A stretch of DNA of 19,638 nucleotides, taken from a virus. Lineage: Duplodnaviria > Heunggongvirae > Uroviricota > Caudoviricetes. The number at the start of each line of letters is the position of its first letter. The first letter of the stretch is position 1. Positions 1 through 19,638 of this stretch are shown here, one piece after another. Made by a program: the position numbers and the translations under genes. Under the pieces are notes generated by a model that had not been told where the DNA came from, did not search any database, and was given only the letters and a program-made list of their open reading frames with translations. Location: positions 1 through 19,638 of the IMG/VR virus record IMGVR_UViG_2695420718_000005, one strand, 5' to 3'.

Positions 1-89
1 CGATCTGTTGCCCTGGAAAGTTGATCTGAGCTCTCAGTAAATATCAATACGGTTCTGACGAGTCGCTTACAAACAAAAGGCTGGTTAAC

Positions 90-311
90 ATGAAAAAAAT
101 GGCAATTGTCGATAAAAAGGGTCTGGAGTACATTCCTAATATCGATCGTATGATCCGTGAGAAAGAATGTCGGGAGCTAACCACTCTTGCGAACAGCACA
201 CGCTGGAAGCTGGAGAAGGAAGGAAAATTTCCTAAGCGGATCAAGATTGGTTCCACTGCTGTTGCATATCGTCTTTCAGAAGTGCAGGCATGGATTAGGG
301 GAGAGTGGTAA
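90..311 (+). CDS. alpA: AlpA-family (prophage CP4-57-type) HTH transcriptional regulator
   Basis: 73-aa ORF; the stretch RELTTLANSTRWKLEKEGKFPKRIKIGSTAVAYRLSEVQAWI fits the AlpA/Phage_AlpA HTH pattern with a conserved Trp near the C-terminus; AAGG about 10 nt upstream of the ATG. An integrase would be expected upstream, outside the window. Confidence 0.8.
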   Translation: MKKMAIVDKKGLEYIPNIDRMIREKECRELTTLANSTRWKLEKEGKFPKRIKIGSTAVAYRLSEVQAWIRGEW

Positions 312-330
312 GAATTTAGACAGTGGATGT

Positions 331-357
331 AATCCTATGGGGTAAACCCATAGGATT
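331..357. terminator. Perfect 11-bp inverted repeat (aatcctatggg / cccataggatt, 5-nt loop) between convergent genes; possible bidirectional terminator
   Basis: Read directly: lies between the alpA stop (311) and the stop of the minus-strand 449-aa gene (363). No clear U-tract on either side, so intrinsic termination is uncertain. Confidence 0.35.
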
Positions 358-362
358 TGAAA

Positions 363-1712
363 TCACTTAAATTCAAATACGTGCGTAGTTGATGAGATTA
401 TATAATTAGGTGGTAAGTATTGAACTATTTCTCCATCTTCTTCAAAAATATGAATAACTCTTGGGAATAATTCAGGGTGTATAGGATTTAATGCCTTCGG
501 ATTATGAAACATGTATATTGCTGTACACCATGGTTCTTGATATGAAGGTGCATTGACAAGAGCAGTAAAAGGCATTGGGGTACAGCCTTCATCAGTTTTA
601 ATACCTCTAACGATGGATTTGACATTTTTTTGTTCAATCCCTGCCACTACTCCCATCCTATCAAATTTTGGGATGGTGGCATGTGTCGCAAGTAATATGG
701 CTGAGACATTCTCATTTTTATTAGAGCCGAAAAAATTAGATTGTATACTTCGATTTTCAAATAAATGTTGTTCAATTTTACTTCCAGAATCCATATCTAC
801 ACCATACAGATAGCTTTGTAGTGCTGGCATTGATATACTCATCGAAAATCTGCGTGAGTAATCGTGTAAAGCAATAATGAAAGGCTTTCCTTTTGTATGA
901 TCTAGTTCCCAATAGCATAATTTTAAGGGTTCAGGTTTATGCCTAACTTTCTTTAATAGAGTGCGGGCAAATTTGAATGGCATTTGTTCTTTTACATATC
1001 TCTGAAGATCTTCTACTGCCTCATGATCAAGTATCAATTTCTCGGTAGGTTCCTCTTGTTCTGCAACTGTGGCAGCTTCTACAGCAATATCAATGCCATT
1101 TTTTGAGATAATATAATCAGGTTGAGCATAATCTCTGCATATTACGAAATCCATTTCGTAGAAAACTGCGTTTAGATAAAGTTCGAATAAGCGAGAGTTA
1201 AATGAAGCACTCTGGAAATCTCTGATGAATATTCCATCAGGATCTTTACACCAATAAGCTAACTCTTGCATAACAATAAATGCAGGATAGTGTTTGGGTT
1301 CCTCAAGTAGCATTCTTAGATAAACGTTTTTTTTATGTTCTGGAACTTTGGCTAGGAATATTGAAAATGCCGACTCTGATTCGTCACCCTGTATAAAACA
1401 ACCGTTCTTGTGTAGTGATAATAGCTCTGGTATGGCTTTTTCCATATCAGTAATTAAATCATCTTTAGATTCACGGGATACAATTACTTTAATCGCTCTA
1501 AATTTTTTATCTAAATCCCTACCTAGAAATATAGCGTTGTAATCATTATCTATTTTACAAAAAACAATTGTTGCTAAGATCGTGACATCATCCTTTATAA
1601 ATTTGAACCAACAGATTTCCTCCGAAAAGGTTTTTACGTATGGTGTACGACCATAGAAAAATACATCAAATTGTTCTTTACTGATTTCTAGCATTTTGTG
1701 ACTTGTTGTCAT
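363..1712 (-). CDS. Hypothetical 449-aa protein, visibly AT-rich cargo gene; no family recognised
   Basis: Long uninterrupted minus-strand ORF, much more AT-rich than the flanking phage genes; 23 bp downstream of and co-oriented with the RHH gene. No Walker A or other motif I can name confidently; a weak PD-(D/E)xK-like pattern (FVICRD...PDYIIS...IDIAVEAAT) is only suggestive. Confidence 0.7.
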   Translation of the reverse strand: MTTSHKMLEISKEQFDVFFYGRTPYVKTFSEEICWFKFIKDDVTILATIVFCKIDNDYNAIFLGRDLDKKFRAIKVIVSRESKDDLITDMEKAIPELLSLHKNGCFIQGDESESAFSIFLAKVPEHKKNVYLRMLLEEPKHYPAFIVMQELAYWCKDPDGIFIRDFQSASFNSRLFELYLNAVFYEMDFVICRDYAQPDYIISKNGIDIAVEAATVAEQEEPTEKLILDHEAVEDLQRYVKEQMPFKFARTLLKKVRHKPEPLKLCYWELDHTKGKPFIIALHDYSRRFSMSISMPALQSYLYGVDMDSGSKIEQHLFENRSIQSNFFGSNKNENVSAILLATHATIPKFDRMGVVAGIEQKNVKSIVRGIKTDEGCTPMPFTALVNAPSYQEPWCTAIYMFHNPKALNPIHPELFPRVIHIFEEDGEIVQYLPPNYIISSTTHVFEFK

Positions 1713-1735
1713 AGAAGAATCCTTTATGCAAATTA

Positions 1736-1930
1736 TCAGCCTTTAGGTGTTATTCCTTGTTTTATTAGTTCGGCACGAGCCAGTTCTTTTAGCCAGTTAC
1801 CTAAGCTCATCCCTTCTTTGGCAGCGACATTAACCATTTGTTCTTTTAATTCTGGGTTAATACGGACTTGGAATGCTGGTGCTTTACCTGCACCTTTCGG
1901 TTGTTTATCACGTTGAATGATAGTTGACAT
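1736..1930 (-). CDS. Arc/MetJ-type ribbon-helix-helix DNA-binding protein (64 aa)
   Basis: PAFQVRINPELKEQMVNVAAKEGMSLGNWLKELARAEL resembles the Arc-repressor layout (N-terminal beta-strand then two helices); first gene of a two-gene minus-strand operon. Confidence 0.55.
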   Translation of the reverse strand: MSTIIQRDKQPKGAGKAPAFQVRINPELKEQMVNVAAKEGMSLGNWLKELARAELIKQGITPKG

Positions 1931-1952
1931 GTGTGTACCTATTGCTTAGTAT
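1924..1952 (+). promoter_or_regulatory. Candidate sigma70 promoter (TTGACA, 17-nt spacer, TAGTAT) reading rightward into the small-gene/primase operon
   Basis: ttgaca at 1924-1929, 17-nt spacer, tagtat at 1947-1952; overlaps the inverted repeat at 1931-1972. Confidence 0.4.
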
Positions 1953-1972
1953 GATTCTTGATAGGTACACAC
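1931..1972. promoter_or_regulatory. Perfect 12-bp inverted repeat (gtgtgtacctat ... ataggtacacac, 18-bp spacer); candidate operator
   Basis: Read directly; sits immediately 5' of the RHH gene start codon (minus strand) and overlaps the candidate rightward promoter, i.e. in the divergent control region. Confidence 0.45.
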
Positions 1973-2069
1973 CTTATCATGTTTTATTGCTATATAACAA
2001 CGCCCTGCAGTGCTCGCAACACATACAGGGCGTCTAACCACCAACGATAGCAACAGTATCGAGGTAGCT

Positions 2070-2273
2070 ATGAGAAATCATACCACACACCCGCAAGGGC
2101 GGGATTCGCACAACCTGAATAAATACATCTGGCGTTTTATCGCCCTGAGCACCGCACAACCACGCGTAATACACATCGAGGCCGCCAGCGAACAGGAAGC
2201 CCGCCAGCAATCCCCAACTGGCTACGTGATGATATTCGCCGCCCGTATTCGTCAGGAGGTGTGCCGTGCTTAA
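2070..2273 (+). CDS. Hypothetical small protein (67 aa from the internal ATG)
   Basis: ATG at 2070 preceded by GAGG; the longer ORF from 2010 lacks an RBS. Same strand and operon as the downstream coupled genes. Confidence 0.35.
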   Translation: MRNHTTHPQGRDSHNLNKYIWRFIALSTAQPRVIHIEAASEQEARQQSPTGYVMIFAARIRQEVCRA

Positions 2274-2451
2274 AACCTTCCGTGTATTTGCCCGAGCTGT
2301 TAACCCACTGGGCCACACAATTGGTATCACTCAGAACGTGAAGGCTGTTAATGTTCAGACGGCTATTGCTGCGGTGAGAAGCGAATCATCAGAATATGGC
2401 TTATCACAAGTCATTATTTCAGCAGTGTATGAATTAAAAGAGGTGCATTAA
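2266..2451 (+). CDS. Hypothetical small protein (61 aa)
   Basis: GTG start 6 nt after a strong AGGAGG RBS (2254-2259); stop overlaps the next start (ATGA at 2451). Confidence 0.45.
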   Translation: MLKTFRVFARAVNPLGHTIGITQNVKAVNVQTAIAAVRSESSEYGLSQVIISAVYELKEVH

Positions 2452-2642
2452 TGCAGGAAATCACATTACACGAAGCCGCTGAACGTGCGCACCAGACAGA
2501 AATTATTTGCCGCCTTCTTGAGGTATACCCGAACAAAATTACAGATGCTGATATATCCGCGCTGGCGAGCCTACTGGCGCGCCTTTCGGGAAGTGTCGCT
2601 AGTTTCCTGATTGAGGAAGAAAGTAAGCTGGTGGGGGATTAA
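2451..2642 (+). CDS. Hypothetical small protein (63 aa)
   Basis: Start overlaps the upstream stop; stop overlaps the next start; translationally coupled operon. Confidence 0.45.
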   Translation: MQEITLHEAAERAHQTEIICRLLEVYPNKITDADISALASLLARLSGSVASFLIEEESKLVGD

Positions 2643-2864
2643 ATGAATACAGAACGGGAAGTCTTTTTTAAATTGTTAGCATGTGCAGAAAGTTCATTAA
2701 CTTTAAATAATTCAGCAAAAGCAATATTAAATATGTGGCTTGATTGCATAAATGACAATGAAGATGCAAATATTGCTTATGGCCTGTTGTCACTTATTGA
2801 TGAATCAGCAGAAAAACTCAATGACGCAATAAATAGTGCCCTGCTATCAAATAAGTCGAGTTAA
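2643..2864 (+). CDS. Hypothetical small protein (73 aa), AT-rich
   Basis: ORF in the same coupled series. Confidence 0.4.
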   Translation: MNTEREVFFKLLACAESSLTLNNSAKAILNMWLDCINDNEDANIAYGLLSLIDESAEKLNDAINSALLSNKSS

Positions 2865-2881
2865 GTCGAGGAATAAATAAT

Positions 2882-3181
2882 ATGGAAATGAAAAATTCTG
2901 GCTTTATTGCCAGCGGCCCCGCTCGGCCTGAATTTATGAACGGCGATATTTACCGCGATAAATACGGCGGCACGGTAACGATTAAAGGCGTGGCAGAACG
3001 GCGCATCACTTACCGCCGTGAGGGGTATAGCTATGACTGCGTGATGCCTGTTTATCAGTTCCGGCGTGATTTTTCCCTGGTATATGCCGCACCCCGCAGT
3101 AAGCCCATCAGCAGGGAAAAAGCGCGGGGAAACATCCAGAAAATGAAAAGCATGATTAACGCATTCAGGGGCAAAAAATGA
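2882..3181 (+). CDS. Hypothetical protein (99 aa); stop overlaps the primase start
   Basis: ATG at 2882 preceded by gaggaataaataat; the stop overlaps the ATG of the 583-aa gene (ATGA at 3178-3181). Confidence 0.5.
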   Translation: MEMKNSGFIASGPARPEFMNGDIYRDKYGGTVTIKGVAERRITYRREGYSYDCVMPVYQFRRDFSLVYAAPRSKPISREKARGNIQKMKSMINAFRGKK

Positions 3182-4929
3182 AACTGGCACCGAACTTAAA
3201 AAAACAGCCACGCGACAGACTGACAGAGGTAATCATCTTTGCAGGTAGTGATGCGTGGAGCCATGCGAAAGAGTGGCGGGAATGGGCGGGTAAACATATT
3301 GCCGCCGACGATGTGCCGCCTGTCGTGCTGGCTGATGAGCAACTGAAAAATATCACCGATTACCGGATCATTGATGAAGATCGTCAGTGTGTGCGTGTTT
3401 ACCGCGCAGGACATATCACAGAGCACAGCATGACGCAGATTGTTACGTTACTGGCTGTGGCTGGAGTGAAGACCGTACACGAATACGCGGGGATTACTGA
3501 CACCAGCCCAGTGGATTTATCCGAGCAGTTGCCGCGACTCAAAGAGGAATGCGAGCGTGGGGAAAGTCTGGTGCTTAATCTTCCGACGAAGCAAAAGGCG
3601 CAACTTTCACAGATGGCAGACAGTGAACGTGCACAACTACTTGCCGATCGCTTTGATGGTGTGTGTGTTCATGCAGAAAGTGAAATCGTCCACGTATGGC
3701 GCGGCGGGGTATGGTGTCCGGTCAGCACAATGGAGCTGAGCCGCGAAATGGTGGCGATCTATTCAGAGCACAGGGCCACGTTCAGCAAACGTGTAATCAA
3801 TAACGCCGTGGAAGCGTTAAAAGTTATTGCCGACCCCATGGGGGAGCCGTCCGGTGATTTGCTACCGTTCACTAATGGTGTGCTTAACCTGAAAACGGGG
3901 GAATTTTCTCCGCACTCGCCGGAGCACTGGAGCACCACGCACAATGGCATTGAGTACACGCCACCAGTAGCAGGGGAAAACATCCGCGATAATGCGCCAA
4001 ATTTCCATAAATGGCTTGAACATGCTGCAAGAAAAGACCCGCGTAAGATGATGCGTATATGTGCCGCGTTATACATGATTATGGCGAACCGCTACGACTG
4101 GCAGATGTTCATTGAGGCCACCGGAGACGGGGGAAGCGGTAAGAGTACATTTACCCATATTGCCACCCTGCTTGCTGGCAAACAGAACACCGTAAGCGCG
4201 GAGATGACATCACTCGATGATGCAGGAGGGCGCGCGCAGGTTGTCGGGAGTCGTCTTATCGTCCTTGCCGATCAGCCGAAATATACGGGGGAAGGCACGG
4301 GCATCAAGAAAATCACGGGAGGCGATCCCGTTGAAATTAACCCGAAATATGAGAAGCGATTCACGACGATAATAAGGGCGGTGGTACTGGCAACCAATAA
4401 CGACCCGATGATCTTTACCGAACGGGCCGGAGGTGTGTCACGCCGTCGGGTGATTTTCCGGTTCGACAACATTGTAAGGGAGGACGAAAAAGACAAGGAA
4501 TTACCGGAAAAGATAGCGGCAGAAATCCCCGTAATTATCCGCCGCTTGCTGGCTAATTTTGCTGCCCCTGAAAAGGCACGGGCTTTATTACTGGAACAGC
4601 GTGACGGTGATGAAGCTCTGGCAATAAAGCAGCAAACGGATCCGGTTGTTGAGCTTTGCGCGGCGCTGGAGTTTCTGGAGGAAGCTCGTGGGCTAATGAT
4701 GGGCGGTGGTGGTGACACCGTGAAGTACACGACCAGAAACAGCCTTTACCGTGTCTATATGGCCTTCATGGCATACACAGGAAAGGGGAAATGTTTGAGC
4801 GTGAATGAGTTCGGAAAGGCTATGAGGTCAGCGGCGAAAGTTTACGGATATGAATATATTACGCGAAAAGTTAAGGGAGTCACGCAGACCAACGCAACGA
4901 CTACTGATGATTGCGATGCGTTTTTATAA
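3178..4929 (+). CDS. P4-family phage/plasmid primase C-terminal domain / D5-N-like SF3 helicase replication protein (583 aa)
   Basis: Walker A motif GDGGSGKST in the context typical of P4 alpha / PICI Pri-Rep C-terminal helicase domains; immediately followed by an iteron array. Confidence 0.85.
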   Translation: MKLAPNLKKQPRDRLTEVIIFAGSDAWSHAKEWREWAGKHIAADDVPPVVLADEQLKNITDYRIIDEDRQCVRVYRAGHITEHSMTQIVTLLAVAGVKTVHEYAGITDTSPVDLSEQLPRLKEECERGESLVLNLPTKQKAQLSQMADSERAQLLADRFDGVCVHAESEIVHVWRGGVWCPVSTMELSREMVAIYSEHRATFSKRVINNAVEALKVIADPMGEPSGDLLPFTNGVLNLKTGEFSPHSPEHWSTTHNGIEYTPPVAGENIRDNAPNFHKWLEHAARKDPRKMMRICAALYMIMANRYDWQMFIEATGDGGSGKSTFTHIATLLAGKQNTVSAEMTSLDDAGGRAQVVGSRLIVLADQPKYTGEGTGIKKITGGDPVEINPKYEKRFTTIIRAVVLATNNDPMIFTERAGGVSRRRVIFRFDNIVREDEKDKELPEKIAAEIPVIIRRLLANFAAPEKARALLLEQRDGDEALAIKQQTDPVVELCAALEFLEEARGLMMGGGGDTVKYTTRNSLYRVYMAFMAYTGKGKCLSVNEFGKAMRSAAKVYGYEYITRKVKGVTQTNATTTDDCDAFL

Positions 4930-4942
4930 AAAATGGCAATGG

Positions 4943-5171
4943 TTATCTACCTTGTCTACCTGACTGAAAGAAAATACTTTTATTTCAATGTATTAATGCA
5001 GGTAGATAACTATTTTTCACTGTCTACCTGTTATCTACCTTATCTACCCATTTTTGTAGACAGGTAAGGAGACGGGTAGAGATGAGGTAGACAGCTATTT
5101 GGGGCTGTCTACCTCCCTGAAACCCGCGCCATTACTGGCCTGATAACTAATCAGGTAGACAAGGTAGACAA
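4943..5171. repeat. Iteron array (about 11 copies of GGTAGAYA / TRTCTACC in both orientations) with AT-rich flanks; candidate replication origin
   Basis: Read directly: ttatctacc-ttgtctacc (4943-4960), ggtagataa (5001-5009), tgtctacc / ttatctacc / ttatctacc (5021-5048), gtagacagg (5056-5064), ggtagaca (5087-5094), tgtctacc (5106-5113), ggtagacaa-ggtagacaa (5154-5171); AT-rich stretch at 4967-4998. Confidence 0.75.
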
Positions 5172-5218
5172 GGTGGTGGTGCACAAAAAACTTTTTAAAC
5201 GAGGGGGTAAAAATAAAA

Positions 5219-5476
5219 ATGCACACATCAGGAAAACTGAACAAACATATAAAGCCACATTACCGCGCCCTTGATATGGCTGAACACTGGCTAAGGGTGG
5301 CGATTAAGGCAATAGACCGCAACGCCGGGGAAGGATACGCGAAAGCACATCCCGAACTGATAAGCGCATTCATGACAACGGCGGCTGCAAACTTTGCCAC
5401 GCTGACCGAACGGGAGATTGCTGAAGCGGAGGAAGTGACAACAATCAATATTAAGTCCGGAGAGCAGGCAGCATGA
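5219..5476 (+). CDS. Hypothetical protein (85 aa)
   Basis: ORF directly downstream of the iterons; its stop overlaps the ssb start (ATGA at 5473). Confidence 0.5.
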   Translation: MHTSGKLNKHIKPHYRALDMAEHWLRVAIKAIDRNAGEGYAKAHPELISAFMTTAAANFATLTEREIAEAEEVTTINIKSGEQAA

Positions 5477-5922
5477 CGGCGCAAATATCAGTTTACGGGC
5501 GGTTGGTGGACGACCCGCAGACAAAACAGACCAGCAAGGGCACCCCCATGACGCTGGCGCGTATGGCGGTATCACTGCCCTGCAGTCAGTCGGATGACGG
5601 TCTGGCGACGTTGTGGTTATCTGTCCTGGCGTTTGGCAGACAAGCCGACGCGCTGGCAAAGCATCACAAAGGCGAACTCCTGAGCGTGGCGGGTAACATG
5701 CAGATGAGCCAGTGGACTGGACAGAACGGCGAAACGCGGCAGGGCTGGCAGGTTATCGCAGACAGCGTAATCAGTGCGCGATCGGTGCGACCGGGCGGCA
5801 AAAAAGGCCAACAGGGGCAGGCTACTGACGCACTGAACAGAGCAAAACAACAGGCAGATCAGCAAGGAAGCCAGCCACCAGAGGGAGATAATGAGCAATG
5901 GGGAGATGATATCCCGTTTTAA
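5473..5922 (+). CDS. ssb: Single-stranded DNA-binding protein (149 aa)
   Basis: N-terminal OB-fold-like region, Gln/Gly-rich linker and the diagnostic acidic C-terminal tail ending DDIPF (E. coli SSB ends DDDIPF). Confidence 0.85.
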   Translation: MTAQISVYGRLVDDPQTKQTSKGTPMTLARMAVSLPCSQSDDGLATLWLSVLAFGRQADALAKHHKGELLSVAGNMQMSQWTGQNGETRQGWQVIADSVISARSVRPGGKKGQQGQATDALNRAKQQADQQGSQPPEGDNEQWGDDIPF

Positions 5923-5940
5923 ATATTGCCAATAAAAAAA

Positions 5941-5964
5941 GCCGGAAAAAATAAATTTTCCGGC
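5941..5964. other. Palindrome gccggaaaa-aataaa-ttttccggc between ssb and the capsid-like gene
   Basis: Perfect 9-bp arms read directly; could be a terminator-like structure or a protein-binding site. Confidence 0.3.
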
Positions 5965-6138
5965 ATGCTACATAAATCCCGACCAAAGGGAGTGAAGATA
6001 TTAACACTAATTGTCCGCACTGAAGTTGTCACCCCAAAACTTTATACAACATTGCACTCGGTTGCATGTGTTCGCATGACAAATATCGGTGATAGCATAT
6101 ATCCACAATTATTTTTAATGAATGCAAAGAGGATGCGT

Positions 6139-7179
6139 ATGGTTGATTTATATTCGCCTACCCAGCTTGTACAGGTGGTTAATGCTGTAGATGTACAAAA
6201 ACAACTAAATGCGTTGTTTACCAGTTTGTTTTTTACTCGCTCGGTAATGTTTGGATCGCGCGATATTATTCTTGATACAATCGACGATCCAAATATCCCA
6301 ATTGCAGCGTTTTGTTCTCCTATGGTGGGTAGTAAAGTTTCACGTGACGAAGGGTACGAATCAAAAACAATTCGTCCAGGCTATATGAAGCCGAAAAGCA
6401 GCATTGATCCAAATAAGTTAGCTGTGCGCCCTGCTGGTGTATCACCTGAGCAATACAATGCTTTTGGGGCGCGTAATATTAAAGTTAAACAGGCGATTGT
6501 AAATCAAGCTAAAGCTATTCGTGCACGTATTGAATGGCTTGCCGTTCAGGCAATCACAACGGGGAAAAATATCATTGAGGGCGATGGTATTGAACGTTAT
6601 GAGCTGGACTGGAATATTAAACCACAAAATATCATCACTCAGTCTGGCGGTACTGAGTGGTCAGGTAAGGATAAAGAAACTTTTGATCCAAATGATGATA
6701 TTGAGAGCTACGCAGAATTTAGTGAGGGCGTCACTAATATCATCATTATGGGCGGTAATGTATGGAAGAAATACCGTTCATTCAGAGCGATAAAAGAGGC
6801 TCTGGATACCCGTCGTGGTTCTAATTCCGAACTGGAAACGGCCCTTAAAGACCTTGGTGATTCGGTGAGTTTTAAAGGATATATGGGCGATGTTGCGATT
6901 GTTGTTTACAGCGGGCGTTATACCGACGAGGACGGAACTGAAAAACATTTCCTTGATCCTGATTTGATGGTGCTTGGCAATACGGCTCTTCAGGGGATTG
7001 TCGCCTATGGCGGTATTCAGGATCCGGAGCTAATCCGAATGGGGCTGACTAAAGCCGAACTTGCACCGAAAAACTATATTGTGCCTGGTGATCCGGCTAT
7101 TGAATATGTGCAGACACATTCAGCACCACAGCCAATACCGGCCCGCATCAATCGTTTTGTTACCGTTCGCATTGGCTAA
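6139..7179 (+). CDS. Major capsid protein, diverged homologue of lambda gpE (347 aa from the RBS-preceded ATG)
   Basis: Segments PGYMKPK, ITQSGGTEWSGKDKETFDPNDDIESYA and LDTRRGSNSELETALKDLGDSVSFKGYMGDVAIVVYSG align with remembered lambda E; AAAGAGGA RBS before the ATG at 6139. The longer ORF from 5926 has no homology in its extension. Confidence 0.8.
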   Translation: MVDLYSPTQLVQVVNAVDVQKQLNALFTSLFFTRSVMFGSRDIILDTIDDPNIPIAAFCSPMVGSKVSRDEGYESKTIRPGYMKPKSSIDPNKLAVRPAGVSPEQYNAFGARNIKVKQAIVNQAKAIRARIEWLAVQAITTGKNIIEGDGIERYELDWNIKPQNIITQSGGTEWSGKDKETFDPNDDIESYAEFSEGVTNIIIMGGNVWKKYRSFRAIKEALDTRRGSNSELETALKDLGDSVSFKGYMGDVAIVVYSGRYTDEDGTEKHFLDPDLMVLGNTALQGIVAYGGIQDPELIRMGLTKAELAPKNYIVPGDPAIEYVQTHSAPQPIPARINRFVTVRIG

Positions 7180-7188
7180 GGGGGAGCA

Positions 7189-7530
7189 ATGGCTACTCAT
7201 TACACTGAACTCATGGCTGGCACTGAAGCACTGGTGACTACGCTGGGGATATTTTCAGCTAATAAAGGGGTAATTCCTGCATTTACGCCACTGATGCAGG
7301 AAGATGCAACAGGTGCACTGGTGGTATGGGATGGTTCGAGCGTAGGTAAAGCGGTTTATGTTTCCGCTGTACAAATCGACACCGCGAAAAAAACACAGGC
7401 TCAGGTCTATAAGACAGGTGTCTTAAATGTTGATGCTCTGAACTGGCCTGAGTCTGTAAAAGAACTGTCAGTAAAGATTGCAGCGTTTGTTGGCTCAGGT
7501 ATTTCTGTTCAGCCGCTGGCTCGTGTGTAA
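7189..7530 (+). CDS. Head decoration protein, lambda gpD-like (113 aa)
   Basis: PAFTPLMQEDATGALVVWDG, YKTGVLNVDALNWPE and AAFVGSGISV align with remembered lambda D (TPLMLDTSSRKLVAWDG, YKSGTFRYEDVLWPE, TAFAGTAISI); GGGGGAG RBS. Confidence 0.75.
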   Translation: MATHYTELMAGTEALVTTLGIFSANKGVIPAFTPLMQEDATGALVVWDGSSVGKAVYVSAVQIDTAKKTQAQVYKTGVLNVDALNWPESVKELSVKIAAFVGSGISVQPLARV

Positions 7531-7541
7531 AGGGGGATACA

Positions 7542-7925
7542 ATGCAAAATGATTACAATGACCTTAAGCCAATTGCCGAAATGATGTACCCGAATCCAGC
7601 TGTAGAGGAATTAAAAGCTATCGCTGACAAAATGTGTTTAAGCGAGCGCCTTGTTGATATGAATCAGGTGATGGAAATTACAACCCTGAGTCGGCGTACA
7701 CTGCTAAACCTTGAGGCTAGTGGAGAGTTCCCGGAGCGTGTGCAGGTTACGGAAGGGCGTAAGGCCTGGTATTTAAGTGAAGTGATCGACTGGATAAATA
7801 ATATTCCTCGCGCTTCTGAATATTGCCGCGTACCTGTCCCAAAAAAGCCAGATGCGGCGCTATGCCTCAAGATTGAGCGTGTACGCCGCAATGCACGGGA
7901 TGGTCGCTATAAGCTGATTGGTTGA
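7542..7925 (+). CDS. AlpA-like HTH DNA-binding protein with N-terminal extension (127 aa)
   Basis: MEITTLSRRTLLNLEASGEFPERVQV...WYLSEVIDWI fits the AlpA-type HTH pattern; AGGGGGA RBS; located immediately upstream of the cos site. Confidence 0.6.
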   Translation: MQNDYNDLKPIAEMMYPNPAVEELKAIADKMCLSERLVDMNQVMEITTLSRRTLLNLEASGEFPERVQVTEGRKAWYLSEVIDWINNIPRASEYCRVPVPKKPDAALCLKIERVRRNARDGRYKLIG

Positions 7926-7933
7926 TGAAATTA

Positions 7934-7962
7934 GGGCCCGCTCTGGCTGGCGGGTCCTTTCC
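7934..7962 (+). terminator. Candidate intrinsic terminator (gggcccgc-tctggctg-gcgggtcc followed by tttcc)
   Basis: GC-rich imperfect hairpin followed by a short T-run, just after the 127-aa gene stop. Confidence 0.4.
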
Positions 7963-7981
7963 GGCGATCTGACAGGCTACG

Positions 7982-7993
7982 GGGCGTCAGGCG
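7982..7993. other. cosN-equivalent (gggcgtcaggcg), divergent from lambda cosN GGGCGGCGACCT
   Basis: Position and flanks (acg before, cgcgg-attttcgc after) correspond to the lambda cohesive-end region as I recall it; 5 of 12 positions differ. Confidence 0.55.
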
Positions 7994-7998
7994 CGCGG

Positions 7999-8170
7999 AT
8001 TTTCGCTATTTATGAAAATTTTCCGGTTTAAGGCGTTTCCGTTCTTCTTCGTCGTAACTTAATGTTTTTATTTAAAATACCCCCTGAAAAGAAAGGAAAC
8101 GACAGGTGCTGAAAGCGAGCTTTTTGGCCTCTGTCGTTTCCTTTCTCTGTTTTTGTCCGTGGAATGAACA
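7999..8170 (+). promoter_or_regulatory. Lambda-type cosB with Nu1-binding repeats R3, R2, R1 (CGTTTCC / GGAAACG)
   Basis: attttcgctatttatgaaaattttccggtttaaggcgtttccgttcttcttcg ... aaaggaaacgacaggtg ... ctgtcgtttcctttctc matches my recollection of the lambda left end nearly base for base; three CGTTTCC-type repeats read directly. Confidence 0.75.
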
Positions 8171-8722
8171 ATGGAAGTCAACAAAAAGCAGCTGGCTGAC
8201 ATTTTCGGTGCGAGTATCCGTACCATTCAGAACTGGCAGGAACAGGGAATGCCCGTTCTGCGAGGCGGTGGCAAGGGTAATGAGGTGCTTTATGACTCTG
8301 CCGCCGTTATAAGATGGTATGCCGAAAGGGATGCTGAAATTGAGAACGAAAAGCTGCGCCGGGAAGTTGAAGAACTGCGGCAGGCCAGCGAGACAGATCT
8401 CCAGCCAGGGACTATTGAGTACGAACGCCATCGACTTACGCGTGCGCAGGCCGACGCACAGGAACTGAAGAATGCCAGCGAAACAGGTGAGGTAATTGAC
8501 ACTGCATTTGCGACTTATGCCTTGTCGAAATTAACTGGGGAAGTTGGAGCAATCATTGATAGTCTTCCACTTGCGATCTGTCGACAGTTTCCTGGCATGG
8601 AAAAACGGTATCAGGACTTCATTAAGATGGAGGTCAGTAAAGCATTTATTCGAGCTTACCAGATCTCAGATAACATTCCAGATATGGCTGAAAGGTATAT
8701 CAAGGATAATCAGCGAAGTTAA
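8171..8722 (+). CDS. Nu1: Terminase small subunit Nu1 (183 aa); N-terminal DNA-binding half lambda-like, C-terminal half diverged
   Basis: MEVNKKQLADIFGASIRTIQNWQEQGMPVLRGGGKGNEVLYDSAAV... is essentially lambda Nu1; the C-terminal ~70 aa are homologous but diverged. No gpA gene follows. Confidence 0.9.
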   Translation: MEVNKKQLADIFGASIRTIQNWQEQGMPVLRGGGKGNEVLYDSAAVIRWYAERDAEIENEKLRREVEELRQASETDLQPGTIEYERHRLTRAQADAQELKNASETGEVIDTAFATYALSKLTGEVGAIIDSLPLAICRQFPGMEKRYQDFIKMEVSKAFIRAYQISDNIPDMAERYIKDNQRS

Positions 8723-8778
8723 AACAAATGAAACCATAGGTAGGAAGAGTGCTTAGGTGGTTCTTTGTTGCTTAAAAG

Positions 8779-8810
8779 TCGCCAGTAAAACTGGCGATAG
8801 ATTTTATTTG
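8779..8810. terminator. Hairpin tcgccag-taaaa-ctggcga followed by tagattttatttg; candidate bidirectional terminator between Nu1 and the convergent 301-aa gene
   Basis: Perfect 7-bp stem and T-rich tract read directly; lies between convergent gene ends. Confidence 0.45.
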
Positions 8811-8828
8811 TCAAAAGCATTTGACCTT

Positions 8829-9734
8829 TTAAGGTAGTGGTACTATGGATATTTTTCTGTCGTTCCCAAATGAACTTTTAAATAATTTCGCTCTTGGATA
8901 CATTTTAACTAGTGATGCGACTTCATCGAACTCGCTGGCATCAAAAAGAGGACCAAGTATTACAGATTTTAACTCAAAAGGGTGAAATTTTAAGTCGCTA
9001 TATTGACCAGTGCTATTTGGCCTAGCGTAGGTTGAAATTCTCCACTCTCTTTCATATGCCCATTCTTCTGTTTTTATGAATATTATCTCATTATTGATAT
9101 ATTCAATTGACTTATTGTCTGGCATGAAAAGCAACTCGGCCATCCCTTCAGCAGTGTGAGTTAGAGGCATTTCATCTGTGTATTTCATAGGTTTGGCTAT
9201 TAACCAAGCGCTATCCAGAAAGTCTACACAATCAAATTCGATAACTATACCTTTATATTTATCGGCATAGTGATTCCACATAGGAGTGATTATAGGGCTC
9301 TCAGATAAACACAAAATCCTTCTGTTATTAAGCATTCCTCGCCAGACATCTTTCATTTCTTGTATTGCCGCAGGAGCGCCAATCCCAACTGGTGGAATGT
9401 TTACCATTTCTTGAAATCTTTCAATTAATCCTGCGGGTATGCCTAAAGGAAATGACTTTTGGAAATCACTTAGCATTGTTCTAATTCTAGGGTTTAAATT
9501 TTGTATGTCTTCTCTGGGGGTAATCAACTCCGCTATTAACTTGCGGGCTAAAGCTTTGCCAATATTAATTTCGTTAATACCAGGCATAACTTCTCTTGGA
9601 ACATCAAAAGGGTCATTAAATAGGACCGGAGAACTCCATCTAAGGCTGCATGAATCAAGAACAATCTTCGCGGTATTCAACGACATATACTTATAAAATG
9701 TTGAGCGTTCATGCATTCTGTTGGGTGAGCGCAT
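8829..9734 (-). CDS. Hypothetical 301-aa protein, AT-rich moron; motif pattern reminiscent of the DUF2971 family (unverified recollection)
   Basis: Long minus-strand ORF, strongly AT-rich relative to the flanking lambda genes; motifs FYKYMSL, FNDPFD, RILCLSESPIITPMWNHYADKYKGIVIEFD. It occupies the position where lambda A through Nu3, D and E-5' would be. Confidence 0.7.
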   Translation of the reverse strand: MRSPNRMHERSTFYKYMSLNTAKIVLDSCSLRWSSPVLFNDPFDVPREVMPGINEINIGKALARKLIAELITPREDIQNLNPRIRTMLSDFQKSFPLGIPAGLIERFQEMVNIPPVGIGAPAAIQEMKDVWRGMLNNRRILCLSESPIITPMWNHYADKYKGIVIEFDCVDFLDSAWLIAKPMKYTDEMPLTHTAEGMAELLFMPDNKSIEYINNEIIFIKTEEWAYEREWRISTYARPNSTGQYSDLKFHPFELKSVILGPLFDASEFDEVASLVKMYPRAKLFKSSFGNDRKISIVPLP

Positions 9735-9870
9735 AGATTCCTCTTGTTAAATGAGTGATGGTTTTCATCCATGTATTGCACGTTGTATTGCATTCAAGGA
9801 TTTTCCATTTCAATTCTATAGCTAAAACGTAATCAAATCATTCACATCCTTTCATATTTGACTCATGTAG

Positions 9871-10659
9871 CCGAAGCATGAGGTGAATCCGCAGATGACC
9901 CTGCGTCGCCTGCCGGATGAAGATCCGCAGAATCTGGCGGACCCGGCTTACCGCCGCCGTCGCATCATCATGCAGAACATGCGAGACGAAGAGCTGGCCA
10001 TTGCTCAGGTCGAAGAGATGCAGGCAGTTTCTGCTGTGCTTAAGGGCAAATACACCATGACCGGTGAAGCCTTCGATCCGGTTGAGGTGGATATGGGCCG
10101 CAGTGCGGCGAACAACATCACACAGTCCGGTGGTACGGAGTGGAGCAAGCGTGACAAGTCCACGTATGACCCGACCGACGATATCGAAGCCTATGCGCTG
10201 AACGCCAGCGGAGTGGTGAATATCATCGTGTTTGATCCGAAAGGCTGGGCGCTGTTCCGTTCCTTCAAAGCCGTCAAGGAGAAGCTGGATACCCGTCGCG
10301 GCTCTAATTCCGAGCTGGAGACAGCGGTAAAAGACCTGGGCGAAGCGGTGTCCTATAAGGGGATGTATGGCGATACGGCGATCGTCGTGTATTCCGGACA
10401 GTACGTGGAAAACGACGTCAAAAAGAACTTCCTTCCGGACAACACGATGGTGCTGGGGAACTCTCAGGCACGCGGTCTGCGCACCTATGGCTGCATTCAG
10501 GATGCGGACGCACAGCGCGAAGGTATTAACGCCTCTGCCCGCTACCCGAAAAACTGGGTGACCACCGGCGATCCGGCGCGTGAGTTCACCATGATTCAGT
10601 CAGCACCGCTGATGCTGCTGGCTGACCCTGATGCGTTCGTGTCCGTACAACTGGCGTAA
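9871..10659 (+). pseudogene. E: 5'-truncated major capsid gene E (lambda gpE residues ~90 to end)
   Basis: Translation PKHEVNPQMTLRRLPDEDPQNLADPAYRRRRIIMQNMRDEEL... matches lambda E almost residue for residue; homology stops abruptly near 9866-9870, where an in-frame TAG (9868-9870) is present; no proper N-terminus or RBS. Confidence 0.8.
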
Positions 10660-10700
10660 TCATGGCCCTTCGGGGCCATTTTCTCTCTGTGGAGGAGTCT

Positions 10701-11096
10701 ATGACGAAAGATGAACTGATTGCCCGTCTTCAGGTGCTGGGTGAGCAACTGAACCGTGATGTCAGCCTGACGGGGACGAAAGAAGAACTGGTGCTCCGTG
10801 TGGCAGAGCTGGAAGAGGAGCTTGATGACACGGATGACGCTGCCGGTCAGGACACATCTGTCAGCCCGGAAAATGCGCTGACCGGACATGAAAATGAGGT
10901 TGTATCAGCGCAGCCGGATACCGTGACTGATACGGCTGATCTGGTCACGGTTGTGGCACTGGTGACGCTGCATACTGATGCACTTCACGCCACGCGGGAT
11001 GAGGCTGTGGCATTTGTGCTGCCGGGAACGGCGTTCCGTGTCTCTGCCGGTGTGTCAGCTGAAATGACAGAGCGCGGCCTGGCCAGAATGCAATAA
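10701..11096 (+). CDS. FI: DNA-packaging protein FI (132 aa)
   Basis: MTKDELIARL...ERGLARMQ matches lambda FI; GGAGGA RBS before the ATG at 10701. The ORF-track start at 10662 is an upstream extension. Confidence 0.9.
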   Translation: MTKDELIARLQVLGEQLNRDVSLTGTKEELVLRVAELEEELDDTDDAAGQDTSVSPENALTGHENEVVSAQPDTVTDTADLVTVVALVTLHTDALHATRDEAVAFVLPGTAFRVSAGVSAEMTERGLARMQ

Positions 11097-11107
11097 CGGG
11101 AGGCGCT

Positions 11108-11461
11108 GTGGCTGATTTCGATAACCTGTTCGATGCTGCCATTGCCCGCGCCGATGAAACGATACGCGGGTACATGGGAACGTCAGCCACCATGACATCC
11201 GGTGAGCAGTCCGGTGCTGTGATACGTGGTGTTTTTGATGACCCTGAAAATATCAGCTATGCCGGACAGGGCGTGCGCGTTGAAGGCTCCAGCCCGTCCC
11301 TGTTTGTCCGGACTGATGATGTGCGGCAGCTGCGGCGCGGCGACACGCTGACCATCGGTGAGGAAAACTTCTGGATAGACCGGATTTCGCCGGATGATGG
11401 CGGAAGCTGTCATCTCTGGCTTGGGCGGGGCGTACCGCCTGCCGTTAACCGTCGCCGCTGA
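11108..11461 (+). CDS. FII: Head-tail joining protein FII (117 aa)
   Basis: MADFDNLFDAAIARADETIRGYMGTSAT... matches lambda FII; GTG start after GGGAGG. Confidence 0.9.
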   Translation: MADFDNLFDAAIARADETIRGYMGTSATMTSGEQSGAVIRGVFDDPENISYAGQGVRVEGSSPSLFVRTDDVRQLRRGDTLTIGEENFWIDRISPDDGGSCHLWLGRGVPPAVNRRR

Positions 11462-11472
11462 AAGGGGGATGT

Positions 11473-12051
11473 ATGGCCATAAAAGGTCTTGAGCAGGCCG
11501 TTGAAAACCTCAGTCGTATCAGCAGAGCGGCGGTGCCCGGTGCCGCCGCAATGGCCATTAACCGCGTTGCTTCATCCGCGATATCGCAGTCGGCGTCACA
11601 GGTTGCCCGTGAGACAAAGGTACGCCGGAAACTGGTAAAGGAAAGGGCCAGGCTGAAAAGGGCCACGGTCAAAAATCCGCAGGCCAGAATCAAGGTTAAC
11701 CGGGGGGATTTGCCCGTAATAAAGCTGGGTAACGCGCGGATTGTCCTGTCCCGACGCAGGCGTCGTAAAAAGGGGCAGCGTTCAGCCCTGAAAGGTGGCG
11801 GCAGCGTGCTTGTGGTGGGAAACCGTCGTATTCCCGGCGCGTTTATTCAGCAACTGAAACATGGCCGCTGGCATGTCATGCAGCGTGTGGCCGGGAAAAA
11901 CCGTTACCCCATTGATGTGGTGAAAATCCCGATGGCGGTGCCGCTGACCACGGCGTTTAAACAGAATATTGAGCGGATACGGCGTGAGCGTCTTCCGAAA
12001 GAGCTGGGCTATGCGCTGCAGCATCAACTGAGGATGGTAATAAAGCGATGA
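11473..12051 (+). CDS. Z: Tail terminator/completion protein Z (192 aa)
   Basis: MAIKGLEQAVENLSRIS... matches lambda Z; AAGGGGGA RBS. Confidence 0.9.
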   Translation: MAIKGLEQAVENLSRISRAAVPGAAAMAINRVASSAISQSASQVARETKVRRKLVKERARLKRATVKNPQARIKVNRGDLPVIKLGNARIVLSRRRRRKKGQRSALKGGGSVLVVGNRRIPGAFIQQLKHGRWHVMQRVAGKNRYPIDVVKIPMAVPLTTAFKQNIERIRRERLPKELGYALQHQLRMVIKR

Positions 12052-12443
12052 AACATACTGAACTCCGTGCAGCCGTACTGGATGCACTGGAGAAGCATGA
12101 CACCGGGGCGACGCTTTTTGATGGTCGCCCCGCTGTTTTTGATGAGGAAGATTTTCCGGCAATTGCCGTTTATCTCACCGGCGCTGAATACACGGGCGAA
12201 GAGCTGGACAGCGATACCTGGCAGGCGGAGCTGCATATTGAAGTTTTCCTGCCTGCTCAGGTGCCGGATTCAGAGCTGGATGCGTGGATGGAGTCCCGGA
12301 TTTATCCGGTGATGAGCGATATCCCGGCACTGTCAGATTTGATCACCAGTATGGTGGCCAGTGGCTATGACTACCGGCGCGACGATGATGCGGGCCTGTG
12401 GAGTTCAGCCGATCTGACTTATGTCATTACCTATGAAATGTGA
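12048..12443 (+). CDS. U: Tail tube terminator protein U (131 aa)
   Basis: [22 protein letters not shown]... matches lambda U; start overlaps the Z stop. Confidence 0.9.
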
Positions 12444-12450
12444 GGACGCT

Positions 12451-13191
12451 ATGCCTGTACCAAATCCTACAATGCCGGTGAAAGGTGCCGGGACCACCCT
12501 GTGGGTTTATAAGGGGAGCGGTGACCCTTATGCGAACCCGCTTTCAGACGTTGACTGGTCGCGTCTGGCAAAAGTTAAAGACCTGACGCCCGGCGAACTG
12601 ACCGCTGAGTCCTATGACGACAGCTATCTCGATGATAAAGATGCAGACTGGACTGCGACCGGGCAGGGGCAGAAATCTGCCGGAGATACCAGCTTCACGC
12701 TGGCGTGGATGCCCGGAGAGCAGGGGCAGCAGGCGCTGCTGGCGTGGTTTAATGAAGGTGATACCCGTGCCTATAAAATCCGCTTCCCGAACGGCACGGT
12801 CGATGTGTTCCGTGGCTGGGTCAGCAGTATCGGTAAGGCGGTGACGGCGAAGGAAGTGATTACCCGCACGGTGAAGGTCACCAATGTGGGACGTCCGTCG
12901 ATGGCAGAAGATCGCAGCACGGTAACAGCGGCAACCGGCATGACCGTGACGCCTGCCAGCACTTCGGTGGTGAAAGGGCAGAGCACCACGCTGACCGTGG
13001 CATTCCAGCCGGAAGGCGCAACCGACAAGAGCTTCCGTGCGGTGTCAGCGGATAAAACAAAAGCCACCGTGTCGGTCAGTGGTATGACCATCACCGTGAA
13101 TGGCGTTGCTGCAGGCAAGGTCAACATTCCGATTGTATCCGGTAATGGTGAGTTTGCTGCGGTTGCAGAAATCACCGTCACCGCCAGTTAA
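12451..13191 (+). CDS. V: Major tail tube protein V (246 aa)
   Basis: [22 protein letters not shown]... matches lambda V including the C-terminal Ig-like region; GAGGA RBS before the ATG at 12451. The ORF-track start at 12421 is rejected. Confidence 0.9.
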
Positions 13192-13206
13192 TCCGGAGAG
13201 TCAGAG

Positions 13207-13629
13207 ATGTTCCTGAAAACCGAATCATTTGAACATAACGGTGTGACCGTCACGCTTTCTGAACTGTCAGCCCTGCAGCGTATTGAGCATCTCGCCCTGA
13301 TGAAACGGCAGGCAGAACAGGCGGAGTCAGACAGCAACCGGAAGTTTACTGTGGAAGACGCCATCAGAACCGGCGCGTTTCTGGTGGCGATGTCCCTGTG
13401 GCATAACCATCCGCAGAAGACAAAGCAGCCTTCCATGAATGAAGCCGTTAAACAGATTGAGCAGGAAGTGCTTACCACCTGGCCCACAGAGGCAATTTCT
13501 CATGCTGAAAACGTGGTGTACCGGCTGTCTGGTATGTATGAGTTTGTGGTGAATAATGCCCCTGAACAGGCAGAGGACGCCGGGCCCGCAGAGCCTGTTT
13601 CTGCGGGAAAGTGTTCGACGGTGAGCTGA
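13207..13629 (+). CDS. G: Tail assembly chaperone G (140 aa)
   Basis: MFLKTESFEHNGVTVTLSELSALQRIEHL... matches lambda G. Confidence 0.9.
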   Translation: MFLKTESFEHNGVTVTLSELSALQRIEHLALMKRQAEQAESDSNRKFTVEDAIRTGAFLVAMSLWHNHPQKTKQPSMNEAVKQIEQEVLTTWPTEAISHAENVVYRLSGMYEFVVNNAPEQAEDAGPAEPVSAGKCSTVS

Positions 13630-14045
13630 GTTTTGCCCTGAAACTGGCGCGTGAGATGGGGCGACCCGACTGGCGTGCCATGCTTGCCGGGATGTCATCC
13701 ACGGAGTATGCCGACTGGCACCGCTTTTACAGTACCCATTATTTTCATGATGTTCTGCTGGATATGCACTTTTCCGGGCTGACGTACACCGTGCTCAGCC
13801 TGTTTTTCAGCGATCCGGATATGCATCCGCTGGATTTCAGTCTGCTGAACCGGCGCGAGGCTGACGAAGAGCCTGAAGATGATGTGCTGATGCAGAAAGC
13901 GGCAGGGCTTGCCGGAGGTGTCCGCTTTGGCCCGGACGGGAATGAAGTTATCCCCGCTTCCCCGGATGTGGCGGACATGACGGAGGATGACGTAATGCTG
14001 ATGACAGTATCAGAAGGGATCGCAGGAGGAGTCCGGTATGGCTGA
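13207..14045 (+). CDS. G-T: G-T tail assembly chaperone fusion produced by -1 frameshift (T portion 13611..14045)
   Basis: The -1 frame ORF after the slippery site encodes ...FDGELSFALKLAREMGRPDWRAMLAGMSSTEYADWHRFY..., matching the lambda T region; no independent RBS or start. Confidence 0.8.
13605..13611 (+). promoter_or_regulatory. Programmed -1 ribosomal frameshift slippery heptamer G GGA AAG (G to G-T)
   Basis: GGGAAAG read in the G frame near the 3' end of G; the -1 frame continues as the T ORF to 14045. Confidence 0.8.
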
Positions 14046-17000
14046 ACCTGTAGGCGATCTGGTCGTTGATTTGAGTCTGGATGCGGCCAGATTTGACGAG
14101 CAGATGGCCAGAGTCAGGCGTCATTTTTCCGGTACGGAAAGTGATGCGAAAAGAACAGCGGCAGTCGTTGAACAGTCGCTGAGCCGACAGGCGCTGGCTG
14201 CACAGAAAGCGGGGATTTCCGTCGGGCAGTATAAAGCCGCCATGCGTATGCTGCCTGCACAGTTCACCGACGTGGCCACGCAGCTTGCAGGCGGGCAAAG
14301 TCCGTGGCTGATCCTGCTGCAACAGGGGGGGCAGGTGAAGGACTCCTTCGGCGGGATGATCCCCATGTTCAGGGGGCTTGCCGGTGCGATCACCCTGCCG
14401 ATGGTGGGGGCCACCTCGCTGGCGGTGGCGACCGGTGCGCTGGCGTATGCCTGGTATCAGGGCAACTCAACCCTGTCCGATTTCAACAAAACGCTGGTCC
14501 TTTCCGGTCATCAGTCGGGTCTGACGGCAGATCGTATGCTGGTCCTGTCCAGAGCCGGGCAGGCGGCAGGGCTGACGTTTAACCAGACCAGCGAGTCACT
14601 CAGCGCACTGGTTAAGGCGGGGGTAAGCGGTGAGGCTCAGATTGCGTCCATCAGCCAGAGTGTGGCGCGTTTCTCCTCTGCATCCGGCGTGGAGGTGGAC
14701 AAGGTCGCTGAAGCCTTCGGGAAGCTGACCACAGACCCGACGTCGGGGCTGACGGCGATGGCACGCCAGTTCCATAACGTGACGGCGGAGCAGATTGCGT
14801 ATGTTGCTCAGTTGCAGCGTTCCGGCGATGAAGCCGGGGCATTGCAGGCGGCGAACGAGGCCGCAACGAAAGGGTTTGATGACCAGACCCGCCGCCTGAA
14901 AGAGAACATGGGCACGCTGGAGACCTGGGCAGACAGGACTGCGCGGGCATTCAAATCCATGTGGGATGCGGTGCTGGATATTGGTCGTCCTGATACCGCG
15001 CAGGAGATGCTGATTAAGGCAGAGGCTGCGTTTAAGAAAGCAGACGACATCTGGAATCTGCGCAAGGATGATTATTTTGTTAACGATGAAGCGCGGGCGC
15101 GTTACTGGGATGATCGTGAAAAGGCCCGTCTTGCGCTTGAAGCCGCCCGAAAGAAGGCTGAGCAGCAGACTCAACAGGACAAAAATGCGCAGCAGCAGAG
15201 CGATACCGAAGCGTCACGGCTGAAATATACCGAAGAGGCGCAGAAGGCTTACGAACGGCTGCAGACACCGCTGGAGAAATATACCGCCCGTCAGGAAGAA
15301 CTGAACAAGGCACTGAAAGACGGGAAAATCCTGCAGGCAGATTACAACACGCTGATGGCGGCGGCGAAAAAGGATTATGAAGCGACGCTGAAAAAGCCGA
15401 AACAGTCCGGCGTGAAAGTGTCTGCGGGCGATCGTCAGGAAGACAGTGCTCATGCTGCCCTGCTGACGCTTCAGGCAGAACTCCGGACGCTGGAGAAGCA
15501 TGCCGGAGCAAATGAGAAAATCAGCCAGCAGCGCCGGGATTTGTGGAAGGCGGAGAGTCAGTTCGCGGTACTGGAGGAGGCGGCGCAACGTCGCCAGCTG
15601 TCTGCACAGGAGAAATCCCTGCTGGCGCATAAAGATGAGACGCTGGAGTACAAACGCCAGCTGGCTGCACTTGGCGACAAGGTTACGTATCAGGAGCGCC
15701 TGAACGCGCTGGCGCAGCAGGCGGATAAATTCGCACAGCAGCAACGGGCAAAACGGGCCGCCATTGATGCGAAAAGCCGGGGGCTGACTGACCGGCAGGC
15801 AGAACGGGAAGCCACGGAACAGCGCCTGAAGGAACAGTATGGCGATAATCCGCTGGCGCTGAATAACATCATGTCAGAGCAGAAAAAGACCTGGGCGGCT
15901 GAAGACCAGCTTCGCGGGAACTGGATGGCAGGCCTGAAGTCCGGCTGGAGTGAGTGGGAAGAGAGCGCCACGGACAGTATGTCGCAGGTAAAAAGTGCAG
16001 CCACGCAGACCTTTGATGGTATTGCACAGAATATGGCGGCGATGCTGACCGGCAGTGAGCAGAACTGGCGCAGCTTCACCCGTTCCGTGCTGTCCATGAT
16101 GACAGAAATTCTGCTTAAGCAGGCAATGGTGGGGATTGTCGGGAGTATCGGCAGCGCCATTGGCGGGGCTGTTGGTGGCGGCGCATCCGCGTCAGGCGGT
16201 ACAGCCATTCAGGCCGCTGCGGCGAAATTCCATTTTGCAACCGGAGGATTTACGGGAACCGGCGGCAAATATGAGCCAGCGGGGATTGTTCACCGTGGTG
16301 AGTTTGTCTTCACGAAGGAGGCAACCAGCCGGATTGGCGTGGGGAATCTTTACCGGCTGATGCGCGGCTATGCCACCGGCGGTTATGTCGGTACACCGGG
16401 CAGCATGGCAGACAGCCGGTCGCAGGCGTCCGGGACGTTTGAGCAGAATAACCATGTGGTGATTAACAAAGGACTGATGGCGATGGCGCGCCAGTTCCGT
16501 AACGTGACGGCAGAGCAGATTGCGTATGTTGCACAGCTGCAGCGTTCCGGAGACGAGGCCGGGGCATTGCAGGCGGCGAACGATATCGCCACGAAAGGCT
16601 TTGATGAGCAGACCCGTCGCCTGAAAGAAAACATGGGAACACTGGAGACCTGGGCGGATAAAACAGGGAAGGCATTCAAATCGATGTGGGATGCCATTCT
16701 GGATATCGGTCGTCCTGAATCCTCAGCGGATATGCTCGCCAGTGCGCAGAAGGCATTTGATGAGGCGGATAAAAAATGGCAGTGGTACCAGAGCCGGAGC
16801 CAGCGCCGGGGAAAGACCTCCTCTTTTCGTGCGAACCTTCAGGGGGCATGGGATGACAGGGAAAATGCCCGTCTGGGTCTGGCAGCGGCCACGCTGCAGT
16901 CGGATATGGAAAAAGCCGGTGAACTGGCGGCAAGGGACCGGGCTGAGCGTGAGGCGTCACAGCTGAAGTATACCGGAGAGGCGCAGAAGGCGTATGAGCG

Positions 17001-18336
17001 CCTGCAGACGCCGCTGGATAAATATACCGCCCGTCAGAAAGAGCTGAATAAGGCCCTGAAAGACGGAAAAATCCTGCAGGCGGATTACAACACGCTGATG
17101 GCGTCGGCAAAAAAGGATTATGAATCGACGCTGAAAAAGCCGTCCGGTGTGAAGGTGTCTGCCGGTGAGCGCCAGGAAGACCGGGCGCATGCAGCCATGC
17201 TGGCGCTTGAAACCGAGCTCAGGACGCTGGAAAAACACAGCGGTGTGAATGAGAAAATCAGCCAGCAGCGCCGGGATTTATGGGAAGCGGAAAATCAGTA
17301 TGTGGTCCTGAAAGAGGCCGCCACGAAACGGCAGTTATCTGAGCAGGAAAAATCCCTGCTGGCTCATGAGAAAGAGACGCTGGAGTACAAACGCCAGCTG
17401 GCTGAGCTGGGAGACAAGATTGAACACCAGAAGCGGCTGAATGAGCTGGCACAGCAGGCGGCGCGGTTTGAACAGCAGCAGAGCGCGAAGCAGGCGGCAA
17501 TCAGCGCAAAAGCCCGCGGCCTCACTGACCGTCAGGCGCAGCGGGAGTCGGAAGAGCAGCGCCTTCGTGAGGTGTACGGTGATAATCCGGCTGCGCTGGC
17601 GAAGGCCACATCTGCACTGAAGAACACCTGGTCTGCGGAGGAGCAGCTTCGTGGAAGCTGGATGGCCGGGATGAAGTCCGGCTGGGGCGAGTGGGCGGAA
17701 AGTGCGACGGACAGTTTTTCGCAGGTTAAAAACGCGGCCACGCAGACCTTTGACGGTATTGCACAGAATATGGCAGCGATGCTGACCGGCAGCGAACAGA
17801 ACTGGCGGGGATTCACCCGTTCGGTGCTCTCCATGCTGACAGAAATTCTGCTTAAGCAGGCAATGGTGGGGATTGTCGGGAGTATCGGCAGCGCCATTGG
17901 CGGGGCTGTTGGTGGCGGCGCATCCGCGTCAGGCGGTACAGCCATTCAGGCCGCTACGGCGAAATTCCATTTTGCAACCGGAGGATTTACGGGAACCGGC
18001 GGCAAATATGAGCCAGCGGGAATTGTTCACCGCGGTGAATTCGTCTTCACGAAGGAGGCAACCAGCCGGATTGGCGTGGGGAATCTCTACCGGCTGATGC
18101 GCGGCTATGCCACCGGCGGTTATGTCGGTACACCGGGCAGCATGGCGGACAGCCGGTCGCAGGCGTCCGGGACGTTTGAGCAGAATAACCATGTGGTGAT
18201 TAACAACGACGGCACGAACGGTCAGATAGGGCCACAGGCACTGAAGGCTGTTTATGACGTAGCCCGTAAGGCGGCAATGGATGTTGTGACCGGGCAGATG
18301 CGCGATGGTGGTCTGTTCTCCGGAGGTGGACGATGA
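14038..18336 (+). CDS. H: Tail tape measure protein H with internal in-frame tandem duplication (1432 aa)
   Basis: N-terminus MAEPVGDLVVDLSLDAARFDEQMARVRRHF... and first ~810 aa match lambda H; a second, diverged copy of the ~575-aa core follows in frame, ending with the H C-terminus ...MRDGGLFSGGGR. Confidence 0.9.
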   Translation: MAEPVGDLVVDLSLDAARFDEQMARVRRHFSGTESDAKRTAAVVEQSLSRQALAAQKAGISVGQYKAAMRMLPAQFTDVATQLAGGQSPWLILLQQGGQVKDSFGGMIPMFRGLAGAITLPMVGATSLAVATGALAYAWYQGNSTLSDFNKTLVLSGHQSGLTADRMLVLSRAGQAAGLTFNQTSESLSALVKAGVSGEAQIASISQSVARFSSASGVEVDKVAEAFGKLTTDPTSGLTAMARQFHNVTAEQIAYVAQLQRSGDEAGALQAANEAATKGFDDQTRRLKENMGTLETWADRTARAFKSMWDAVLDIGRPDTAQEMLIKAEAAFKKADDIWNLRKDDYFVNDEARARYWDDREKARLALEAARKKAEQQTQQDKNAQQQSDTEASRLKYTEEAQKAYERLQTPLEKYTARQEELNKALKDGKILQADYNTLMAAAKKDYEATLKKPKQSGVKVSAGDRQEDSAHAALLTLQAELRTLEKHAGANEKISQQRRDLWKAESQFAVLEEAAQRRQLSAQEKSLLAHKDETLEYKRQLAALGDKVTYQERLNALAQQADKFAQQQRAKRAAIDAKSRGLTDRQAEREATEQRLKEQYGDNPLALNNIMSEQKKTWAAEDQLRGNWMAGLKSGWSEWEESATDSMSQVKSAATQTFDGIAQNMAAMLTGSEQNWRSFTRSVLSMMTEILLKQAMVGIVGSIGSAIGGAVGGGASASGGTAIQAAAAKFHFATGGFTGTGGKYEPAGIVHRGEFVFTKEATSRIGVGNLYRLMRGYATGGYVGTPGSMADSRSQASGTFEQNNHVVINKGLMAMARQFRNVTAEQIAYVAQLQRSGDEAGALQAANDIATKGFDEQTRRLKENMGTLETWADKTGKAFKSMWDAILDIGRPESSADMLASAQKAFDEADKKWQWYQSRSQRRGKTSSFRANLQGAWDDRENARLGLAAATLQSDMEKAGELAARDRAEREASQLKYTGEAQKAYERLQTPLDKYTARQKELNKALKDGKILQADYNTLMASAKKDYESTLKKPSGVKVSAGERQEDRAHAAMLALETELRTLEKHSGVNEKISQQRRDLWEAENQYVVLKEAATKRQLSEQEKSLLAHEKETLEYKRQLAELGDKIEHQKRLNELAQQAARFEQQQSAKQAAISAKARGLTDRQAQRESEEQRLREVYGDNPAALAKATSALKNTWSAEEQLRGSWMAGMKSGWGEWAESATDSFSQVKNAATQTFDGIAQNMAAMLTGSEQNWRGFTRSVLSMLTEILLKQAMVGIVGSIGSAIGGAVGGGASASGGTAIQAATAKFHFATGGFTGTGGKYEPAGIVHRGEFVFTKEATSRIGVGNLYRLMRGYATGGYVGTPGSMADSRSQASGTFEQNNHVVINNDGTNGQIGPQALKAVYDVARKAAMDVVTGQMRDGGLFSGGGR
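14747..16471 (+). repeat. Tandem duplication copy 1 inside H (lambda-like allele)
   Basis: Begins ...LTAMARQFHNVTAEQIAYVAQLQRSGDEAGALQAANEAATKGFDD... and ends ...GTFEQNNHVVIN; offset to the copy-2 equivalent positions is 1725 bp (575 codons). Confidence 0.85.
16472..18196 (+). repeat. Tandem duplication copy 2 inside H (diverged allele)
   Basis: Begins ...LMAMARQFRNVTAEQIAYVAQLQRSGDEAGALQAANDIATKGFDE...; contains identical stretches of over 100 nt with copy 1 (e.g. acagaaattctgcttaagcaggcaatggtggggattgtcggg...) interspersed with diverged segments. Confidence 0.85.
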
Positions 18337-18662
18337 AAACCTTCCGCTGGAAAGTGAAACCCGGTATGGATGTGGCTTCGGCCCCTTCTGTAAGAAAGGT
18401 GCGCTTTGGTGATGGTTATTTCCAGCGAGCGCCTGCCGGGCTGAATGCCAACCTGAAAACGTACAGCGTGACGCTTTCTGTCCCCCGTGAGGAGGCCACG
18501 GTACTGGAGTCGTTTCTGGCTGAGCACGGGGGCTGGAAAGCCTTTCTGTGGACGCCGCCTTATGAGTGGCGGCAGATAAAGGTGACCTGCGCAAAATGGT
18601 CGTCGCGGGTCAGTATGCTGCGTGTTGAGTTCAGCGCAGAGTTTGAACAGGTGGTTAACTGA
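18333..18662 (+). CDS. M: Minor tail protein M (109 aa)
   Basis: MKTFRWKVKPGMDVAS... matches lambda M; start overlaps the end of H. Confidence 0.9.
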   Translation: MKTFRWKVKPGMDVASAPSVRKVRFGDGYFQRAPAGLNANLKTYSVTLSVPREEATVLESFLAEHGGWKAFLWTPPYEWRQIKVTCAKWSSRVSMLRVEFSAEFEQVVN

Positions 18663-19360
18663 TGCAGGATATCCGGCAGGAAACACTGAATGAATGCACC
18701 CGTGCGGAGCAGTCGGCCAGCGTGGTGCTCTGGGAAATCGACCTGACAGAGGTCGGTGGAGAACGTTATTTTTTCTGTAATCAGCAGAACGAAAAAGGTG
18801 AGCCGGTCACCTGGCAGGGGCGACAGTATCAGCCGTATCCCATTCAGGGGAGTGGTTTTGAACTGAATGGCAAAGGCACCAGTACGCGCCCCACGCTGGC
18901 AGTCTCTAACCTGTACGGCATGGTCACCGGGATGGCGGAAGATCTGCAGAGTCTGGTCGGCGGAACGGTGGTCCGGCGTAAGGTTTATGCCCGTTTTCTG
19001 GATGCAGTGAACTTCGTCAACGGAAACAGCGACGCCGATCCGGAGCAGGAGGTGATCAGCCGCTGGCGCATCGAGCAGTGCAGCGAACTGAGCGCGGTGA
19101 GTGCCTCCTTTGTACTGTCCACGCCGACTGAAACGGATGGCGCTGTTTTTCCGGGTCGTATCATGCTGGCCAACACCTGCACCTGGACCTATCGCGGCGA
19201 TGAGTGCGGTTATCACGGTCCGGCTGTCGCGGATGAATATGACCAGCCGACGTCCGATATCACGAAGGATAAATGCAGCAAATGCCTGAGTGGCTGTAAG
19301 TTCCGCAATAATGTCGGCAACTTTGGCGGCTTCCTTTCCATTAACAAACTTTCGCAGTAA
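18662..19360 (+). CDS. L: Minor tail protein L (232 aa)
   Basis: MQDIRQETLNECTRAEQSASVVLWEIDL... matches lambda L; TGATG overlap with the M stop. Confidence 0.9.
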   Translation: MQDIRQETLNECTRAEQSASVVLWEIDLTEVGGERYFFCNQQNEKGEPVTWQGRQYQPYPIQGSGFELNGKGTSTRPTLAVSNLYGMVTGMAEDLQSLVGGTVVRRKVYARFLDAVNFVNGNSDADPEQEVISRWRIEQCSELSAVSASFVLSTPTETDGAVFPGRIMLANTCTWTYRGDECGYHGPAVADEYDQPTSDITKDKCSKCLSGCKFRNNVGNFGGFLSINKLSQ

Positions 19361-19365
19361 ATCCC

Positions 19366-19638
19366 ATGACAGAGACAGAATCAGCGATTCTGGCGCACGC
19401 CCGGCGATGTGCGCCAGCGGAGTCGTGCGGCTTCGTGGTGAGAACGCCGGAAGGGGAAAGATATTTTCCCTGTGTGAATATCTCCGGTGAGCCGGAGGCG
19501 TATTTCCGTATGGCTCCGGAGGACTGGCTGCAGGCAGAGATGCAGGGTGAGATTGTGGCGCTGGTCCACAGTCACCCCGGTGGTCTGCCCTGGCTGAGTG
19601 AGGCCGACCGGCGGCTGCAGGTGCAGAGTGATTTGCCG
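19366..19638 (+). CDS. K: Tail assembly protein K, 5' partial (runs off the window end)
   Basis: The ATG at 19366 opens a frame encoding MTETESAILAHARRCAPAESCGFVV..., matching the lambda K N-terminus; no stop before the window end. Confidence 0.85.
   Translation, partial: MTETESAILAHARRCAPAESCGFVVRTPEGERYFPCVNISGEPEAYFRMAPEDWLQAEMQGEIVALVHSHPGGLPWLSEADRRLQVQSDLP

Follow-up and report, generated by a model that had tools for sequence, protein, structure and literature searches.

The window analysed here, a stretch of 19,638 nucleotides, raises the question of why a satellite-type gene set should lie directly beside a lambda-type cos site, a Nu1 gene and phage tail genes, with no portal or large terminase gene anywhere along its length. 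The original prediction listed alpA, primase/helicase, an iteron origin, ssb, capsid-like genes, cos, Nu1 and tails, all of which were confirmed by domain and PHROG searches, and its description of the left part as a PICI-type satellite carrying its own cos and Nu1 and adjoining lambdoid prophage DNA stands. What had looked like a fusion of a satellite with lambda cos, Nu1 and tail genes is a satellite that interrupts the major capsid gene in a lambda-like prophage. The architecture, for which no matching family had been recognised, is that of the helper-embedded phage-inducible chromosomal islands (HE-PICIs), published in 2023 by Tommasini, Mageeney and Williams, and positions 71-9878 are assigned, with a probability a little over 0.9, to the site group E:Phage_cap_E:80, whose reference is 11capE (PMC10111431). 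The arrangement is real and is mostly explained already by this published class. HE-PICIs have barely been studied, their primary description being PMC10111431, and recognising their layout prevents their mis-annotation as novel phage-satellite hybrids or deleted prophages.

The satellite had been taken to end at cos (~8000). The junction between satellite and prophage is found instead at 9869-9878, within gene E, where the 10-bp identity block AGCCGAAGCA (+ strand) constitutes the attR crossover region at codon ~82. Codons 83-341 of E directly follow this block. The 3' part of the helper gene ('E, 9879-10659, + strand) matches positions 94-328 only of the Pfam Phage_cap_E profile, and the corresponding ORF (9883-10659) represents the 3' three-quarters of E, a head gene fragment that precedes the tail cluster. 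The same 10-bp AGCCGAAGCA is present at attL of the relatives L001, L003 and L075, and the in silico excision of the satellite, by joining E' of a relative to 'E, produces an intact E of 341 aa. An intact E is also obtained from L075, which has the genotype of the window at 99.2% identity. No replacement sequence for E is provided, E' and 'E being annotated as partial genes in the relatives, and excision is therefore needed. Insertion near profile codon 80 of a lambda E homologue, with an attL/attR identity block of ~10 bp, is the site expected of an HE-PICI; the AGCCGAAGCA block and its attL and attR flanks are identical to those listed for E:Phage_cap_E:80 (PMC10111431, Supplementary File 1). 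A doubled arm motif of the HE-PICI attP, TGTATTGCacgtTGTATTGC, was found in addition at 9772-9791 (+ strand), its end located 82 bp upstream of the block centre. The doubled TGTATTGC motif recurs ~133 bp downstream of the centre, in an arm that lies outside the window and was located in L001 (13749-13768). These distances agree with those published for the doubled HE-PICI motif tgTGTATTGCantgTGTATTGCa relative to the attP centre, 81 +/- 2 bp on the upstream side and 132 +/- 2 bp on the downstream side (PMC10111431).

The same element is observed between E' and 'E in complete E. coli genomes. In these relatives the helper lysis genes, cos, Nu1, A, W, portal, protease/scaffold, D and E' are located upstream of the satellite integrase, and FI and the tail genes downstream of the satellite; the flanks thus form a complete lambdoid prophage in a known arrangement, an outcome that the original prediction had itself named as arguing against a novel fusion. 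The absence of portal and large terminase from the window is confirmed, but these are not missing genes: like the lysis genes, they are absent because they lie upstream of the satellite integrase in intact relatives. The split in the helper capsid gene accounts for a satellite that adjoins cos, Nu1 and tails while portal, terminase and lysis genes are out of view: the helper cos and head genes come to lie ~11 kb upstream, and the tails downstream. This nested layout occurs in at least four prophage backgrounds of complete E. coli genomes. There are 47 genomes that each cover at least 80% of the window. Among 5426 complete E. coli genomes, 365 contain the late module; the published estimate is ~5.4% (PMC10111431). 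The window itself is without attL, E' and the integrase, and the nested state of this particular genome is deduced from relatives that are 97-99.2% identical.

To the right of the junction, the helper late genes FI, FII, Z, U, V, G, T, H, M and L (10662-19360, + strand, Pfam matches) are collinear with those of complete lambdoid prophages; H encodes a protein of 1432 aa which is internally duplicated. The tail cluster had been described as complete, which is not callable because the window ends just after L. It had also been suggested that a satellite captured cos, Nu1 and a tail module; on this reading an elongated PICI would hold the whole lambda tail module in its late zone, and the tail genes would be mobilised together with it. 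PICIs are known that have acquired as many as 17 late genes, and capture of capsid, decoration, cos and Nu1 homologues by the present satellite is clear. The position of attR upstream of 'E nevertheless places FI to L outside the element, the identity blocks are separated by 11.0-11.2 kb in four relatives, and the two pieces of E on either side combine into a single intact gene, all of which makes such a capture extremely improbable. The HE-PICI is an element of ~11.2 kb when complete, FI to L are not part of it, and the helper's share of the window consists of 'E, FI/FII and the tail genes.

The satellite's share comprises AlpA, the defence cargo, the primase, the iteron origin, SSB, the E-like capsid protein, the D-like decoration protein and a second AlpA-like protein, and also cos, the Nu1-like small terminase, the DUF2971 cargo and the att arm motif. 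The four zones of HE-PICIs (integration, variable (Bro), replication and late) follow one another in that order, here as AlpA; variable cargo and small genes; DUF4222-primase-ori-SSB; and capsid-decoration-AlpA2-cos-Nu1. AlpA, primase, capsid and Nu1 are all encoded on the + strand, like 'E to L, which is the co-orientation expected of HE-PICIs. Domain and Rfam searches detected neither a Bro-N domain nor a C4/isrK RNA in this copy. The integration zone contains the AlpA-family regulator/excisionase (90-311, + strand, Pfam Phage_AlpA 2.7e-15). It is followed by a single-gene anti-phage system, PD-T7-1 (363-1712, - strand, 449 aa, PADLOC PD-T7-1 1e-153 over the full length), in a zone of low GC (~0.35-0.38) whose slot holds different genes in other copies. 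The variable zone of small genes (1736-2864), identified from PHROG families and from the RefSeq annotation of H46, where the region is identical, includes a HicB-like ORF (1736-1930, - strand) and an Icd-like ORF (2010-2273, NCBIfam phage_ICD_like 1.1e-19), along with three further small ORFs.

The replication module begins with a DUF4222 protein (2882-3181, + strand, Pfam DUF4222) and a primase/helicase (3178-4929, + strand; Pfam D5_N, DUF5906 and Pox_D5; PHROG DNA primase 1.3e-160). An iteron-type replication origin (4940-5175) consists of ~14 copies of AGGTAGACA/TGTCTACCT in both orientations beside an AT-rich stretch. It is followed by a small ORF (5219-5476, + strand) and SSB (5473-5922, + strand, Pfam SSB 2.1e-15), a pair covered by PHROG 1231 / 44. 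In the late zone, the satellite major capsid protein (6139-7179, + strand, 346 aa, Pfam Phage_cap_E 2e-41) is a lambda E paralogue, 41.5% identical to the helper's reconstructed E; a 417-aa ORF with a TTG start at 5926 was rejected as an over-extension of this gene. The head-decoration protein (7189-7530, + strand, Pfam HDPD 4.4e-15), a lambda D paralogue, is 38% identical to the helper's D. The second AlpA-like protein, a wHTH of 127 aa (7542-7925, + strand, Pfam Phage_AlpA 7.6e-9), is encoded immediately upstream of cos. It was also considered as an Rpp homologue and discarded, a phmmer search of PDB finding AlpA (8c3t) and no RppC at E<=1.

The integrase had been expected simply beyond the window edge. 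Positions 1-70 (+ strand) are in fact the right end of ISCro1 (IS66 family), matching at 100% the ISCro1 ends of >1800 E. coli genomes, and this end interrupts int 18 nt before its stop codon. Of the satellite's tyrosine integrase gene, only the final 18 nt, stop included, are present in the window (71-88, + strand), and these align with the int 3' end in L001, L003 and L073; L075 carries an integrase of 411 aa. In the sister contig L074, a 2699-bp ISCro1 occupies the corresponding position, with unrelated DNA flanking its far side and no target-site duplication. No other sister contig spans the IS; beyond it, L074 continues into an unrelated island. Since int is cut by ISCro1 and the IS of L074 is flanked by unrelated DNA, this copy has probably been separated from its integrase and from the helper head genes, and it may be immobile or stranded. 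Given L074, the composite may be broken in this copy, or L074 may be mis-joined at the repeat. The contig as a whole could also be seen as a misassembly of a satellite locus and a prophage locus: its source contig seems to terminate in an IS, and draft assemblies can mis-join at repeats. The chance of this is nevertheless negligible, as the junctions from cos through Nu1, DUF2971 and attR to 'E are found in 32 complete genomes with this Nu1 type and in several independent IMG/VR contigs, and as 9869-9878 is no repeat boundary.

The satellite cos (~7950-8170, + strand), identified by alignment with helper cos sites, comprises a cosQ-like region, cosN and a lambda-type cosB. The satellite and helper cosB are near-identical, whereas the 12-nt cosN overhang GGGCGTCAGGCG (7982-7993) and its helper counterpart GGGCGGCGACCT disagree at five positions. 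The sequence to the right of cos had been described as lambda DNA, which holds for ~530 bp only (7950-8481, 97% to lambda-type phages) and not for the C-terminal half of Nu1 or the reverse-strand DUF2971 gene. The Nu1-like small terminase (8171-8722, + strand, 183 aa, Pfam Phage_Nu1 3.6e-84) combines an N-terminal half that is ~99% identical to the helper Nu1 with a satellite-specific C-terminal half, for which no phage Nu1 in a set of 50,697 phage records exceeds 40% identity. This C-terminal half (the last ~80 aa) is 63-80% conserved across diverged capsid-gene-embedded satellites, while the DNA-binding N-terminal half matches the phage class, lambda-type here and N15-gp1-type in the diverged satellites. 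Carriers of this Nu1 type amount to 32 of the ~365 E. coli genomes with the late module. In IMG/VR, the C-terminal half lies beside satellite genes or attR/'E and never before a large terminase; L082 is the sole case there in which helper lysis genes precede this Nu1. The DUF2971 gene (8829-9734, - strand, 301 aa; Pfam DUF2971) encodes a candidate defence protein, PDC-S31 (PADLOC 2.5e-32), in a low-GC, variable slot where other copies hold other genes. Both variable slots of the element carry anti-phage genes.

These data bear on the tandem residence that had been put forward, in which a decayed lambdoid prophage would lie beside an unrelated satellite, cos and Nu1 (7950-8722) being the prophage's own and the genes from A to the first quarter of E having been deleted, with DUF2971 in their place. 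The window alone fits such a scenario, since a foreign low-GC gene comes after Nu1 and a 5'-truncated E after that, and contig L082 likewise combines helper lysis genes, a lambda-type cos, this Nu1, DUF2971 and 'E. It is made highly improbable by the second, complete Nu1-A-W-B-C-D-E' set that the relatives hold upstream of the satellite integrase, by the distance of the Nu1 C-terminal half from phage proteins and its genomic context described above, and by the presence of the HE-PICI arm motif and identity block between DUF2971 and 'E; L082 is most readily explained by a secondary deletion between the two cos-Nu1 repeats. The satellite is nested in the helper capsid gene, as an HE-PICI.

The C-terminal ~80 aa of the Nu1-like protein correspond to the part of lambda Nu1 that binds gpA. 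It is doubtful, although conceivable, that the full-length Nu1-like gene encodes a functional modular satellite small terminase and not a captured relic. The gene cannot be essential, as it contains a nonsense codon in 5 of the 11 copies examined and is missing from 11capE. If functional, its product could compete or hetero-oligomerise with the helper Nu1 at the shared cosB, and would then either link the helper large terminase to the DNA of the satellite or interfere with packaging of the helper, which would redirect packaging by a route distinct from Rpp.

Upon mitomycin C treatment of NRG857c, qPCR and deep sequencing showed that the whole composite of helper and 11capE excises and replicates, and that the satellite is precisely excised ~2 h post-treatment (PMC10111431). 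Because the satellite splits E, its excision is the sole route to restoring the helper capsid gene. Helper late transcription would be expected to read into the satellite, and the helper terminase could package satellite DNA at the satellite's own cos, whose cosB matches that of the helper, as does the DNA-binding half of Nu1. The capsid and decoration paralogues may form satellite-dedicated heads with the helper portal, protease and tails; virions have not been isolated for any HE-PICI (PMC10111431).

The closest known system is 11capE (E. coli NRG857c, Eco567.11capE), with the same E site, att flanks, arm motif, orientation and length (~11 kb). Between the two elements there is no difference in the AlpA, decoration or second AlpA proteins (100% identity), and the capsid proteins are 99.4% identical; at the DNA level, the stretch that starts with SSB and continues over the capsid, decoration and AlpA genes as far as cos matches at 98%, and cos is the same, variant cosN included. 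The identity block is aacccaagca in 11capE and AGCCGAAGCA here, as in other group members. The variable-zone cargo, PD-T7-1 here, differs in 11capE, the primase alleles share 48% aa identity, and the cargo after cos is DUF2971 here and HEPN + DUF262 in 11capE. An ISCro1 end replaces most of int here but not in 11capE. This copy also contains a full 183-aa Nu1-like gene, whereas 11capE keeps ~12 Nu1 codons and is described as being without terS. The chimeric small terminase genotype and the anti-phage genes in both slots offer leads on packaging and leave the picture unchanged.

More distant likenesses were also considered. A P4-like satellite was rejected, with no Sid, Psu or Delta match in Pfam/PHROG and no Rfam match of any kind, CI/seqA immunity RNA included, at E<=0.1 in 1-10000. 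EcCICFT073 and other Rpp cos PICIs (Fillol-Salom et al. 2018, 2019; PMC6739421) resemble the element in their int-alpA-primase-ori-late zones, cos packaging and need for a lambdoid helper. EcCICFT073, however, occupies a chromosomal site, has a non-phage cosB and retargets the helper small terminase by means of Rpp (PMC6739421), whereas the element studied here has a helper-type cosB, no Rpp homologue by sequence and a Nu1 paralogue instead; assignment to this type was set aside on the lack of RppC at E<=1 (PDB phmmer) and the near-identity of cosB to the helper's. The cf-PICIs (Alqurainy et al., bioRxiv 10.1101/2022.09.08.507074) similarly encode their own capsid protein and small terminase and use helper tails. 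Their HK97-type head and packaging set is complete (protease, portal, connectors, HNH and large terminase), while this element has only lambda E-like, D-like and Nu1 proteins and would still require the helper portal, protease/scaffold and large terminase; membership of this class was rejected, the Pfam families of protease, portal, head-tail connectors, HNH and large terminase being absent in 1-9878. The pac-type SaPIs of Staphylococcus aureus encode a small terminase, SaPI TerS, which recognises a SaPI-specific pac site. By analogy, the Nu1-like protein would be a satellite-encoded small terminase partnering the helper large terminase; in contrast to SaPI TerS, its DNA-binding half is of the helper type, and the divergent half is the one that contacts gpA in lambda.

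The satellite module in this window is nested inside the capsid gene E of its helper, a lambda-like prophage, as indicated by a shared junction block, by the rejoining of E and by the layout of relatives. Of 5,426 complete E. coli genomes compared by megablast, 47 cover 80% or more of the window, and the annotated neighbourhoods were inspected in four of these 47 and in strain NRG857c. All inspected neighbourhoods present the same order: lysis genes, cos, Nu1, A, W, portal, S49 protease, D and E', an N-terminal 246-bp fragment of E; then the entire satellite, which begins with a tyrosine integrase and AlpA and extends past cos and Nu1 to a cargo gene; and finally 'E, the other three-quarters of the capsid gene, with FI and the tail genes behind it. 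The left junction, read in the attL-bearing relative L001, lies between GTCAAGCCGAAGCA and CTTAGC, and the right junction of the window between ATGTAGCCGAAGCA and TGAGGTG. Both contain the 10-bp block AGCCGAAGCA, across which E' and 'E can be joined into an uninterrupted lambda-E-type protein of 341 aa. An intact E is likewise restored when the two halves are joined within L001 or within two other relatives with attL, L003 and L075. From block to block, the element measures 11,189 bp in L075, 11,123 bp in L001, 11,004 bp in L003 and 11,077 bp in L073, the locus of the reference element 11capE.

The genes of the window were mapped from the ORF listing and from Pfam, PHROG, NCBIfam and PADLOC scans, which recover every gene of the original prediction; its gene list was therefore correct. 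After an insertion sequence end (1-70, +) and the last 18 nt of the integrase gene (71-88, +), the satellite comprises AlpA (90-311, +), a 449-aa low-GC gene (363-1712, minus strand), small genes including an Icd-like one (1736-2864), a DUF4222 gene (2882-3181, +), a D5_N/DUF5906 primase-helicase (3178-4929, +), an iteron field of about 14 AGGTAGACA/TGTCTACCT repeats (4940-5175), a small ORF (5219-5476, +) and SSB (5473-5922, +). A lambda-E-like capsid gene (6139-7179, +), a lambda-D-like decoration gene (7189-7530, +) and a second AlpA-like gene (7542-7925, +) precede cos (~7950-8170, +), Nu1 (8171-8722, +) and a low-GC DUF2971 gene (8829-9734, minus strand). Beyond these lie the 5'-truncated E, which covers only Pfam profile positions 94-328 (9883-10659, +), and FI, FII, Z, U, V, G, T, H, M and L (10662-19360, +). 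The ORF listing and profile scans found neither portal nor large terminase in the window, Rfam gave no match to the P4-type immunity RNAs C4 and isrK in 1-10000, and a promoter and terminator scan of 7500-10000 yielded nothing beyond shuffled expectation. At 8778-8798, where Nu1 and DUF2971 converge, a GC-rich hairpin and the T-run behind it may form a terminator; terminator-like sites are no more numerous in this region than expected from shuffling. The tape-measure gene H (14038-18336) encodes 1,432 aa, versus about 853 aa in relatives, and holds an in-frame, diverged, partial tandem duplication with a period of ~1.73 kb and 71-90% identity. If this lengthened H is functional, a much longer tail is predicted.

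The cos, Nu1 and DUF2971 genes are within the element and the tail genes are outside it. The original prediction was right about a satellite that has a cos and a Nu1 of its own; it overlooked the nested insertion and the published family, and misplaced the right boundary at cos, near 8000, when the attR block lies at 9869-9878. Its proposal of a satellite that captured cos, Nu1 and tails holds for cos and Nu1 and fails for the tails: the position of attR excludes an elongated PICI with captured tail genes. A misassembly of satellite and prophage loci, raised at the same time as a possible refutation, is excluded as well, since the same junctions recur in complete E. coli genomes. A satellite simply adjoining a prophage with a deletion would fit the window taken alone, and one contig, L082 (IMGVR_UViG_2690316188_000012), does combine helper lysis genes, a lambda-type cosN, the satellite Nu1, DUF2971, attR and 'E. 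The adjacent-satellite reading, like the tandem residence beside a decayed lambdoid prophage first envisaged, is nevertheless contradicted by the relatives, by the att signatures and by the non-phage C-half of Nu1. L082 looks like the product of a secondary deletion, in which the ~530-bp cos-Nu1 repeats present in helper and satellite recombined; such an event would take out most of the satellite together with the helper head genes.

The nested satellite carries a Nu1-like small terminase. No Nu1 in 50,697 phage records exceeds 40% identity to its C-half, which is 63-80% conserved in diverged satellites embedded in capsid genes; in these the N-half is an N15-gp1-type domain instead of the lambda-type domain of the window. 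The satellite small terminase (8171-8722; L089-L099) is modular in sequence, with a conserved satellite C-half and an exchanged N-half. Among the IMG/VR contigs examined, a large terminase was never found directly after a satellite-type Nu1. The possibility that Nu1 is the prophage's own, with A to E' deleted and DUF2971 substituted, was rejected in view of the second full set of head genes upstream of int in relatives and of the non-phage C-half. The reference element 11capE, described as lacking terS (PMC10111431), retains only about 12 Nu1 codons, whereas the window genotype has the full 183-aa gene; this full-length genotype is present in 32 of the 5,426 complete E. coli genomes. Five of 11 E. 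coli copies of the satellite Nu1 have a stop at codon 22 in common, which counts against an essential role.

The satellite cosN overhang (7982-7993) reads GGGCGTCAGGCG and differs at five of 12 positions from the canonical helper overhang GGGCGGCGACCT; cohesive ends of satellite and helper would therefore not be expected to anneal to each other. The GGGCGTCAGGCG variant occurs in 56 IMG/VR contigs, 50 of which are satellites. Three others, L027, L060 and L071, have a phage-type context, and the variant was therefore rejected as a satellite-specific mark or as a block to helper cutting. The gpA of L060 shares 99% identity with that of the helper. The variant is accordingly read as a natural, tolerated cosN polymorphism and not as a barrier.

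After mitomycin C, the composite of helper and 11capE satellite leaves the chromosome and replicates, and precise excision of the satellite is seen only from about 2 h; 11capE virions could not be recovered (PMC10111431). Expression of the helper E would be blocked until the satellite departs, and helper replication and late transcription would run through the embedded satellite. Helper cos sites can be aligned with the satellite cos all the way from the cosQ region across cosB and into Nu1, and over its first ~100 residues the satellite Nu1 shows about 99% identity to the helper protein; because of these two properties, the helper terminase would be expected to recognise the satellite cos without an adaptor. 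The gene upstream of cos (7542-7925) was considered as an Rpp homologue, and no such homology is detectable by sequence in a PDB search (no RppC at E<=1); unlike in EcCICFT073, cosB is here phage-type. Identity to the helper counterparts is 41.5% for the satellite capsid protein (against E) and 38% for the decoration protein (against D). Both proteins may build satellite heads on the helper portal and scaffold. Knockout of a PICI capsid gene was tolerated, as noted in PMC10111431.

Both variable slots of the element hold genes that would serve defence, judging from their profile matches. The low-GC variable zone carries a full-length homologue of PD-T7-1, a single-gene anti-phage system (PADLOC, 1e-153); this version of the zone occurs in only two of the 5,426 complete genomes. 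The second slot, between cos/Nu1 and attR, is filled by the DUF2971 gene, the PADLOC candidate PDC-S31. Other copies hold different genes in both slots, with HEPN+DUF262, a restriction endonuclease or other genes after cos/Nu1.

The left end of this particular copy is interrupted. Positions 1-70 are the right end of ISCro1 (IS66-family), which cuts int 18 nt before its stop. Contig CYBZ01000026.1 (GCA_001277615.1), probably from the source strain, is 100% identical to window 1-11712 and ends 42 nt further into the IS; in the sister contig L074 (99.96% identical), the sequence continues across the 2,699-bp ISCro1 into an unrelated AlpA/Hha/YagK-type island. In L074, an 8-bp target duplication is absent and neither int nor E' is found beyond ISCro1, which suggests that the IS mediated a rearrangement or that the assembly was wrongly joined at this repeat. 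By either reading, the window copy cannot be shown to adjoin int and the helper head genes, and it is possibly stranded. The same genotype exists with intact int and E' in L075 (99.2% identical; GCA_020669135.1). A match to H61 at the IS junction was rejected as a coincidence of 5 nt beside the IS end, the integrase context being different. Pattern searches of genome contigs gave no match for the junction and, for cosN, only chance matches in GC-rich taxa that are unrelated.

The original prediction could match this architecture to no described family; it corresponds in fact to the helper-embedded phage-inducible chromosomal islands (HE-PICIs) of Tommasini, Mageeney and Williams (2023; PMC10111431), and to their group E:Phage_cap_E:80, by att flanks, arm motif and identity to 11capE. 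Their first example, Eco567.11capE, is 11 kb long and interrupts capsid gene E of an E. coli NRG857c prophage; it has a capsid gene of its own and an identity block of 10 bp, and 201 further elements at this site form the group (PMC10111431). The available part of the supplement, in which the genome of the window does not appear, gives the identity block agccgaagca for many of them (PMC10111431), and the attL and attR flanks found here match those in that part. In HE-PICIs a doubled motif tgTGTATTGCantgTGTATTGCa stands on either side of the attP centre, 81 +/- 2 bp away on the upstream side and 132 +/- 2 bp on the downstream side (PMC10111431); the doubled motif is present at window 9772-9791, 82 bp upstream of the attP centre, and the downstream copy in L001 is ~133 bp from it. 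A literature search found no later functional study of HE-PICIs. The late module occurs in 365 of the 5,426 complete E. coli genomes, a frequency close to the published estimate of about 5.4% of E. coli genomes carrying an HE-PICI (PMC10111431). Between 11capE and the window, DNA identity is 98% over the stretch that starts in the SSB region and includes cos; protein identity is 100% for AlpA, the decoration protein and the second AlpA, and 99.4% for the capsid protein. The locus belongs to the known HE-PICI class and has a different cargo and terminase genotype.

Follow-up and report, generated by a model that had tools for sequence, protein, structure and literature searches.

Is the AT-rich gene pair between alpA and the replication genes of this satellite-like element an uncharacterised two-gene defence system? 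The window, that is, the whole stretch of 19,638 nucleotides that we analysed (IMG/VR record IMGVR_UViG_2695420718_000005), encodes on its minus strand a 449-aa protein and, upstream of it, a 64-aa protein of the ribbon-helix-helix (RHH) kind (Table 1). A sequence-only reading had regarded the two as one cargo operon and a candidate anti-phage or exclusion system, and had suggested profile and structure searches, a comparison of the same slot in related elements, and a cloning and phage-challenge experiment. The layout that it described agrees with our measurements. The two ORFs are co-oriented and separated by a 23-bp spacer (1713–1735), inside which an AAGGA Shine-Dalgarno sequence is found; alpA is convergent with the pair, and the operon of the Icd-like ORF, small ORFs, DUF4222 and the D5 primase is divergent from it. 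The AT-richness is also evident, with GC 0.344 and GC3 0.256 for the gene of the 449-aa protein and GC 0.410 and GC3 0.262 for the RHH gene, compared with GC3 values of 0.548 for the primase and 0.695 for the prophage capsid fragment, and a GC of 0.51 for the whole window. Between the convergent alpA and the 449-aa ORF lies a perfect stem that has no T-run and that probably serves as a bidirectional terminator. The 449-aa ORF itself is marked as a genuine gene by 177 homologue clusters at E ≤ 1e-5 and by 28 invariant columns among 60 aligned homologues.

The 449-aa protein had been described as having no assignable family motif, and searches of Pfam and NCBIfam indeed returned no match, although PADLOC and PHROGs do match it. 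The PADLOC profile PDLC04073, designated PD-T7-1, is matched over its full length (E 1e-153, 510 bits, residues 7–447 on profile positions 1–448 of 452), and phrog_8571 is matched with E 6.8e-90. For comparison, an allele common in E. coli scores 522 bits against the PD-T7-1 profile. The profile of PD-T7-5 (PDLC04110) also matches residues 118–424 of the window protein (E 6.6e-39, 132 bits). PD-T7-1 was found by functional selection in E. coli, its source being strain ECOR46; it is catalogued as one CDS of 1350 nt and was cloned with its native upstream region in the promoterless low-copy vector pCV1 (Vassallo, Doering, Littlehale, Teodoro and Laub 2022, Nat Microbiol; PMC9519451). The clone was protective against T7 and more strongly against T-even phages, while adsorption was unaffected (PMC9519451). 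In a second study, a PD-T7-1 clone from NILS69 was protective against a Teseptimavirus, and the plaques of T7 were smaller.

The published cloning primers settle which allele was used. Both match the window exactly (PD-T7-1-R at 318–342 on the plus strand and PD-T7-1-F at 1997–2014 on the minus strand; Table S8 of PMC9519451), and their offsets from the ends of the ORF, 45 and 302 bp, are those of Table S2 in the same paper. From profile and primers we identify the 449-aa gene as PD-T7-1, whose anti-phage activity has been published and validated by experiment; from the primer matches and the offsets together we judge the window locus to be the ECOR46 type-clone locus (RCQ85672.1). The common E. 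coli allele (L002 type, 60% aa identity, with an RHH stump) was considered as the published PD-T7-1 and is excluded by the primer sequences; because these match the window exactly, the published clone carries the window-type allele with a complete RHH gene. In fact, the whole gene pair lies inside the cloned fragment by our mapping, which also takes in the inverted repeat upstream of the RHH gene. The expectation of an anti-phage function is thus borne out by the PADLOC match and by the phenotype of the published clone. The system can no longer be called uncharacterised, and the proposed cloning and challenge experiment has already been published, since the primers bound positions 318–2014 of the window.

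Table 1. Features of the alpA-to-primase region in the window (strand given as + or −, or a point where none applies).
Feature	Position	Strand	Basis
alpA, 73 aa, left edge of the cargo slot	90..311	+	Pfam Phage_AlpA, E 2.7e-15
Stretch between the published PD-T7-1 cloning primers (strain ECOR46, vector pCV1)	318..2014	.	exact primer matches
11-bp perfect stem with 5-nt loop between convergent alpA and PD-T7-1	331..357	.	repeat search; arms AATCCTATGGG / CCCATAGGATT
PD-T7-1 defence gene, 449 aa, intact	363..1712	−	PADLOC PDLC04073
C-terminal beta-rich domain of PD-T7-1, residues 300–449, with no solved structural relative	366..815	−	
Putative PD-(D/E)xK nuclease core of PD-T7-1, residues 171–284	861..1202	−	invariant E177, P198-D199, E212, K255
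N-terminal alpha+beta domain of PD-T7-1, residues 8–100, missing in PD-T7-5	1413..1691	−	secondary structure of the model; extent of the PD-T7-5 profile match
Arc-like ribbon-helix-helix protein, 64 aa, enterobacterial PICI backbone gene	1736..1930	−	profile match to P22 Arc; phrog_228
Sigma-70-like rightward promoter, TTGACA-17-TAGTAT	1924..1952	+	promoter scan, 10/12 matches
Perfect 12-bp inverted repeat with 18-nt spacer, putative RHH operator	1931..1972	.	repeat search
Conserved leader hairpin of the rightward operon, partly inside the published clone	2000..2033	.	8-bp arms
Icd-like small ORF, first gene of the divergent replication operon	2070..2273	+	annotation of the collinear RefSeq locus

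We then asked in what kind of element PD-T7-1 resides. Collinear E. coli loci begin with prophage genes in the order nohA, terminase, portal, protease, decoration protein and the 5′ part of the major capsid gene. The satellite follows. Its left part comprises an integrase gene and alpA, a variable slot, and then the RHH gene, the Icd-like ORF, DUF4222, primase and SSB; its right part has capsid E and decoration D genes of the satellite's own, another AlpA-like gene, Nu1 in some cases, and the second variable slot. Behind it the prophage resumes with the remaining 3′ part of its capsid gene and with the tail genes. The zones of the window stand in the same order, namely alpA, the RHH/PD-T7-1 slot, DUF4222 with the D5 primase and SSB, and capsid E with decoration D, the second AlpA-like gene and Nu1. 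Further to the right, positions 9883–10659 match profile positions 94–328 of Phage_cap_E and are followed by FI and tail genes, while the 5′ capsid half and then int, as placed at the collinear loci, lie upstream of the window. The satellite thus sits inside a late gene of the prophage, in the same orientation and between the two gene halves (site E:Phage_cap_E), and this gene order identifies the element as a helper-embedded PICI, its insertion site being the major capsid gene of a lambdoid prophage. The Icd-like ORF is annotated by RefSeq at the collinear locus as “host cell division inhibitor Icd-like protein”, and a Pfam search with it gave no match. Immunity RNAs of the C4 or isrK kind have been reported in some PICIs; Rfam gave no credible match of any family, and in particular none to a C4 or isrK RNA, either in the whole window at gathering thresholds or in positions 1900–2500 at E ≤ 5.

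The comparison of related elements separates the two genes of the pair. At least 80% of the window is present at about 97% identity in 47 genomes; in the one of them that was examined (L023) the slot holds a DUF2971 gene and a gene for a SWIM protein, and in other sibling elements an Abi-like gene or hypothetical genes occupy it. A flank is shared with 890 of 5426 complete E. coli genomes, only two of which contain this cargo, one copy bearing two frameshifts and the other being annotated as split. By contrast with the cargo, alpA is 98–100% identical across siblings, and the RHH gene is kept at 64–100% identity in siblings with other cargo, being present with at least five different cargos and with none. 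Behind it stand, in other elements, an Abi-like gene, the gene for a SWIM protein, hypothetical genes or tiny ORFs, or alpA follows at once; PICIs whose integrase and replicase are different have the RHH gene as well, and there only tiny ORFs, a 158-aa ORF or alpA itself comes next. As a result, the slot between alpA and the RHH gene is variable, as had been supposed, with near-identical backbones holding other cargo or none; and since the RHH gene is kept in all of these backbones, it is by this comparison a gene of the satellite backbone and not cargo. The proposal of a two-gene cargo operon in the alpA-to-primase slot therefore stands for the slot and for one AT-rich cargo gene, but not for a two-gene cargo unit. 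The comparative evidence favours the other possibility that the sequence-only reading had mentioned, in which the RHH protein is the element's own repressor and the 449-aa gene its co-transcribed cargo.

In 201 E. coli genomes a Qin/Rac-like prophage carries a second PD-T7-1 allele, with 60% aa identity. On its two sides are remnants of alpA (24 codons) and of the RHH gene (34 codons), and because of these its locus is recognised as a satellite fragment. The most likely reading of these loci is that PD-T7-1 is a passenger in the variable zone that follows directly after int-alpA of the satellite.

The 64-aa protein is related to the Arc repressor of phage P22. It matches phrog_228 (Arc-like repressor) with E 1.2e-5, and a profile of 11 sequences of its family matches P22 Arc with E 2.1e-4 (profile 12–59 on Arc 2–49 of 53) and Mnt with E 0.068, while the scores of the single protein against the Pfam families HicB and Arc are just below their cut-offs. 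A literature search for RHH repressors in PICIs returned nothing relevant. One nucleotide upstream of the RHH start codon lies the perfect inverted repeat, whose arms occupy 1931–1942 and 1961–1972 and for which no counterpart occurred in 200 shuffles. A rightward promoter is interlaced with it, the −35 hexamer overlapping the RHH start codon and the −10 hexamer lying between the arms; its TTGACAT is kept in all 11 related loci that have this Arc-like RHH. We examined 12 related loci, and in 10 of them the spacer drifts but the arms do not. Among these 10, three variants of the arms go with three variants of the RHH beta strand, both arms changing symmetrically: AFQ(V/I)R goes with the arm GTGTGTACCTAT, PFHMR with GTGTACACCTAT and MFNVR with GTATAGACCTA. 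The variable RHH residues 19 and 21 align with Q9 and N11 of Arc and the invariant R23 with R13, and these three Arc residues are the base-contacting ones in the Arc–operator structure. In Serratia, where the homologue is more distant, this region has a 16-bp palindrome instead, and a divergent RHH protein at the same position in another sibling is accompanied by three copies of a different palindrome, GTGTTCAACAC. From these patterns the RHH protein most likely binds the repeat and would thereby repress the rightward operon, although the argument from co-variation is weakened because the gene and the repeat are linked.

The repeat could also be understood at the RNA level, as a hairpin in the leader of the RHH/PD-T7-1 transcript that affects translation or stability, the RHH protein having its target elsewhere. 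The joint change of both arms is compensatory, as a stem would require, and the 3′ arm, which reaches as far as the RHH start codon, includes the likely ribosome-binding site. We regard this as improbable. It is precisely with the RHH positions corresponding to the base contacts of Arc that the arm sequence changes; in addition, the −10 hexamer of a conserved rightward promoter is enclosed by the arms, and the divergent RHH protein comes with palindromes of its own. A leader hairpin of the rightward operon, downstream of the repeat, was predicted by RNAalifold on 11 sequences, with 13 pairs, 5 of which show compensatory changes, and it has no match among Rfam families. As for the leftward direction, the promoter scan of the region gave no consensus site; because the cloned fragment conferred defence in a promoterless vector, the leftward promoter must lie within 1713–2014, upstream of or inside the RHH gene. 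The inclusion of the complete RHH gene and the repeat in the validated clone also suggests that the RHH protein and PD-T7-1 might form a true two-component system, with the former as an antitoxin-like neutraliser or an obligatory regulator and the latter as a toxic nuclease, in which case the listing of PD-T7-1 as a single gene would be wrong. RefSeq indeed names the RHH protein “toxin-antitoxin system HicB family antitoxin”, and in E. coli, Buttiauxella and Serratia PD-T7-1 is preceded, at a distance of 21–23 bp, by an RHH gene or what is left of one. However, in other PICIs unrelated cargo or none comes after the same RHH gene; in the 201 E. coli genomes with the second allele the 449-aa ORF is intact although only 34 codons of the RHH gene remain; and no RHH gene at all accompanies the homologues in Pseudomonas, Burkholderia, Halomonas and a metagenome contig. 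The sub-threshold HicB score likewise speaks against an antitoxin, and so does the shape of the protein. RHH antitoxins such as RelB, ParD and CcdA wrap their toxin by a C-terminal extension, whereas here the Arc match ends at residue 59 of 64 and the sole extension is a basic N-terminal arm of 17 aa. A type II toxin-antitoxin pair was accordingly rejected, since the RHH gene is not consistently paired with one toxin gene and the toxin-binding extension beyond the RHH domain is missing; two obligatory components of any kind appear very unlikely to us.

An AlphaFold (AF2) model of PD-T7-1, calculated from 60 homologues, is confident, with a pLDDT of 93.7 and a pTM of 0.92. It comprises an N-terminal domain, in which E32, D55 and D66 are invariant in the 60-sequence alignment; a central region resembling a PD-(D/E)xK nuclease core; and a C-terminal domain, where numerous polar positions do not vary (R352, E393, H403-N404). 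E177, P198-D199 and E212 are invariant in the alignment and sit on the expected helix and strands of such a core in the model. The fold matches of the model are weak; the Foldseek search that had been suggested found nothing in the PDB at E ≤ 1e-3 with the full model, and the 60-homologue profile had no match among PDB sequences. In the literature naming PD-T7-1 we found no biochemical work. We describe the nuclease core as putative and weakly supported. The weak fold matches are joined by a departure from the motif, in that position 214 is Ala or Val and not the canonical Lys, so that it reads E212-A-A. With a C-terminal domain so rich in invariant polar residues and lacking a structural relative, the core might be a degenerate module for binding or sensing nucleic acid, and protection might come from another activity, for example that of the orphan C-terminal domain or of a host partner. 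Yet E177, D199 and E212 are invariant in homologues as distant as 31% identity, and the invariant K255 and R174 are candidate substitutes for the missing Lys. Members of the superfamily that are active although they lack this Lys exist, BamHI and BglII among them. A PD-T7-1 that is not a catalytic nuclease is thus unlikely in our judgement, though less so than either of the alternatives concerning the RHH gene and its repeat.

Taken as a whole, the locus is best explained by PD-T7-1 being the passenger of a PICI, beside an Arc-like regulator of the satellite backbone, and acting as a putative nuclease; we give this explanation a probability of roughly 80%. The data show which gene it is, the satellite context, the variability of the slot, the conservation of the RHH gene and the co-variation of its putative operator; repression by the RHH protein, co-transcription and nuclease activity are inferred. 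Bound to its repeat, the RHH protein would keep the Icd-like/primase operon repressed at the rightward promoter, and it probably also regulates the leftward transcript from which it is itself made. PD-T7-1, with its own ribosome-binding site, is most likely part of that transcript; co-transcription is likely because the 23-bp spacer has no room for a promoter or terminator. The defence protein would then be expressed while the satellite is quiescent and would attack phage nucleic acid through its divergent core (E177, D199, E212 and perhaps K255), with the N-terminal and the structurally orphan C-terminal domains possibly serving in sensing or gating.

The PD-T7-1 system, the type of satellite and the presence of defence hotspots in satellites are already known, and the main value of our result is the removal of a false lead, a seemingly uncharacterised candidate. 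Two points are added by the mapping. The clone catalogued as a single CDS also carried the RHH gene and its putative operator, and the PD-T7-1 locus is the cargo slot of a helper-embedded PICI. An Arc-like regulator, unannotated in the reference clone and included there unknowingly, bears on both the sufficiency of the single gene and its native regulation. Being conserved in many E. coli PICIs together with a co-varying operator, it is a candidate for the factor that keeps the replication operon silent. We tentatively extend this further, as a possibility held at rather less than even odds, to an undescribed maintenance repressor of many enterobacterial PICIs and helper-embedded PICIs, with at least three operator-matched classes, by which the replication operon would be silenced and the expression of cargo driven. 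If so, the RHH protein was in control when the published phenotype of PD-T7-1 was recorded, and how strong or how inducible the defence is would depend on it. The C-terminal domain of PD-T7-1, confidently modelled and with no solved relative, could in turn guide mechanistic work.

Compared with the reference PD-T7-1 (PDLC04073), the window protein belongs to the same family, has the same length of 449 aa and shares the weak Hjc-like nuclease motif at residues 177–219; there is no difference in the gene. PD-T7-5 (PDLC04110), from the same 2022 study, has the nuclease core and most of the C-terminal region in common with it but not the N-terminal domain of about 110 aa, and the PD-T7-1 score of the window protein is far above its PD-T7-5 score (510 versus 132 bits). 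The element as a whole resembles the helper-embedded PICIs described in 2023, with the zone scheme integration-dynamic-replication-late (PMC10111431), in its site, the major capsid gene of the prophage, and in the order of its zones. However, the dynamic zone was described there as containing Bro-network proteins and immunity RNAs, whereas that of the window element has an Arc-like RHH gene and a defence gene. A swappable defence passenger is also what characterises the hotspots of P2/P4 and PICI elements (Rousset 2022, PMC9122126); 5′ and 3′ immune regions of PICIs are cited in PMC11364771, and a second PICI hotspot is situated at the 3′ end, where the window has a DUF2971 gene. With regard to regulation, Arc and Mnt in the immI region of P22 are likewise small RHH proteins that have a palindromic operator overlapping divergent promoters. 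They belong to a phage and not to a satellite, and the Arc operator is compact, with 21 bp, whereas the binding predicted here from sequence involves two 12-bp arms whose centres are about 30 bp apart. The closest parallel for the arrangement is cI-rexAB of lambda, in which a defence passenger also stands beside a maintenance regulator. RexAB is unrelated to the single putative nuclease of the window; rexAB rides on the cI transcript, as PD-T7-1 would ride on that of the RHH gene, judging here from the 23-bp spacing only.

The common E. coli allele of PD-T7-1, which has 60% amino-acid identity to the window type, is carried by 201 of 5426 genomes and lies in a Qin/Rac-like prophage, with a DUF977 gene on one side and hokD on the other. 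Its flanks retain an alpA remnant of 24 codons, an RHH remnant of 34 codons and the leader hairpin, while the putative RHH operator has been deleted. The two remnants and the hairpin beside this allele show the common locus to be a piece of a satellite that a prophage has taken up.

In the window, the same hairpin stands in the leader of the rightward operon that holds the Icd-like and primase genes. RNAalifold predicted 13 base pairs from 11 sequences of related elements, and five of these pairs show compensatory changes. About 100 bp around the hairpin are 90–98% conserved across hundreds of E. coli genomes, and no Rfam family matched it. Further inside this operon, a 73-aa ORF may represent a small inserted gene.

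Positions of the features in the window and in the comparison loci
Feature	Sequence	Position	Strand	Details
Leader hairpin, rightward operon	window	2000-2033		conserved among related elements
73-aa ORF	window	2643-2864	+	GC 0.320; GC3 0.230
Satellite-borne genes for capsid E, decoration D and a Nu1-like small terminase	window	within 5926-8722		
DUF2971 protein gene, 301 aa	window	8829-9734	-	PADLOC candidate family PDC-S31 (E 2.5e-32); phrog_1762; GC 0.377
Prophage major capsid gene, 3' part	window	9883-10659		Phage_cap_E positions 94-328
Tape measure ORF	window	14038-18336	+	two Tape_meas_lam_C matches
Window-type PD-T7-1	L001 (E. coli SCU-316)	12297-13645		disrupted
Common PD-T7-1 allele, example	L002 (E. 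coli FWSEC0008)	7781-9432		
PD-T7-1 homologue	L012 (Pseudomonas fluorescens HK44)	3748-6410		53% identity; 4-nt overlap with the end of a reverse transcriptase gene

The window-type allele was found in only two complete E. coli genomes, SCU-316 and NZ_CP116925.1, and it is disrupted in both: one genome has two frameshifts, and in the other the annotation is split, with a 316-aa product. This could be true decay, or it could reflect long-read homopolymer errors in an AT-rich gene. The tape measure ORF admits two readings. It is 1432 aa long in the window versus 853 aa in near-identical relatives, and within it lies a diverged duplication whose period is about 1737 nt and whose copies are 71–90% identical. 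The duplication could be real, in which case a longer tail is predicted, or it could be an assembly or recombination chimera.

Homologues of PD-T7-1 are also present in other hosts and phages. The P. fluorescens HK44 homologue adjoins a 418-aa reverse transcriptase whose best PADLOC matches are a generic RT profile and RT_UG17; the family may here have a variant that is associated with an RT. Among sequenced temperate phages, homologues are encoded in those of Yersinia, Morganella and Escherichia (about 60% identity) and of Klebsiella (30% identity); the phage records are MT374857.1, KY653118.1, LR597641.1 and the Klebsiella phages OK4903xx/OK4904xx.

In AT-richness, the 73-aa ORF equals the cargo genes and differs from its neighbours. 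The DUF2971 gene is a second AT-rich cargo gene and occupies a second variable slot, immediately left of the satellite's right end. In sibling elements this slot holds a restriction endonuclease, HEPN plus DUF262, or an Abi-family gene.

Beyond this slot lies the 3' part of the prophage major capsid gene, which is split by the satellite. In this capsid-gene insertion, and in carrying capsid E, decoration D and Nu1-like genes of its own, the satellite agrees with the helper-embedded PICIs (PMC10111431).

Follow-up and report, generated by a model that had tools for sequence, protein, structure and literature searches.

A Rep-iteron replication module without a recognizable primase domain in a Gram-negative PICI embedded in a prophage capsid gene

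Which kind of replicon is formed by a run of small genes, a P4-like replication protein and a block of iterons, and who makes its primers? These questions were raised by positions 2070-5170 of the window, i.e. the whole stretch of 19,638 nucleotides that was analysed here. By analogy with a tested homologue, this segment, continuing into 5219-5922, very probably represents the replication zone of a Gram-negative phage-inducible chromosomal island (PICI), a parasite of phages in E. coli, with a Rep-ori module of the kind already described.

Six ORFs, all on the plus strand, occupied 2070-4929: five small ones (67, 61, 63, 73 and 99 aa), then one of 583 aa. Their successive junctions measured -8, -1, 0, +17 and -4 nt, which bore out the coupled small-gene operon leading into the 583-aa gene that a sequence-only reading had proposed. 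The first gene (2070-2273, 67 aa) encodes an Icd-like protein (NCBIfam NF033153 phage_ICD_like, E=6.5e-20), likewise annotated as such in RefSeq copies, and overlapped by eight nt (GTGCTTAA) a 61-aa ORF with a GTG start (2266-2451, phrog_3672, E=1.6e-45). The latter shared one nt (TAATG) with a 63-aa ORF (2451-2642, phrog_1478, E=2.5e-34), whose stop abutted the start (TAAATG) of a 73-aa ORF (2643-2864, phrog_2196, E=1e-28). After a 17-nt gap containing a GAGGA Shine-Dalgarno sequence came a 99-aa DUF4222 protein gene (2882-3181, Pfam PF13973, E=9e-24), which overlapped the 583-aa ORF by four nt (ATGA). The identical six genes were annotated by RefSeq in a copy displaying 97.7 % identity (L001, from E. 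coli N1420). Before the operon, a consensus scan uncovered a promoter-like site on the plus strand (TTGACA-17-TAGTAT, 1924-1952, 10 of 12 matches), which may drive these genes. It was straddled by a perfect 10-nt inverted repeat (1933-1942 / 1961-1970) that is likely an operator, and this promoter region differed in alleles with another divergent repressor gene. A P4/P1-type immunity RNA (C4/isrK) before the Icd-like gene was also considered and rejected: Rfam returned none at gathering threshold for the complete window, nor any hit on 1-2400 with the limit relaxed to E=5.

The genomic context called for a correction: it was that of a PICI embedded in a prophage and not of a P4-type satellite. 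In L001, the island separated the two parts of a prophage capsid gene and had a tyrosine recombinase directly upstream of alpA at its left end. The window itself begins after int, with alpA (Phage_AlpA, 90-311, plus strand, Pfam E=2.7e-15), and contained the right capsid-gene junction, while both junctions were visible in L001. The core genes of the island, which run from alpA and the Icd-like gene to TerS, were all on the plus strand; the minus strand carried an RHH gene and two cargo genes. Following the origin were a conserved 85-aa ORF (5219-5476, plus strand, phrog_1231, E=3e-48), also present in L001, L002, L004 and L011, and a single-strand DNA-binding protein (SSB) gene (5473-5922, plus strand, Pfam SSB E=2e-15; TIGR00621 67 bits, above cut-off), whose start overlapped the stop of the 85-aa ORF and whose product displayed the canonical DDIPF tail at its C-terminus. 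Positions 6139-8722 encoded a capsid E protein, a decoration protein D, an AlpA-like HTH protein and a Nu1-type TerS, so that the island late genes are of lambda E, D and Nu1 types. At 9883-10659, on the plus strand, a second capsid E gene was represented by its 3' part (Phage_cap_E profile positions 94-328), followed by FI, head-tail and lambda-like tail genes. On sequence grounds, the island stops short of 9883 and the tail genes past that point are those of the prophage, the module being the replication zone of a Gram-negative PICI that interrupts a lambdoid prophage in its major capsid gene. The island was small, as are PICIs, and carried phage late genes of its own and no lysis or tail genes. 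Megablast against a phage collection gave no match, and it is therefore not a catalogued phage.

Such helper-embedded PICIs, among them the '11capE' type, were already described, with a four-zone order of Integration, Bro/variable, Replication and Late (Tommasini, Mageeney and Williams 2023, PMC10111431). The present island fitted that order; like 11capE, it comprised alpA, SSB, a 'primase' and a lambda-E-type capsid gene of its own, and interrupted the capsid gene E of a lambdoid prophage in the same orientation as that gene. This likeness to the 11capE of NRG857c is by published description, and cargo genes may differ.

Rep ('Pri-Rep', 583 aa, 3178-4929, plus strand) matched in Pfam only D5_N (residues 152-281), DUF5906 (315-416) and Pox_D5 (517-575), as expected from the earlier suggestion that it lacks the alpha primase module. 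Its SF3 helicase P-loop core (residues 315-416, 4120-4425, plus strand, PF19263 E=6e-10) displayed the Walker A motif GDGGSGKST at residues 316-324 and matched chain 7OLA, called 'DNA primase' by its depositors (E=4e-15). The C-terminal domain (residues 487-578, 4636-4911, plus strand) matched 1KA8, the origin-binding domain of P4 alpha (E=2.2e-7), and presumably reads the GGTAGAYA iterons. Residues 137-579 aligned to residues 321-763 of P4 alpha with 41 % identity across D5_N, the SF3 helicase and the origin-binding domain; the proposed kinship with P4 alpha was confirmed, and the alpha length of 777 aa given in that reading was correct. TIGR01613 ('primase_Cterm, P4 family') scored 102.6 bits on Rep, just below its cut-off of 108.7. 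In the same Pfam scan, P4 alpha displayed Zn_Ribbon_Prim (residues 30-66, 1.9e-18) and Toprim_3 (210-299, 1.2e-12), neither of which was found in Rep, whose first 151 residues were scanned at E up to 1. Domain searches on the two largest operon products uncovered no complete primase in the 583-aa protein and assigned the 99-aa one to DUF4222. Judged from its domains, Rep combines initiator and SF3 helicase and has no primase domain.

In place of the zinc ribbon and Toprim primase of P4 alpha (residues 30-299), Rep displayed an unrelated N-terminal domain of about 135 residues (residues 1-136, 3178-3585, plus strand), an uncharacterised alpha/beta domain without Pfam or NCBIfam match (AF2 pLDDT 86.7). 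Rep was 80 % identical overall to the Pri-Rep of the model island EcCICFT073, a value that rose to 91.5 % over residues 137-583; the N-terminal domain displayed only 44 % identity to the EcCICFT073 protein, and 84 % to the N-terminus of DUF927-type Reps, on which this allele is otherwise encountered. As these alignments indicate, the domain is exchanged between helicase families. Only A4 and G23 were invariant, A26 and P48 nearly so, and no conserved Asp, Glu or His was found. The scan of genome contigs with the single protein returned only three loci.

It is improbable that this domain is a minimal or degenerate Toprim-like primase, which would make Rep a true primase-helicase. It does occupy the place of the alpha Toprim, directly before D5_N; its motif VIIFAGSDAW bears what we take to be a resemblance to the Toprim strand-Glu-Gly motif; and several weak BFVD fold matches were Toprim or primase proteins (E 0.04-0.3, TM about 0.3). 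However, hhalign of the domain profile (28 sequences) against the Toprim of P4 alpha and 19 alpha-like relatives gave a probability of 0.3 %, no PDB fold matched its model below E=0.1, and its profile gave chance-level matches only against PDB sequences. The invariant positions include no metal-binding acidic residue, a zinc ribbon was absent, and the domain was also joined to the unrelated DUF927 helicase. The idea of a degenerate Toprim was abandoned on these comparisons, although the weak BFVD matches leave a small chance that the domain derived from a primase.

Directly after rep, GGTAGAYA had 10 exact matches, all at 4944-5170 and the only ones in the 19.6-kb window (mean 0.52, maximum 3 in shuffled sequence), with one-mismatch copies at 5055 and 5075. 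Of the 12 occurrences of the 6-nt core GGTAGA in the window, 11 were within 4944-5170, in the order - - + - - - + + - + +; five pairs of these iterons were exactly mirror-symmetric around position 5057. As in Gram-negative PICIs, pri-rep was followed by an ori composed of iteron sets on both sides of an AT-rich segment, here the spacer 4961-5000 (77-80 % A+T). This spacer is probably the first strand-opening site, as suggested by its composition. Its off-centre place, to one side of the symmetric scaffold, makes the exact melting site uncertain; the right mirror-image spacer displayed only 33-60 % A+T (30-nt windows starting at 5100-5130). Of the earlier description, about 11 GGTAGAYA iterons with AT-rich flanks, the number and the left flank stood, while the right flank did not. 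The right-hand spacer harbored a non-iteron block, CTGAAACCCGCGCCATTACTG (5117-5137), which was invariant at all positions but one in alignments of four alleles and EcCICFT073.

The order and orientation of the iterons were the same in L002, L004, L005 and L011. They were also kept, with near-identical spacing, in L009, an element whose Rep displayed 41 % identity and whose iteron, GGTGAACA, is a different one. No description of a mirror-symmetric 11-iteron layout persisting through a change of iteron sequence was found in the literature. Divergence of the origin-binding domain tracked iteron type: identities were 82-84 % among GGTAGA-type elements and 29-35 % against the GGTGAACA-type, the helicase body of a Serratia element of this type being 53 % identical despite its low origin-binding domain identity. 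The DUF927-type Rep was associated with yet another iteron, GGGACAAG, in a comparable layout of an inverted pair, an AT-rich stretch and direct repeats. DnaA boxes were at chance level, with one 1-mismatch site in the ori.

An iteron block in this position could also bind Rep in an accessory role, as a crr-like replication enhancer, in copy control or handcuffing, or as an operator for the downstream genes. In P4, the block directly after alpha is annotated as crr and the true ori lies several kb away from it, and here the block is located just upstream of the 85-aa ORF and ssb. We regard this reading as very unlikely. A second iteron cluster, as in the ori and crr of P4, was absent from the window, and complete islands L001 and L011 displayed a single GGTAGA cluster; furthermore, a candidate unwinding region lies within the block. 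For EcCICFT073, rep and this block were reported to be sufficient for a temperature-sensitive plasmid to persist at 44 C in DH5alpha, and deletion of rep or ori abolished or reduced maintenance (Fillol-Salom et al. 2018, PMC6092414). The conditional-replicon test suggested in the sequence-only reading had thus been carried out on that ori, with a positive outcome. Deletion of pri-rep lowered island transfer about 100-fold (PMC6092414).

EcCICFT073 shared the gene order of the window (Icd-like, small ORFs, DUF4222, a Rep of 584 aa, ori, 85-aa ORF and SSB), and its ori displayed the same GGTAGAYA iterons at equal offsets from the rep stop. By this analogy, the proposal that the iteron block is the origin gained support, as did the function of the Rep-ori module here, drawn from a homologue with 80 % identity. 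Differences were seen in the N-terminal domain of Rep, the divergent regulator (RHH/HicB-like in the window, YlcI/YnfO in EcCICFT073), accessory genes (PD-T7-1 against PerC) and the integration site (prophage capsid gene against the chromosome between roxA and phoQ in CFT073). The module is nearly identical to an experimentally tested replicon; it is real and ordinary.

No Zn-ribbon, Toprim or AEP match was displayed by Rep or by any operon ORF in Pfam, NCBIfam and PHROGs. Because Rep lacks the alpha primase and no small ORF is primase-like, we infer, as the best reading, that priming is provided by the host, DnaG being the most likely primase. The sequence-only reading had left primase activity to the small upstream ORFs or to the host; the former part found no support and the latter is left by elimination. 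In the AF2 model of DUF4222 (pLDDT 72), five strands formed a KOW/SH3-like barrel, to which a basic helix was added at the C-terminus; its best PDB fold matches were Spt5 KOW domains (E ~0.03, rmsd 2-2.6 A, 52-59 columns). The ATGA-type 4-nt overlap with rep was also found in L001-L005 and L011. Such an overlap between the end of the DUF4222 gene and the beginning of rep was common to all the E. coli and Shigella alleles examined, those with the DUF927-type Rep included, which makes some functional link between DUF4222 and Rep likely. A strict linkage with the N-terminal domain of Rep held for E. coli and Shigella loci, but failed in L009, which displayed the same Rep architecture without DUF4222 upstream, and apparently also in L006, where no 99-aa ORF abutted rep. 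A primase activity provided by DUF4222 or by a protein of 61-73 aa, as this overlap might suggest, is hardly credible, given the barrel fold, the lack of primase-related matches, the Reps without upstream DUF4222, the occurrence of DUF4222 in the early region of a lambdoid prophage as well, and a size of 61-99 aa that is, to our knowledge, far below that of any primase catalytic domain. The published EcCICFT073 construct was, moreover, described as rep and ori only, without the small ORFs (PMC6092414), and the small-ORF reading is close to refuted.

Compared with P4, the module displayed homologous D5_N, helicase and origin-binding domains, and, immediately 3' of the gene, octamer iterons that point in both directions. 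The origin was not enriched in DnaA boxes, which fits, without showing, a DnaA-independent initiation as in P4. In contrast, iterons were GGTAGAYA in a single block, against GGTGAACA/TGTTCACC in ori and crr blocks in P4 (the crr sequence was read for comparison, type I iterons being TGTTCACC). None of the P4 genes for morphogenesis and control (sid, psu, delta and epsilon) was seen among the island ORFs assigned as genes, all scanned with Pfam and most also with PHROGs or NCBIfam. Iteron plasmid replicons of the RepA/pi type rely on a winged-helix initiator without helicase, on DnaA boxes and on DnaB loaded by host factors, whereas the initiator here has its own SF3 helicase and DnaA boxes are at chance level. 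The same logic is followed by SaPI Rep/ori and other self-loading SF3 initiators: the helicase doubles as origin-binding initiator, an AT-rich segment with iteron sets around it forms the ori directly 3' of rep, and a variable DNA-binding domain confers specificity (for SaPI origins, partly after PMC6092414). Only the ATPase core was detectably related, and SaPIs usually carry a separate or fused primase as well.

Taken as a mechanism, the Icd-like gene, the three tiny ORFs, DUF4222 and rep very probably form one rightward operon, probably transcribed from 1924-1952, in which overlapping stops and starts couple translation. Rep very probably acts as a self-contained initiator and helicase whose C-terminal domain reads the iterons that follow its own gene. 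These 11 sites form a scaffold mirror-symmetric around 5057, on which Rep may assemble as SF3 hexamers, open the AT-rich spacer 4961-5000 and unwind the DNA, while the SSB of the island would coat single strands. Primers would come from host DnaG, Rep having presumably lost the zinc-ribbon/Toprim primase of P4 alpha. The exchangeable N-terminal domain would be the best, if speculative, candidate for a protein-contact module.

A wider proposal is more doubtful than probable: the 'primase' of databases and of the PICI literature would, in a large group of Enterobacterial islands, be no primase, its fused primase having been replaced by an adaptor of about 135 aa that moves between D5/SF3 and DUF927 helicases. 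This adaptor may recruit DnaG or another part of the replisome, possibly together with DUF4222, and the mirror array kept with a changed iteron would suggest two Rep hexamers placed head to head.

The replicon type was already described and tested in a close homologue, and the finding itself is of little weight. It does correct a widespread annotation, namely 'DNA primase family protein' on a protein without a primase domain. It also provides a clean comparative set in which DNA-binding domains of Rep vary together with their iterons (GGTAGAYA, GGTAGARG, GGTGAACA and GGGACAAG) on one fixed origin geometry, which would be usable for studying initiator specificity and the incompatibility of co-resident islands. 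The recombining N-terminal domain and the conserved DUF4222 would be candidates for the link to the host replisome.

The replication module consisted of six co-directional genes on the + strand (2070-2273, 2266-2451, 2451-2642, 2643-2864, 2882-3181 and 3178-4929, as listed from the raw sequence), the last of which encodes Rep, a 583-aa product carrying the Walker A motif GDGGSGKST. Since the successive junctions, computed by script, were -8, -1, 0, +17 and -4 nt, the stop codon overlapped or abutted the next start at four out of five. The same six genes were called by RefSeq annotators in the copy of the island from E. coli N1420 (97.7% identity). Motif GGTAGAYA was present in 10 copies, all within 4944-5170 (mean 0.52 and maximum 3 in shuffled sequences), or 12 when two one-mismatch copies were included, while its 6-nt core GGTAGA occurred 11 times in this stretch and once elsewhere in the 19.6 kb. 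The small-gene operon, Walker A gene and iterons described in the sequence-only reading were thus confirmed by ORFs, junctions and iteron counts.

Pfam domains recognized in Rep were D5_N (residues 152-281), DUF5906 (SF3 P-loop, 315-416) and Pox_D5 (517-575). In the 777-aa alpha protein of P4, the same library placed Zn_Ribbon_Prim (30-66) and Toprim_3 (210-299) ahead of these three domains, whereas neither was found in Rep, even at E-values up to 1 over the first 151 residues. Sequence searches of the PDB matched the helicase core to 7OLA (E=4e-15), a chain deposited under the name 'DNA primase', and the C-terminal 92 residues to 1KA8, the origin-binding domain of P4 alpha (E=2.2e-7). Residues 137-579 were 41% identical to P4 alpha (tblastn against phages), where they correspond to residues 321-763 according to the P4 annotation. 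As the alpha domains Zn_Ribbon_Prim and Toprim_3 were absent, the earlier proposal that Rep is missing the primase catalytic module was correct, and this so-called primase is entirely devoid of a primase domain.

Relatives recovered by exhaustively searching 1.84 billion representatives fell into two groups. Members of the first were many, 770-830 aa long and of alpha-like architecture, with matches starting at about residue 320-380 of these relatives; those of the second were 575-650 aa long and matched from residue 1. Alignment of 28 N-terminal segments left only A4 and G23 invariant, with A26 and P48 nearly so, and displayed no conserved acidic or histidine position. From this alignment, AlphaFold2 predicted with confidence an alpha/beta domain of four strands (pLDDT 86.7, pTM 0.80), for which Foldseek found nothing below E=0.1 in the PDB. 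Searches of BFVD yielded one phage protein of 112 aa, uncharacterised (E=4e-4), and scattered weak Toprim/primase matches (E 0.04-0.3, TM ~0.3). A Toprim identity was not supported, profile-profile comparison with the Toprim region of the alpha-like relatives being negative (probability 0.3%). We conclude that no primase can be recognised in the N-terminal domain, which is without the residues such an enzyme would need.

The model island EcCICFT073, taken from the chromosome of CFT073, displayed the order Icd-like gene, four small ORFs, DUF4222 gene, 584-aa Rep (annotated 'DNA primase family protein'), 288-bp gap, 85-aa ORF and SSB gene. The two Rep proteins shared 80% identity overall, with 91.5% for residues 137-583 against 44% for the N-terminal 1-136. 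Across its first 396 nt, rep was instead 86% identical to the starts of DUF927-type rep genes (84% for the protein), while the remainder followed the EcCICFT073 lineage. Judged from these identities, the N-terminal domain of Rep is a recombining, exchangeable cassette. A DUF927-type Rep of 711 aa was encoded in an island of E. coli LR-24 situated at tRNA-Pro (6001-8372 of that locus); its N-terminal domain was 84% identical to that of the window and was preceded by the same overlapping DUF4222 gene.

The intergenic region of EcCICFT073 aligned with positions 4921-5225 of the window, with GGTAGA cores at the same offsets. When cloned in a temperature-sensitive plasmid, rep and ori of EcCICFT073 allowed its maintenance in DH5alpha at 44 C (Fillol-Salom et al., PMC6092414), and mutation of either abolished or reduced plasmid maintenance; deletion of pri-rep decreased island transfer ~100-fold (PMC6092414). 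The conditional-replicon test of rep and ori put forward in the sequence-only reading has therefore a positive outcome on a near-identical module (PMC6092414). As rep and ori function there, assignment of the iteron block 3' of the window rep gene as a putative replication origin is well founded by homology.

The 11 GGTAGA cores started at 4944 (-), 4953 (-), 5001 (+), 5021 (-), 5032 (-), 5041 (-), 5075 (+), 5086 (+), 5106 (-), 5154 (+) and 5163 (+), with successive spacings of 9, 48, 20, 11, 9, 34, 11, 20, 48 and 9, and the five outer pairs had exactly one common dyad centre at 5057. The left 40-nt spacer (4961-5000) was 77-80% A+T. Its mirror counterpart on the right was GC-richer and contained CTGAAACCCGCGCCATTACTG at 5117-5137, a block invariant except for one position among the five alleles compared, in which iteron flanks were variable. 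Inverted neighbouring iterons could form hairpins in single-stranded DNA. DnaA boxes were not enriched at the origin, which fits a DnaA-independent initiation as in P4.

Order and orientation of the iterons (- - + - - - + + - + +) were common to Nissle 1917, Shigella and EcCICFT073, and O157:H7 displayed the same layout with a GGTAGARG variant and one site reversed. The layout recurred in vB_KppS-Ant (Rep 41% identical) with the unrelated-looking octamer GGTGAACA, at offsets 32, 42, 85, 106, 117, 125, 170, 180, 201, 245 and 253. Sites of the GGTGAACA type were also found in a Serratia element (Rep 51% identical), and this octamer is used by P4 crr, the iteron block that likewise lies directly after the alpha gene. 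With the DUF927-type Rep of LR-24, the iteron was GGGACAAG; an inverted pair came first, followed by an AT-rich stretch and direct repeats. In the C-terminal DNA-binding domain, GGTAGA users shared 82-84% identity with one another and 29-35% with users of GGTGAACA, also where identity in the helicase body was 53%. Repeat sequence and initiator domain thus covary while geometry remains fixed, providing comparative evidence for these repeats as the Rep binding sites.

The first small ORF (2070-2273) encoded an Icd-like protein (NF033153, E=6.5e-20), ORFs two to four (2266-2864) belonged to PHROG families of unknown function, and the 99-aa product of 2882-3181 was a DUF4222 protein (E=9e-24). In its model (20 homologues, pLDDT 72), five strands were followed by a long C-terminal helix of basic character, the best PDB matches being Spt5 KOW domains (E ~0.03, rmsd 2-2.6 A); the predicted KOW-like fold is an adaptor-type fold. 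These assignments, together with the model, gave no support to the idea that a small upstream ORF supplies primase activity. The DUF4222 stop codon overlapped the rep start in the window, in loci L001-L005 (including the N1420 and LR-24 islands) and in EcCICFT073. Because this overlap holds even with a DUF927-type Rep, a functional link between DUF4222 and Rep is plausible. Another ORF preceded rep in vB_KppS-Ant, whose related Rep is also 583 aa long. The early-left region of the CFT073 lambdoid helper prophage furthermore contained an annotated DUF4222 gene (15192-15431 of that locus), near excisionase fragments, so the family is not confined to island replication operons.

Upstream of the operon, a promoter-like site (TTGACA-17-TAGTAT, 1924-1952, + strand) was located between the operon and a divergent RHH gene. 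A perfect 10-nt inverted repeat, GTGTACCTAT / ATAGGTACAC, straddled its -10 element (repeat arms 1933-1942 and 1961-1970) and may serve the divergent RHH protein as operator. Its half-site GGTACACA displayed one mismatch to the origin iteron GGTAGACA; an operator for Rep itself is the less likely candidate. The leader of the Icd-like gene contained a hairpin (CGCCCTG...CAGGGCG, 2000-2033, z=-2.8), the pairing of which was kept in the Nissle 1917 allele through a compensatory change, and the ~35 nt from there to the start codon were invariant except for a few positions. No Rfam family, C4/isrK included, matched leader 2000-2069.

The window comprised two nested mobile elements. In the island (positions 1 to ~9800), alpA (90-311) was followed by a 449-aa match to defence protein PD-T7-1 (363-1712, - strand; PADLOC, E=1e-153); its slot, bounded by alpA and the RHH gene, is variable and holds another gene in the N1420 island. 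The RHH/HicB-like gene (- strand), an AlpA-like HTH gene and a Nu1-type small terminase gene were also present; the operon was followed by the 85-aa ORF and the SSB gene, and the island had its own intact lambda-E-type capsid and lambda-D-type decoration genes (6139-7530). At its right end, a 301-aa DUF2971 protein (8829-9734, - strand; PADLOC candidate defence family PDC-S31, E=2.5e-32) was encoded just inside the junction with a prophage capsid fragment (9883-10659, + strand; capsid-E profile positions 94-328 only), after which came lambda-like head-completion and tail genes. In N1420, the same island lies between 5' and 3' fragments of the prophage capsid gene and has an integrase at its left end. 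A lambdoid prophage thus carries the island within its major capsid gene, which is the helper-embedded PICI configuration of Tommasini, Mageeney and Williams (PMC10111431). Of 50,697 phage records, none was matched by Megablast, which gave matches in 1,838 out of 5,426 complete E. coli genomes. The prophage tape-measure ORF (14038-18336, + strand) encoded 1432 aa versus 853 aa in the otherwise collinear N1420 prophage; Pfam recognized the C-terminal domain of the lambda tape measure in two stretches, and no tandem DNA repeat was detected.

Rep and the intergenic block form an E. coli replicon, and Rep combines an SF3 helicase core with a P4-type origin-binding domain and no primase domain, as shown from sequence or, for a close homologue, by experiment. 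During initiation, the C-terminal domain of Rep would bind the 11 sites, hexamers would assemble on the symmetric scaffold, and Rep would open the AT-rich spacer and unwind the DNA. Single strands would be covered by the island SSB (DDIPF tail) and primers provided by host DnaG, while the N-terminal domain, perhaps jointly with DUF4222, may mediate a protein contact. Because it sits inside a prophage, the island can also be copied passively as the composite replicates, a process discussed by Tommasini et al. (PMC10111431).

In the published PICI work examined, no description was found of a so-called primase wholly devoid of a primase domain, of the exchangeable N-terminal domain or of the exact mirror symmetry of the iteron array and its preservation across iteron specificities. 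These are refinements and not a new kind of system: the main interpretation of the earlier reading was right, and the module represents one allele of a PICI replicon that is already known and validated by experiment, within a helper-embedded island of known type.

Follow-up and report, generated by a model that had tools for sequence, protein, structure and literature searches.

The 19,638-nucleotide viral DNA analysed here (the window) carries, from about position 70 to position 9878, a Gram-negative PICI, a type of phage satellite. It is helper-embedded (HE-PICI, or HES), interrupting gene E of a lambdoid prophage at about codon 80, in the same orientation as its helper. Among its genes is a canonical 'capsid morphogenesis' module of its own, formed by a major-capsid-protein homologue (E-like) and a head-decoration homologue (D-like). 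These assignments are made with high confidence and, judging by sequence divergence, the same confidence attaches to the view that the pair represents a branch of the lambda E and D families that has long resided in satellites, and not a recent copy of helper genes. The best guess for its role, held with moderate-to-low confidence, is a cognate shell subunit and cement protein that would use the helper portal and scaffold; taken as a whole, element identity and mechanism together, this explanation has about an even chance of being right. The arrangement, an HE-PICI in E and a PICI capsid/decoration pair, is already known from the literature. Helper-embedded PICIs were described at exactly this gene E site, with 201 instances and a 10-bp identity block, by Tommasini et al. 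2023 (NAR Genom Bioinform; PMC10111431), while PICI capsid and decoration genes come from Fillol-Salom et al. 2018 (PMC6092414) and the crystal structure 3BQW has been around since 2008.

At the right end of the satellite lies a 10-bp att core, AGCCGAAGCA (9869-9878, + strand), and the identical 10-mer is found at both attL and attR of a related locus, L001, which measures 11.1 kb from one to the other, against about 10-20 kb expected of a Gram-negative PICI. Joining the attL side of L001 to the attR side of the window reconstructs an attB with an intact 341-aa E. The earlier note had seen a truncated second E reading frame downstream of the pair; the frame is indeed there (9871-10659, + strand, about 2.7 kb from the satellite E), but instead of being truncated it is the attR-side part of the helper lambda-type E (codons ~79-341), split by the satellite and followed by FI, FII, Z, U, V, G, T, H, M, and L. 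The main satellite genes are all on the + strand, the same as the helper late genes. The architecture of relatives reads Nu1-A-W-B-C-D-E' / int-alpA-...-pri-SSB-E-D-HTH-... / 'E-FI..., close relatives having helper Nu1-A-W-B-C-D-E' and the satellite integrase directly upstream of the stretch equivalent to the window. The att core, the reconstructed helper E, and this architecture identify the pair as satellite-borne, as had been proposed, and not as a rearranged head module.

In all close relatives, a tyrosine integrase (a 411-aa tyrosine recombinase) stands immediately 5' of alpA. At the left edge of the window, the expected place of the int 3' end is occupied by the right end of the IS66-family element ISCro1 (1-69), which matches ISCro1 ends in more than 1800 genomes at 100%. 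The junction between this IS and the satellite falls at the point where, in relatives, only the final ~19 nt of the integrase gene remain; from nt 70 on, the window is homologous to related HE-PICIs, and nt 70 corresponds to 19 nt ahead of the int stop codon in L001. Both attL and int are outside the window and, because its left end is an IS, this copy may have lost the ability to excise.

Next come the regulator and replication genes by which PICIs are recognised: alpA, of the satellite regulator/excisionase family (90-311, + strand; Pfam Phage_AlpA E=2.7e-15), and a primase/helicase (3178-4929, + strand; D5_N, DUF5906, Pox_D5), followed by an SSB gene (5473-5922, + strand; Pfam SSB E=2e-15). 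The packaging and capsid module consists of the E-like and D-like genes, a cos region, and a Nu1-like gene, with no other structural gene from nt 70 to attR. Between positions 70 and 9868, neither open reading frames nor profile searches gave a portal, protease, scaffold, or TerL, in agreement with what had been noticed beside the pair from the sequence alone. Two accessory genes lie on the - strand: an anti-phage gene of the PD-T7-1 family (363-1712; PADLOC PD-T7-1 E=1e-153, full length) and, identified by profile matches, a DUF2971 gene for a PDC-S31 candidate defence protein (8829-9734). The Eco567.11capE group (E:Phage_cap_E:80 HE-PICIs; PMC10111431) resembles the window in the insertion site at E codon ~80, the 10-bp att block, the co-orientation with the late genes, and the int-alpA-...-pri-SSB-capsid-... 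order, its satellite being said to 'bear its own capsid gene'. The window differs from it by its cargo (PD-T7-1, DUF2971), its left-end ISCro1, and its Nu1-type terS, which 11capE is said to lack.

The E-like gene (6139-7179, + strand) starts with ATG behind an AAGAGG Shine-Dalgarno sequence and encodes 346 aa, matched end to end by Pfam Phage_cap_E (E=2e-41, profile positions 4-327 of 329). The protein also aligns over its full length with PDB 3BQW (E=2e-121, ~55% identity) and with lambda gpE (E=6e-77). Its AlphaFold2 model (pTM 0.76) superposes on 3BQW with a TM-score of 0.82 and on lambda gpE with 0.76-0.78, indicating that the homologue, noted earlier as diverged but intact, keeps a complete HK97-type fold. 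It is a putative subunit of the capsid shell. The D-like gene follows after a gap of 9 nt (7189-7530, + strand, 113 aa); it is matched by Pfam HDPD/gpD (E=4e-15), by the SHP of phage 21 (PDB 1TD0, E=6e-16), and by lambda gpD (7VII_H, E=1e-11).

This order is the reverse of the D-E order of lambda, as had been pointed out. A survey of related elements, which had been suggested as a check, found E ahead of D in every one of the 15 satellite loci covered; these span six genera, and their insertion sites are of at least four kinds, namely helper E, the helper portal, chromosomal sites, and a tail cluster of a myovirus. In all helpers and phages examined, D precedes E. Since a scan for relatives using one genome per species gave only 4 loci, the survey rests on E. 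coli genomes and individual protein look-ups. The distribution bears on the proposal of Tommasini et al. (PMC10111431), also raised in the earlier note, that the pair is only a back-up, supplying E while the embedded satellite splits the helper gene. In favour of this proposal, the window has no other intact E-family gene than that of the satellite, and the element may be locked in place by its left-end IS. Nevertheless, the pair is also present in free-standing chromosomal PICIs without an interrupted helper and in a portal-gene HE-PICI beside an intact helper E, its lineage predates any single insertion by far, and the D-like gene is always kept although the helper D is never interrupted. 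As the general reason for the pair, complementation of a split E is contradicted by this, and a back-up function as its sole role is quite improbable. The constant retention of the D-like gene beside an intact helper D is counted, with moderate-to-low confidence, as support for a cognate pair.

Among 50,697 phage genomes, the closest phage capsid protein to the E-like protein is lambda E, at 42% identity, and the satellite gene shares 43% amino acid and 51% nucleotide identity with the E of its own helper. Estimates of dN/dS are about 0.02-0.09 for the E-like gene and 0.04-0.12 for the D-like gene (non-synonymous 0.07-0.13 versus synonymous 0.6-0.8 per site), and the pair is intact even in a decayed relative in which pri, SSB, and terS are broken. 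These substitution rates place both genes under strong purifying selection and show the pair to have some function.

The central segment of the E-like protein had been singled out as far closer to lambda E than the rest, and mosaic recombination had been suggested. The first part holds: in this patch (6790-6930, + strand; motif LDTRRGSNSxLExALKDLG..VSFKGY.GD.A..VYSG), amino acid identity to the helper E is 77%, compared with 35% in the remainder. Two further observations could favour gene conversion of the patch from a lambda-type E: a perfect DNA identity of 29 nt between satellite E and some prophage E alleles (6802-6830), and one metagenome scaffold (L009/P0043) with a hybrid E, helper at its 5' side and satellite at its 3' side, the crossover falling cleanly at the patch. 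The hybrid may, however, be an assembly artefact, because its junction is in no complete E. coli genome and no more than 29 nt of identity is shared. When 36 non-redundant satellite-clade proteins are compared with 22 phage-clade proteins, identity between the clades peaks precisely in this patch, at residues 222-261 (68% versus 41% overall). Furthermore, identical residues use the same codon at 15 of 34 positions in the patch, compared with 30 of 79 and 17 of 32 outside it, so that synonymous sites are as diverged there as elsewhere, and nucleotide identity between satellite E and helper E reaches at most 77% per 60 nt. As judged by alignments and codons, conservation across the whole protein family is highest in the patch, in both clades, and the patch is not a product of mosaic recombination; a recent conversion is ruled out for this window by the codon comparison and the family-wide conservation, and next to no probability is given to it.

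The pair also has a conserved promoter-like region of its own (6052-6098, + strand), recognised as a footprint across related loci. It comprises three TTGCAY repeats with 10-bp phasing (6052-6077) and an extended -10, TGATAGCAT, at 6090-6098. When six loci from five genera are aligned, the positions of TGnTAnnAT and of the TTG.A repeats are invariant and the flanking bases vary. The repeat pair is at the equivalent position in 10 out of 10 loci with the 346-aa clade, the sole other match within those loci being one reverse-strand site in L006. A consensus promoter scan gave no + strand promoter 5' of the E-like gene, and the proposed promoter function is inferred from the phylogenetic footprint. 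Upstream of it, in the gap between the SSB gene and the capsid operon, lies a GC-rich hairpin (5941-5964), and other genera have hairpins of different sequence in the same place.

In the mechanism considered best, the E-like and D-like genes and the AlpA-family HTH gene that follows would be transcribed from this regulated promoter, and the first two products would be matched to each other as HK97-fold shell subunit and trimeric cement protein. Because the satellite is without portal, scaffold, protease, and TerL, the E-like protein could only assemble on the helper portal/Nu3/C machinery, where it would replace or mix with helper gpE, and the D-like protein would then stabilise the lattice containing it. 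The pair would be redundant while helper gpE is available, and would gain importance when there is no available or suitable helper E, for instance when E is still split by the embedded satellite, or with defective helpers. At 43% identity, it is uncertain whether the E-like protein co-assembles with helper gpE or is recognised by the helper Nu3 or portal. Lambda gpE and gpD belong to the same Pfam families as the window's proteins, with a fold alignable over its full length and a conserved central motif, but identity is only 42% for E and ~38% for D, the gene order is reversed, and, unlike in lambda, no portal, protease/scaffold, or FI adjoins the pair.

The nearest studied homologues are c1499 (capsid, PDB 3BQW, 55% identical) and c1500 (head decoration) of EcCICFT073 (Fillol-Salom et al., ISME J 2018; PMC6092414). 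They belong to the same two families as the pair of the window, in the same E-then-D order and likewise between replication and packaging genes, although EcCICFT073 is a free-standing chromosomal PICI with RppA instead of a Nu1-type TerS and with a capsid protein of a 351-aa subclade. Deletion of c1499 or c1500 altered neither interference nor transfer, and the DNA packaged by EcCICFT073 with lambda was phage-sized (PMC6092414). Both results count against the shell/cement mechanism, and redundancy with helper gpE would explain the silent deletions; no function for PICI capsid or decoration genes was found in the literature after 2018.

The same results weigh on the analogy with Ccm, in which the E-like protein, with the D-like protein to stabilise it, would favour heads small enough to take a single ~11-kb satellite genome but not the genome of the helper. 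SaPIbov5 Ccm works, like the E-like protein would, as a satellite-encoded homologue of the helper major capsid protein, Pasteurella PmCI172 encodes such a homologue and makes small capsids, and SatelliteFinder classes the E-like gene as a PICI 'capsid morphogenesis' component; the strong constraint on the pair also suits a functional role of this kind. However, only phage-sized DNA was packaged by EcCICFT073 with lambda, the deletions did not relieve interference, and the E-like protein has a full-length, unremarkable HK97 fold. Ccm itself has a demonstrated size-redirection and interference phenotype, which the nearest studied homologue of the E-like protein has not, and it has neither a partner decoration gene nor any sequence relationship to the E-like protein. 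Size redirection of this kind is unlikely.

A role in interference or defence, with the E-like protein as a decoy subunit that poisons the assembly of capsids by the helper or by rival lambdoid phages, is considered rather unlikely too. Interference with helpers is a PICI trait, as is the carriage of defence cargo, which here comprises PD-T7-1 and DUF2971/PDC-S31. Furthermore, Rpp, which alone blocks lambda, was still present in the published test that gave a negative result, so that a contribution of c1499 would have been masked. A pure poison, however, needs neither a co-conserved cement protein nor a complete, highly constrained fold, and no such phenotype has been reported.

If the shell/cement mechanism is preferred, the satellite may tentatively be read as 'half capsid-forming', i.e., as making a shell of its own proteins on the helper portal, scaffold, and protease, with a dedicated activator-dependent promoter (the three phased TTGCAY repeats and the extended -10); this bolder version is possible but doubtful. 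It would be intermediate between classical PICIs and the cf-PICIs (Alqurainy et al. 2023), which share with the window the encoding of a capsid protein of their own, but build complete capsids and also encode portal, protease, head-tail connectors, and TerL; within nt 70-9868, no such additional gene is found. Such a satellite would explain the persistence of an ancient, constrained pair despite silent laboratory deletions, and the 29-nt identity with helper E alleles would then permit occasional hybrid capsid genes. The question is sharpened to the purpose of a pair that is ancient, missing from sequenced phages, constrained, and endowed with a conserved promoter-like region, yet dispensable in the only published tests. 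Its answer would show whether classical enterobacterial PICIs add their own shell proteins to transducing particles.

Directly 3' of the D-like gene, a second AlpA-family HTH protein of 127 aa is encoded (7542-7925, + strand; Pfam Phage_AlpA E=7.6e-9, phrog_2790 E=1e-49, PDB 8C3T E=2e-9), always at this place within the clade (L001, L006, L008, L010, L012, L016, L014). When it was considered as an Rpp candidate, a search of solved structures matched an AlpA structure only, and the L007 counterpart matched none. The satellite cos region follows (7958-8006, + strand). A search for the lambda cosN with up to 2 mismatches gave no match, and a variant cosN emerged from alignment with the helper, the 12-mer at 7982-7993 being GGGCGTCAGGCG in the satellite versus GGGCGGCGACCT in the helper. 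In the adjoining Nu1-type small terminase gene (8171-8722, + strand; Pfam Phage_Nu1 E=3.6e-84), codons 1-103 share, together with the upstream cos, 97% DNA identity with the helper cos and Nu1, and the C-terminal ~80 residues are diverged.

The E-like capsid gene and D-like decoration gene of the satellite form a canonical PICI module. The capsid frame (6139-7179, 346 aa, with AAGAGG ahead of its ATG) is intact and matches nearly the whole Pfam Phage_cap_E profile (E=2e-41), and after 9 nt it is followed by a decoration frame (7189-7530, 113 aa) matching HDPD, the lambda gpD family (E=4e-15), which bears out the coordinates and the E-then-D order of the earlier note. A survey of related elements for this order, proposed at the same time, found it at chromosomal, portal and tail-cluster sites. 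Capsid, decoration, usually HTH and then packaging genes recur in this order at many kinds of insertion site, including free-standing chromosomal E. coli PICIs in the cspD/clpS (L006) and roxA/phoQ (L007) intervals. The module also occurs in Kluyvera, Superficieibacter, Cedecea and Kosakonia, in an HE-PICI (helper-embedded PICI) of Edwardsiella tarda (L013) that is inserted in the helper portal gene, with helper D and E intact a few kb downstream, and in a Salmonella enterica element (L014) lying within a cluster of contractile-tail genes, in a prophage whose head genes are lambda-like. In all helpers and phages examined, D precedes E. The model E. coli PICI EcCICFT073 carries the same pair, c1499 and c1500 (PMC6092414), and SatelliteFinder counts a capsid gene of this kind as a core PICI component.

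Upstream of the pair lie alpA (90-311), a D5-type primase gene (3178-4929) and an SSB gene (5473-5922); downstream are a second AlpA-family HTH gene (7542-7925), a Nu1-type small terminase gene (8171-8722) with a cos region between the two, and a DUF2971 gene (8829-9734, minus strand) matching PADLOC candidate PDC-S31. A second E-family frame (9871-10659) is the 3' part of helper E and begins a typical lambdoid late region (FI, FII, Z, U, V, G, T, H, M, L). The stretch between the two E-family frames indeed has no portal, protease, scaffold or large-terminase gene, and the satellite lacks every other component for head building. There are 47 complete E. coli genomes collinear with at least 80% of the window. 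In the five inspected, helper Nu1-A-W-portal-protease-D-E' precedes the satellite (integrase-alpA-cargo-primase-SSB-capsid-decoration-HTH-cargo), and 'E-FI-... follows. Portal, protease and terminase genes do, in these relatives, lie just outside the window, but they belong to the helper, beyond the left junction (attL), and do not make the pair an ordinary head module, the case that the earlier note had set against its own reading.

The 10-mer AGCCGAAGCA is common to both junctions (window copy at 9869-9878), and a lambda-type E of 341 aa, free of interruption, is recovered when the attL side of the relative L001 is joined to the window's attR side. It follows that what had been taken for a truncated lambda E is the right-hand half of a satellite-split gene. 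The element is the HE-PICI (HES) described by Tommasini, Mageeney and Williams at site E:Phage_cap_E:80, with 201 instances (PMC10111431). It has the make-up of a Gram-negative PICI and the configuration of an HE-PICI, apart from the integrase, which falls outside the window; as it carries no portal, protease, connector or TerL gene, it is not a capsid-forming PICI. The literature already describes the arrangement as well as the gene pair, and the remaining interest lies in the function of this conserved satellite capsid/cement pair.

The window E-like protein matches PDB 3BQW, "putative capsid protein of prophage (E. coli CFT073)", with E=2e-121. Superposition of its AlphaFold model (pLDDT 72, pTM 0.76) spans the full length with 3BQW (TM 0.82) as well as with lambda gpE (TM 0.76-0.78), so the HK97-type fold is complete, which answers the earlier question about it. 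Among eight satellite loci, dN/dS is about 0.02-0.09 for the E-like and 0.04-0.12 for the D-like gene, with non-synonymous differences of 0.07-0.13 and synonymous differences of 0.6-0.8 per site, the latter near saturation. The E-like protein shares 43% identity with its own helper's E (51% at the DNA level), and no protein in 50,697 phage genomes exceeds 42% identity to it, the best matches being lambda and its relatives. Both proteins are, in sum, intact, complete, co-inherited, strongly constrained and satellite-specific. In L012 (NZ_AP022177.1, 8073-19518), a degraded copy of this HE-PICI, IS1 splits the primase gene and SSB and terS contain internal stops, yet the E-like gene and the D-like gene are both intact.

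The patch at 6790-6930 (FRAIKEALDTRRGSNSELETALKDLGDSVSFKGYMGDVAIVVYSGRY) is, as noted earlier, closer to lambda-type E, with 77% identity to helper E versus 35% elsewhere in the protein. The mosaic recombination proposed to explain it was rejected, because the higher similarity holds between nearly all pairs of family members and codon sharing is no higher inside the patch than outside. When 36 non-redundant proteins of the satellite clade are compared with 22 of the phage clade, identity is highest at residues 222-261 (68% versus 41% overall); the same codon is used at 15 of the 34 identical patch residues, against 30/79 and 17/32 outside, and the best-matching 60 nt of the two genes reach 77% DNA identity. 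By these comparisons, the patch is a conserved motif. It includes a 29-nt perfect match (6802-6830) to some prophage E alleles. Exactly there, a hybrid E gene on one metagenome scaffold (L009, 2801-3829, protein P0043) crosses over from the helper 5' two-thirds (first ~650 nt ~98% identical to helper E) to a satellite 3' third (~100% identical to the window E-like gene), with helper portal, protease and D upstream and the satellite D-like gene downstream. None of 5,426 complete E. coli genomes has the junction, and the hybrid could thus be an artefact of assembly. Three lambda-type E proteins of 423-517 aa (P0047, P0052 and P0054) contain extended tandem duplications within the protein, such as residues 1-243 and then 54-341, and 205 UniRef members fall in one cluster. 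The duplications may have been left by satellites that integrated or excised imprecisely, or may come from errors in assembly.

A GC-rich hairpin (5941-5964) lies 3' of SSB, and other genera have hairpins of unrelated sequence in the same place. In the capsid-gene upstream alignment of six loci from five genera, the extended -10 consensus TGnTAnnAT (window 6090-6098, TGATAGCAT) and the TTG.A positions of three 10-bp-spaced repeats (6052-6077) are invariant, while the flanking bases vary. Each of the ten loci of the 346-aa clade has the repeat pair at this position, and the one other match within them is on the reverse strand of L006. Lambda CII also recognises the pattern TTGC-N6-TTGC, which for these repeats is a lead only. 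The D-like and HTH genes follow gaps of 9 and 11 nt and have strong Shine-Dalgarno sequences. From these signals, we infer that the E-like, D-like and HTH genes form a separately regulated operon.

Regarding function, deletion of c1499 or c1500 leaves EcCICFT073 transfer unchanged and does not relieve interference, and the DNA packaged with lambda is phage-sized (PMC6092414). By analogy, these homologue data argue against placing the pair with Ccm, the capsid size-redirection protein of SaPIbov5, and size redirection is unlikely. Rpp, which blocks lambda on its own, was present in the published interference test, so the pair may still contribute to interference; that the E-like protein acts as a poison subunit is slightly less likely again. 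Least probable is that the pair backs up solely the split helper gene, an idea close to the complementation of a truncated E put forward earlier: chromosomal PICIs and the portal-inserted element carry the same pair and contradict this as a general explanation. Tentatively, we favor a role in which the E-like protein would be a shell subunit and the D-like protein its cognate cement, assembling on the portal, scaffold and protease that the helper supplies; the pair would be redundant when helper gpE is available and useful when it is not, including the time before an embedded satellite excises. The D-like gene is always kept beside an intact helper D, an argument that the lattice which the E-like protein builds or enters requires a cement of its own.

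In contrast to the E-like gene, the satellite cos site and Nu1 codons 1-103 share 97% DNA identity with those of the helper. The late zone thus has two layers, an old one comprising E, D and HTH and one captured recently. The small terminase (cos-Nu1 stretch 7950-8722) is a chimera, its last ~80 residues being strongly diverged from helper Nu1; the equivalent region of lambda Nu1 contacts gpA. At the position of the lambda 12-nt cohesive end (7982-7993; ~19847-19858 in L001), the satellite has GGGCGTCAGGCG and the helper the lambda sequence GGGCGGCGACCT, a difference of 5/12 bases within conserved flanking cos. The variant is common to two diverged HE-PICIs, and a 71-nt stretch containing it has matches, some partial, in 88 of 5,426 E. 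coli genomes; L006 and L007 keep a lambda-like cosN.

The helper tape-measure frame (14038-18336) encodes 1432 aa, versus ~853 aa in relatives. Compared with L001, it contains an internal repeat of ~1.26 kb (second copy ~90% identical) and ~480 nt unmatched, and two stretches match Pfam Tape_meas_lam_C. If the long frame is genuine, it would imply a much longer tail.

Positions 1-69 form the end of an ISCro1 element (IS66 family), and homology to related satellites starts at nt 70, which corresponds to a point 19 nt ahead of the stop codon of the integrase. With ISCro1 in place of the integrase 3' end, the integrase of the source genome is probably truncated or displaced, and this could lock the satellite inside helper E. 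Anti-phage candidates, both on the minus strand, occupy the two variable cargo positions: at 363-1712 a PD-T7-1 protein of full length (E=1e-153) and at 8829-9734 the DUF2971 protein. Relatives have an Abi protein, a restriction endonuclease or other DUF2971 proteins at these positions, and L013 has a 451-aa reverse-strand ORF in place of the PD-T7-1 gene.

Follow-up and report, generated by a model that had tools for sequence, protein, structure and literature searches.

What is the function of an AlpA-family gene that lies in a capsid module beside cos and not beside int? This question is raised by alpA2, which we found at positions 7542-7925 of the window, i.e. the whole stretch of 19,638 nucleotides that was analysed. 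A first-pass annotation had proposed its product as a candidate packaging or late-gene regulator with a possible relation to Rpp. We characterized the gene, its neighbourhood and its relatives computationally and find the evidence to favour a regulator of the capsid genes.

A satellite inside gene E of a lambdoid prophage

Positions 1-9878 of the window are a helper-embedded PICI inside gene E of a lambdoid prophage. Helper-embedded PICIs are a known kind of satellite that was described in 2023 (PMC10111431). The int gene lies just beyond the left end of the window. The following features of the element and its right border were identified:

1-9878 (7511-19660 of locus L001): helper-embedded PICI of 11 kb, co-oriented with gene E
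90-311, + strand: alpA1, canonical 73-aa PICI AlpA, directly 3' of int
363-1712, - strand: PD-T7-1 cargo defence protein of 449 aa (PADLOC, 1e-153)
1736-1930, - strand: small 64-aa ORF beside PD-T7-1
2882-4929: DUF4222 and primase
4938-5170: ori iterons, dense direct and inverted repeats GTCTACCT/AGGTAGAC just 3' of the primase
8829-9734, - strand: DUF2971 cargo protein, matching the candidate system PDC-S31
9772-9793: doubled arm motif TGTATTGCACGTTGTATTGCAT, i.e. TGTATTGCA twice with a 12-bp period
9869-9878: attR core AGCCGAAGCA
9865-10659: C-terminal fragment of gene E, following the satellite

The gene order is alpA1, PD-T7-1 cargo, DUF4222 and primase, ori iterons, an 85-aa ORF, SSB and an E-like capsid gene, followed by a gpD-like gene, alpA2, cos, a Nu1-like TerS gene, DUF2971 and attR. 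The repeats at 4938-5170 are likely the replication origin of the satellite. As in helper-embedded PICIs at E:Phage_cap_E, we found insertion into the capsid gene, co-orientation with it, a 10-bp identity block and the order int-alpA-primase. The doubled TGTATTGCA that characterizes these elements about 81 bp from the core (PMC10111431) is present at 9772-9793. Fragments of E flank the element in L001. The same 11-kb element, from int through the DUF2971 gene, lies within gene E of a lambdoid prophage of E. coli 184/2aE, where the N-terminal E fragment precedes int and the C-terminal fragment follows the element. In this arrangement the helper capsid protein is unavailable until the satellite leaves gene E.

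Cargo fills two variable spots of the satellite, at which relatives carry Abi_C, SWIM or another DUF2971. An Rfam scan of window positions 1-10000 gave no hits. In the helper part, the tape-measure gene H (14038-18336) encodes 1,432 aa rather than 853. Over residues 1-810 it shares 99% identity with lambda H 1-810, and residues 812-1432 correspond to lambda H 237-853 at 78% identity. The enlarged H would be a hybrid in-frame tandem duplication that predicts a considerably elongated tail, unless it is an assembly artefact.

alpA2 encodes an AlpA-type protein with extended termini

The gene and the predicted domains of its product are:

7542-7925, + strand: alpA2, AlpA-family winged helix-turn-helix (wHTH) protein of 127 aa
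residues 8-15 and 19-33: predicted N-terminal helices
residues 36-90: predicted wHTH
residues 105-119: predicted basic C-terminal helix

The ORF starts with an ATG that is preceded by AAGGGGG. It is a real gene for a conserved AlpA-type protein with predicted DNA binding. The first-pass annotation had described a second AlpA-like HTH protein with an extension beyond the HTH and had suggested a profile search against the AlpA family. In this search Phage_AlpA (PF05930) matched residues 36-85 with 35.8 bits over all 51 model positions (Pfam; curated cut-off 21 bits), and PHROG 2790 ('excisionase and transcriptional regulator') matched at 1e-49. The first AlpA is AlpA1 at 90-311, which is 36% identical to AlpA2 over 67 residues, and the wHTH is flanked on both sides, such that both parts of the description hold.

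The fold was assessed using an AF2 model based on a 101-sequence alignment (pLDDT 81.6), which superseded a poor earlier model from 27 close homologues (pLDDT 63). Compared with solved members, the model has the winged helix-turn-helix fold of the AlpA-Xis family. The closest solved chain in a phmmer search of the PDB was 8C3T, the AlpA-family excisionase of GIsul2; up to an E-value of 1 just four further matches appeared, none of them named AlpA. The structure-comparison table gave values of 10.4 for 8C3T, 7.0 for RdfS, 6.9 for Pukovnik Xis, 6.7 for BldC and 6.6 each for RppC and the N-domain of lambda TerS. The leading Foldseek matches (8C3T, RdfS, BldC) are in agreement with this. At 6.6 each, the likeness of RppC and TerS to AlpA2 is therefore at the general level of the MerR/Xis superfamily only. 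AlpA2 departs from the small single-domain form of the family (about 60-75 aa, int-adjacent): it has 127 aa with both termini extended, and its gene lies about 7 kb from int inside the capsid module. The P. aeruginosa AlpA antiterminator was rejected as a model. It is a Q-like protein of another architecture, with a 21Q-like fold, a C-terminal HTH (H7-H8, contacts R128-H142) and an N-terminal segment reaching into the RNA exit channel (PMC9371919); the shared name is coincidental.

The RefSeq label of AlpA2 is the generic 'helix-turn-helix transcriptional regulator'. The description of the helper-embedded PICIs classes Phage_AlpA as 'integration' and leaves a second, late-zone copy undiscussed (PMC10111431). 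We found alpA2 in 408 of 5,426 complete E. coli genomes. Its 98 close homologues, mostly of 127 aa, come from Escherichia, Enterobacter, Citrobacter, Klebsiella, Pluralibacter, Salmonella, Trabulsiella, Buttiauxella and Scandinavium. A tblastn search of 50,697 phage genomes gave no match, and we therefore consider AlpA2 specific to satellites. The pN/pS ratio is 0.13 in the HTH compared to about 0.5 in the flanking extensions, and the recognition helix is nearly invariant among relatives. Even members with only 47-49% identity retain the basic C-terminal helix (about 105-119, LCLKIERVRR).

alpA2 travels with the capsid genes

As often in Gram-negative PICIs, the satellite has capsid and decoration genes of its own. 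These directly precede alpA2:

6139-7179, + strand: satellite major capsid protein, lambda E-like, 346 aa from the RefSeq start (module gene 1)
7189-7530, + strand: satellite head decoration protein, lambda gpD-like, 113 aa (module gene 2)

We surveyed 142 loci from genomes, metagenomes and IMG/VR. The gpD-like gene lies directly 5' of alpA2 in 140 of them, and the E-like capsid gene lies ahead of the gpD-like gene in all 135 loci with enough upstream sequence. Among the complete E. coli genomes, at least 80% of alpA2 was present in 395 and at least 80% of cap plus gpD likewise in 395, the two counts being separate.

The trio occurs in different backbones: in capE helper-embedded PICIs with AlpA1, in tRNA-Ile2-type PICIs (L004, L015) with a different integrase of 477-479 aa and an HTH_17 protein, and in a fis PICI with a DUF927 primase (L017). 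It stays constant over three integrase types, two primase types and varied packaging genes. Its 3' neighbours vary: some loci have a satellite-type Nu1 together with its own cosB, others a cosB of lambda type (Nu1 being present or absent), and others Rpp or an unrelated gene of 208 aa. Since all these partners change around a near-invariant recognition helix, AlpA2 is unlikely to be matched to the integrase, the att site, replication, cosB or TerS. As judged from synteny, it is the capsid genes to which AlpA2 is matched.

Proximity to cos

Downstream of alpA2 the satellite carries its packaging functions:

7934-7957, + strand: hairpin GGGCCCGC-N8-GCGGGTCC after alpA2, its 3' arm overlapping cosQ
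7952-8170, + strand: satellite cos, with cosQ GGGTCCT at 7952-7958 and a lambda-type cosB (R3/R2/R1)
7982-7993: cosN overhang GGGCGTCAGGCG, 12 nt
8171-8722, + strand: Nu1-type small terminase (TerS)

That the cos site is genuine is seen from region 7951-8170, which shares 94.6% identity with lambda cos. The stop codon of alpA2 is 56 nt from the cosN overhang, as expected from the earlier figure of about 55 bp. Both cos and Nu1 had apparently been treated as belonging to a lambda helper; however, they lie inside the satellite, left of attR (9869-9878). Despite the lambda-like cosQ and cosB, the cohesive end is GGGCGTCAGGCG here and GGGCGGCGACCT in lambda. At least 11 overhang sequences occur among 132 related satellites, with GGGCGTCAGGCG in 63 and the lambda type in 49. 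The satellite TerS is chimeric. Its aa 1-95 share 98% identity with lambda Nu1 and are accompanied by the lambda-type cosB, while aa 96-183 are satellite-type, with 43% identity to lambda compared to 68% to the satellite TerS in a Kosakonia element. In most relatives the DNA-binding domain of TerS is satellite-specific and the cosB is their own (ctggtggtggtgttgttgtt...); the archetype 11capE is without terS (PMC10111431). AlpA2 itself gave no Phage_Nu1 match in Pfam (PF07471) and was negative in hhalign against an alignment of Rpp with Nu1.

The adjacency to cos had been read as placing AlpA2 well for acting on cos or on late transcription. In diverged relatives, however, the interval between the alpA2 stop codon and cosQ holds no conserved repeat or operator-like sequence but only a hairpin of variable sequence, which does not support action on cos. 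The position of alpA2 beside cos simply reflects its last place in the late operon. As a terminator or attenuator the hairpin at 7934-7957 was rejected: it lacks a U-tract, has a z-score of -1.58 and was not flagged by the terminator scan. Several relatives have canonical terminators at this place.

Relation of AlpA2 to Rpp

Rpp proteins are 144-153 aa long and consist of a TerS-like wHTH at residues 1-64 and a dimerising C-terminal coiled coil (PMC6739421). Through binding to the helper TerS they retarget it to the cosB of the PICI itself (PMC6739421). A relation to Rpp had been considered for AlpA2, and a profile comparison had been suggested, which we carried out. From its sequence AlpA2 is not Rpp. 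A phmmer search of the PDB with AlpA2 up to an E-value of 1 returned no Rpp chain (6HLK, 6HN7), hhalign against an alignment of Rpp and Nu1 gave a probability of 0.45% (E 0.13), and tblastn with RppA matched other genes and never alpA2. The TerS of the window weakly matches RppC by sequence (E 0.038), whereas AlpA2 does not. Architecture and gene position differ as well: the wHTH spans residues 36-90 of AlpA2 compared to 1-64 of Rpp, and alpA2 lies upstream of cosQ while rppA lies downstream of cos.

For comparison, the late region of EcCICFT073 (locus L002) is organized as follows:

669-1724: capsid
1736-2071: decoration
2084-2497: 137-aa gene
next: cos1, with cosN GGGCGGCGACCT
2660-3094: rppA, 144 aa

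Because rppA occupies this slot in EcCICFT073, the positional counterpart of Rpp in our satellite is the Nu1-like TerS at 8171-8722. The 137-aa gene, in the same slot as alpA2, has no similarity to AlpA2. Its similarity is to the Nu3/scaffold portion at the C-terminus of the lambdoid head protease (37% over 83 aa; PHROG 53), such that PICI capsid modules come in at least two versions, capsid-decoration-scaffold-like and capsid-decoration-AlpA2. A PICI of Pluralibacter gergoviae combines an AlpA2 that is 72% identical to ours with a truncated Rpp paralogue (L006 1848-2243, upstream of cos and without the wHTH), a cos site and a full-length RppA homologue (2392-2811, downstream of cos; 70% to RppA). 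Rpp and AlpA2 are therefore not alternatives, and together with the negative comparisons and the different slot this removes the suspected relation.

These data also bear on the idea that AlpA2 is a packaging factor. Such a factor would bind at or near cos, or would pair with the small terminase or Rpp; alternatively, similar to lambda FI, it would couple the terminase-DNA complex to capsids made of satellite protein. The position beside cos and the superfamily-level fold would be in agreement with it. Given that AlpA2 coexists with Rpp and with several TerS types, and that diverged relatives share no conserved site next to cos, we consider a packaging factor quite improbable.

A conserved repeat array and a putative promoter ahead of the capsid gene

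Upstream of the capsid ATG at 6139 we found the following elements:

6042-6067, + strand: candidate operator, consisting of TTATAC (6042-6047), TTGCAC (6052-6057) and TTGCAT (6062-6067) with a 10-bp period
6072-6077: degenerate fourth repeat unit TCGCAT
6090-6098, + strand: extended -10 TGaTAGCAT of a putative promoter, P_cap, 22 nt past the last good repeat

No -35 hexamer was found for P_cap. In the alignment of capsid-upstream sequences the repeat array is the single conserved block in otherwise divergent spacers. Arrays of 2-5 direct repeats (TTGCAC/TTATAC, 10-11 bp period) were present in all 47 distinct upstream regions, which represent 135 loci. Where the extended -10 (TGnTAnnAT) was found, it usually lies 21-22 nt past the last unit (11 nt in one element); the pattern search detected none in 11 of the 47 regions. 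In the window this is the only array of at least three units, with 0 expected in shuffles. With the strict pattern, the capsid-upstream array is the sole one of at least three units in each locus having one. Neither lambda nor the 49-kb CFT073 locus (EcCICFT073 late genes and lambdoid helper prophage) contains the array. Pairs of units were absent from lambda, the CFT073 helper prophage and the helper region of L001, and targets of this type in the helper were therefore rejected.

When the -10 hexamer is set to -12 to -7, the unit centres fall near -40.5, -51, -61.5 and -71.5, which is the usual geometry for an activator-dependent promoter. AlpA2 and the repeats may covary: L017 has the most divergent AlpA2 (47% identical, recognition helix SRQT for SRRT), and its array units are diverged to TTAGAC, TTGGGT and TTGTGC. 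The Buttiauxella element has the unit TTATAC. This covariation, seen in one or two lineages, is suggestive.

The array was distinguished from two other repeats of the satellite. The ori iterons differ in sequence (GTCTACCT) and are located at 4938-5170. The integrase-arm motif has a period of 12 bp and is still TGTATTGCA in L003, an element with TTATAC as its promoter unit; moreover, the array persists in PICIs with unrelated integrases. The arm motif of helper-embedded PICIs appears to track the integrase clade. Nevertheless, the arm motif (TGTATTGCA, 9772-9793) and the promoter repeats (A)TTGCAC (6042-6067) have the core ATTGCA in common.

This common core would fit a role of AlpA2 as a second excisionase that either times a late exit from gene E or replaces the helper Xis. 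The best structural and profile matches of AlpA2 are indeed excisionases (8C3T, RdfS and Pukovnik Xis; PHROG 2790), satellite excision is reported to occur after composite replication (PMC10111431), and the second AlpA of EcCIMP1 can replace the helper Xis (PMC11773190). However, RDFs co-evolve with the integrase and the att arms, while AlpA2 ignores the integrase type: satellites whose integrases and sites are unrelated (capE, tRNA-Ile2) have AlpA2 proteins that are about 70% identical, and the fis PICI has one with 47% identity. The capE, tRNA-Ile2 and fis satellites each already have an RDF-type gene beside int. The arm motif is constant in six of six capE-site helper-embedded PICIs, including L003 despite its different promoter units, and it is reported to be absent from other PICIs (PMC10111431), though these carry AlpA2. 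No similarity to the excisionase remnants of the CFT073 icd prophage was detected by tblastn. A second excisionase is thus an unlikely reading.

A proposed role in capsid gene expression

We propose that AlpA2 is the capsid module's own transcription factor and probably an activator of P_cap. Drawn from genomic context, this proposal has in our estimate about an even chance of being correct. We infer the link between AlpA2 and the array solely from their co-inheritance. Of the two functions that had been put forward for the protein, late-gene regulation is favoured by the capsid synteny and the array, and packaging is not. A role in packaging or as an excisionase is less likely.

In the proposed mechanism P_cap, the capsid gene (E-like), the decoration gene (gpD-like) and alpA2 would form a single operon that ends just before cos. 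In the manner of Xis, BldC and winged-helix proteins of the RdfS type, AlpA2 monomers would occupy the repeats head-to-tail along a single face of the DNA. Bound AlpA2 would recruit RNA polymerase to P_cap, which offers no usable -35; its basic C-terminal helix is perhaps a contact surface for the polymerase or for cooperativity. The first AlpA2 would arise from read-through, either from helper late transcription into the embedded satellite or from the AlpA1-driven early operon. In the embedded state, helper late transcription is expected to enter the satellite (PMC10111431). Priming in chromosomal PICIs would occur through the AlpA1 or HTH_17 early operon. Once made, AlpA2 would amplify the operon that encodes it, resulting in a late burst of satellite capsid and decoration protein. 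Binding to the array, activation as its effect and the manner of priming are the parts of the mechanism that we infer.

Several points weigh against an activator. The nearest solved relatives of AlpA2 are excisionases and not activators, and the covariation comes from one or two lineages. An activator encoded last in its own operon needs a priming transcript, which is assumed here. EcCICFT073 can be transferred without its capsid and decoration genes (PMC6092414), such that the benefit of controlling them is hard to see. The repeat unit resembles the arm motif TGTATTGCA, so that another binder is conceivable. A host or helper factor could also occupy the array, in which TTGC-N6-TTGC has the half-site spacing of lambda CII; in a CII-like reading, however, the position with respect to the -10 deviates by about 14 nt, and neither L003 nor L017 has TTGC.

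AlpA2 could instead repress P_cap, or another factor could bind the array while AlpA2 targets helper or host genes. Xis-like filaments can repress, and P4 Vis, a relative of AlpA, is a repressor at one late promoter but stimulates a second. Host regulators of the OmpR/PhoB type typically recognize direct repeats with a 10-bp period, and the CII-like spacing would likewise suit a different binder. On the other hand, the array lies upstream of a -35-less promoter and ends at about -38, a geometry of activation and not of occlusion. Targets elsewhere are disfavoured by the lack of unit pairs in lambda, the L001 helper part and the CFT073 helper prophage, and a host factor by the strict co-inheritance of the array with alpA2 across genera. 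We regard repression or a different target as improbable.

An extension of the proposed activator role would be that AlpA2 is the switch of P_cap and in addition contacts TerS, Rpp or the satellite capsid protein with its C-terminal helix. It would then be an FI-like satellite adaptor that steers cos-bound terminase to satellite-capsid shells. We consider such a dual role very unlikely. If true, it would constitute a third strategy of packaging hijack besides Rpp and the satellite TerS.

Novelty and significance

The element type, the AlpA family and Rpp are already known. What appears to be new is a distinct longer AlpA paralogue as integral third gene of a widespread PICI capsid module, a conserved repeat array with an extended -10 ahead of this module, and the recognition of the Rpp counterpart as the Nu1-type gene across cos. 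The latter corrects a misassignment: the evolutionary and positional counterpart of Rpp is the Nu1-type gene and not AlpA2. Among satellite genes, the AlpA-family label therefore includes two or more paralogues with separate functions. With its readable candidate operator, a dedicated regulator would provide a direct experimental handle on satellite capsid genes. alpA2 bears on the timing and purpose of the satellites' own capsid protein, with the greatest relevance for helper-embedded satellites, which interrupt the helper capsid gene. The regulatory hypothesis for AlpA2 is testable and of moderate interest; it describes no new kind of system.

Comparison with known systems

PICI AlpA (AlpA of EcCICFT073, AlpA1 here) shares with AlpA2 the family assignments PF05930 and PHROG 2790, 36% identity over the wHTH and its origin from PICIs. 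It is the master activator of Gram-negative PICIs and activates transcription, including that of its own gene (PMC6092414). With about 70 aa it is shorter than AlpA2, whose 127 aa include a further two helices at the N-terminus and, at the C-terminus, the conserved basic helix. The recognition helix reads SRRTLLNLE in AlpA2 and ANSTRWKLE in PICI AlpA. The gene for PICI AlpA lies by int and is integrase-linked, whereas alpA2 lies in the capsid module by cos and is capsid-linked. Rpp (RppA/B/C; 6HLK, 6HN7) is, like AlpA2, a small PICI-encoded protein with a wHTH of the MerR/Xis superfamily and a gene beside cos. It differs from AlpA2 in having no homology to it, in its N-terminal wHTH (1-64) followed by a coiled coil and in the location of its gene on the cosB side. 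The GIsul2 excisionase (8C3T), RdfS and Pukovnik Xis are minimal single-domain proteins tied to their cognate integrases, while AlpA2 is decoupled from the integrase type.

Streptomyces BldC (6AMA, 6AMK) has an Xis-like wHTH as well, and its binding mode is the one proposed for AlpA2. BldC monomers bind cooperatively and head-to-tail to variable numbers of direct repeats in the control of transcription; Xis also binds DNA in a head-to-tail manner. BldC belongs to an unrelated organism and regulon, is 13-18% identical to AlpA2 and is without the extensions. EcCIMP1 alpA_1 is, like alpA2, a second AlpA-family gene at the far end of a PICI (PMC11773190) and the only described case that we found. 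It is dispensable for excision and transfer of the PICI (PMC11773190). Unlike alpA2, it lies on the opposite strand, resembles the TorI-like Xis of the helper and has no linkage to capsid genes, EcCIMP1 being without recognisable ones.

In P4, the sid-delta-psu operon is a capsid-modifying satellite operon that encodes its own activator. P4 also has Vis, which acts on satellite late promoters. Vis is a homologue of AlpA (PMC6092414). In contrast to the alpA2 module, the activator Delta is an Ogr-type zinc finger, P4 has no capsid gene of its own, and the target sites and the helper, P2, are others. By analogy, the P4 sid-delta-psu operon would still be the closest functional equivalent of the alpA2 module.

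Follow-up and report, generated by a model that had tools for sequence, protein, structure and literature searches.

The cos site carried by the analysed stretch of 19,638 nucleotides (the window) is very probably a working site of a helper-embedded PICI, cut by the ordinary terminase of its helper and bearing a natural cosN allele that departs from lambda at tolerated positions. The left arm of the window, up to the attR core, is a PICI of about 11 kb that belongs to the published 11capE class and interrupts gene E of a lambda-like prophage. As a site, the window cos falls within kinds already known; what is added here is a re-interpretation of the locus and a consistent mismatch between the ends of satellite and helper.

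The satellite and its host prophage

The whole window was compared by megablast with complete Escherichia coli genomes, 47 of which cover at least 80% of it. In the sister loci, according to their RefSeq annotation, an insertion of about 11.1 kb interrupts gene E of a lambdoid prophage, leaving 246 bp of the gene on its 5' side and 789 bp on its 3' side; the order within the insertion is integrase, HTH, variable zone, DUF4222, primase, SSB, E-family capsid, D-family decoration, AlpA-like gene, cos, terS and DUF2971. At either end of the element stands a 10-bp repeat, AGCCGAAGCA, whose copies lie about 11.1 kb apart in L001, L002, L220, L221 and L223. Gene E of the sister loci is divided cleanly at this att core, no sequence being lost, and attL is present in six of them. 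In sister genomes the annotation treats the E 3' fragment as a capsid pseudogene that has lost its N-terminus, and the integrase lies just left of the window start, judged from the sister loci. The layout of attR and E 3' fragment thus places the start of the window just past the satellite integrase, so that it holds most of the satellite and, after it, helper genes E' to L. The features are listed in Table 1.

Table 1. Features of the window (positions 1 to 19,638).
Feature	Position	Strand	Remarks
Predicted defence gene, PD-T7-1	363-1712	-	449 aa
Primase D5_N/DUF5906	3178-4929	+	PICI replication module; Pfam
SSB	5473-5922	+	PICI replication module; Pfam
PICI major capsid protein, lambda-E family	6139-7179	+	PF03864; start as in sister annotation (L001/L002 RefSeq)
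PICI decoration protein, lambda-D family	7189-7530	+	PF02924; L001/L002 RefSeq annotation
AlpA-like helix-turn-helix gene	7542-7925	+	PF05930; directly upstream of cos; HTH regulator in sister loci
Lambda homology left of cosN	7950-7981		28/32 identical; cosQ inside
cosQ, GGGTCCT	7952-7958	+	exact motif, lambda spacing: 23 nt upstream of top-strand nick position
CG pairs flanking cosN	7980-7981 and 7994-7995		both conserved
cosN, GGGCGTCAGGCG	7982-7993	+	occupies lambda cosN position; predicted 12-nt 5' overhang
cosB, lambda type	7994-8170	+	174/177 identical to lambda
R3	8030-8045		exact lambda 16-mer
R3-R2 interval	8046-8089		carries I1/IHF site in lambda
R2 (inverted)	8090-8105		exact lambda 16-mer
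R1	8131-8146		exact lambda 16-mer
PICI terS, Nu1 family	8171-8722	+	183 aa; Pfam PF07471, E=3.6e-84; Phage_Nu1 positions 1-162 of 164
DUF2971 gene between terS and attR	8829-9734	-	Pfam PF11185; PADLOC PDC-S31, E=2.5e-32
attR core, AGCCGAAGCA	9869-9878	+	PICI right end; attL outside window
Helper gene E 3' fragment	9871-10659	+	Pfam PF03864, profile positions 94-328 only
Helper genes FI through L	10662-19360		downstream of E 3' fragment
Helper tape-measure gene	14038-18336	+	1432 aa; duplicated copies at ~14746-15891 and ~16471-17628

The insertion in the helper capsid gene at a short identity block and its co-orientation with the late genes are those of 11capE elements, and the gene order is that of a PICI: primase, SSB, Phage_cap_E, HDPD, AlpA and Nu1 were recognized by Pfam in the window, and the integrase is known from the sister loci. 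The satellite has no TerL, and neither a portal nor other head-assembly genes follow its cos. Tommasini, Mageeney & Williams (2023) reported 201 instances of 11capE in gene E, with a 10-bp identity block and a cos-like region of 258 bp that is 90% identical to that of the helper; cosN was not discussed (PMC10111431). Excision and replication of 11capE were shown in NRG857c, and virions were undetected from the composite prophage (PMC10111431). Eco567.11capE has in common with the window element its length of about 11 kb, insertion in gene E at the 10-bp core, co-orientation with the helper late genes, and the succession of int, HTH, primase, own capsid gene and a cos near the right end. It was described without terS, whereas the window element has a mosaic terS of Nu1 type and, in its variable zone, a gene for PD-T7-1.

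The ORF assigned to PD-T7-1 had no Pfam or NCBIfam match, and its PADLOC match is near full length (E=1e-153); it is predicted to be an anti-phage defence gene of the satellite variable zone. Sister satellites carry at this position DUF2971, an IS3 element or other ORFs, and the position looks like a putative defence hotspot. PDC-S31, which the DUF2971 protein between terS and attR matches, is a candidate defence family; in several sister elements another DUF2971 gene lies close to int. In the helper part of the window the tape-measure protein is longer than in sister prophages (853-866 aa). The additional length comes from a diverged tandem duplication within the gene, about 1737 bp (579 aa) long and with copies 71-90% identical; it was seen with a generic repeat finder only, Tandem Repeats Finder returning nothing. 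If the protein is functional, the longer tape-measure would give a much longer tail.

Architecture of the cos site and distribution of cosN alleles

The window was aligned with lambda NC_001416 (loci L144 and L145). The cosN of the window, GGGCGTCAGGCG, is identical to the lambda sequence, GGGCGGCGACCT, at 7 of 12 positions, the changes from lambda to window being G>T at bp 6, G>A at bp 8, A>G at bp 9, C>G at bp 10 and T>G at bp 12. An earlier note on this DNA, made from the sequence alone, had put the difference at about five positions; it is exactly five, and the lambda cosN given there is correct. Within the left half, bp 1-5 (GGGCG) are kept and bp 6 is T, not G; the other four changes fall in the right half. 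The Nu1-binding repeats, described in the same note as almost base-identical to lambda, are exact; over cosQ, the spacing, the three R sites and the opening 308 bp of Nu1, agreement with lambda is 97-100%. Counted from cosN bp 1, R3, R2 and R1 start at bp 49, 109 and 150; the spacing of R3 and R2 is that of lambda, and R1 is 1 bp nearer because of a 1-bp deletion that is common to natural helper prophages. The R2/R1 inverted repeat was also recovered independently.

Shared with lambda are therefore cosQ with its 23-nt spacing, cosN bp 1-5, 7 and 11, the flanking CG pairs, R3/R2/R1 and the placing of the Nu1 start codon some 190 bp from the nick position. The window differs in cosN bp 6, 8, 9, 10 and 12, in the genes after cos (no TerL, portal or head genes) and in the terS C-terminus (about 40%). 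With cosQ 23 nt upstream, a conserved left half with flanking CG and an R3-R2-R1 cosB, the window cos is by sequence a lambda-type site, at which staggered 12-nt nicking is predicted. A single cos was found, no second cos-like site being present in the window (EcCICFT073 has a cos2). In the metagenome scan described below, none of the 40 matches was on a contig beginning at the cohesive end, which would be a physical sign of cutting.

DNA homology to lambda, which had been supposed to start exactly at cos, begins not at the nick position but 32 bp to the left of cosN, at cosQ. The view that everything further left is non-lambda holds for the DNA, which is unrelated beyond 7950, and fails for the proteins, since the DNA left of cosQ codes for lambda-family E and D capsid proteins recognized by Pfam. 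On the other side, high identity to lambda breaks off at 8478 inside the Nu1-like gene, with 303/308 identical positions before this point and 133/244 after it.

The frequency of the allele was determined by an IMG/VR scan anchored only on PICI-specific sequence left of cosQ, which yielded 94 usable cos sites. The window allele is the most frequent (53/94, 56%), followed by canonical GGGCGGCGACCT (35/94), GGGCGGAAGGCG (4/94), and GGGCGGCAGACG and GGGCGGCTGACG (1/94 each). A generic scan for lambda-type cos sites gave at least 120 loci. Among the 120 matches listed, 106 were GGGCGGCGACCT, eight GGGCGGAAGGCG, four GGGCGGCAGCGG, one GGGCGGCGACCG and one a spurious match; the window allele was found in none of these 120. 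A scan specific for GGGCGTCAGGCG gave 15 PICI-flanked and four phage-flanked copies, and a metagenome scan gave 40 matches, roughly half of which were fortuitous and came from soil contigs; the true cos matches, about 21, were PICI-flanked in 19 cases and phage-flanked in two. From these flank counts, GGGCGTCAGGCG is mainly, not exclusively, a satellite allele.

The true cos matches of GGGCGTCAGGCG that were found all come from E. coli genomes, IMG/VR contigs or metagenome contigs, and the PICI-type cos region was matched in about 408 of 5,426 complete E. coli genomes. The allele was absent from the GTDB species-representative genomes, both in a scan with cosQ and spacing and in a right-flank scan. 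No exact copy was found in the phage-collection records, where the best matches carry GGGCGGAAGGCG, and searches of the searchable paper texts with the 12-mers and their reverse complements retrieved only unrelated papers.

At least four kinds of right flank are joined to GGGCGTCAGGCG, namely lambda cosB with or without terS, a phi80-like cosB and a non-lambda, rpp-type flank, the last in other members of the PICI family of the window. In seven IMG/VR loci (L026, L033, L068, L083, L100, L125 and L136), GGGCGGCAGCGG and GGGCGGAAGGCG occur with a non-lambda cosB like that of CFT073 phage 4. Alleles of cosN and types of cosB evidently reassort freely across lambdoid elements.

These distributions bear on the suggestion of the earlier note that cosN had decayed in a defective prophage, or that the GC-rich stretch contained a sequencing or assembly error. 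The helper of the window does lack an intact E while the PICI occupies this gene, one of the copies of the allele in a phage context lies in the degraded prophage L264, and the G1A change in the helper cosN of L219 is possibly real decay. Nevertheless, a non-functional or misread cosN is exceedingly improbable. The site lies inside a PICI, not where the cos of a dying prophage would be, and carries the majority allele of its PICI family, and the identical 12-mer recurs in several complete genomes and in assemblies made independently, which number dozens, although its invariance within an allele class is partly circular, copies having been grouped by that sequence. The alleles are discrete and shared rather than scattered point changes; the functionally critical neighbours (cosQ, bp 1-5, flanking CG and R sites) are all intact; and the clean division of E at the att core cost no sequence. 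The copy in L264 (9070-9081; NZ_CP122832, ETEC1730) lies in a heavily degraded prophage that also occurs in five other genomes, four of them porcine; this remnant contains many pseudogenes and a truncated Nu1 fused to a portal fragment.

Among 38 PICI cos haplotypes, the bases after cosQ, the TACG before the nick position and cosN bp 1-5 and 11 are invariant, and the spacer between cosQ and cosN and cosN bp 6-10 and 12 are variable, with T at bp 6 in 21 of the 38. According to Feiss et al., from genetics and natural variation, the left half of cosN, the flanking CG and cosQ were under selection and bp 7-12 were free; G2C was deleterious and the symmetric C11G harmless (PMC4669245). Natural differences at bp 7-12 are common, as at bp 9 and 12 in N15/phiD326 and bp 8, 9 and 11 in Gifsy-1, and lambda TerL gave an equal burst with cosN-lambda and cosN-N15 (PMC4669245). 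The constraint map of the PICI cosN, as read from these haplotypes, matches this functional asymmetry, bp 6 being the sole departure: G>T at this position falls in the half counted as selected by Feiss et al.

The exact window allele has not been described as a known functional lambdoid cosN, but in spirit it agrees with one, as it belongs to a natural series of changes in the half known to be tolerant. The N15 end, GGGCGGCGTCCG, also has G at bp 12 and is cut by lambda TerL, so that G at this position is already experimentally validated. Phi80, which had also been proposed for comparison, has the canonical cosN (PMC6092414). N15/phiD326 and Gifsy-1 have two or three changes, compared with five in the window, which include bp 6 and are linked mainly to satellites, not to a lineage of phages. 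The GGGCGGAAGGCG allele of PhiR46_1 (PV340565) and YDC107_1 (CP025712) also has five changes from lambda, including A8, G9, G10 and G12 as in the window, and adjoins a lambda-type cosB, Nu1 and A; it is present in PICIs too. Unlike the window allele it has G at bp 6 (not T) and A at bp 7 (not C), and it occurs mostly in phage and prophage contexts.

EcCICFT073 and other Rpp-type PICIs resemble the window element in having a satellite lambda-like cos with conserved cosQ and spacing, use of a helper TerL and a terS-like gene after the site (PMC6092414, PMC6739421, PMC9026076). In the Rpp-type islands cosB differs and Rpp re-targets TerS (PMC6739421, PMC9026076). EcCICFT073 lacks the lambda cosB and has rpp downstream, and its cos1 and cos2, like those of CFT073 phage 4 and phi80, have the canonical GGGCGGCGACCT (PMC6092414, supplementary Fig. 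S5). The window reverses this arrangement, with a variant cosN, a lambda-type cosB with exact R sites and a full-length gene of the Nu1 family. Its cos is thus not of the Rpp type, R3/R2/R1 being exact and the Phage_Nu1 gene near full length.

Terminase genes beside the variant cosN

The other reading offered in the earlier note was that the variant is recognized with altered specificity, that is, cut only by a modified terminase, whether the helper TerL re-targeted by the satellite TerS or a distinct helper TerL. The TerL sequences adjoining the different alleles were compared. Among the neighbours of the exact allele, TerL was found in one case, the prophage L016, in which GGGCGTCAGGCG precedes a complete Nu1-A-W-B-C-D-E module, i.e. 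an intact-head prophage; this TerL has four residue differences from lambda gpA apart from a GTG start codon. The other phage-context copies had no TerL within the fetched stretch or lay in the degraded prophage L264. Carriers of the GGGCGGAAGGCG allele include two deposited phages, PhiR46_1 and YDC107_1, as well as L265, a prophage whose head module is intact; the TerLs of PhiR46_1 and L265 are about 99% identical to lambda-type TerL. No publication on PhiR46_1 was found, its status as an isolated phage being taken solely from the GenBank record.

Whether they adjoin the canonical allele or one of GGGCGTCAGGCG, GGGCGGAAGGCG and GGGCGGCGACCG, lambda-type TerLs have about 99% identity to lambda gpA, those beside variant alleles being 4-5 residues away from it. 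In 40 TerLs of 641 aa, representing four alleles, none of the 21 variable columns tracked the allele; differences in TerL thus do not follow cosN, contrary to what a changed specificity would demand.

The satellite terS is a mosaic, in which codons 1-102 match helper Nu1 without a difference and codons 103-183 are PICI-specific, with about 40% identity to lambda Nu1 (BLASTP); the 3' half is identical to that of sister PICIs (244/244). In lambda Nu1 the first part is the winged-helix DNA-binding domain, and the rest comprises the oligomerisation and TerL-binding regions (PMC9026076). In phage records nothing closer than 40% was found for the C-terminal half, and its relatives in a protein search were limited to a small number of truncated entries from Klebsiella and E. 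coli. The window terS is intact, without a stop at codon 22. Such a nonsense codon is shared by 6 of 12 satellite terS genes (L002, L010, L149, L204, L219 and L220), whose downstream sequence is otherwise unchanged; either one lineage has spread recently or full-length TerS is dispensable.

Over 7994-8478, cosB and the 5' 308 bp of terS are closer to helpers and lambda than to the satellites L001, L002 and L220: in the window and L223, cosB and the 5' part of terS are nearer to helpers (172-174/177) than to sister PICIs (165/177). Satellite type is retained in the cosN of the window, in its left flank and in the 3' half of terS. This pattern suggests that the stretch from cosB to the 5' part of terS is a putative patch of helper-to-satellite recombination stopping short of cosN.

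Recognition with altered specificity finds some encouragement in the divergence of the 80 C-terminal residues of the PICI TerS (about 40% to Nu1), where lambda has its oligomerisation and TerL-binding regions, in the Klebsiella relatives of that half, and in the precedent of Rpp, by which PICIs re-target the terminase (PMC6739421). It is nonetheless very unlikely. The nuclease resides in TerL, yet none of its residues co-varies with the allele, the PICI encodes no TerL of its own, and the helper TerL stands beside a canonical cosN; in L016 the variant adjoins ordinary Nu1 and A. Many variant-cosN PICIs carry no terS, which together with the codon-22 truncations implies that cutting of the variant cosN cannot depend on the satellite TerS. 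The tolerance of lambda TerL to changes in bp 7-12 (PMC4669245) is a further argument against it.

Cleavage of the satellite cos by the ordinary helper terminase is proposed to proceed as follows. On induction of the helper, the PICI would be excised at AGCCGAAGCA and replicated into concatemers. IHF and a Nu1-type small subunit, either helper Nu1 or the PICI protein with its identical residues 1-102, would bind R3/R2/R1, and the bound subunit would position the helper TerL of gpA type to introduce staggered nicks 12 bp apart, leaving 5' overhangs of GGGCGTCAGGCG. Packaging would be terminated through cosQ and cosN at a downstream copy. As the bottom-strand nick would be set by the cosB-anchored terminase, and not by sequence, in the region of bp 6-10 and 12, no altered terminase would be needed.

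Ends of satellites and helpers

The earlier note had seen a possible relevance to the discrimination between satellite and helper in packaging, and the site does belong to a satellite. In the unexcised composites the helper cos lies about 15.5 kb upstream of the embedded PICI cos, in the same orientation. In all six composite prophages the PICI carries GGGCGTCAGGCG and the cosN of the resident helper is canonical or near-canonical. It is canonical in five of them (L002, L220, L221, L223 and the contig pair L088/L186), as it is in a further IMG/VR contig pair, L054/L195. In the sixth, L219 (433-444; NZ_CM136148), the helper cosN is AGGCGGCGACCT, with a change at bp 1 (G1A) of the conserved left half, and may represent genuine decay of the helper cos. 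The mismatch between satellite and helper ends, at 5 of 12 positions, appears to be unreported so far.

The mismatch could be adaptive, the PICI allele being kept because its overhang cannot anneal with that of the helper. Chromosomes running from the cos of one element to that of the other would then fail to cyclise, their ends being unable to anneal, which would separate satellite and helper genetically or penalize the packaging of unexcised composites. The agreement of all six composites points in this direction, as do the frequency of the allele in PICI cos sites (56%, against none among the 120 generic matches listed), its rarity beside phage-type flanks (only 2 of about 21 true metagenome cos matches) and the replacement by helper sequence that cosB and the 5' part of terS seem to have undergone while cosN stayed of PICI type. 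Moreover, a mismatch of only 2 bp between the ends already reduces viable yield about 4-fold (PMC4669245). On the other hand, 35 of the 94 PICIs of the same family have the canonical cosN, so that a mismatch is not required, bp 7-12 are reported to be free of selection, and linkage to the left flank specific to PICIs, together with common descent, can account for the enrichment. Selection for incompatible ends is therefore considered unlikely. The mismatch itself is documented in these composites, and any benefit from it would be hypothetical. A private sticky end that would act as a barrier of compatibility, or would penalize the helper while the satellite is unexcised, with the bp-6 change possibly weakening cutting as well, is accordingly doubtful; if real, it would place the discrimination between satellite and helper at cosN rather than at cosB.

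The preferred reading, cleavage of a natural allele by the ordinary helper terminase, has consequences for the study of these elements. For annotation, a lambda-like cos with odd ends near capsid-gene fragments can mark a nested satellite and not decay. The cosN alleles may be usable as orthogonal sticky ends in cosmids or PICI-based delivery vectors. If the end mismatch affects chimeric packaging, it would be an additional layer of discrimination beyond the mechanism based on Rpp and cosB. Finally, five changes within bp 6-12 beside a nearly unchanged lambda-type TerL support the view that a terminase anchored at cosB, and not the sequence, positions the bottom-strand nick.

Follow-up and report, generated by a model that had tools for sequence, protein, structure and literature searches.

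The 19,638-nt stretch of DNA that we analyzed (hereafter, the window; positions 1 to 19,638 of IMG/VR record IMGVR_UViG_2695420718_000005) contains a gene that differs in composition and orientation from the lambda-like genes around it. What is this gene, which element carries it, and what might its product do? An earlier note, drawn up from the DNA letters alone, described it as a horizontally acquired moron of a lambda-like prophage, located where head genes had been deleted, and proposed that it might be an accessory or defense gene. We examined the gene, its protein, and its surroundings computationally. The features in and beside the gene are the following:

8829..9734, minus strand: DUF2971 / PDC-S31 gene, 301 aa, ADP-ribosyltransferase (ART) fold predicted
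9740..9745, minus strand: strong Shine-Dalgarno AAGAGG as read in the sequence, 5 nt before the ATG at 9734
9813..9818, minus strand: candidate -10 hexamer TAGAAT from a lax scan, 78 nt before the ATG, with a weak -35 (ATGATT)
8778..8798, no strand assigned: GC-rich hairpin of 9 pairs with T-runs on both sides, between the DUF2971 gene and terS
9773..9792, no strand assigned: two GTATTGCA repeats as read in the sequence, within the part of the attR arm that separates the attachment core from the DUF2971 start codon

Gene, start codon, and flanking signals

The 301-aa open reading frame on the minus strand is present as described, and all the motifs quoted for it can be placed in the protein: FYKYMSL at residues 13-19, FNDPFD at 39-44, RILCLS at 139-144, MWNHYAD at 152-158, and IEFD at 165-168. 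The GC content of the gene is 37.7% (GC3 33.1%), compared with 57.6% in the lambda late genes (9883-19638) and 47.6% in the remainder of the element that carries it (1713-8722), and its strand is opposite to that of every neighboring gene. Both the compositional contrast and the opposite orientation pointed out in the earlier note were therefore borne out. Judging from sequence comparisons, the reading frame is a genuine gene under purifying selection, because the protein has more than 470 homologues, the majority of them full length, and because dN/dS is low (0.135 against the Enterobacter orthologue and 0.149 against an orthologue of 62% identity).

RefSeq annotates a shorter protein on identical DNA. 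WP_001117802.1 has 252 aa and starts at M50 (L001 21330-22088; L002 14694-15452, equivalent to window positions 8829-9587), and this model omits 49 N-terminal residues. Residues 1-49 are conserved among homologues, including the invariant motifs W33-S34-S35-P36 and N40-D41-P42. We favored the 301-aa start and rejected M50 because a Shine-Dalgarno sequence precedes M1 and because the N-terminus is conserved. The RefSeq start of WP_001117802.1 is almost certainly too short, and the misannotation has likely spread across genomes. Clones based on the 252-aa model would probably be inactive, as they lack some of the most conserved motifs of the protein.

Upstream of the gene, the lax scan returned the hexamer listed above, while a stricter consensus promoter scan of 9735-9880 found none. 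The promoter must lie within the attR arm, where bound recombination proteins might influence expression of the gene. The GTATTGCA octamer repeated in this arm is also present in the attL arm (L001 11940-11965), and its copies are probably arm-binding sites for integrase, excisionase, or AlpA. Downstream, the flanking terminator hairpin that had been noted previously was found with its 9 pairs and T-run; it was called as a plus-strand terminator for terS, and its placement suggests that it would end the convergent DUF2971 transcript as well.

The carrier is a satellite inserted in gene E

The window covers only part of the element that carries the gene. The features of this element and of the gene that it interrupts are the following:

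1..9878, plus strand: right-hand 9.9 kb of a helper-embedded PICI (HE-PICI) satellite; the window starts at the int 3' end
90-311: alpA-like gene of the satellite
363..1712, minus strand: PD-T7-1 defense gene, 449 aa, 34% GC, in the int-proximal cargo slot
between PD-T7-1 and the primase gene: DUF4222 gene of the satellite
3178-4929: primase gene of the satellite
5473-5922: SSB gene of the satellite
6139-7179: E-like capsid gene of the satellite
7189-7530: D-like decoration gene of the satellite
7542-7925: second AlpA gene of the satellite, followed by a cos-like region, terS, and the DUF2971 gene
8171..8722, plus strand: satellite terS, Phage_Nu1 family (Pfam E 3.6e-84)
9869..9878, no strand assigned: attR core AGCCGAAGCA, identical to the attL core; it marks the right end of the satellite and falls within codons 79-82 of helper E
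9879..10659, plus strand: 3' portion of the helper major capsid gene E, not a deletion product

The whole arrangement of positions 7500-11000 was present in 32 of 5,426 complete E. coli genomes. There, the helper prophage retains Nu1, A, W, B, C, D, and the first 82 codons of E, and an integrase gene follows. The order after the integrase is alpA, an Icd-like gene, DUF4222, primase, SSB, E-like capsid, D-like decoration, AlpA, Nu1-like terS, DUF2971, and the rest of E. The 10-bp core AGCCGAAGCA occurs at both junctions and bounds an element of 10,571 bp (10.57 kb). We noticed this core on inspecting the two junctions and then confirmed it with a script; a repeat search with a 10-nt seed had missed it. 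When the two fragments of E are joined at the core, which begins at codon 79, they form an intact E of 341 codons, identical at 339 of 342 positions to the E of a lambda-like phage. The reading frame that starts at 9883 (GTG) within E is a mechanical call only. DUF2971 closes the gene order of the satellite, with 134 bp between it and the attR core.

These data bear directly on the claim of a head-gene deletion. According to that explanation, a defective lambda prophage lost genes A through part of E and gained a moron at the junction. It fits the window taken alone, which shows a Nu1-like gene, an AT-rich gene, and then the 3' part of E; the deletion was inferred earlier because the window starts inside the satellite, at the int 3' end, and shows terS followed by half of E. 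However, the complete genomes keep the supposedly lost genes upstream of the element, removal of the element between its direct repeats restores E exactly, the layout recurs in all 32 genomes with the full arrangement, and Tommasini, Mageeney & Williams 2023 (PMC10111431) list this insertion as a type, HE-PICI '11capE' at site E:Phage_cap_E:80, with 201 instances. We reject a deletion junction as extremely improbable. The site is an insertion, and the gene is acquired cargo, as the earlier note held; its owner is a satellite, in which it occupies the attR-proximal end, and not the lambda-like prophage.

[quoted passage not shown] For the HE-PICI prototype, excision and helper-dependent mobilization upon induction have been demonstrated (PMC10111431).

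Two further observations concern the capsid region of the satellite. The satellite has its own genes for an E-like major capsid protein (Phage_cap_E, E 2e-41) and a D-like decoration protein (together 6139-7530), while the E gene of its helper is interrupted, and this capsid has diverged at the stretch that matches the att site (GYMKPKSS versus GYVKPKHE), which may protect the satellite from targeting itself. The same capsid-decoration-AlpA-terS backbone also occurs in a satellite of another genome (L020, NZ_CP061101.1 690601-701477), where a DUF927 replication protein replaces the primase and the element ends beside tRNA-Ile upstream of mug-rpoD rather than in E. This element may correspond to the tRNA-associated relatives named in PMC10111431.

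Variable cargo slots at both ends of the satellite

We compared satellites that share the capsid-decoration-AlpA backbone. The DUF2971 gene was found in 33 of 394 E. coli genomes with this backbone (~8%), always at ≥99.7% identity. Sister satellites match the window up to approximately 8020-8160 and then again from approximately 9770-9850. Between these points, on the same inverted strand, the attR-side slot of the sister satellites holds an AbiJ-like/Abi_C gene, an Mrr_cat nuclease gene, or a DUF3892 gene. The slot genes are located as follows:

L019 7722-8483, minus strand: attR-side slot gene of a sister satellite
L017 7333-8205, minus strand: attR-side slot gene of a sister satellite
L018 7930-8217, minus strand: attR-side slot gene of a sister satellite

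The int-side slot is also variable. Here, it contains the reading frame at 363-1712, which has no Pfam family and matches PD-T7-1, a validated E. coli defense gene (PMC9519451), over its full length (PADLOC E 1e-153); in other satellites, it contains a second, distant DUF2971 gene or a TIR-domain gene (L002 6268-7089, plus strand; L019 1-147). Several of the slot genes have no PADLOC match and could be defense candidates. As annotated from these matches, PD-T7-1 and DUF2971 are unrelated, independent cargo genes of one satellite, situated at its int end and its att end, respectively, and their presence at opposite ends bears on the question of who gains from satellite-borne immunity. PMC11364771 cites Fillol-Salom et al. 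2022 for the finding that PICIs have immune systems located at the 5' or the 3' end.

Protein family, predicted fold, and conserved residues

The assignment to DUF2971, which the earlier note had suggested from motifs, held up in profile searches. Pfam PF11185 (DUF2971) matches residues 152-233 over all 89 model positions, scoring 40 bits where the cut-off is 22 (E 1e-9), and PADLOC model PDLC04990, for PDC-S31, matches residues 9-289 (E 2.5e-32), as do four sister PDC-S31 models. The protein also matches phrog_1762 in PHROGs, a family of unknown function, and a search of NCBIfam found no family. The profile of DUF2971 matches more than 21,000 clusters at 50% identity. The accompanying statement that DUF2971 has no established function is outdated: Aristaios, a 316-aa DUF2971 protein encoded on the Lactococcus plasmid pUCCL641_199, has been shown experimentally to protect against phages as a single-gene abortive infection system, halting phage transcription and the production of structural proteins (Grafakou et al. 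2024, PMC11381338), members of the family are predicted ADP-ribosyltransferases (PMC12522546), and PADLOC includes the family as PDC-S31.

We modeled the protein with AlphaFold2 from an alignment of 114 sequences (pLDDT 95.6, pTM 0.87). The model contains the split beta-sheet of the ART fold, and we assign the protein to this fold on the basis of the model. Foldseek found no match at E ≤ 0.001 in the PDB or BFVD, and a profile search of PDB sequences returned spurious helical matches only, none of them credible.

The pattern of conservation agrees with the published description of the family, in which DUF2971 is a modified H-Y-E ART, related to DarT and AbiGi, with a weak motif I, a strictly conserved Tyr in motif II, and ExE in motif III (PMC12522546). 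Y156, E228, and E230 are invariant across 114 close homologues. We also aligned the protein with seven members of DUF2971 that share 21-27% identity with it, encoded on plasmids of Vibrio, Klebsiella, and Pandoraea, in a P2-like phage of Pseudomonas, in a plasmid-like phage of E. coli, and by the second DUF2971 gene of a sister satellite. The functional residues that were invariant family-wide were N40, D41, W153, Y156, G162, Y185, K221, E228, E230, and R232. The motif II Tyr (Y156) and motif III (E228-x-E230) are thus retained in distant members, in agreement with the published logo. In the ART superfamily, the NAD-binding and catalytic motifs are His or Arg (I), Tyr or Ser-x-Ser (II), and Glu or ExE (III); candidates for motif I in this protein are Y16, R32, which is not invariant, and N40-D41. 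The most variable part of the protein is a four-helix insertion at 55-137, which is short or absent in distant members.

The protein could have a role other than defense, as a Tpt1-like 2'-phosphotransferase, an end-modifying repair enzyme, a dead ART-fold binder, or a secreted effector, as has been proposed for some Legionella DUF2971 proteins. The invariant ExE and Tyr point to an active transferase, however, and rare, AT-rich mobile cargo in a slot shared with Abi and nuclease genes is a poor fit to housekeeping repair. We regard a non-defense enzyme or pseudo-enzyme as very unlikely.

Neighborhoods of homologues

Homologues at 41-62% identity are located in unrelated small variable islets with no conserved neighbor. 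Genes found beside them include AbiV, a HipA_C-domain gene, a Gp49/HTH pair, a CbtA toxin gene, integrase remnants, and a P2-type Ogr, and no macrodomain gene adjoined any homologue examined. We scanned 27 neighboring proteins from sister satellites and homologue loci with PADLOC and obtained clear matches to AbiJ, AbiV, and AbiEi only, along with two weak PDC candidates. The neighborhood survey that the earlier note had proposed as a check therefore gives a modest argument for enrichment near defense genes, because just 3 of the 27 neighbors are clear defense matches. The satellite cargo slot is a stronger positional argument than defense-island enrichment.

DUF2971 genes also occur in true phages. 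A distant DUF2971 gene lies between virion-morphogenesis and baseplate genes in a P2-like Pseudomonas phage (L024 2746-3510), and another lies beside KacT and RelE/ParE toxin genes in the plasmid-like E. coli phage Cyrano (L025 2677-3480).

Several of these neighbors raise the possibility of an addiction toxin, that is, a selfish ART that penalizes loss of the satellite-prophage composite, is countered by an unrecognized antitoxin (an RNA or a small peptide), and plays no real part in defense. The predicted fold is shared with toxins, including DarT and Rhs or effector ARTs, and homologues are often near CbtA, YjhX, a HipA_C-domain gene, or a Gp49/HTH pair, or near KacT and RelE/ParE on the plasmid-like prophage. 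Against this, there is no conserved adjacent open reading frame in any context and no credible small one in the flanks here, and a search of the whole window with Rfam at gathering thresholds found neither an immunity RNA of the C4/isrK type nor any antitoxin RNA family. Purifying selection moreover acts on the 300-aa architecture, which is retained in 674 clusters (E ≤ 1e-30) whose contexts differ widely. An addiction toxin is, in our assessment, quite unlikely.

A hybrid terS and probable exchange of the cargo module

The terS gene next to the cargo slot is of mixed origin. Positions 7951-8508, which comprise the cos-like DNA and the first 112 terS codons, are 94.8% identical by blastn to the cos-nohD (Nu1) region of the helper (L001 5400-5957). 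This similarity ends inside terS, and the 3' half of the gene comes from a different lineage, such that a helper-like cos-binding end is joined to a foreign C-terminal end. In lambda, it is the C-terminal part of Nu1 that makes contact with the large terminase. A single block made up of the terS 3' half, DUF2971, and the attR arm (8444-9998) recurs, at 86.9% nucleotide identity, in a helper-embedded satellite of Enterobacter sichuanensis (L004 8737-10292). Within E. coli, the terS 3' half is restricted to the same 32 genomes as DUF2971. Cargo exchange seems, from these alignments, to proceed by recombination within terS.

The close association with terS also suggests a rival reading, a factor for satellite interference or takeover, which would modify the transcription or packaging machinery of the helper or host at induction, with the satellite packaged instead. 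Such a factor would have parallels in other proteins with which satellites manipulate their helpers, or in the ADP-ribosyltransferases that phage T4 uses on host RNA polymerase. The gene adjoins the packaging genes of the satellite (cos-like DNA, terS, capsid, and decoration), it is without exception co-inherited with one terS 3' half, the two together form the module shared with the Enterobacter satellite, and the DUF2971 precedent, Aristaios, acts on transcription. Nevertheless, DUF2971 is confined to ~8% of the satellites that have this backbone, and elsewhere the slot is filled by Abi or nuclease genes unrelated to it; the gene runs antisense to the late operon, with a terminator in between; and homologues at 45-62% identity reside in chromosomal islets without a satellite or terS nearby. 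We therefore judge an interference factor unlikely.

Proposed mechanism

Overall, the best reading of the gene is that it encodes a stand-alone, antitoxin-free, NAD-dependent ART-fold abortive-infection enzyme carried as attR-side cargo of the satellite, and we consider this reading probable. We prefer it because of the Aristaios precedent, the variable slot, the tendency of PICIs to carry immune genes at their ends, and the solo organization of the gene. The defense role proposed in the earlier note is accordingly the best-supported reading in our analysis, and its support comes from precedent and from the cargo slot. Homology to a characterized metabolic or structural protein, which the earlier note had named as grounds for refutation, did not turn up in the searches.

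Under a stand-alone defense enzyme, a signal in the attR arm would drive the gene independently of the late operon and antisense to it, and the product would be held inactive until infection by a competing phage activates it. The enzyme would then use NAD+, with Y156 stacking the nicotinamide and E228-x-E230 serving as catalytic residues, to attach ADP-ribose to a nucleic acid or to part of the transcription machinery. Phage gene expression would stop and the infection would be aborted, protecting the lysogen, the helper prophage, and the satellite. A nucleic-acid target is favored because the top structural neighbors are Tpt1, DarT, and scabin, and a target in the transcription apparatus is favored because of the Aristaios phenotype; any specific target is less likely than the defense ART itself.

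A bolder proposal combines several of these elements. The protein might be an antitoxin-free ART acting on nucleic acid in the manner of Tpt1 or DarT, with the insertion at 55-137 as a phage sensor and the co-inheritance with terS reflecting a coupling to packaging, through which the satellite shuts down transcription of a competitor or, at a suitable moment, of its helper. We think this combination rather unlikely. If true, it would represent a new class of enzymatic target and a new layer of conflict between satellite and helper.

Comparison with known systems

Among characterized proteins, Aristaios is the counterpart from the same family. Both are encoded by single genes on mobile carriers, are of similar size (301 versus 316 aa), belong to Pfam PF11185, and have a predicted ART fold; the likeness is one of family, size, and predicted fold. 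A tblastn search of plasmids placed no Lactococcus record among the 40 matches listed. The two differ in that their hosts belong to different phyla, the carrier is a phage satellite in one case and a plasmid in the other, and abortive infection has been demonstrated for Aristaios only. Aristaios is the one member tested in a very large family. The E. coli member, with a near-perfect structural model, clear candidate catalytic residues Y156/E228/E230, and a natural genetic setting, is tractable with E. coli phage collections, and with it the question of what antitoxin-free ARTs modify and how they are kept silent.

The match to PDC-S31 is nearly full length with PDLC04990, and the gene stands alone without a conserved partner, as in PDC-S31, which is itself a computational candidate and not a validated system; the name PDC-S31 did not appear in the literature searched. 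DarT, the ssDNA thymidine ADP-ribosyltransferase toxin of DarTG, is among the closest known systems. We rejected membership in DarTG: the neighbors are terS and attR, no DarG macrodomain adjoins the gene, and no PADLOC DarT model matched. With Tpt1/KptA RNA 2'-phosphotransferase, no sequence similarity was detected, and the rare mobile cargo gene described here has a very different context. The gene was also rejected as a classical prophage moron, as the unit lies inside a satellite and not in the phage genome proper and has a terminator but a weak promoter candidate.

The carrier resembles 11capE in its integrase, alpA, and primase genes, which are co-oriented with the interrupted late gene, in its insertion at E codons 79-82, and in its four-zone layout, with capsid, decoration, terS, and cos captured from helper-like phages. 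PMC10111431, in the parts consulted, covers the integration, Bro, replication, and late zones and does not mention defense cargo, and its text does not contain the term 'DUF2971'; the defense reading of both end slots is added by the present analysis.

Hotspots in P4-like satellites were reportedly described by Rousset and colleagues in 2022. The satellite studied here is like the PICI and P4-like cases in having variable end slots with single-gene or small defense systems, and unlike them in being embedded in its helper prophage. The type of carrier (2023), the ART prediction for the family (2025), and a defense role, by way of the PADLOC candidate and Aristaios (2024), were already known. 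What is new is the placement of an E. coli DUF2971 subfamily as 3'-slot cargo of helper-embedded satellites beside PD-T7-1, together with the family-wide set of invariant residues and the corrected start codon.

Follow-up and report, generated by a model that had tools for sequence, protein, structure and literature searches.

In phage lambda, deletions in the tape-measure gene H lead to shorter tails and duplications to longer ones (work of Katsura and Hendrix in 1984 and of Katsura in 1987, both as cited in PMC1796659), and the passage that cites this work refers to the engineered changes as "small" (PMC1796659). The tape-measure protein (TMP) of phage TP901-1 behaves in the same way (Pedersen, 2000; Mahony, 2016), a duplication having shifted tail length by ~30% (PMC5099701). 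The lambda protein, gpH, is cleaved to gpH*, with a Gly-rich region implicated, and its residues 818–849 bind gpI in the tail tip (PMC12617516). Here we analyze an apparently doubled H gene found in a stretch of 19,638 nucleotides (hereafter the window), which corresponds to positions 1 to 19,638 of the IMG/VR record IMGVR_UViG_2695420718_000005. A first-pass annotation had reported a long H ORF containing a tandem repeat in frame, and had taken it for a hybrid of two H alleles. This describes correctly the sequence as supplied, which itself probably does not exist in any cell.

The H locus and its surroundings

The main features of the window are as follows.

1..69, plus strand: right end of ISCro1 (IS66 family), a 100% match to the ISCro1 ends in >1000 E. 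coli records
9883-10659: remnant of E, the major capsid gene, profile positions 94-328
13207-13629, plus strand: tail chaperone gene G
13605: slippery site GGGAAAG of the G / G-T frameshift region
13611-14045, plus strand: tail chaperone gene T (Pfam Phage_TAC_2 / Phage_tail_T for G and T)
14038..18336, plus strand: apparent H-H fusion ORF, one open frame of 1432 codons
18333-18662, plus strand: gene M (Pfam Phage_min_tail), from the lineage of H allele B (see below)
18662-19360, plus strand: gene L, from the same allele-B lineage

The window starts within an insertion sequence, and its prophage and PICI relatives all match from position 70 onward only. Such a start, 69 nt inside the multicopy ISCro1, is what the end of a short-read contig typically looks like. 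A PICI-type satellite (alpA-like HTH, primase, its own capsid and decoration genes, and TerS) is located at about codon 79 of a lambdoid major capsid gene, and identity to the uninterrupted capsid gene of E. coli B2 resumes at window 9869, i.e., codon 79 of E. Both the site, defined as E:Phage_cap_E:80, and the order alpA - primase - capsid - terS are those of a helper-embedded PICI, a type of composite exemplified by 11capE in prophage 50icd (PMC10111431). Like that composite, the satellite sits in a lambdoid capsid gene, but here ISCro1 interrupts its integrase end. The satellite is part of the surroundings and tells nothing about the H join.

H is found where gpH is expected, between the G / G-T region with its slippery site and the distal tail gene M, and the frame is open throughout 14038..18336. 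Comparison of H with itself and with lambda H by BLAST (E = 0) confirmed that residues 237-811 are present twice in the same frame, with a direct-repeat offset of 1725-1743 nt. The fusion ORF has one match to Pfam TMP_2 (residues 54-256, E = 7.7e-69) and two matches each to Pfam Tape_meas_lam_C and TIGR01541. An N-terminal TMP_2 with a C-terminal Tape_meas_lam_C / TIGR01541 is the domain arrangement of lambda-family gpH, while the length of 1432 aa compares with ~850-870 aa in natural gpH. The parts of the ORF, all on the plus strand, are the following.

14038..16469: piece 1, H allele A (lambda-type), nt 1-2432, residues 1-810
14746-16469: repeat copy 1, allele A, lambda H nt 709-2432, residues 237-810
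16470: a lone A, the base of neither parent, which completes codon K811
16471..18336: piece 2, H allele B (diverged), from nt 709 through the stop
16471-18206: repeat copy 2, allele B, ORF residues 812-1390, 4 aa longer than copy 1
16100..16469 and 17837-18206: near-identical block (~98-99%), conserved C-terminal region of H
Sequence of the window spanning the join: GTGATTAACAAAGGACTGATGG

The two copies are ~80% identical overall and ~98-99% identical over their final 370 nt. The longest perfect run between them has 119 nt (starting at 16100 and 17837), followed by runs of 64, 59, 59, and 44 nt; the plural in "identical stretches of over 100 nt" therefore holds for one run only, the rest being of 64 nt or less. 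The end given for the repeat, 18196, was also ~10 nt too early (copy 2 ends at 18206). The Gly-rich hydrophobic segment is doubled as had been described, at residues 683-721 and 1262-1300.

Two alleles and the join between them

Piece 1 is 99.4% identical to lambda H nt 1-2432, and four complete E. coli genomes have single-copy H genes (853 aa) that match it at 100.0%; the normal 853-aa protein that shares its first 810 residues was found on 93 contigs. Piece 2 has only 80% identity to lambda H nt 709-2562 and belongs to a common allele whose native gene has 2574 nt (857 aa). Its identity to the H of E. coli BEC1-S17-ESBL-09, there a normal 857-aa H, is 99.7%. The first-pass annotation was thus right in assigning copy 1 and the N-terminus to a lambda-like H and copy 2 and the C-terminus to another allele, and in discarding a recent self-duplication. 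The change of lineage extends beyond H. Window 9869-16469 is 99.97% identical to a prophage of E. coli B2 and the match ends exactly at 16469, whereas everything to the right of 16471 (the 3' part of H, M, L, and K) comes from a different prophage lineage. M and L together with the allele-B H have a 98% contiguous match in BEC1-S17-ESBL-09 and DEC5D, while the M/L region is only 90% identical to the lineage of the left arm. An internal duplication within one H was also considered and is rejected, since the left and right arms are separate prophage lineages. An abrupt switch of lineage without homology, between pieces that overlap in gene coordinates (nt 1-2432 and nt 709 to the end), is what an artefactual join would look like.

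At the join the window reads ATTAACAA-A-GGACTGATG. At the corresponding site lambda has ATTAACAA-CGACGG and native allele B has CGACGTCG-GGACTGATG, i.e., the native flanking positions are C in lambda and G in allele B, versus A in the window. The join consists of lambda nt 2432, the A, and allele-B nt 709, with neither homology nor microhomology shared between the two sides. Unequal recombination between two H alleles had been proposed, and a homology-free join with one base foreign to both parents does not agree with it; a genuine duplication would have homology or microhomology at its breakpoints and parental bases throughout, and the window join has neither. Bases specific to allele A end at H nt 2373 (window 16410), leaving 59 nt up to the join, which falls inside a block common to three H alleles.

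A homology-free join with a filler base is also the look of some illegitimate recombination events. Truncated prophages A and B could have become fused through a deletion (chromosomal or tandem-prophage) or some other illegitimate join, with the frame kept by chance and a functionless product. The different lineages of the two arms would agree with such an unselected rearrangement, and decay products of H are common in E. coli prophages (an allele of strain C3 with a deletion/frameshift, P0124 as an FII::H fusion, and P0133 with an inter-SGLT-motif deletion). On the other hand, random breakpoints would rarely fall both in one gene and in one orientation, and together with the comparison of scaffolds given below this leads us to consider this origin improbable.

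The same abutment in other assemblies

The IMG/VR scaffold L087 (13,073 nt; L087/L007) is the same as window 8244-18399, a shared stretch of 10.2 kb, except for three clustered substitutions and the join. There the join reads ...AACAA CGACGGCACGAAC N CCCGACGTCG GGACTG..., that is, 13 additional native allele-A bases, a literal N, and 10 additional native allele-B bases when compared with the window, and it is out of frame, giving ORFs of 820 and 619 aa. The abutting pieces are identical to those of the window and meet at the same place within 13 nt. The window version keeps the spacer position and has both flanks shortened, and a single deletion cannot turn the L087 join into that of the window. 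An abutment spaced by N, with native sequence continuing on both sides of it in L087, points to contig concatenation. Gene M of this scaffold is interrupted at ~67 nt by another N, after which a third H fragment starts from nt 974, an adjacency that is biologically senseless and fits overlapping alleles placed serially.

Similar cases were found in other entries. IMG/VR UViG_2695420863_000001, UViG_2671180724_000001, and NCBI LS992691.1 contain overlapping H fragments (two or three, of different alleles) placed in series with homology-free joins, and the joins found between repeated H pieces, five in three public records, are all on single Ns. L043 has an N at its tandem-H join, and L089 / LS992691.1 encodes the 953-aa protein P0046, whose two "50-aa duplications" each consist of a 149-nt overlap of contigs with an added N. 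The window differs from these records in having an A for the N, an in-frame join, probably by chance, and flanks 13 and 10 nt shorter. It contains no N at all, and position 16470 reads A where the equivalent join in L087 reads N. We infer that this A is a stand-in for a one-character scaffold spacer (N) and that reads spanning the join are absent.

The doubled H is thus very probably a product of assembly or scaffolding, from a source genome with at least two lambdoid prophages carrying different H alleles. One contig would come from the satellite-bearing lambda-like prophage and extend through H nt 2432, and a second would begin at nt 709 of another prophage's H and go on into M, L, and K. 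Overlapping in reference coordinates, they would have been set end to end with a one-character spacer, now the A at 16470, and this serial placement would generate the apparent 1.7-kb tandem repeat, the frame being kept by coincidence (1 in 3). Most likely, what the genome carries is a standard H of 853 aa and a standard H of 857 aa, each at a locus of its own. What was observed directly is that two lineages make up the sequence, that their join lacks homology, and that the sister scaffold has the same abutment with an N, and the 100% identity of piece 1 to normal single-copy H genes also counts for an artefact. A start within ISCro1 and a join within an allele-shared block are what a fragmented short-read assembly gives, and 69 nt into ISCro1 and 59 nt past the last allele-A base are the sizes expected for a k-mer-length run into repeats. 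Many "partial" H proteins in NCBI drafts stop within the last 20-40 codons, indicating that contigs often break there. The early warning about the susceptibility of the locus to assembly artefacts has become the main point.

Some observations count against an artefact. The join base of the window is A and not N, and the ORF is in frame with one native N-terminus (residues 1-236) and one native C-terminal gpI-binding end. The contig ends are 13 and 10 nt off those of L087, so that the window is not merely L087 with its N changed to A. As a repeat-collapse misassembly would join homologous positions, the artefact must be a scaffolder or gap-closer join and not a graph error. In principle, if both strains had the join, majority-path extension by the assembler could yield the contig ends of L087. 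For an unselected rearrangement, the real breakpoints would have to coincide within 13 and 10 nt of independently assembled contig ends, for which we estimate a chance of roughly 1e-4, and the allele A of the sister strain runs natively beyond nt 2432.

The join was absent from 5,426 complete E. coli genomes, 3,703 of which contain one or both halves, and was not found in phage, plasmid, GTDB-representative, or JGI metagenome collections. IMG/VR has it in the N form only. No closed genome provides an independent observation, and the sole other occurrence has an N. No database record was found for the exact 1432-aa product. A search for TMP genes of comparable length had been suggested, and it gave none among the best 120 of 5585 homologues of H, which have 801-953 aa apart from one 1307-aa V-G-T-H misfusion; the longest otherwise, of 953 aa, is itself an N-join artefact.

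These searches also bear on a viable recombinant. Illegitimate recombination between co-resident or co-infecting lambdoid genomes could have joined H nt 2432 to H nt 709, with selection for viability keeping the in-frame product. The 1432-aa protein would combine a single chaperone-binding/termination end at its N-terminus with two ruler segments and a single tip-binding end at its C-terminus, and the predicted tail would be ~85 nm (roughly 20 gpV rings) longer. The join is indeed in frame in an intact ORF, both breakpoints fall in H, the only lambda gene for which tolerance of in-frame length changes is known, and no damage is seen in G, T, M, L, or the slippery site. The repeated residues 237-811 leave out the gpI-binding 818-849 and the N-terminal hydrophobic segment, so both unique ends are preserved. 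However, in a near-identical scaffold the same abutment is out of frame and contains an N, the join is in none of the complete genomes or other collections, and the left piece has no private mutations. A protein with the Gly-rich cleavage region also at an internal position would probably be cut there within the tail, and the 370-nt near-identical blocks should readily lose the duplication via homologous recombination. We consider this selected origin very improbable. Hardly more credible is the broader claim that the join is real and that a lambda-like helper prophage with an embedded PICI gained an in-frame 1432-aa H-H fusion, homology-independently, from a second lambdoid prophage. If it were true, tails would be ~1.6-1.7 times the normal length; among natural tape-measure duplications of the lambda family this one would rank first in size, and it would put the ruler model to a natural test with an internal gpH cleavage region. 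As matters stand, the ~1.7-fold longer tail put forward in the first-pass annotation is a prediction for a protein that most likely does not exist.

Significance and comparison with known tape measures

As it stands the case is cautionary, the H genes of co-resident lambdoid prophages being a hot spot for serial scaffolding of paralogous contigs. False "duplicated" tape-measure proteins enter the databases in this way (P0046, of 953 aa, UViG_2695420863_000001, and UViG_2671180724_000001), and screening for one-character joins is advisable in surveys of TMP length versus tail length and in gene-duplication scans. Pipelines that substitute a base for N erase the sole visible warning of such joins.

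A natural duplication is available for comparison in P0043 (874 aa; CATUWQ010000040.1), in which, as in the window, the ruler part of H from an E. coli prophage contains an in-frame duplication. There 63 nt are repeated perfectly in tandem, with the 9-nt direct repeat CGCCAGCTG at the boundaries, and this duplication is present without N in two contigs. Such a repeat-bounded junction is the signature of a genuine duplication, and the window join is without it. Compared with lambda gpH (853 aa; TMP_2 + Tape_meas_lam_C), residues 1-810 of the fusion are 99% identical and the gene order is shared (T before H, M after it, and the G / G-T frameshift upstream), but the ORF has 1432 instead of 853 aa, and residues 237-811 are repeated as an 80%-identical second allele. 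If real, the gene would extend the lambda ruler experiment well past the engineered cases, and would put in question the tolerance of an internal copy of the gpH cleavage/hydrophobic region. It would be of the same class as the engineered lambda and TP901-1 cases, an in-frame internal duplication with both termini kept, but it would add 68%, include the Gly-rich cleavage region, and be made of two alleles and not of one sequence doubled.

Structure of the doubled tape-measure frame and its join

With respect to the supplied sequence, the doubling of H, the lambda-type tail tape-measure gene, was confirmed. An ORF scan, repeat analysis and BLAST against lambda H bore out the description in the first-pass annotation of a 1432-codon ORF with an in-frame repeat, the end coordinate of the repeat having been placed about 10 nt short. 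The features are as follows.

14038-18336 (+), apparent H-H ORF, a single open frame of 1432 codons
14746-16469 (+), repeat copy 1
16470 (+), single A that completes codon K811
16471-18206 (+), repeat copy 2

Window 14038-16469 matches lambda H nt 1-2432 with 99.4% identity and window 16471-18336 matches lambda H nt 709-2562 with 80%, so that H residues 237-811 are present twice and in frame. In the self-comparison of the window the direct repeats are offset by 1725-1743 nt, and the two copies share about 80% identity overall and about 98-99% in their last 370 nt, with a longest perfect run of 119 nt. The Gly-rich hydrophobic segment also appears twice (residues 683-721 and 1262-1300), and within the ORF there are two matches to Tape_meas_lam_C / TIGR01541 and one to Pfam TMP_2. 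We refer to the lambda-type H of the left piece as allele A and to the diverged H of the right piece as allele B.

Sequences at the join
Window: ...ATTAACAA-A-GGACTGATG...
Lambda: ...ATTAACAA-CGACGG...
Native allele B: ...CGACGTCG-GGACTGATG...
Window, spanning the join: GTGATTAACAAAGGACTGATGG
Allele-A sequence that an artefact predicts to be linked to the allele-A-specific base at window 16410: ...ATTAACAACGACGGCACG

When the window was compared with lambda and with native allele B, neither homology nor microhomology was found at the join, and the A at 16470 derives from neither parent. Unequal homologous recombination between two H alleles, which had been proposed as the origin of the structure, is therefore excluded, the join being free of homology and holding a base foreign to both parents. 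There is no edge of A/B sequence identity at this position either, which excludes repeat-collapse misassembly as the mechanism, because shared k-mers would link homologous positions and produce a hybrid of normal length. The window contains no N characters at all.

Origin of the two halves and a sister scaffold

Four complete E. coli genomes have an H with 100.0% identity to the left half over its 2432 nt, in each case a normal single-copy gene that codes for 853 aa. A complete lambdoid prophage of E. coli strain B2 matches window 9869-16469 with 99.97% identity, a match that ends exactly at window 16469, and the normal 853-aa protein of the B2 type, with the same first 810 residues, was found on 93 contigs. 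The right half corresponds, with 99.7% identity, to the 3' part of the ordinary 857-aa H of E. coli BEC1-S17-ESBL-09 and continues unbroken into the M, L and K genes of the same lineage, whose identity to the lineage of the left arm is only 90%. Judged from these alignments, the H structure is a switch between two prophages, 1.7 kb apart in gene coordinates, and not an intragenic duplication. A “collapsed” H (allele A nt 1-2432 followed by the C-terminus of allele B) was considered as the true gene and rejected, the exact protein being absent from the collection.

The join was absent from the phage collection, in which all 148 matches had an H of 2.56-2.58 kb, from 5,426 complete E. coli genomes (one or both halves were present in 3,703), from the plasmid collection, from the GTDB representatives and from the JGI metagenomes. 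Four apparent full matches among the complete E. coli genomes turned out to be a deletion allele. The exact 1432-aa protein had no record in the collections searched, and none of the 51 candidates from a junction-peptide search extended across the join. A search for other tape-measure genes this long, suggested in the first-pass annotation, gave no family member of comparable length among the best 120 of 5585 homologues and no two-copy relative among 1.84 billion cluster representatives.

In IMG/VR, tblastn detected 80 H loci, of which only two, L087 (IMGVR_UViG_2695420863_000001, also L007) and L043 (IMGVR_UViG_2671180724_000001), had matches extending beyond the length of one gene. L087 is a scaffold of 13,073 nt that covers window 8244-18399 and differs from it only by three clustered substitutions (11215, 11218 and 11221) and by the H join. 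These substitutions lie three bases apart at third codon positions of gene FII, and may represent a small gene-conversion patch or prophage copies mixed in one assembly. At the H join L087 reads ...AACAA CGACGGCACGAAC N CCCGACGTCG GGACTG..., i.e., relative to the window, 13 extra native allele-A bases, a literal N and 10 extra native allele-B bases, and the frame is broken (ORFs of 820 and 619 aa). Its single Ns are at 8240 and 10180, the second about 67 nt into gene M, and behind it comes a third H fragment, which begins at nt 974 and belongs to another lambda-type allele. Since the three pieces overlap in gene coordinates and stand in series, parted by single Ns, L087 reads as a scaffold of paralogous contigs and not as a genome structure.

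Compared with L087, the window has kept the position of the spacer and has its flanks trimmed by 13 + 10 nt. Derivation of the window join from that of L087 by one deletion was rejected, as it needs two deletions around a kept spacer, or a deletion plus a substitution. For a real breakpoint pair to fall this near the contig ends of an independent assembly would be a coincidence that we estimate to be of the order of 1e-4, and a rearrangement that is real but unselected is improbable.

The doubled H is very probably an artefact of assembly or scaffolding. The first-pass annotation had mentioned this only as a caveat, and the homology-free join, together with the same abutment carrying an N in L087, makes it the most likely truth. 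Two contigs with the H alleles of two different prophages would have been placed end to end by a scaffolding or gap-closing program, the spacer of one character would now read A at 16470, and the 1432-codon frame would be open by chance (1 in 3). At a negative estimated gap, when the overlap cannot be merged, scaffolders such as SSPACE put in a single n, which would agree with two contigs whose gene coordinates overlap by about 1.7 kb.

Contig ends and the satellite in the left half

The left piece of H stops 59 nt past the last allele-A-specific base (H nt 2373), in a block common to three H alleles. Many “partial” H proteins in NCBI drafts stop in the last 20-40 codons, where contig breaks commonly occur. 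The other end of the window has a similar appearance: nt 1-69 are the right end of the multicopy IS66-family element ISCro1, and the satellite and prophage relatives all match only from window 70, a pattern that marks a contig end inside a multicopy repeat. The window thus resembles a draft contig or scaffold built from short reads. The contig-end offsets (59, 69 and 72 nt; shifts of 13 vs 10 nt) are suggestive of the assembler k, are not self-consistent and were used only qualitatively.

The left half of the window, which is context separate from the H finding, is a helper-embedded PICI-type satellite (window 70-9868) that interrupts E, the lambdoid major capsid gene, at about codon 79, with identity to the uninterrupted E. 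coli B2 prophage resuming at 9869. The same arrangement has been published as “11capE in 50icd” (site E:Phage_cap_E:80, PMC10111431). Excision of a helper-embedded PICI restores the capsid gene (PMC10111431), and the suggestion that the prophage is defective through its split capsid gene was withdrawn in view of this known arrangement. Besides an alpA-like HTH gene, the satellite and its right flank contain:

3178-4929, primase
5926-7179, the satellite's own capsid gene
7189-7530, decoration gene
8171-8722, TerS
9883-10659, 3' part of the lambdoid major capsid gene E

A 449-aa ORF at 363-1712 (-) has no match in Pfam or NCBIfam but is, over its full length, a PD-T7-1 anti-phage defence protein according to PADLOC (E = 1e-153). 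It is located in the accessory zone of the satellite, which in the relative E. coli 23AR0885 contains DUF2971 and SWIM genes instead. At the right end of the satellite, 8829-9734 (-) codes for a 301-aa DUF2971 protein that matches the candidate defence family PDC-S31 (PADLOC E = 2.5e-32). The ISCro1 end (window 1-69) adjoins the last few codons of the satellite integrase gene; if this insertion is real, the integrase is disrupted and the satellite may be immobilised.

Tail length and other H duplications in public records

That the join represents a real, functional H-H fusion gene is highly improbable. The duplicated residues 237-811 leave out the N-terminal 236 residues (the TMP_2 domain and a hydrophobic segment at ~105-138) and the gpI-binding segment of the tail tip, residues 818-849 (PMC12617516), and the fusion would therefore keep one native copy of each end region, as is required of a working ruler. 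In lambda H, tails are shortened by small in-frame deletions and lengthened by small in-frame duplications (work of Katsura and Hendrix in 1984 and of Katsura in 1987, as cited in PMC1796659), and a duplication in TP901-1 gives tails ~30% longer (PMC5099701). At the ~0.15 nm per residue that follows from the 17 nm per 114 aa quoted in PMC1796659, the 579 extra residues would add ~85 nm of tail if the join were real. However, gpH is cut to gpH* in the Gly-rich region (PMC12617516) and the internal Gly-rich copy would probably be cleaved, while the near-identical 370-nt blocks should, in our view, remove the duplication by homologous recombination. The biological interpretation given in the first-pass annotation is not supported.

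Single Ns were found at H joins in other records. In L043 one lies exactly at the join (position 4049), where H..L is followed by H from nt 272. Both L087 and L043 have H fragments from different prophages joined in this way, giving spurious tandem H genes and split ORFs. P0046, the longest “natural” member among the best 120 of 5585 homologues (953 aa, with two 50-aa tandem duplications), comes from LS992691.1 (GCA_900536915.1), which has single Ns exactly at both duplication joins (2952 and 3375). A contig overlap of 149 nt together with one N makes up each duplication, which at 150 nt is therefore in frame. Eight single Ns were counted inside this single gene. P0046 was discarded as support for a real H duplication, being an N-join artefact. 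In these three records (L087, L043 and LS992691.1), 5/5 joins fall on single Ns.

Another long family member, P0006 (1307 aa), was likewise rejected as support for a real duplication. This V-G-T-H fusion was predicted in an assembly of a fungus, labelled Trichophyton mentagrophytes, is 99% lambda on a 48.4-kb contig, and is almost certainly lambda DNA contamination annotated by a eukaryotic gene caller. Decayed alleles were also seen, in E. coli C3 (NZ_CP010119.1, 5292-7057; a deletion of ~800 nt with frameshift) and in P0124 and P0133, from E. coli prophages (an FII::H C-terminal fusion and a deletion between two SGLT motifs, respectively).

The only N-free H duplication that we found is that of P0043 (874 aa; CATUWQ010000040.1, gene 501-3125), an E. 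coli prophage H in which 63 nt (21 aa) are repeated perfectly in tandem, with the 9-nt direct repeat CGCCAGCTG at the boundaries, and which is present on two contigs. From its sequence it looks like a genuine natural in-frame duplication, with a predicted tail lengthening of ~3 nm. Unlike the window join, which is devoid of any such feature, it carries the slippage or microhomology signature of a genuine duplication.
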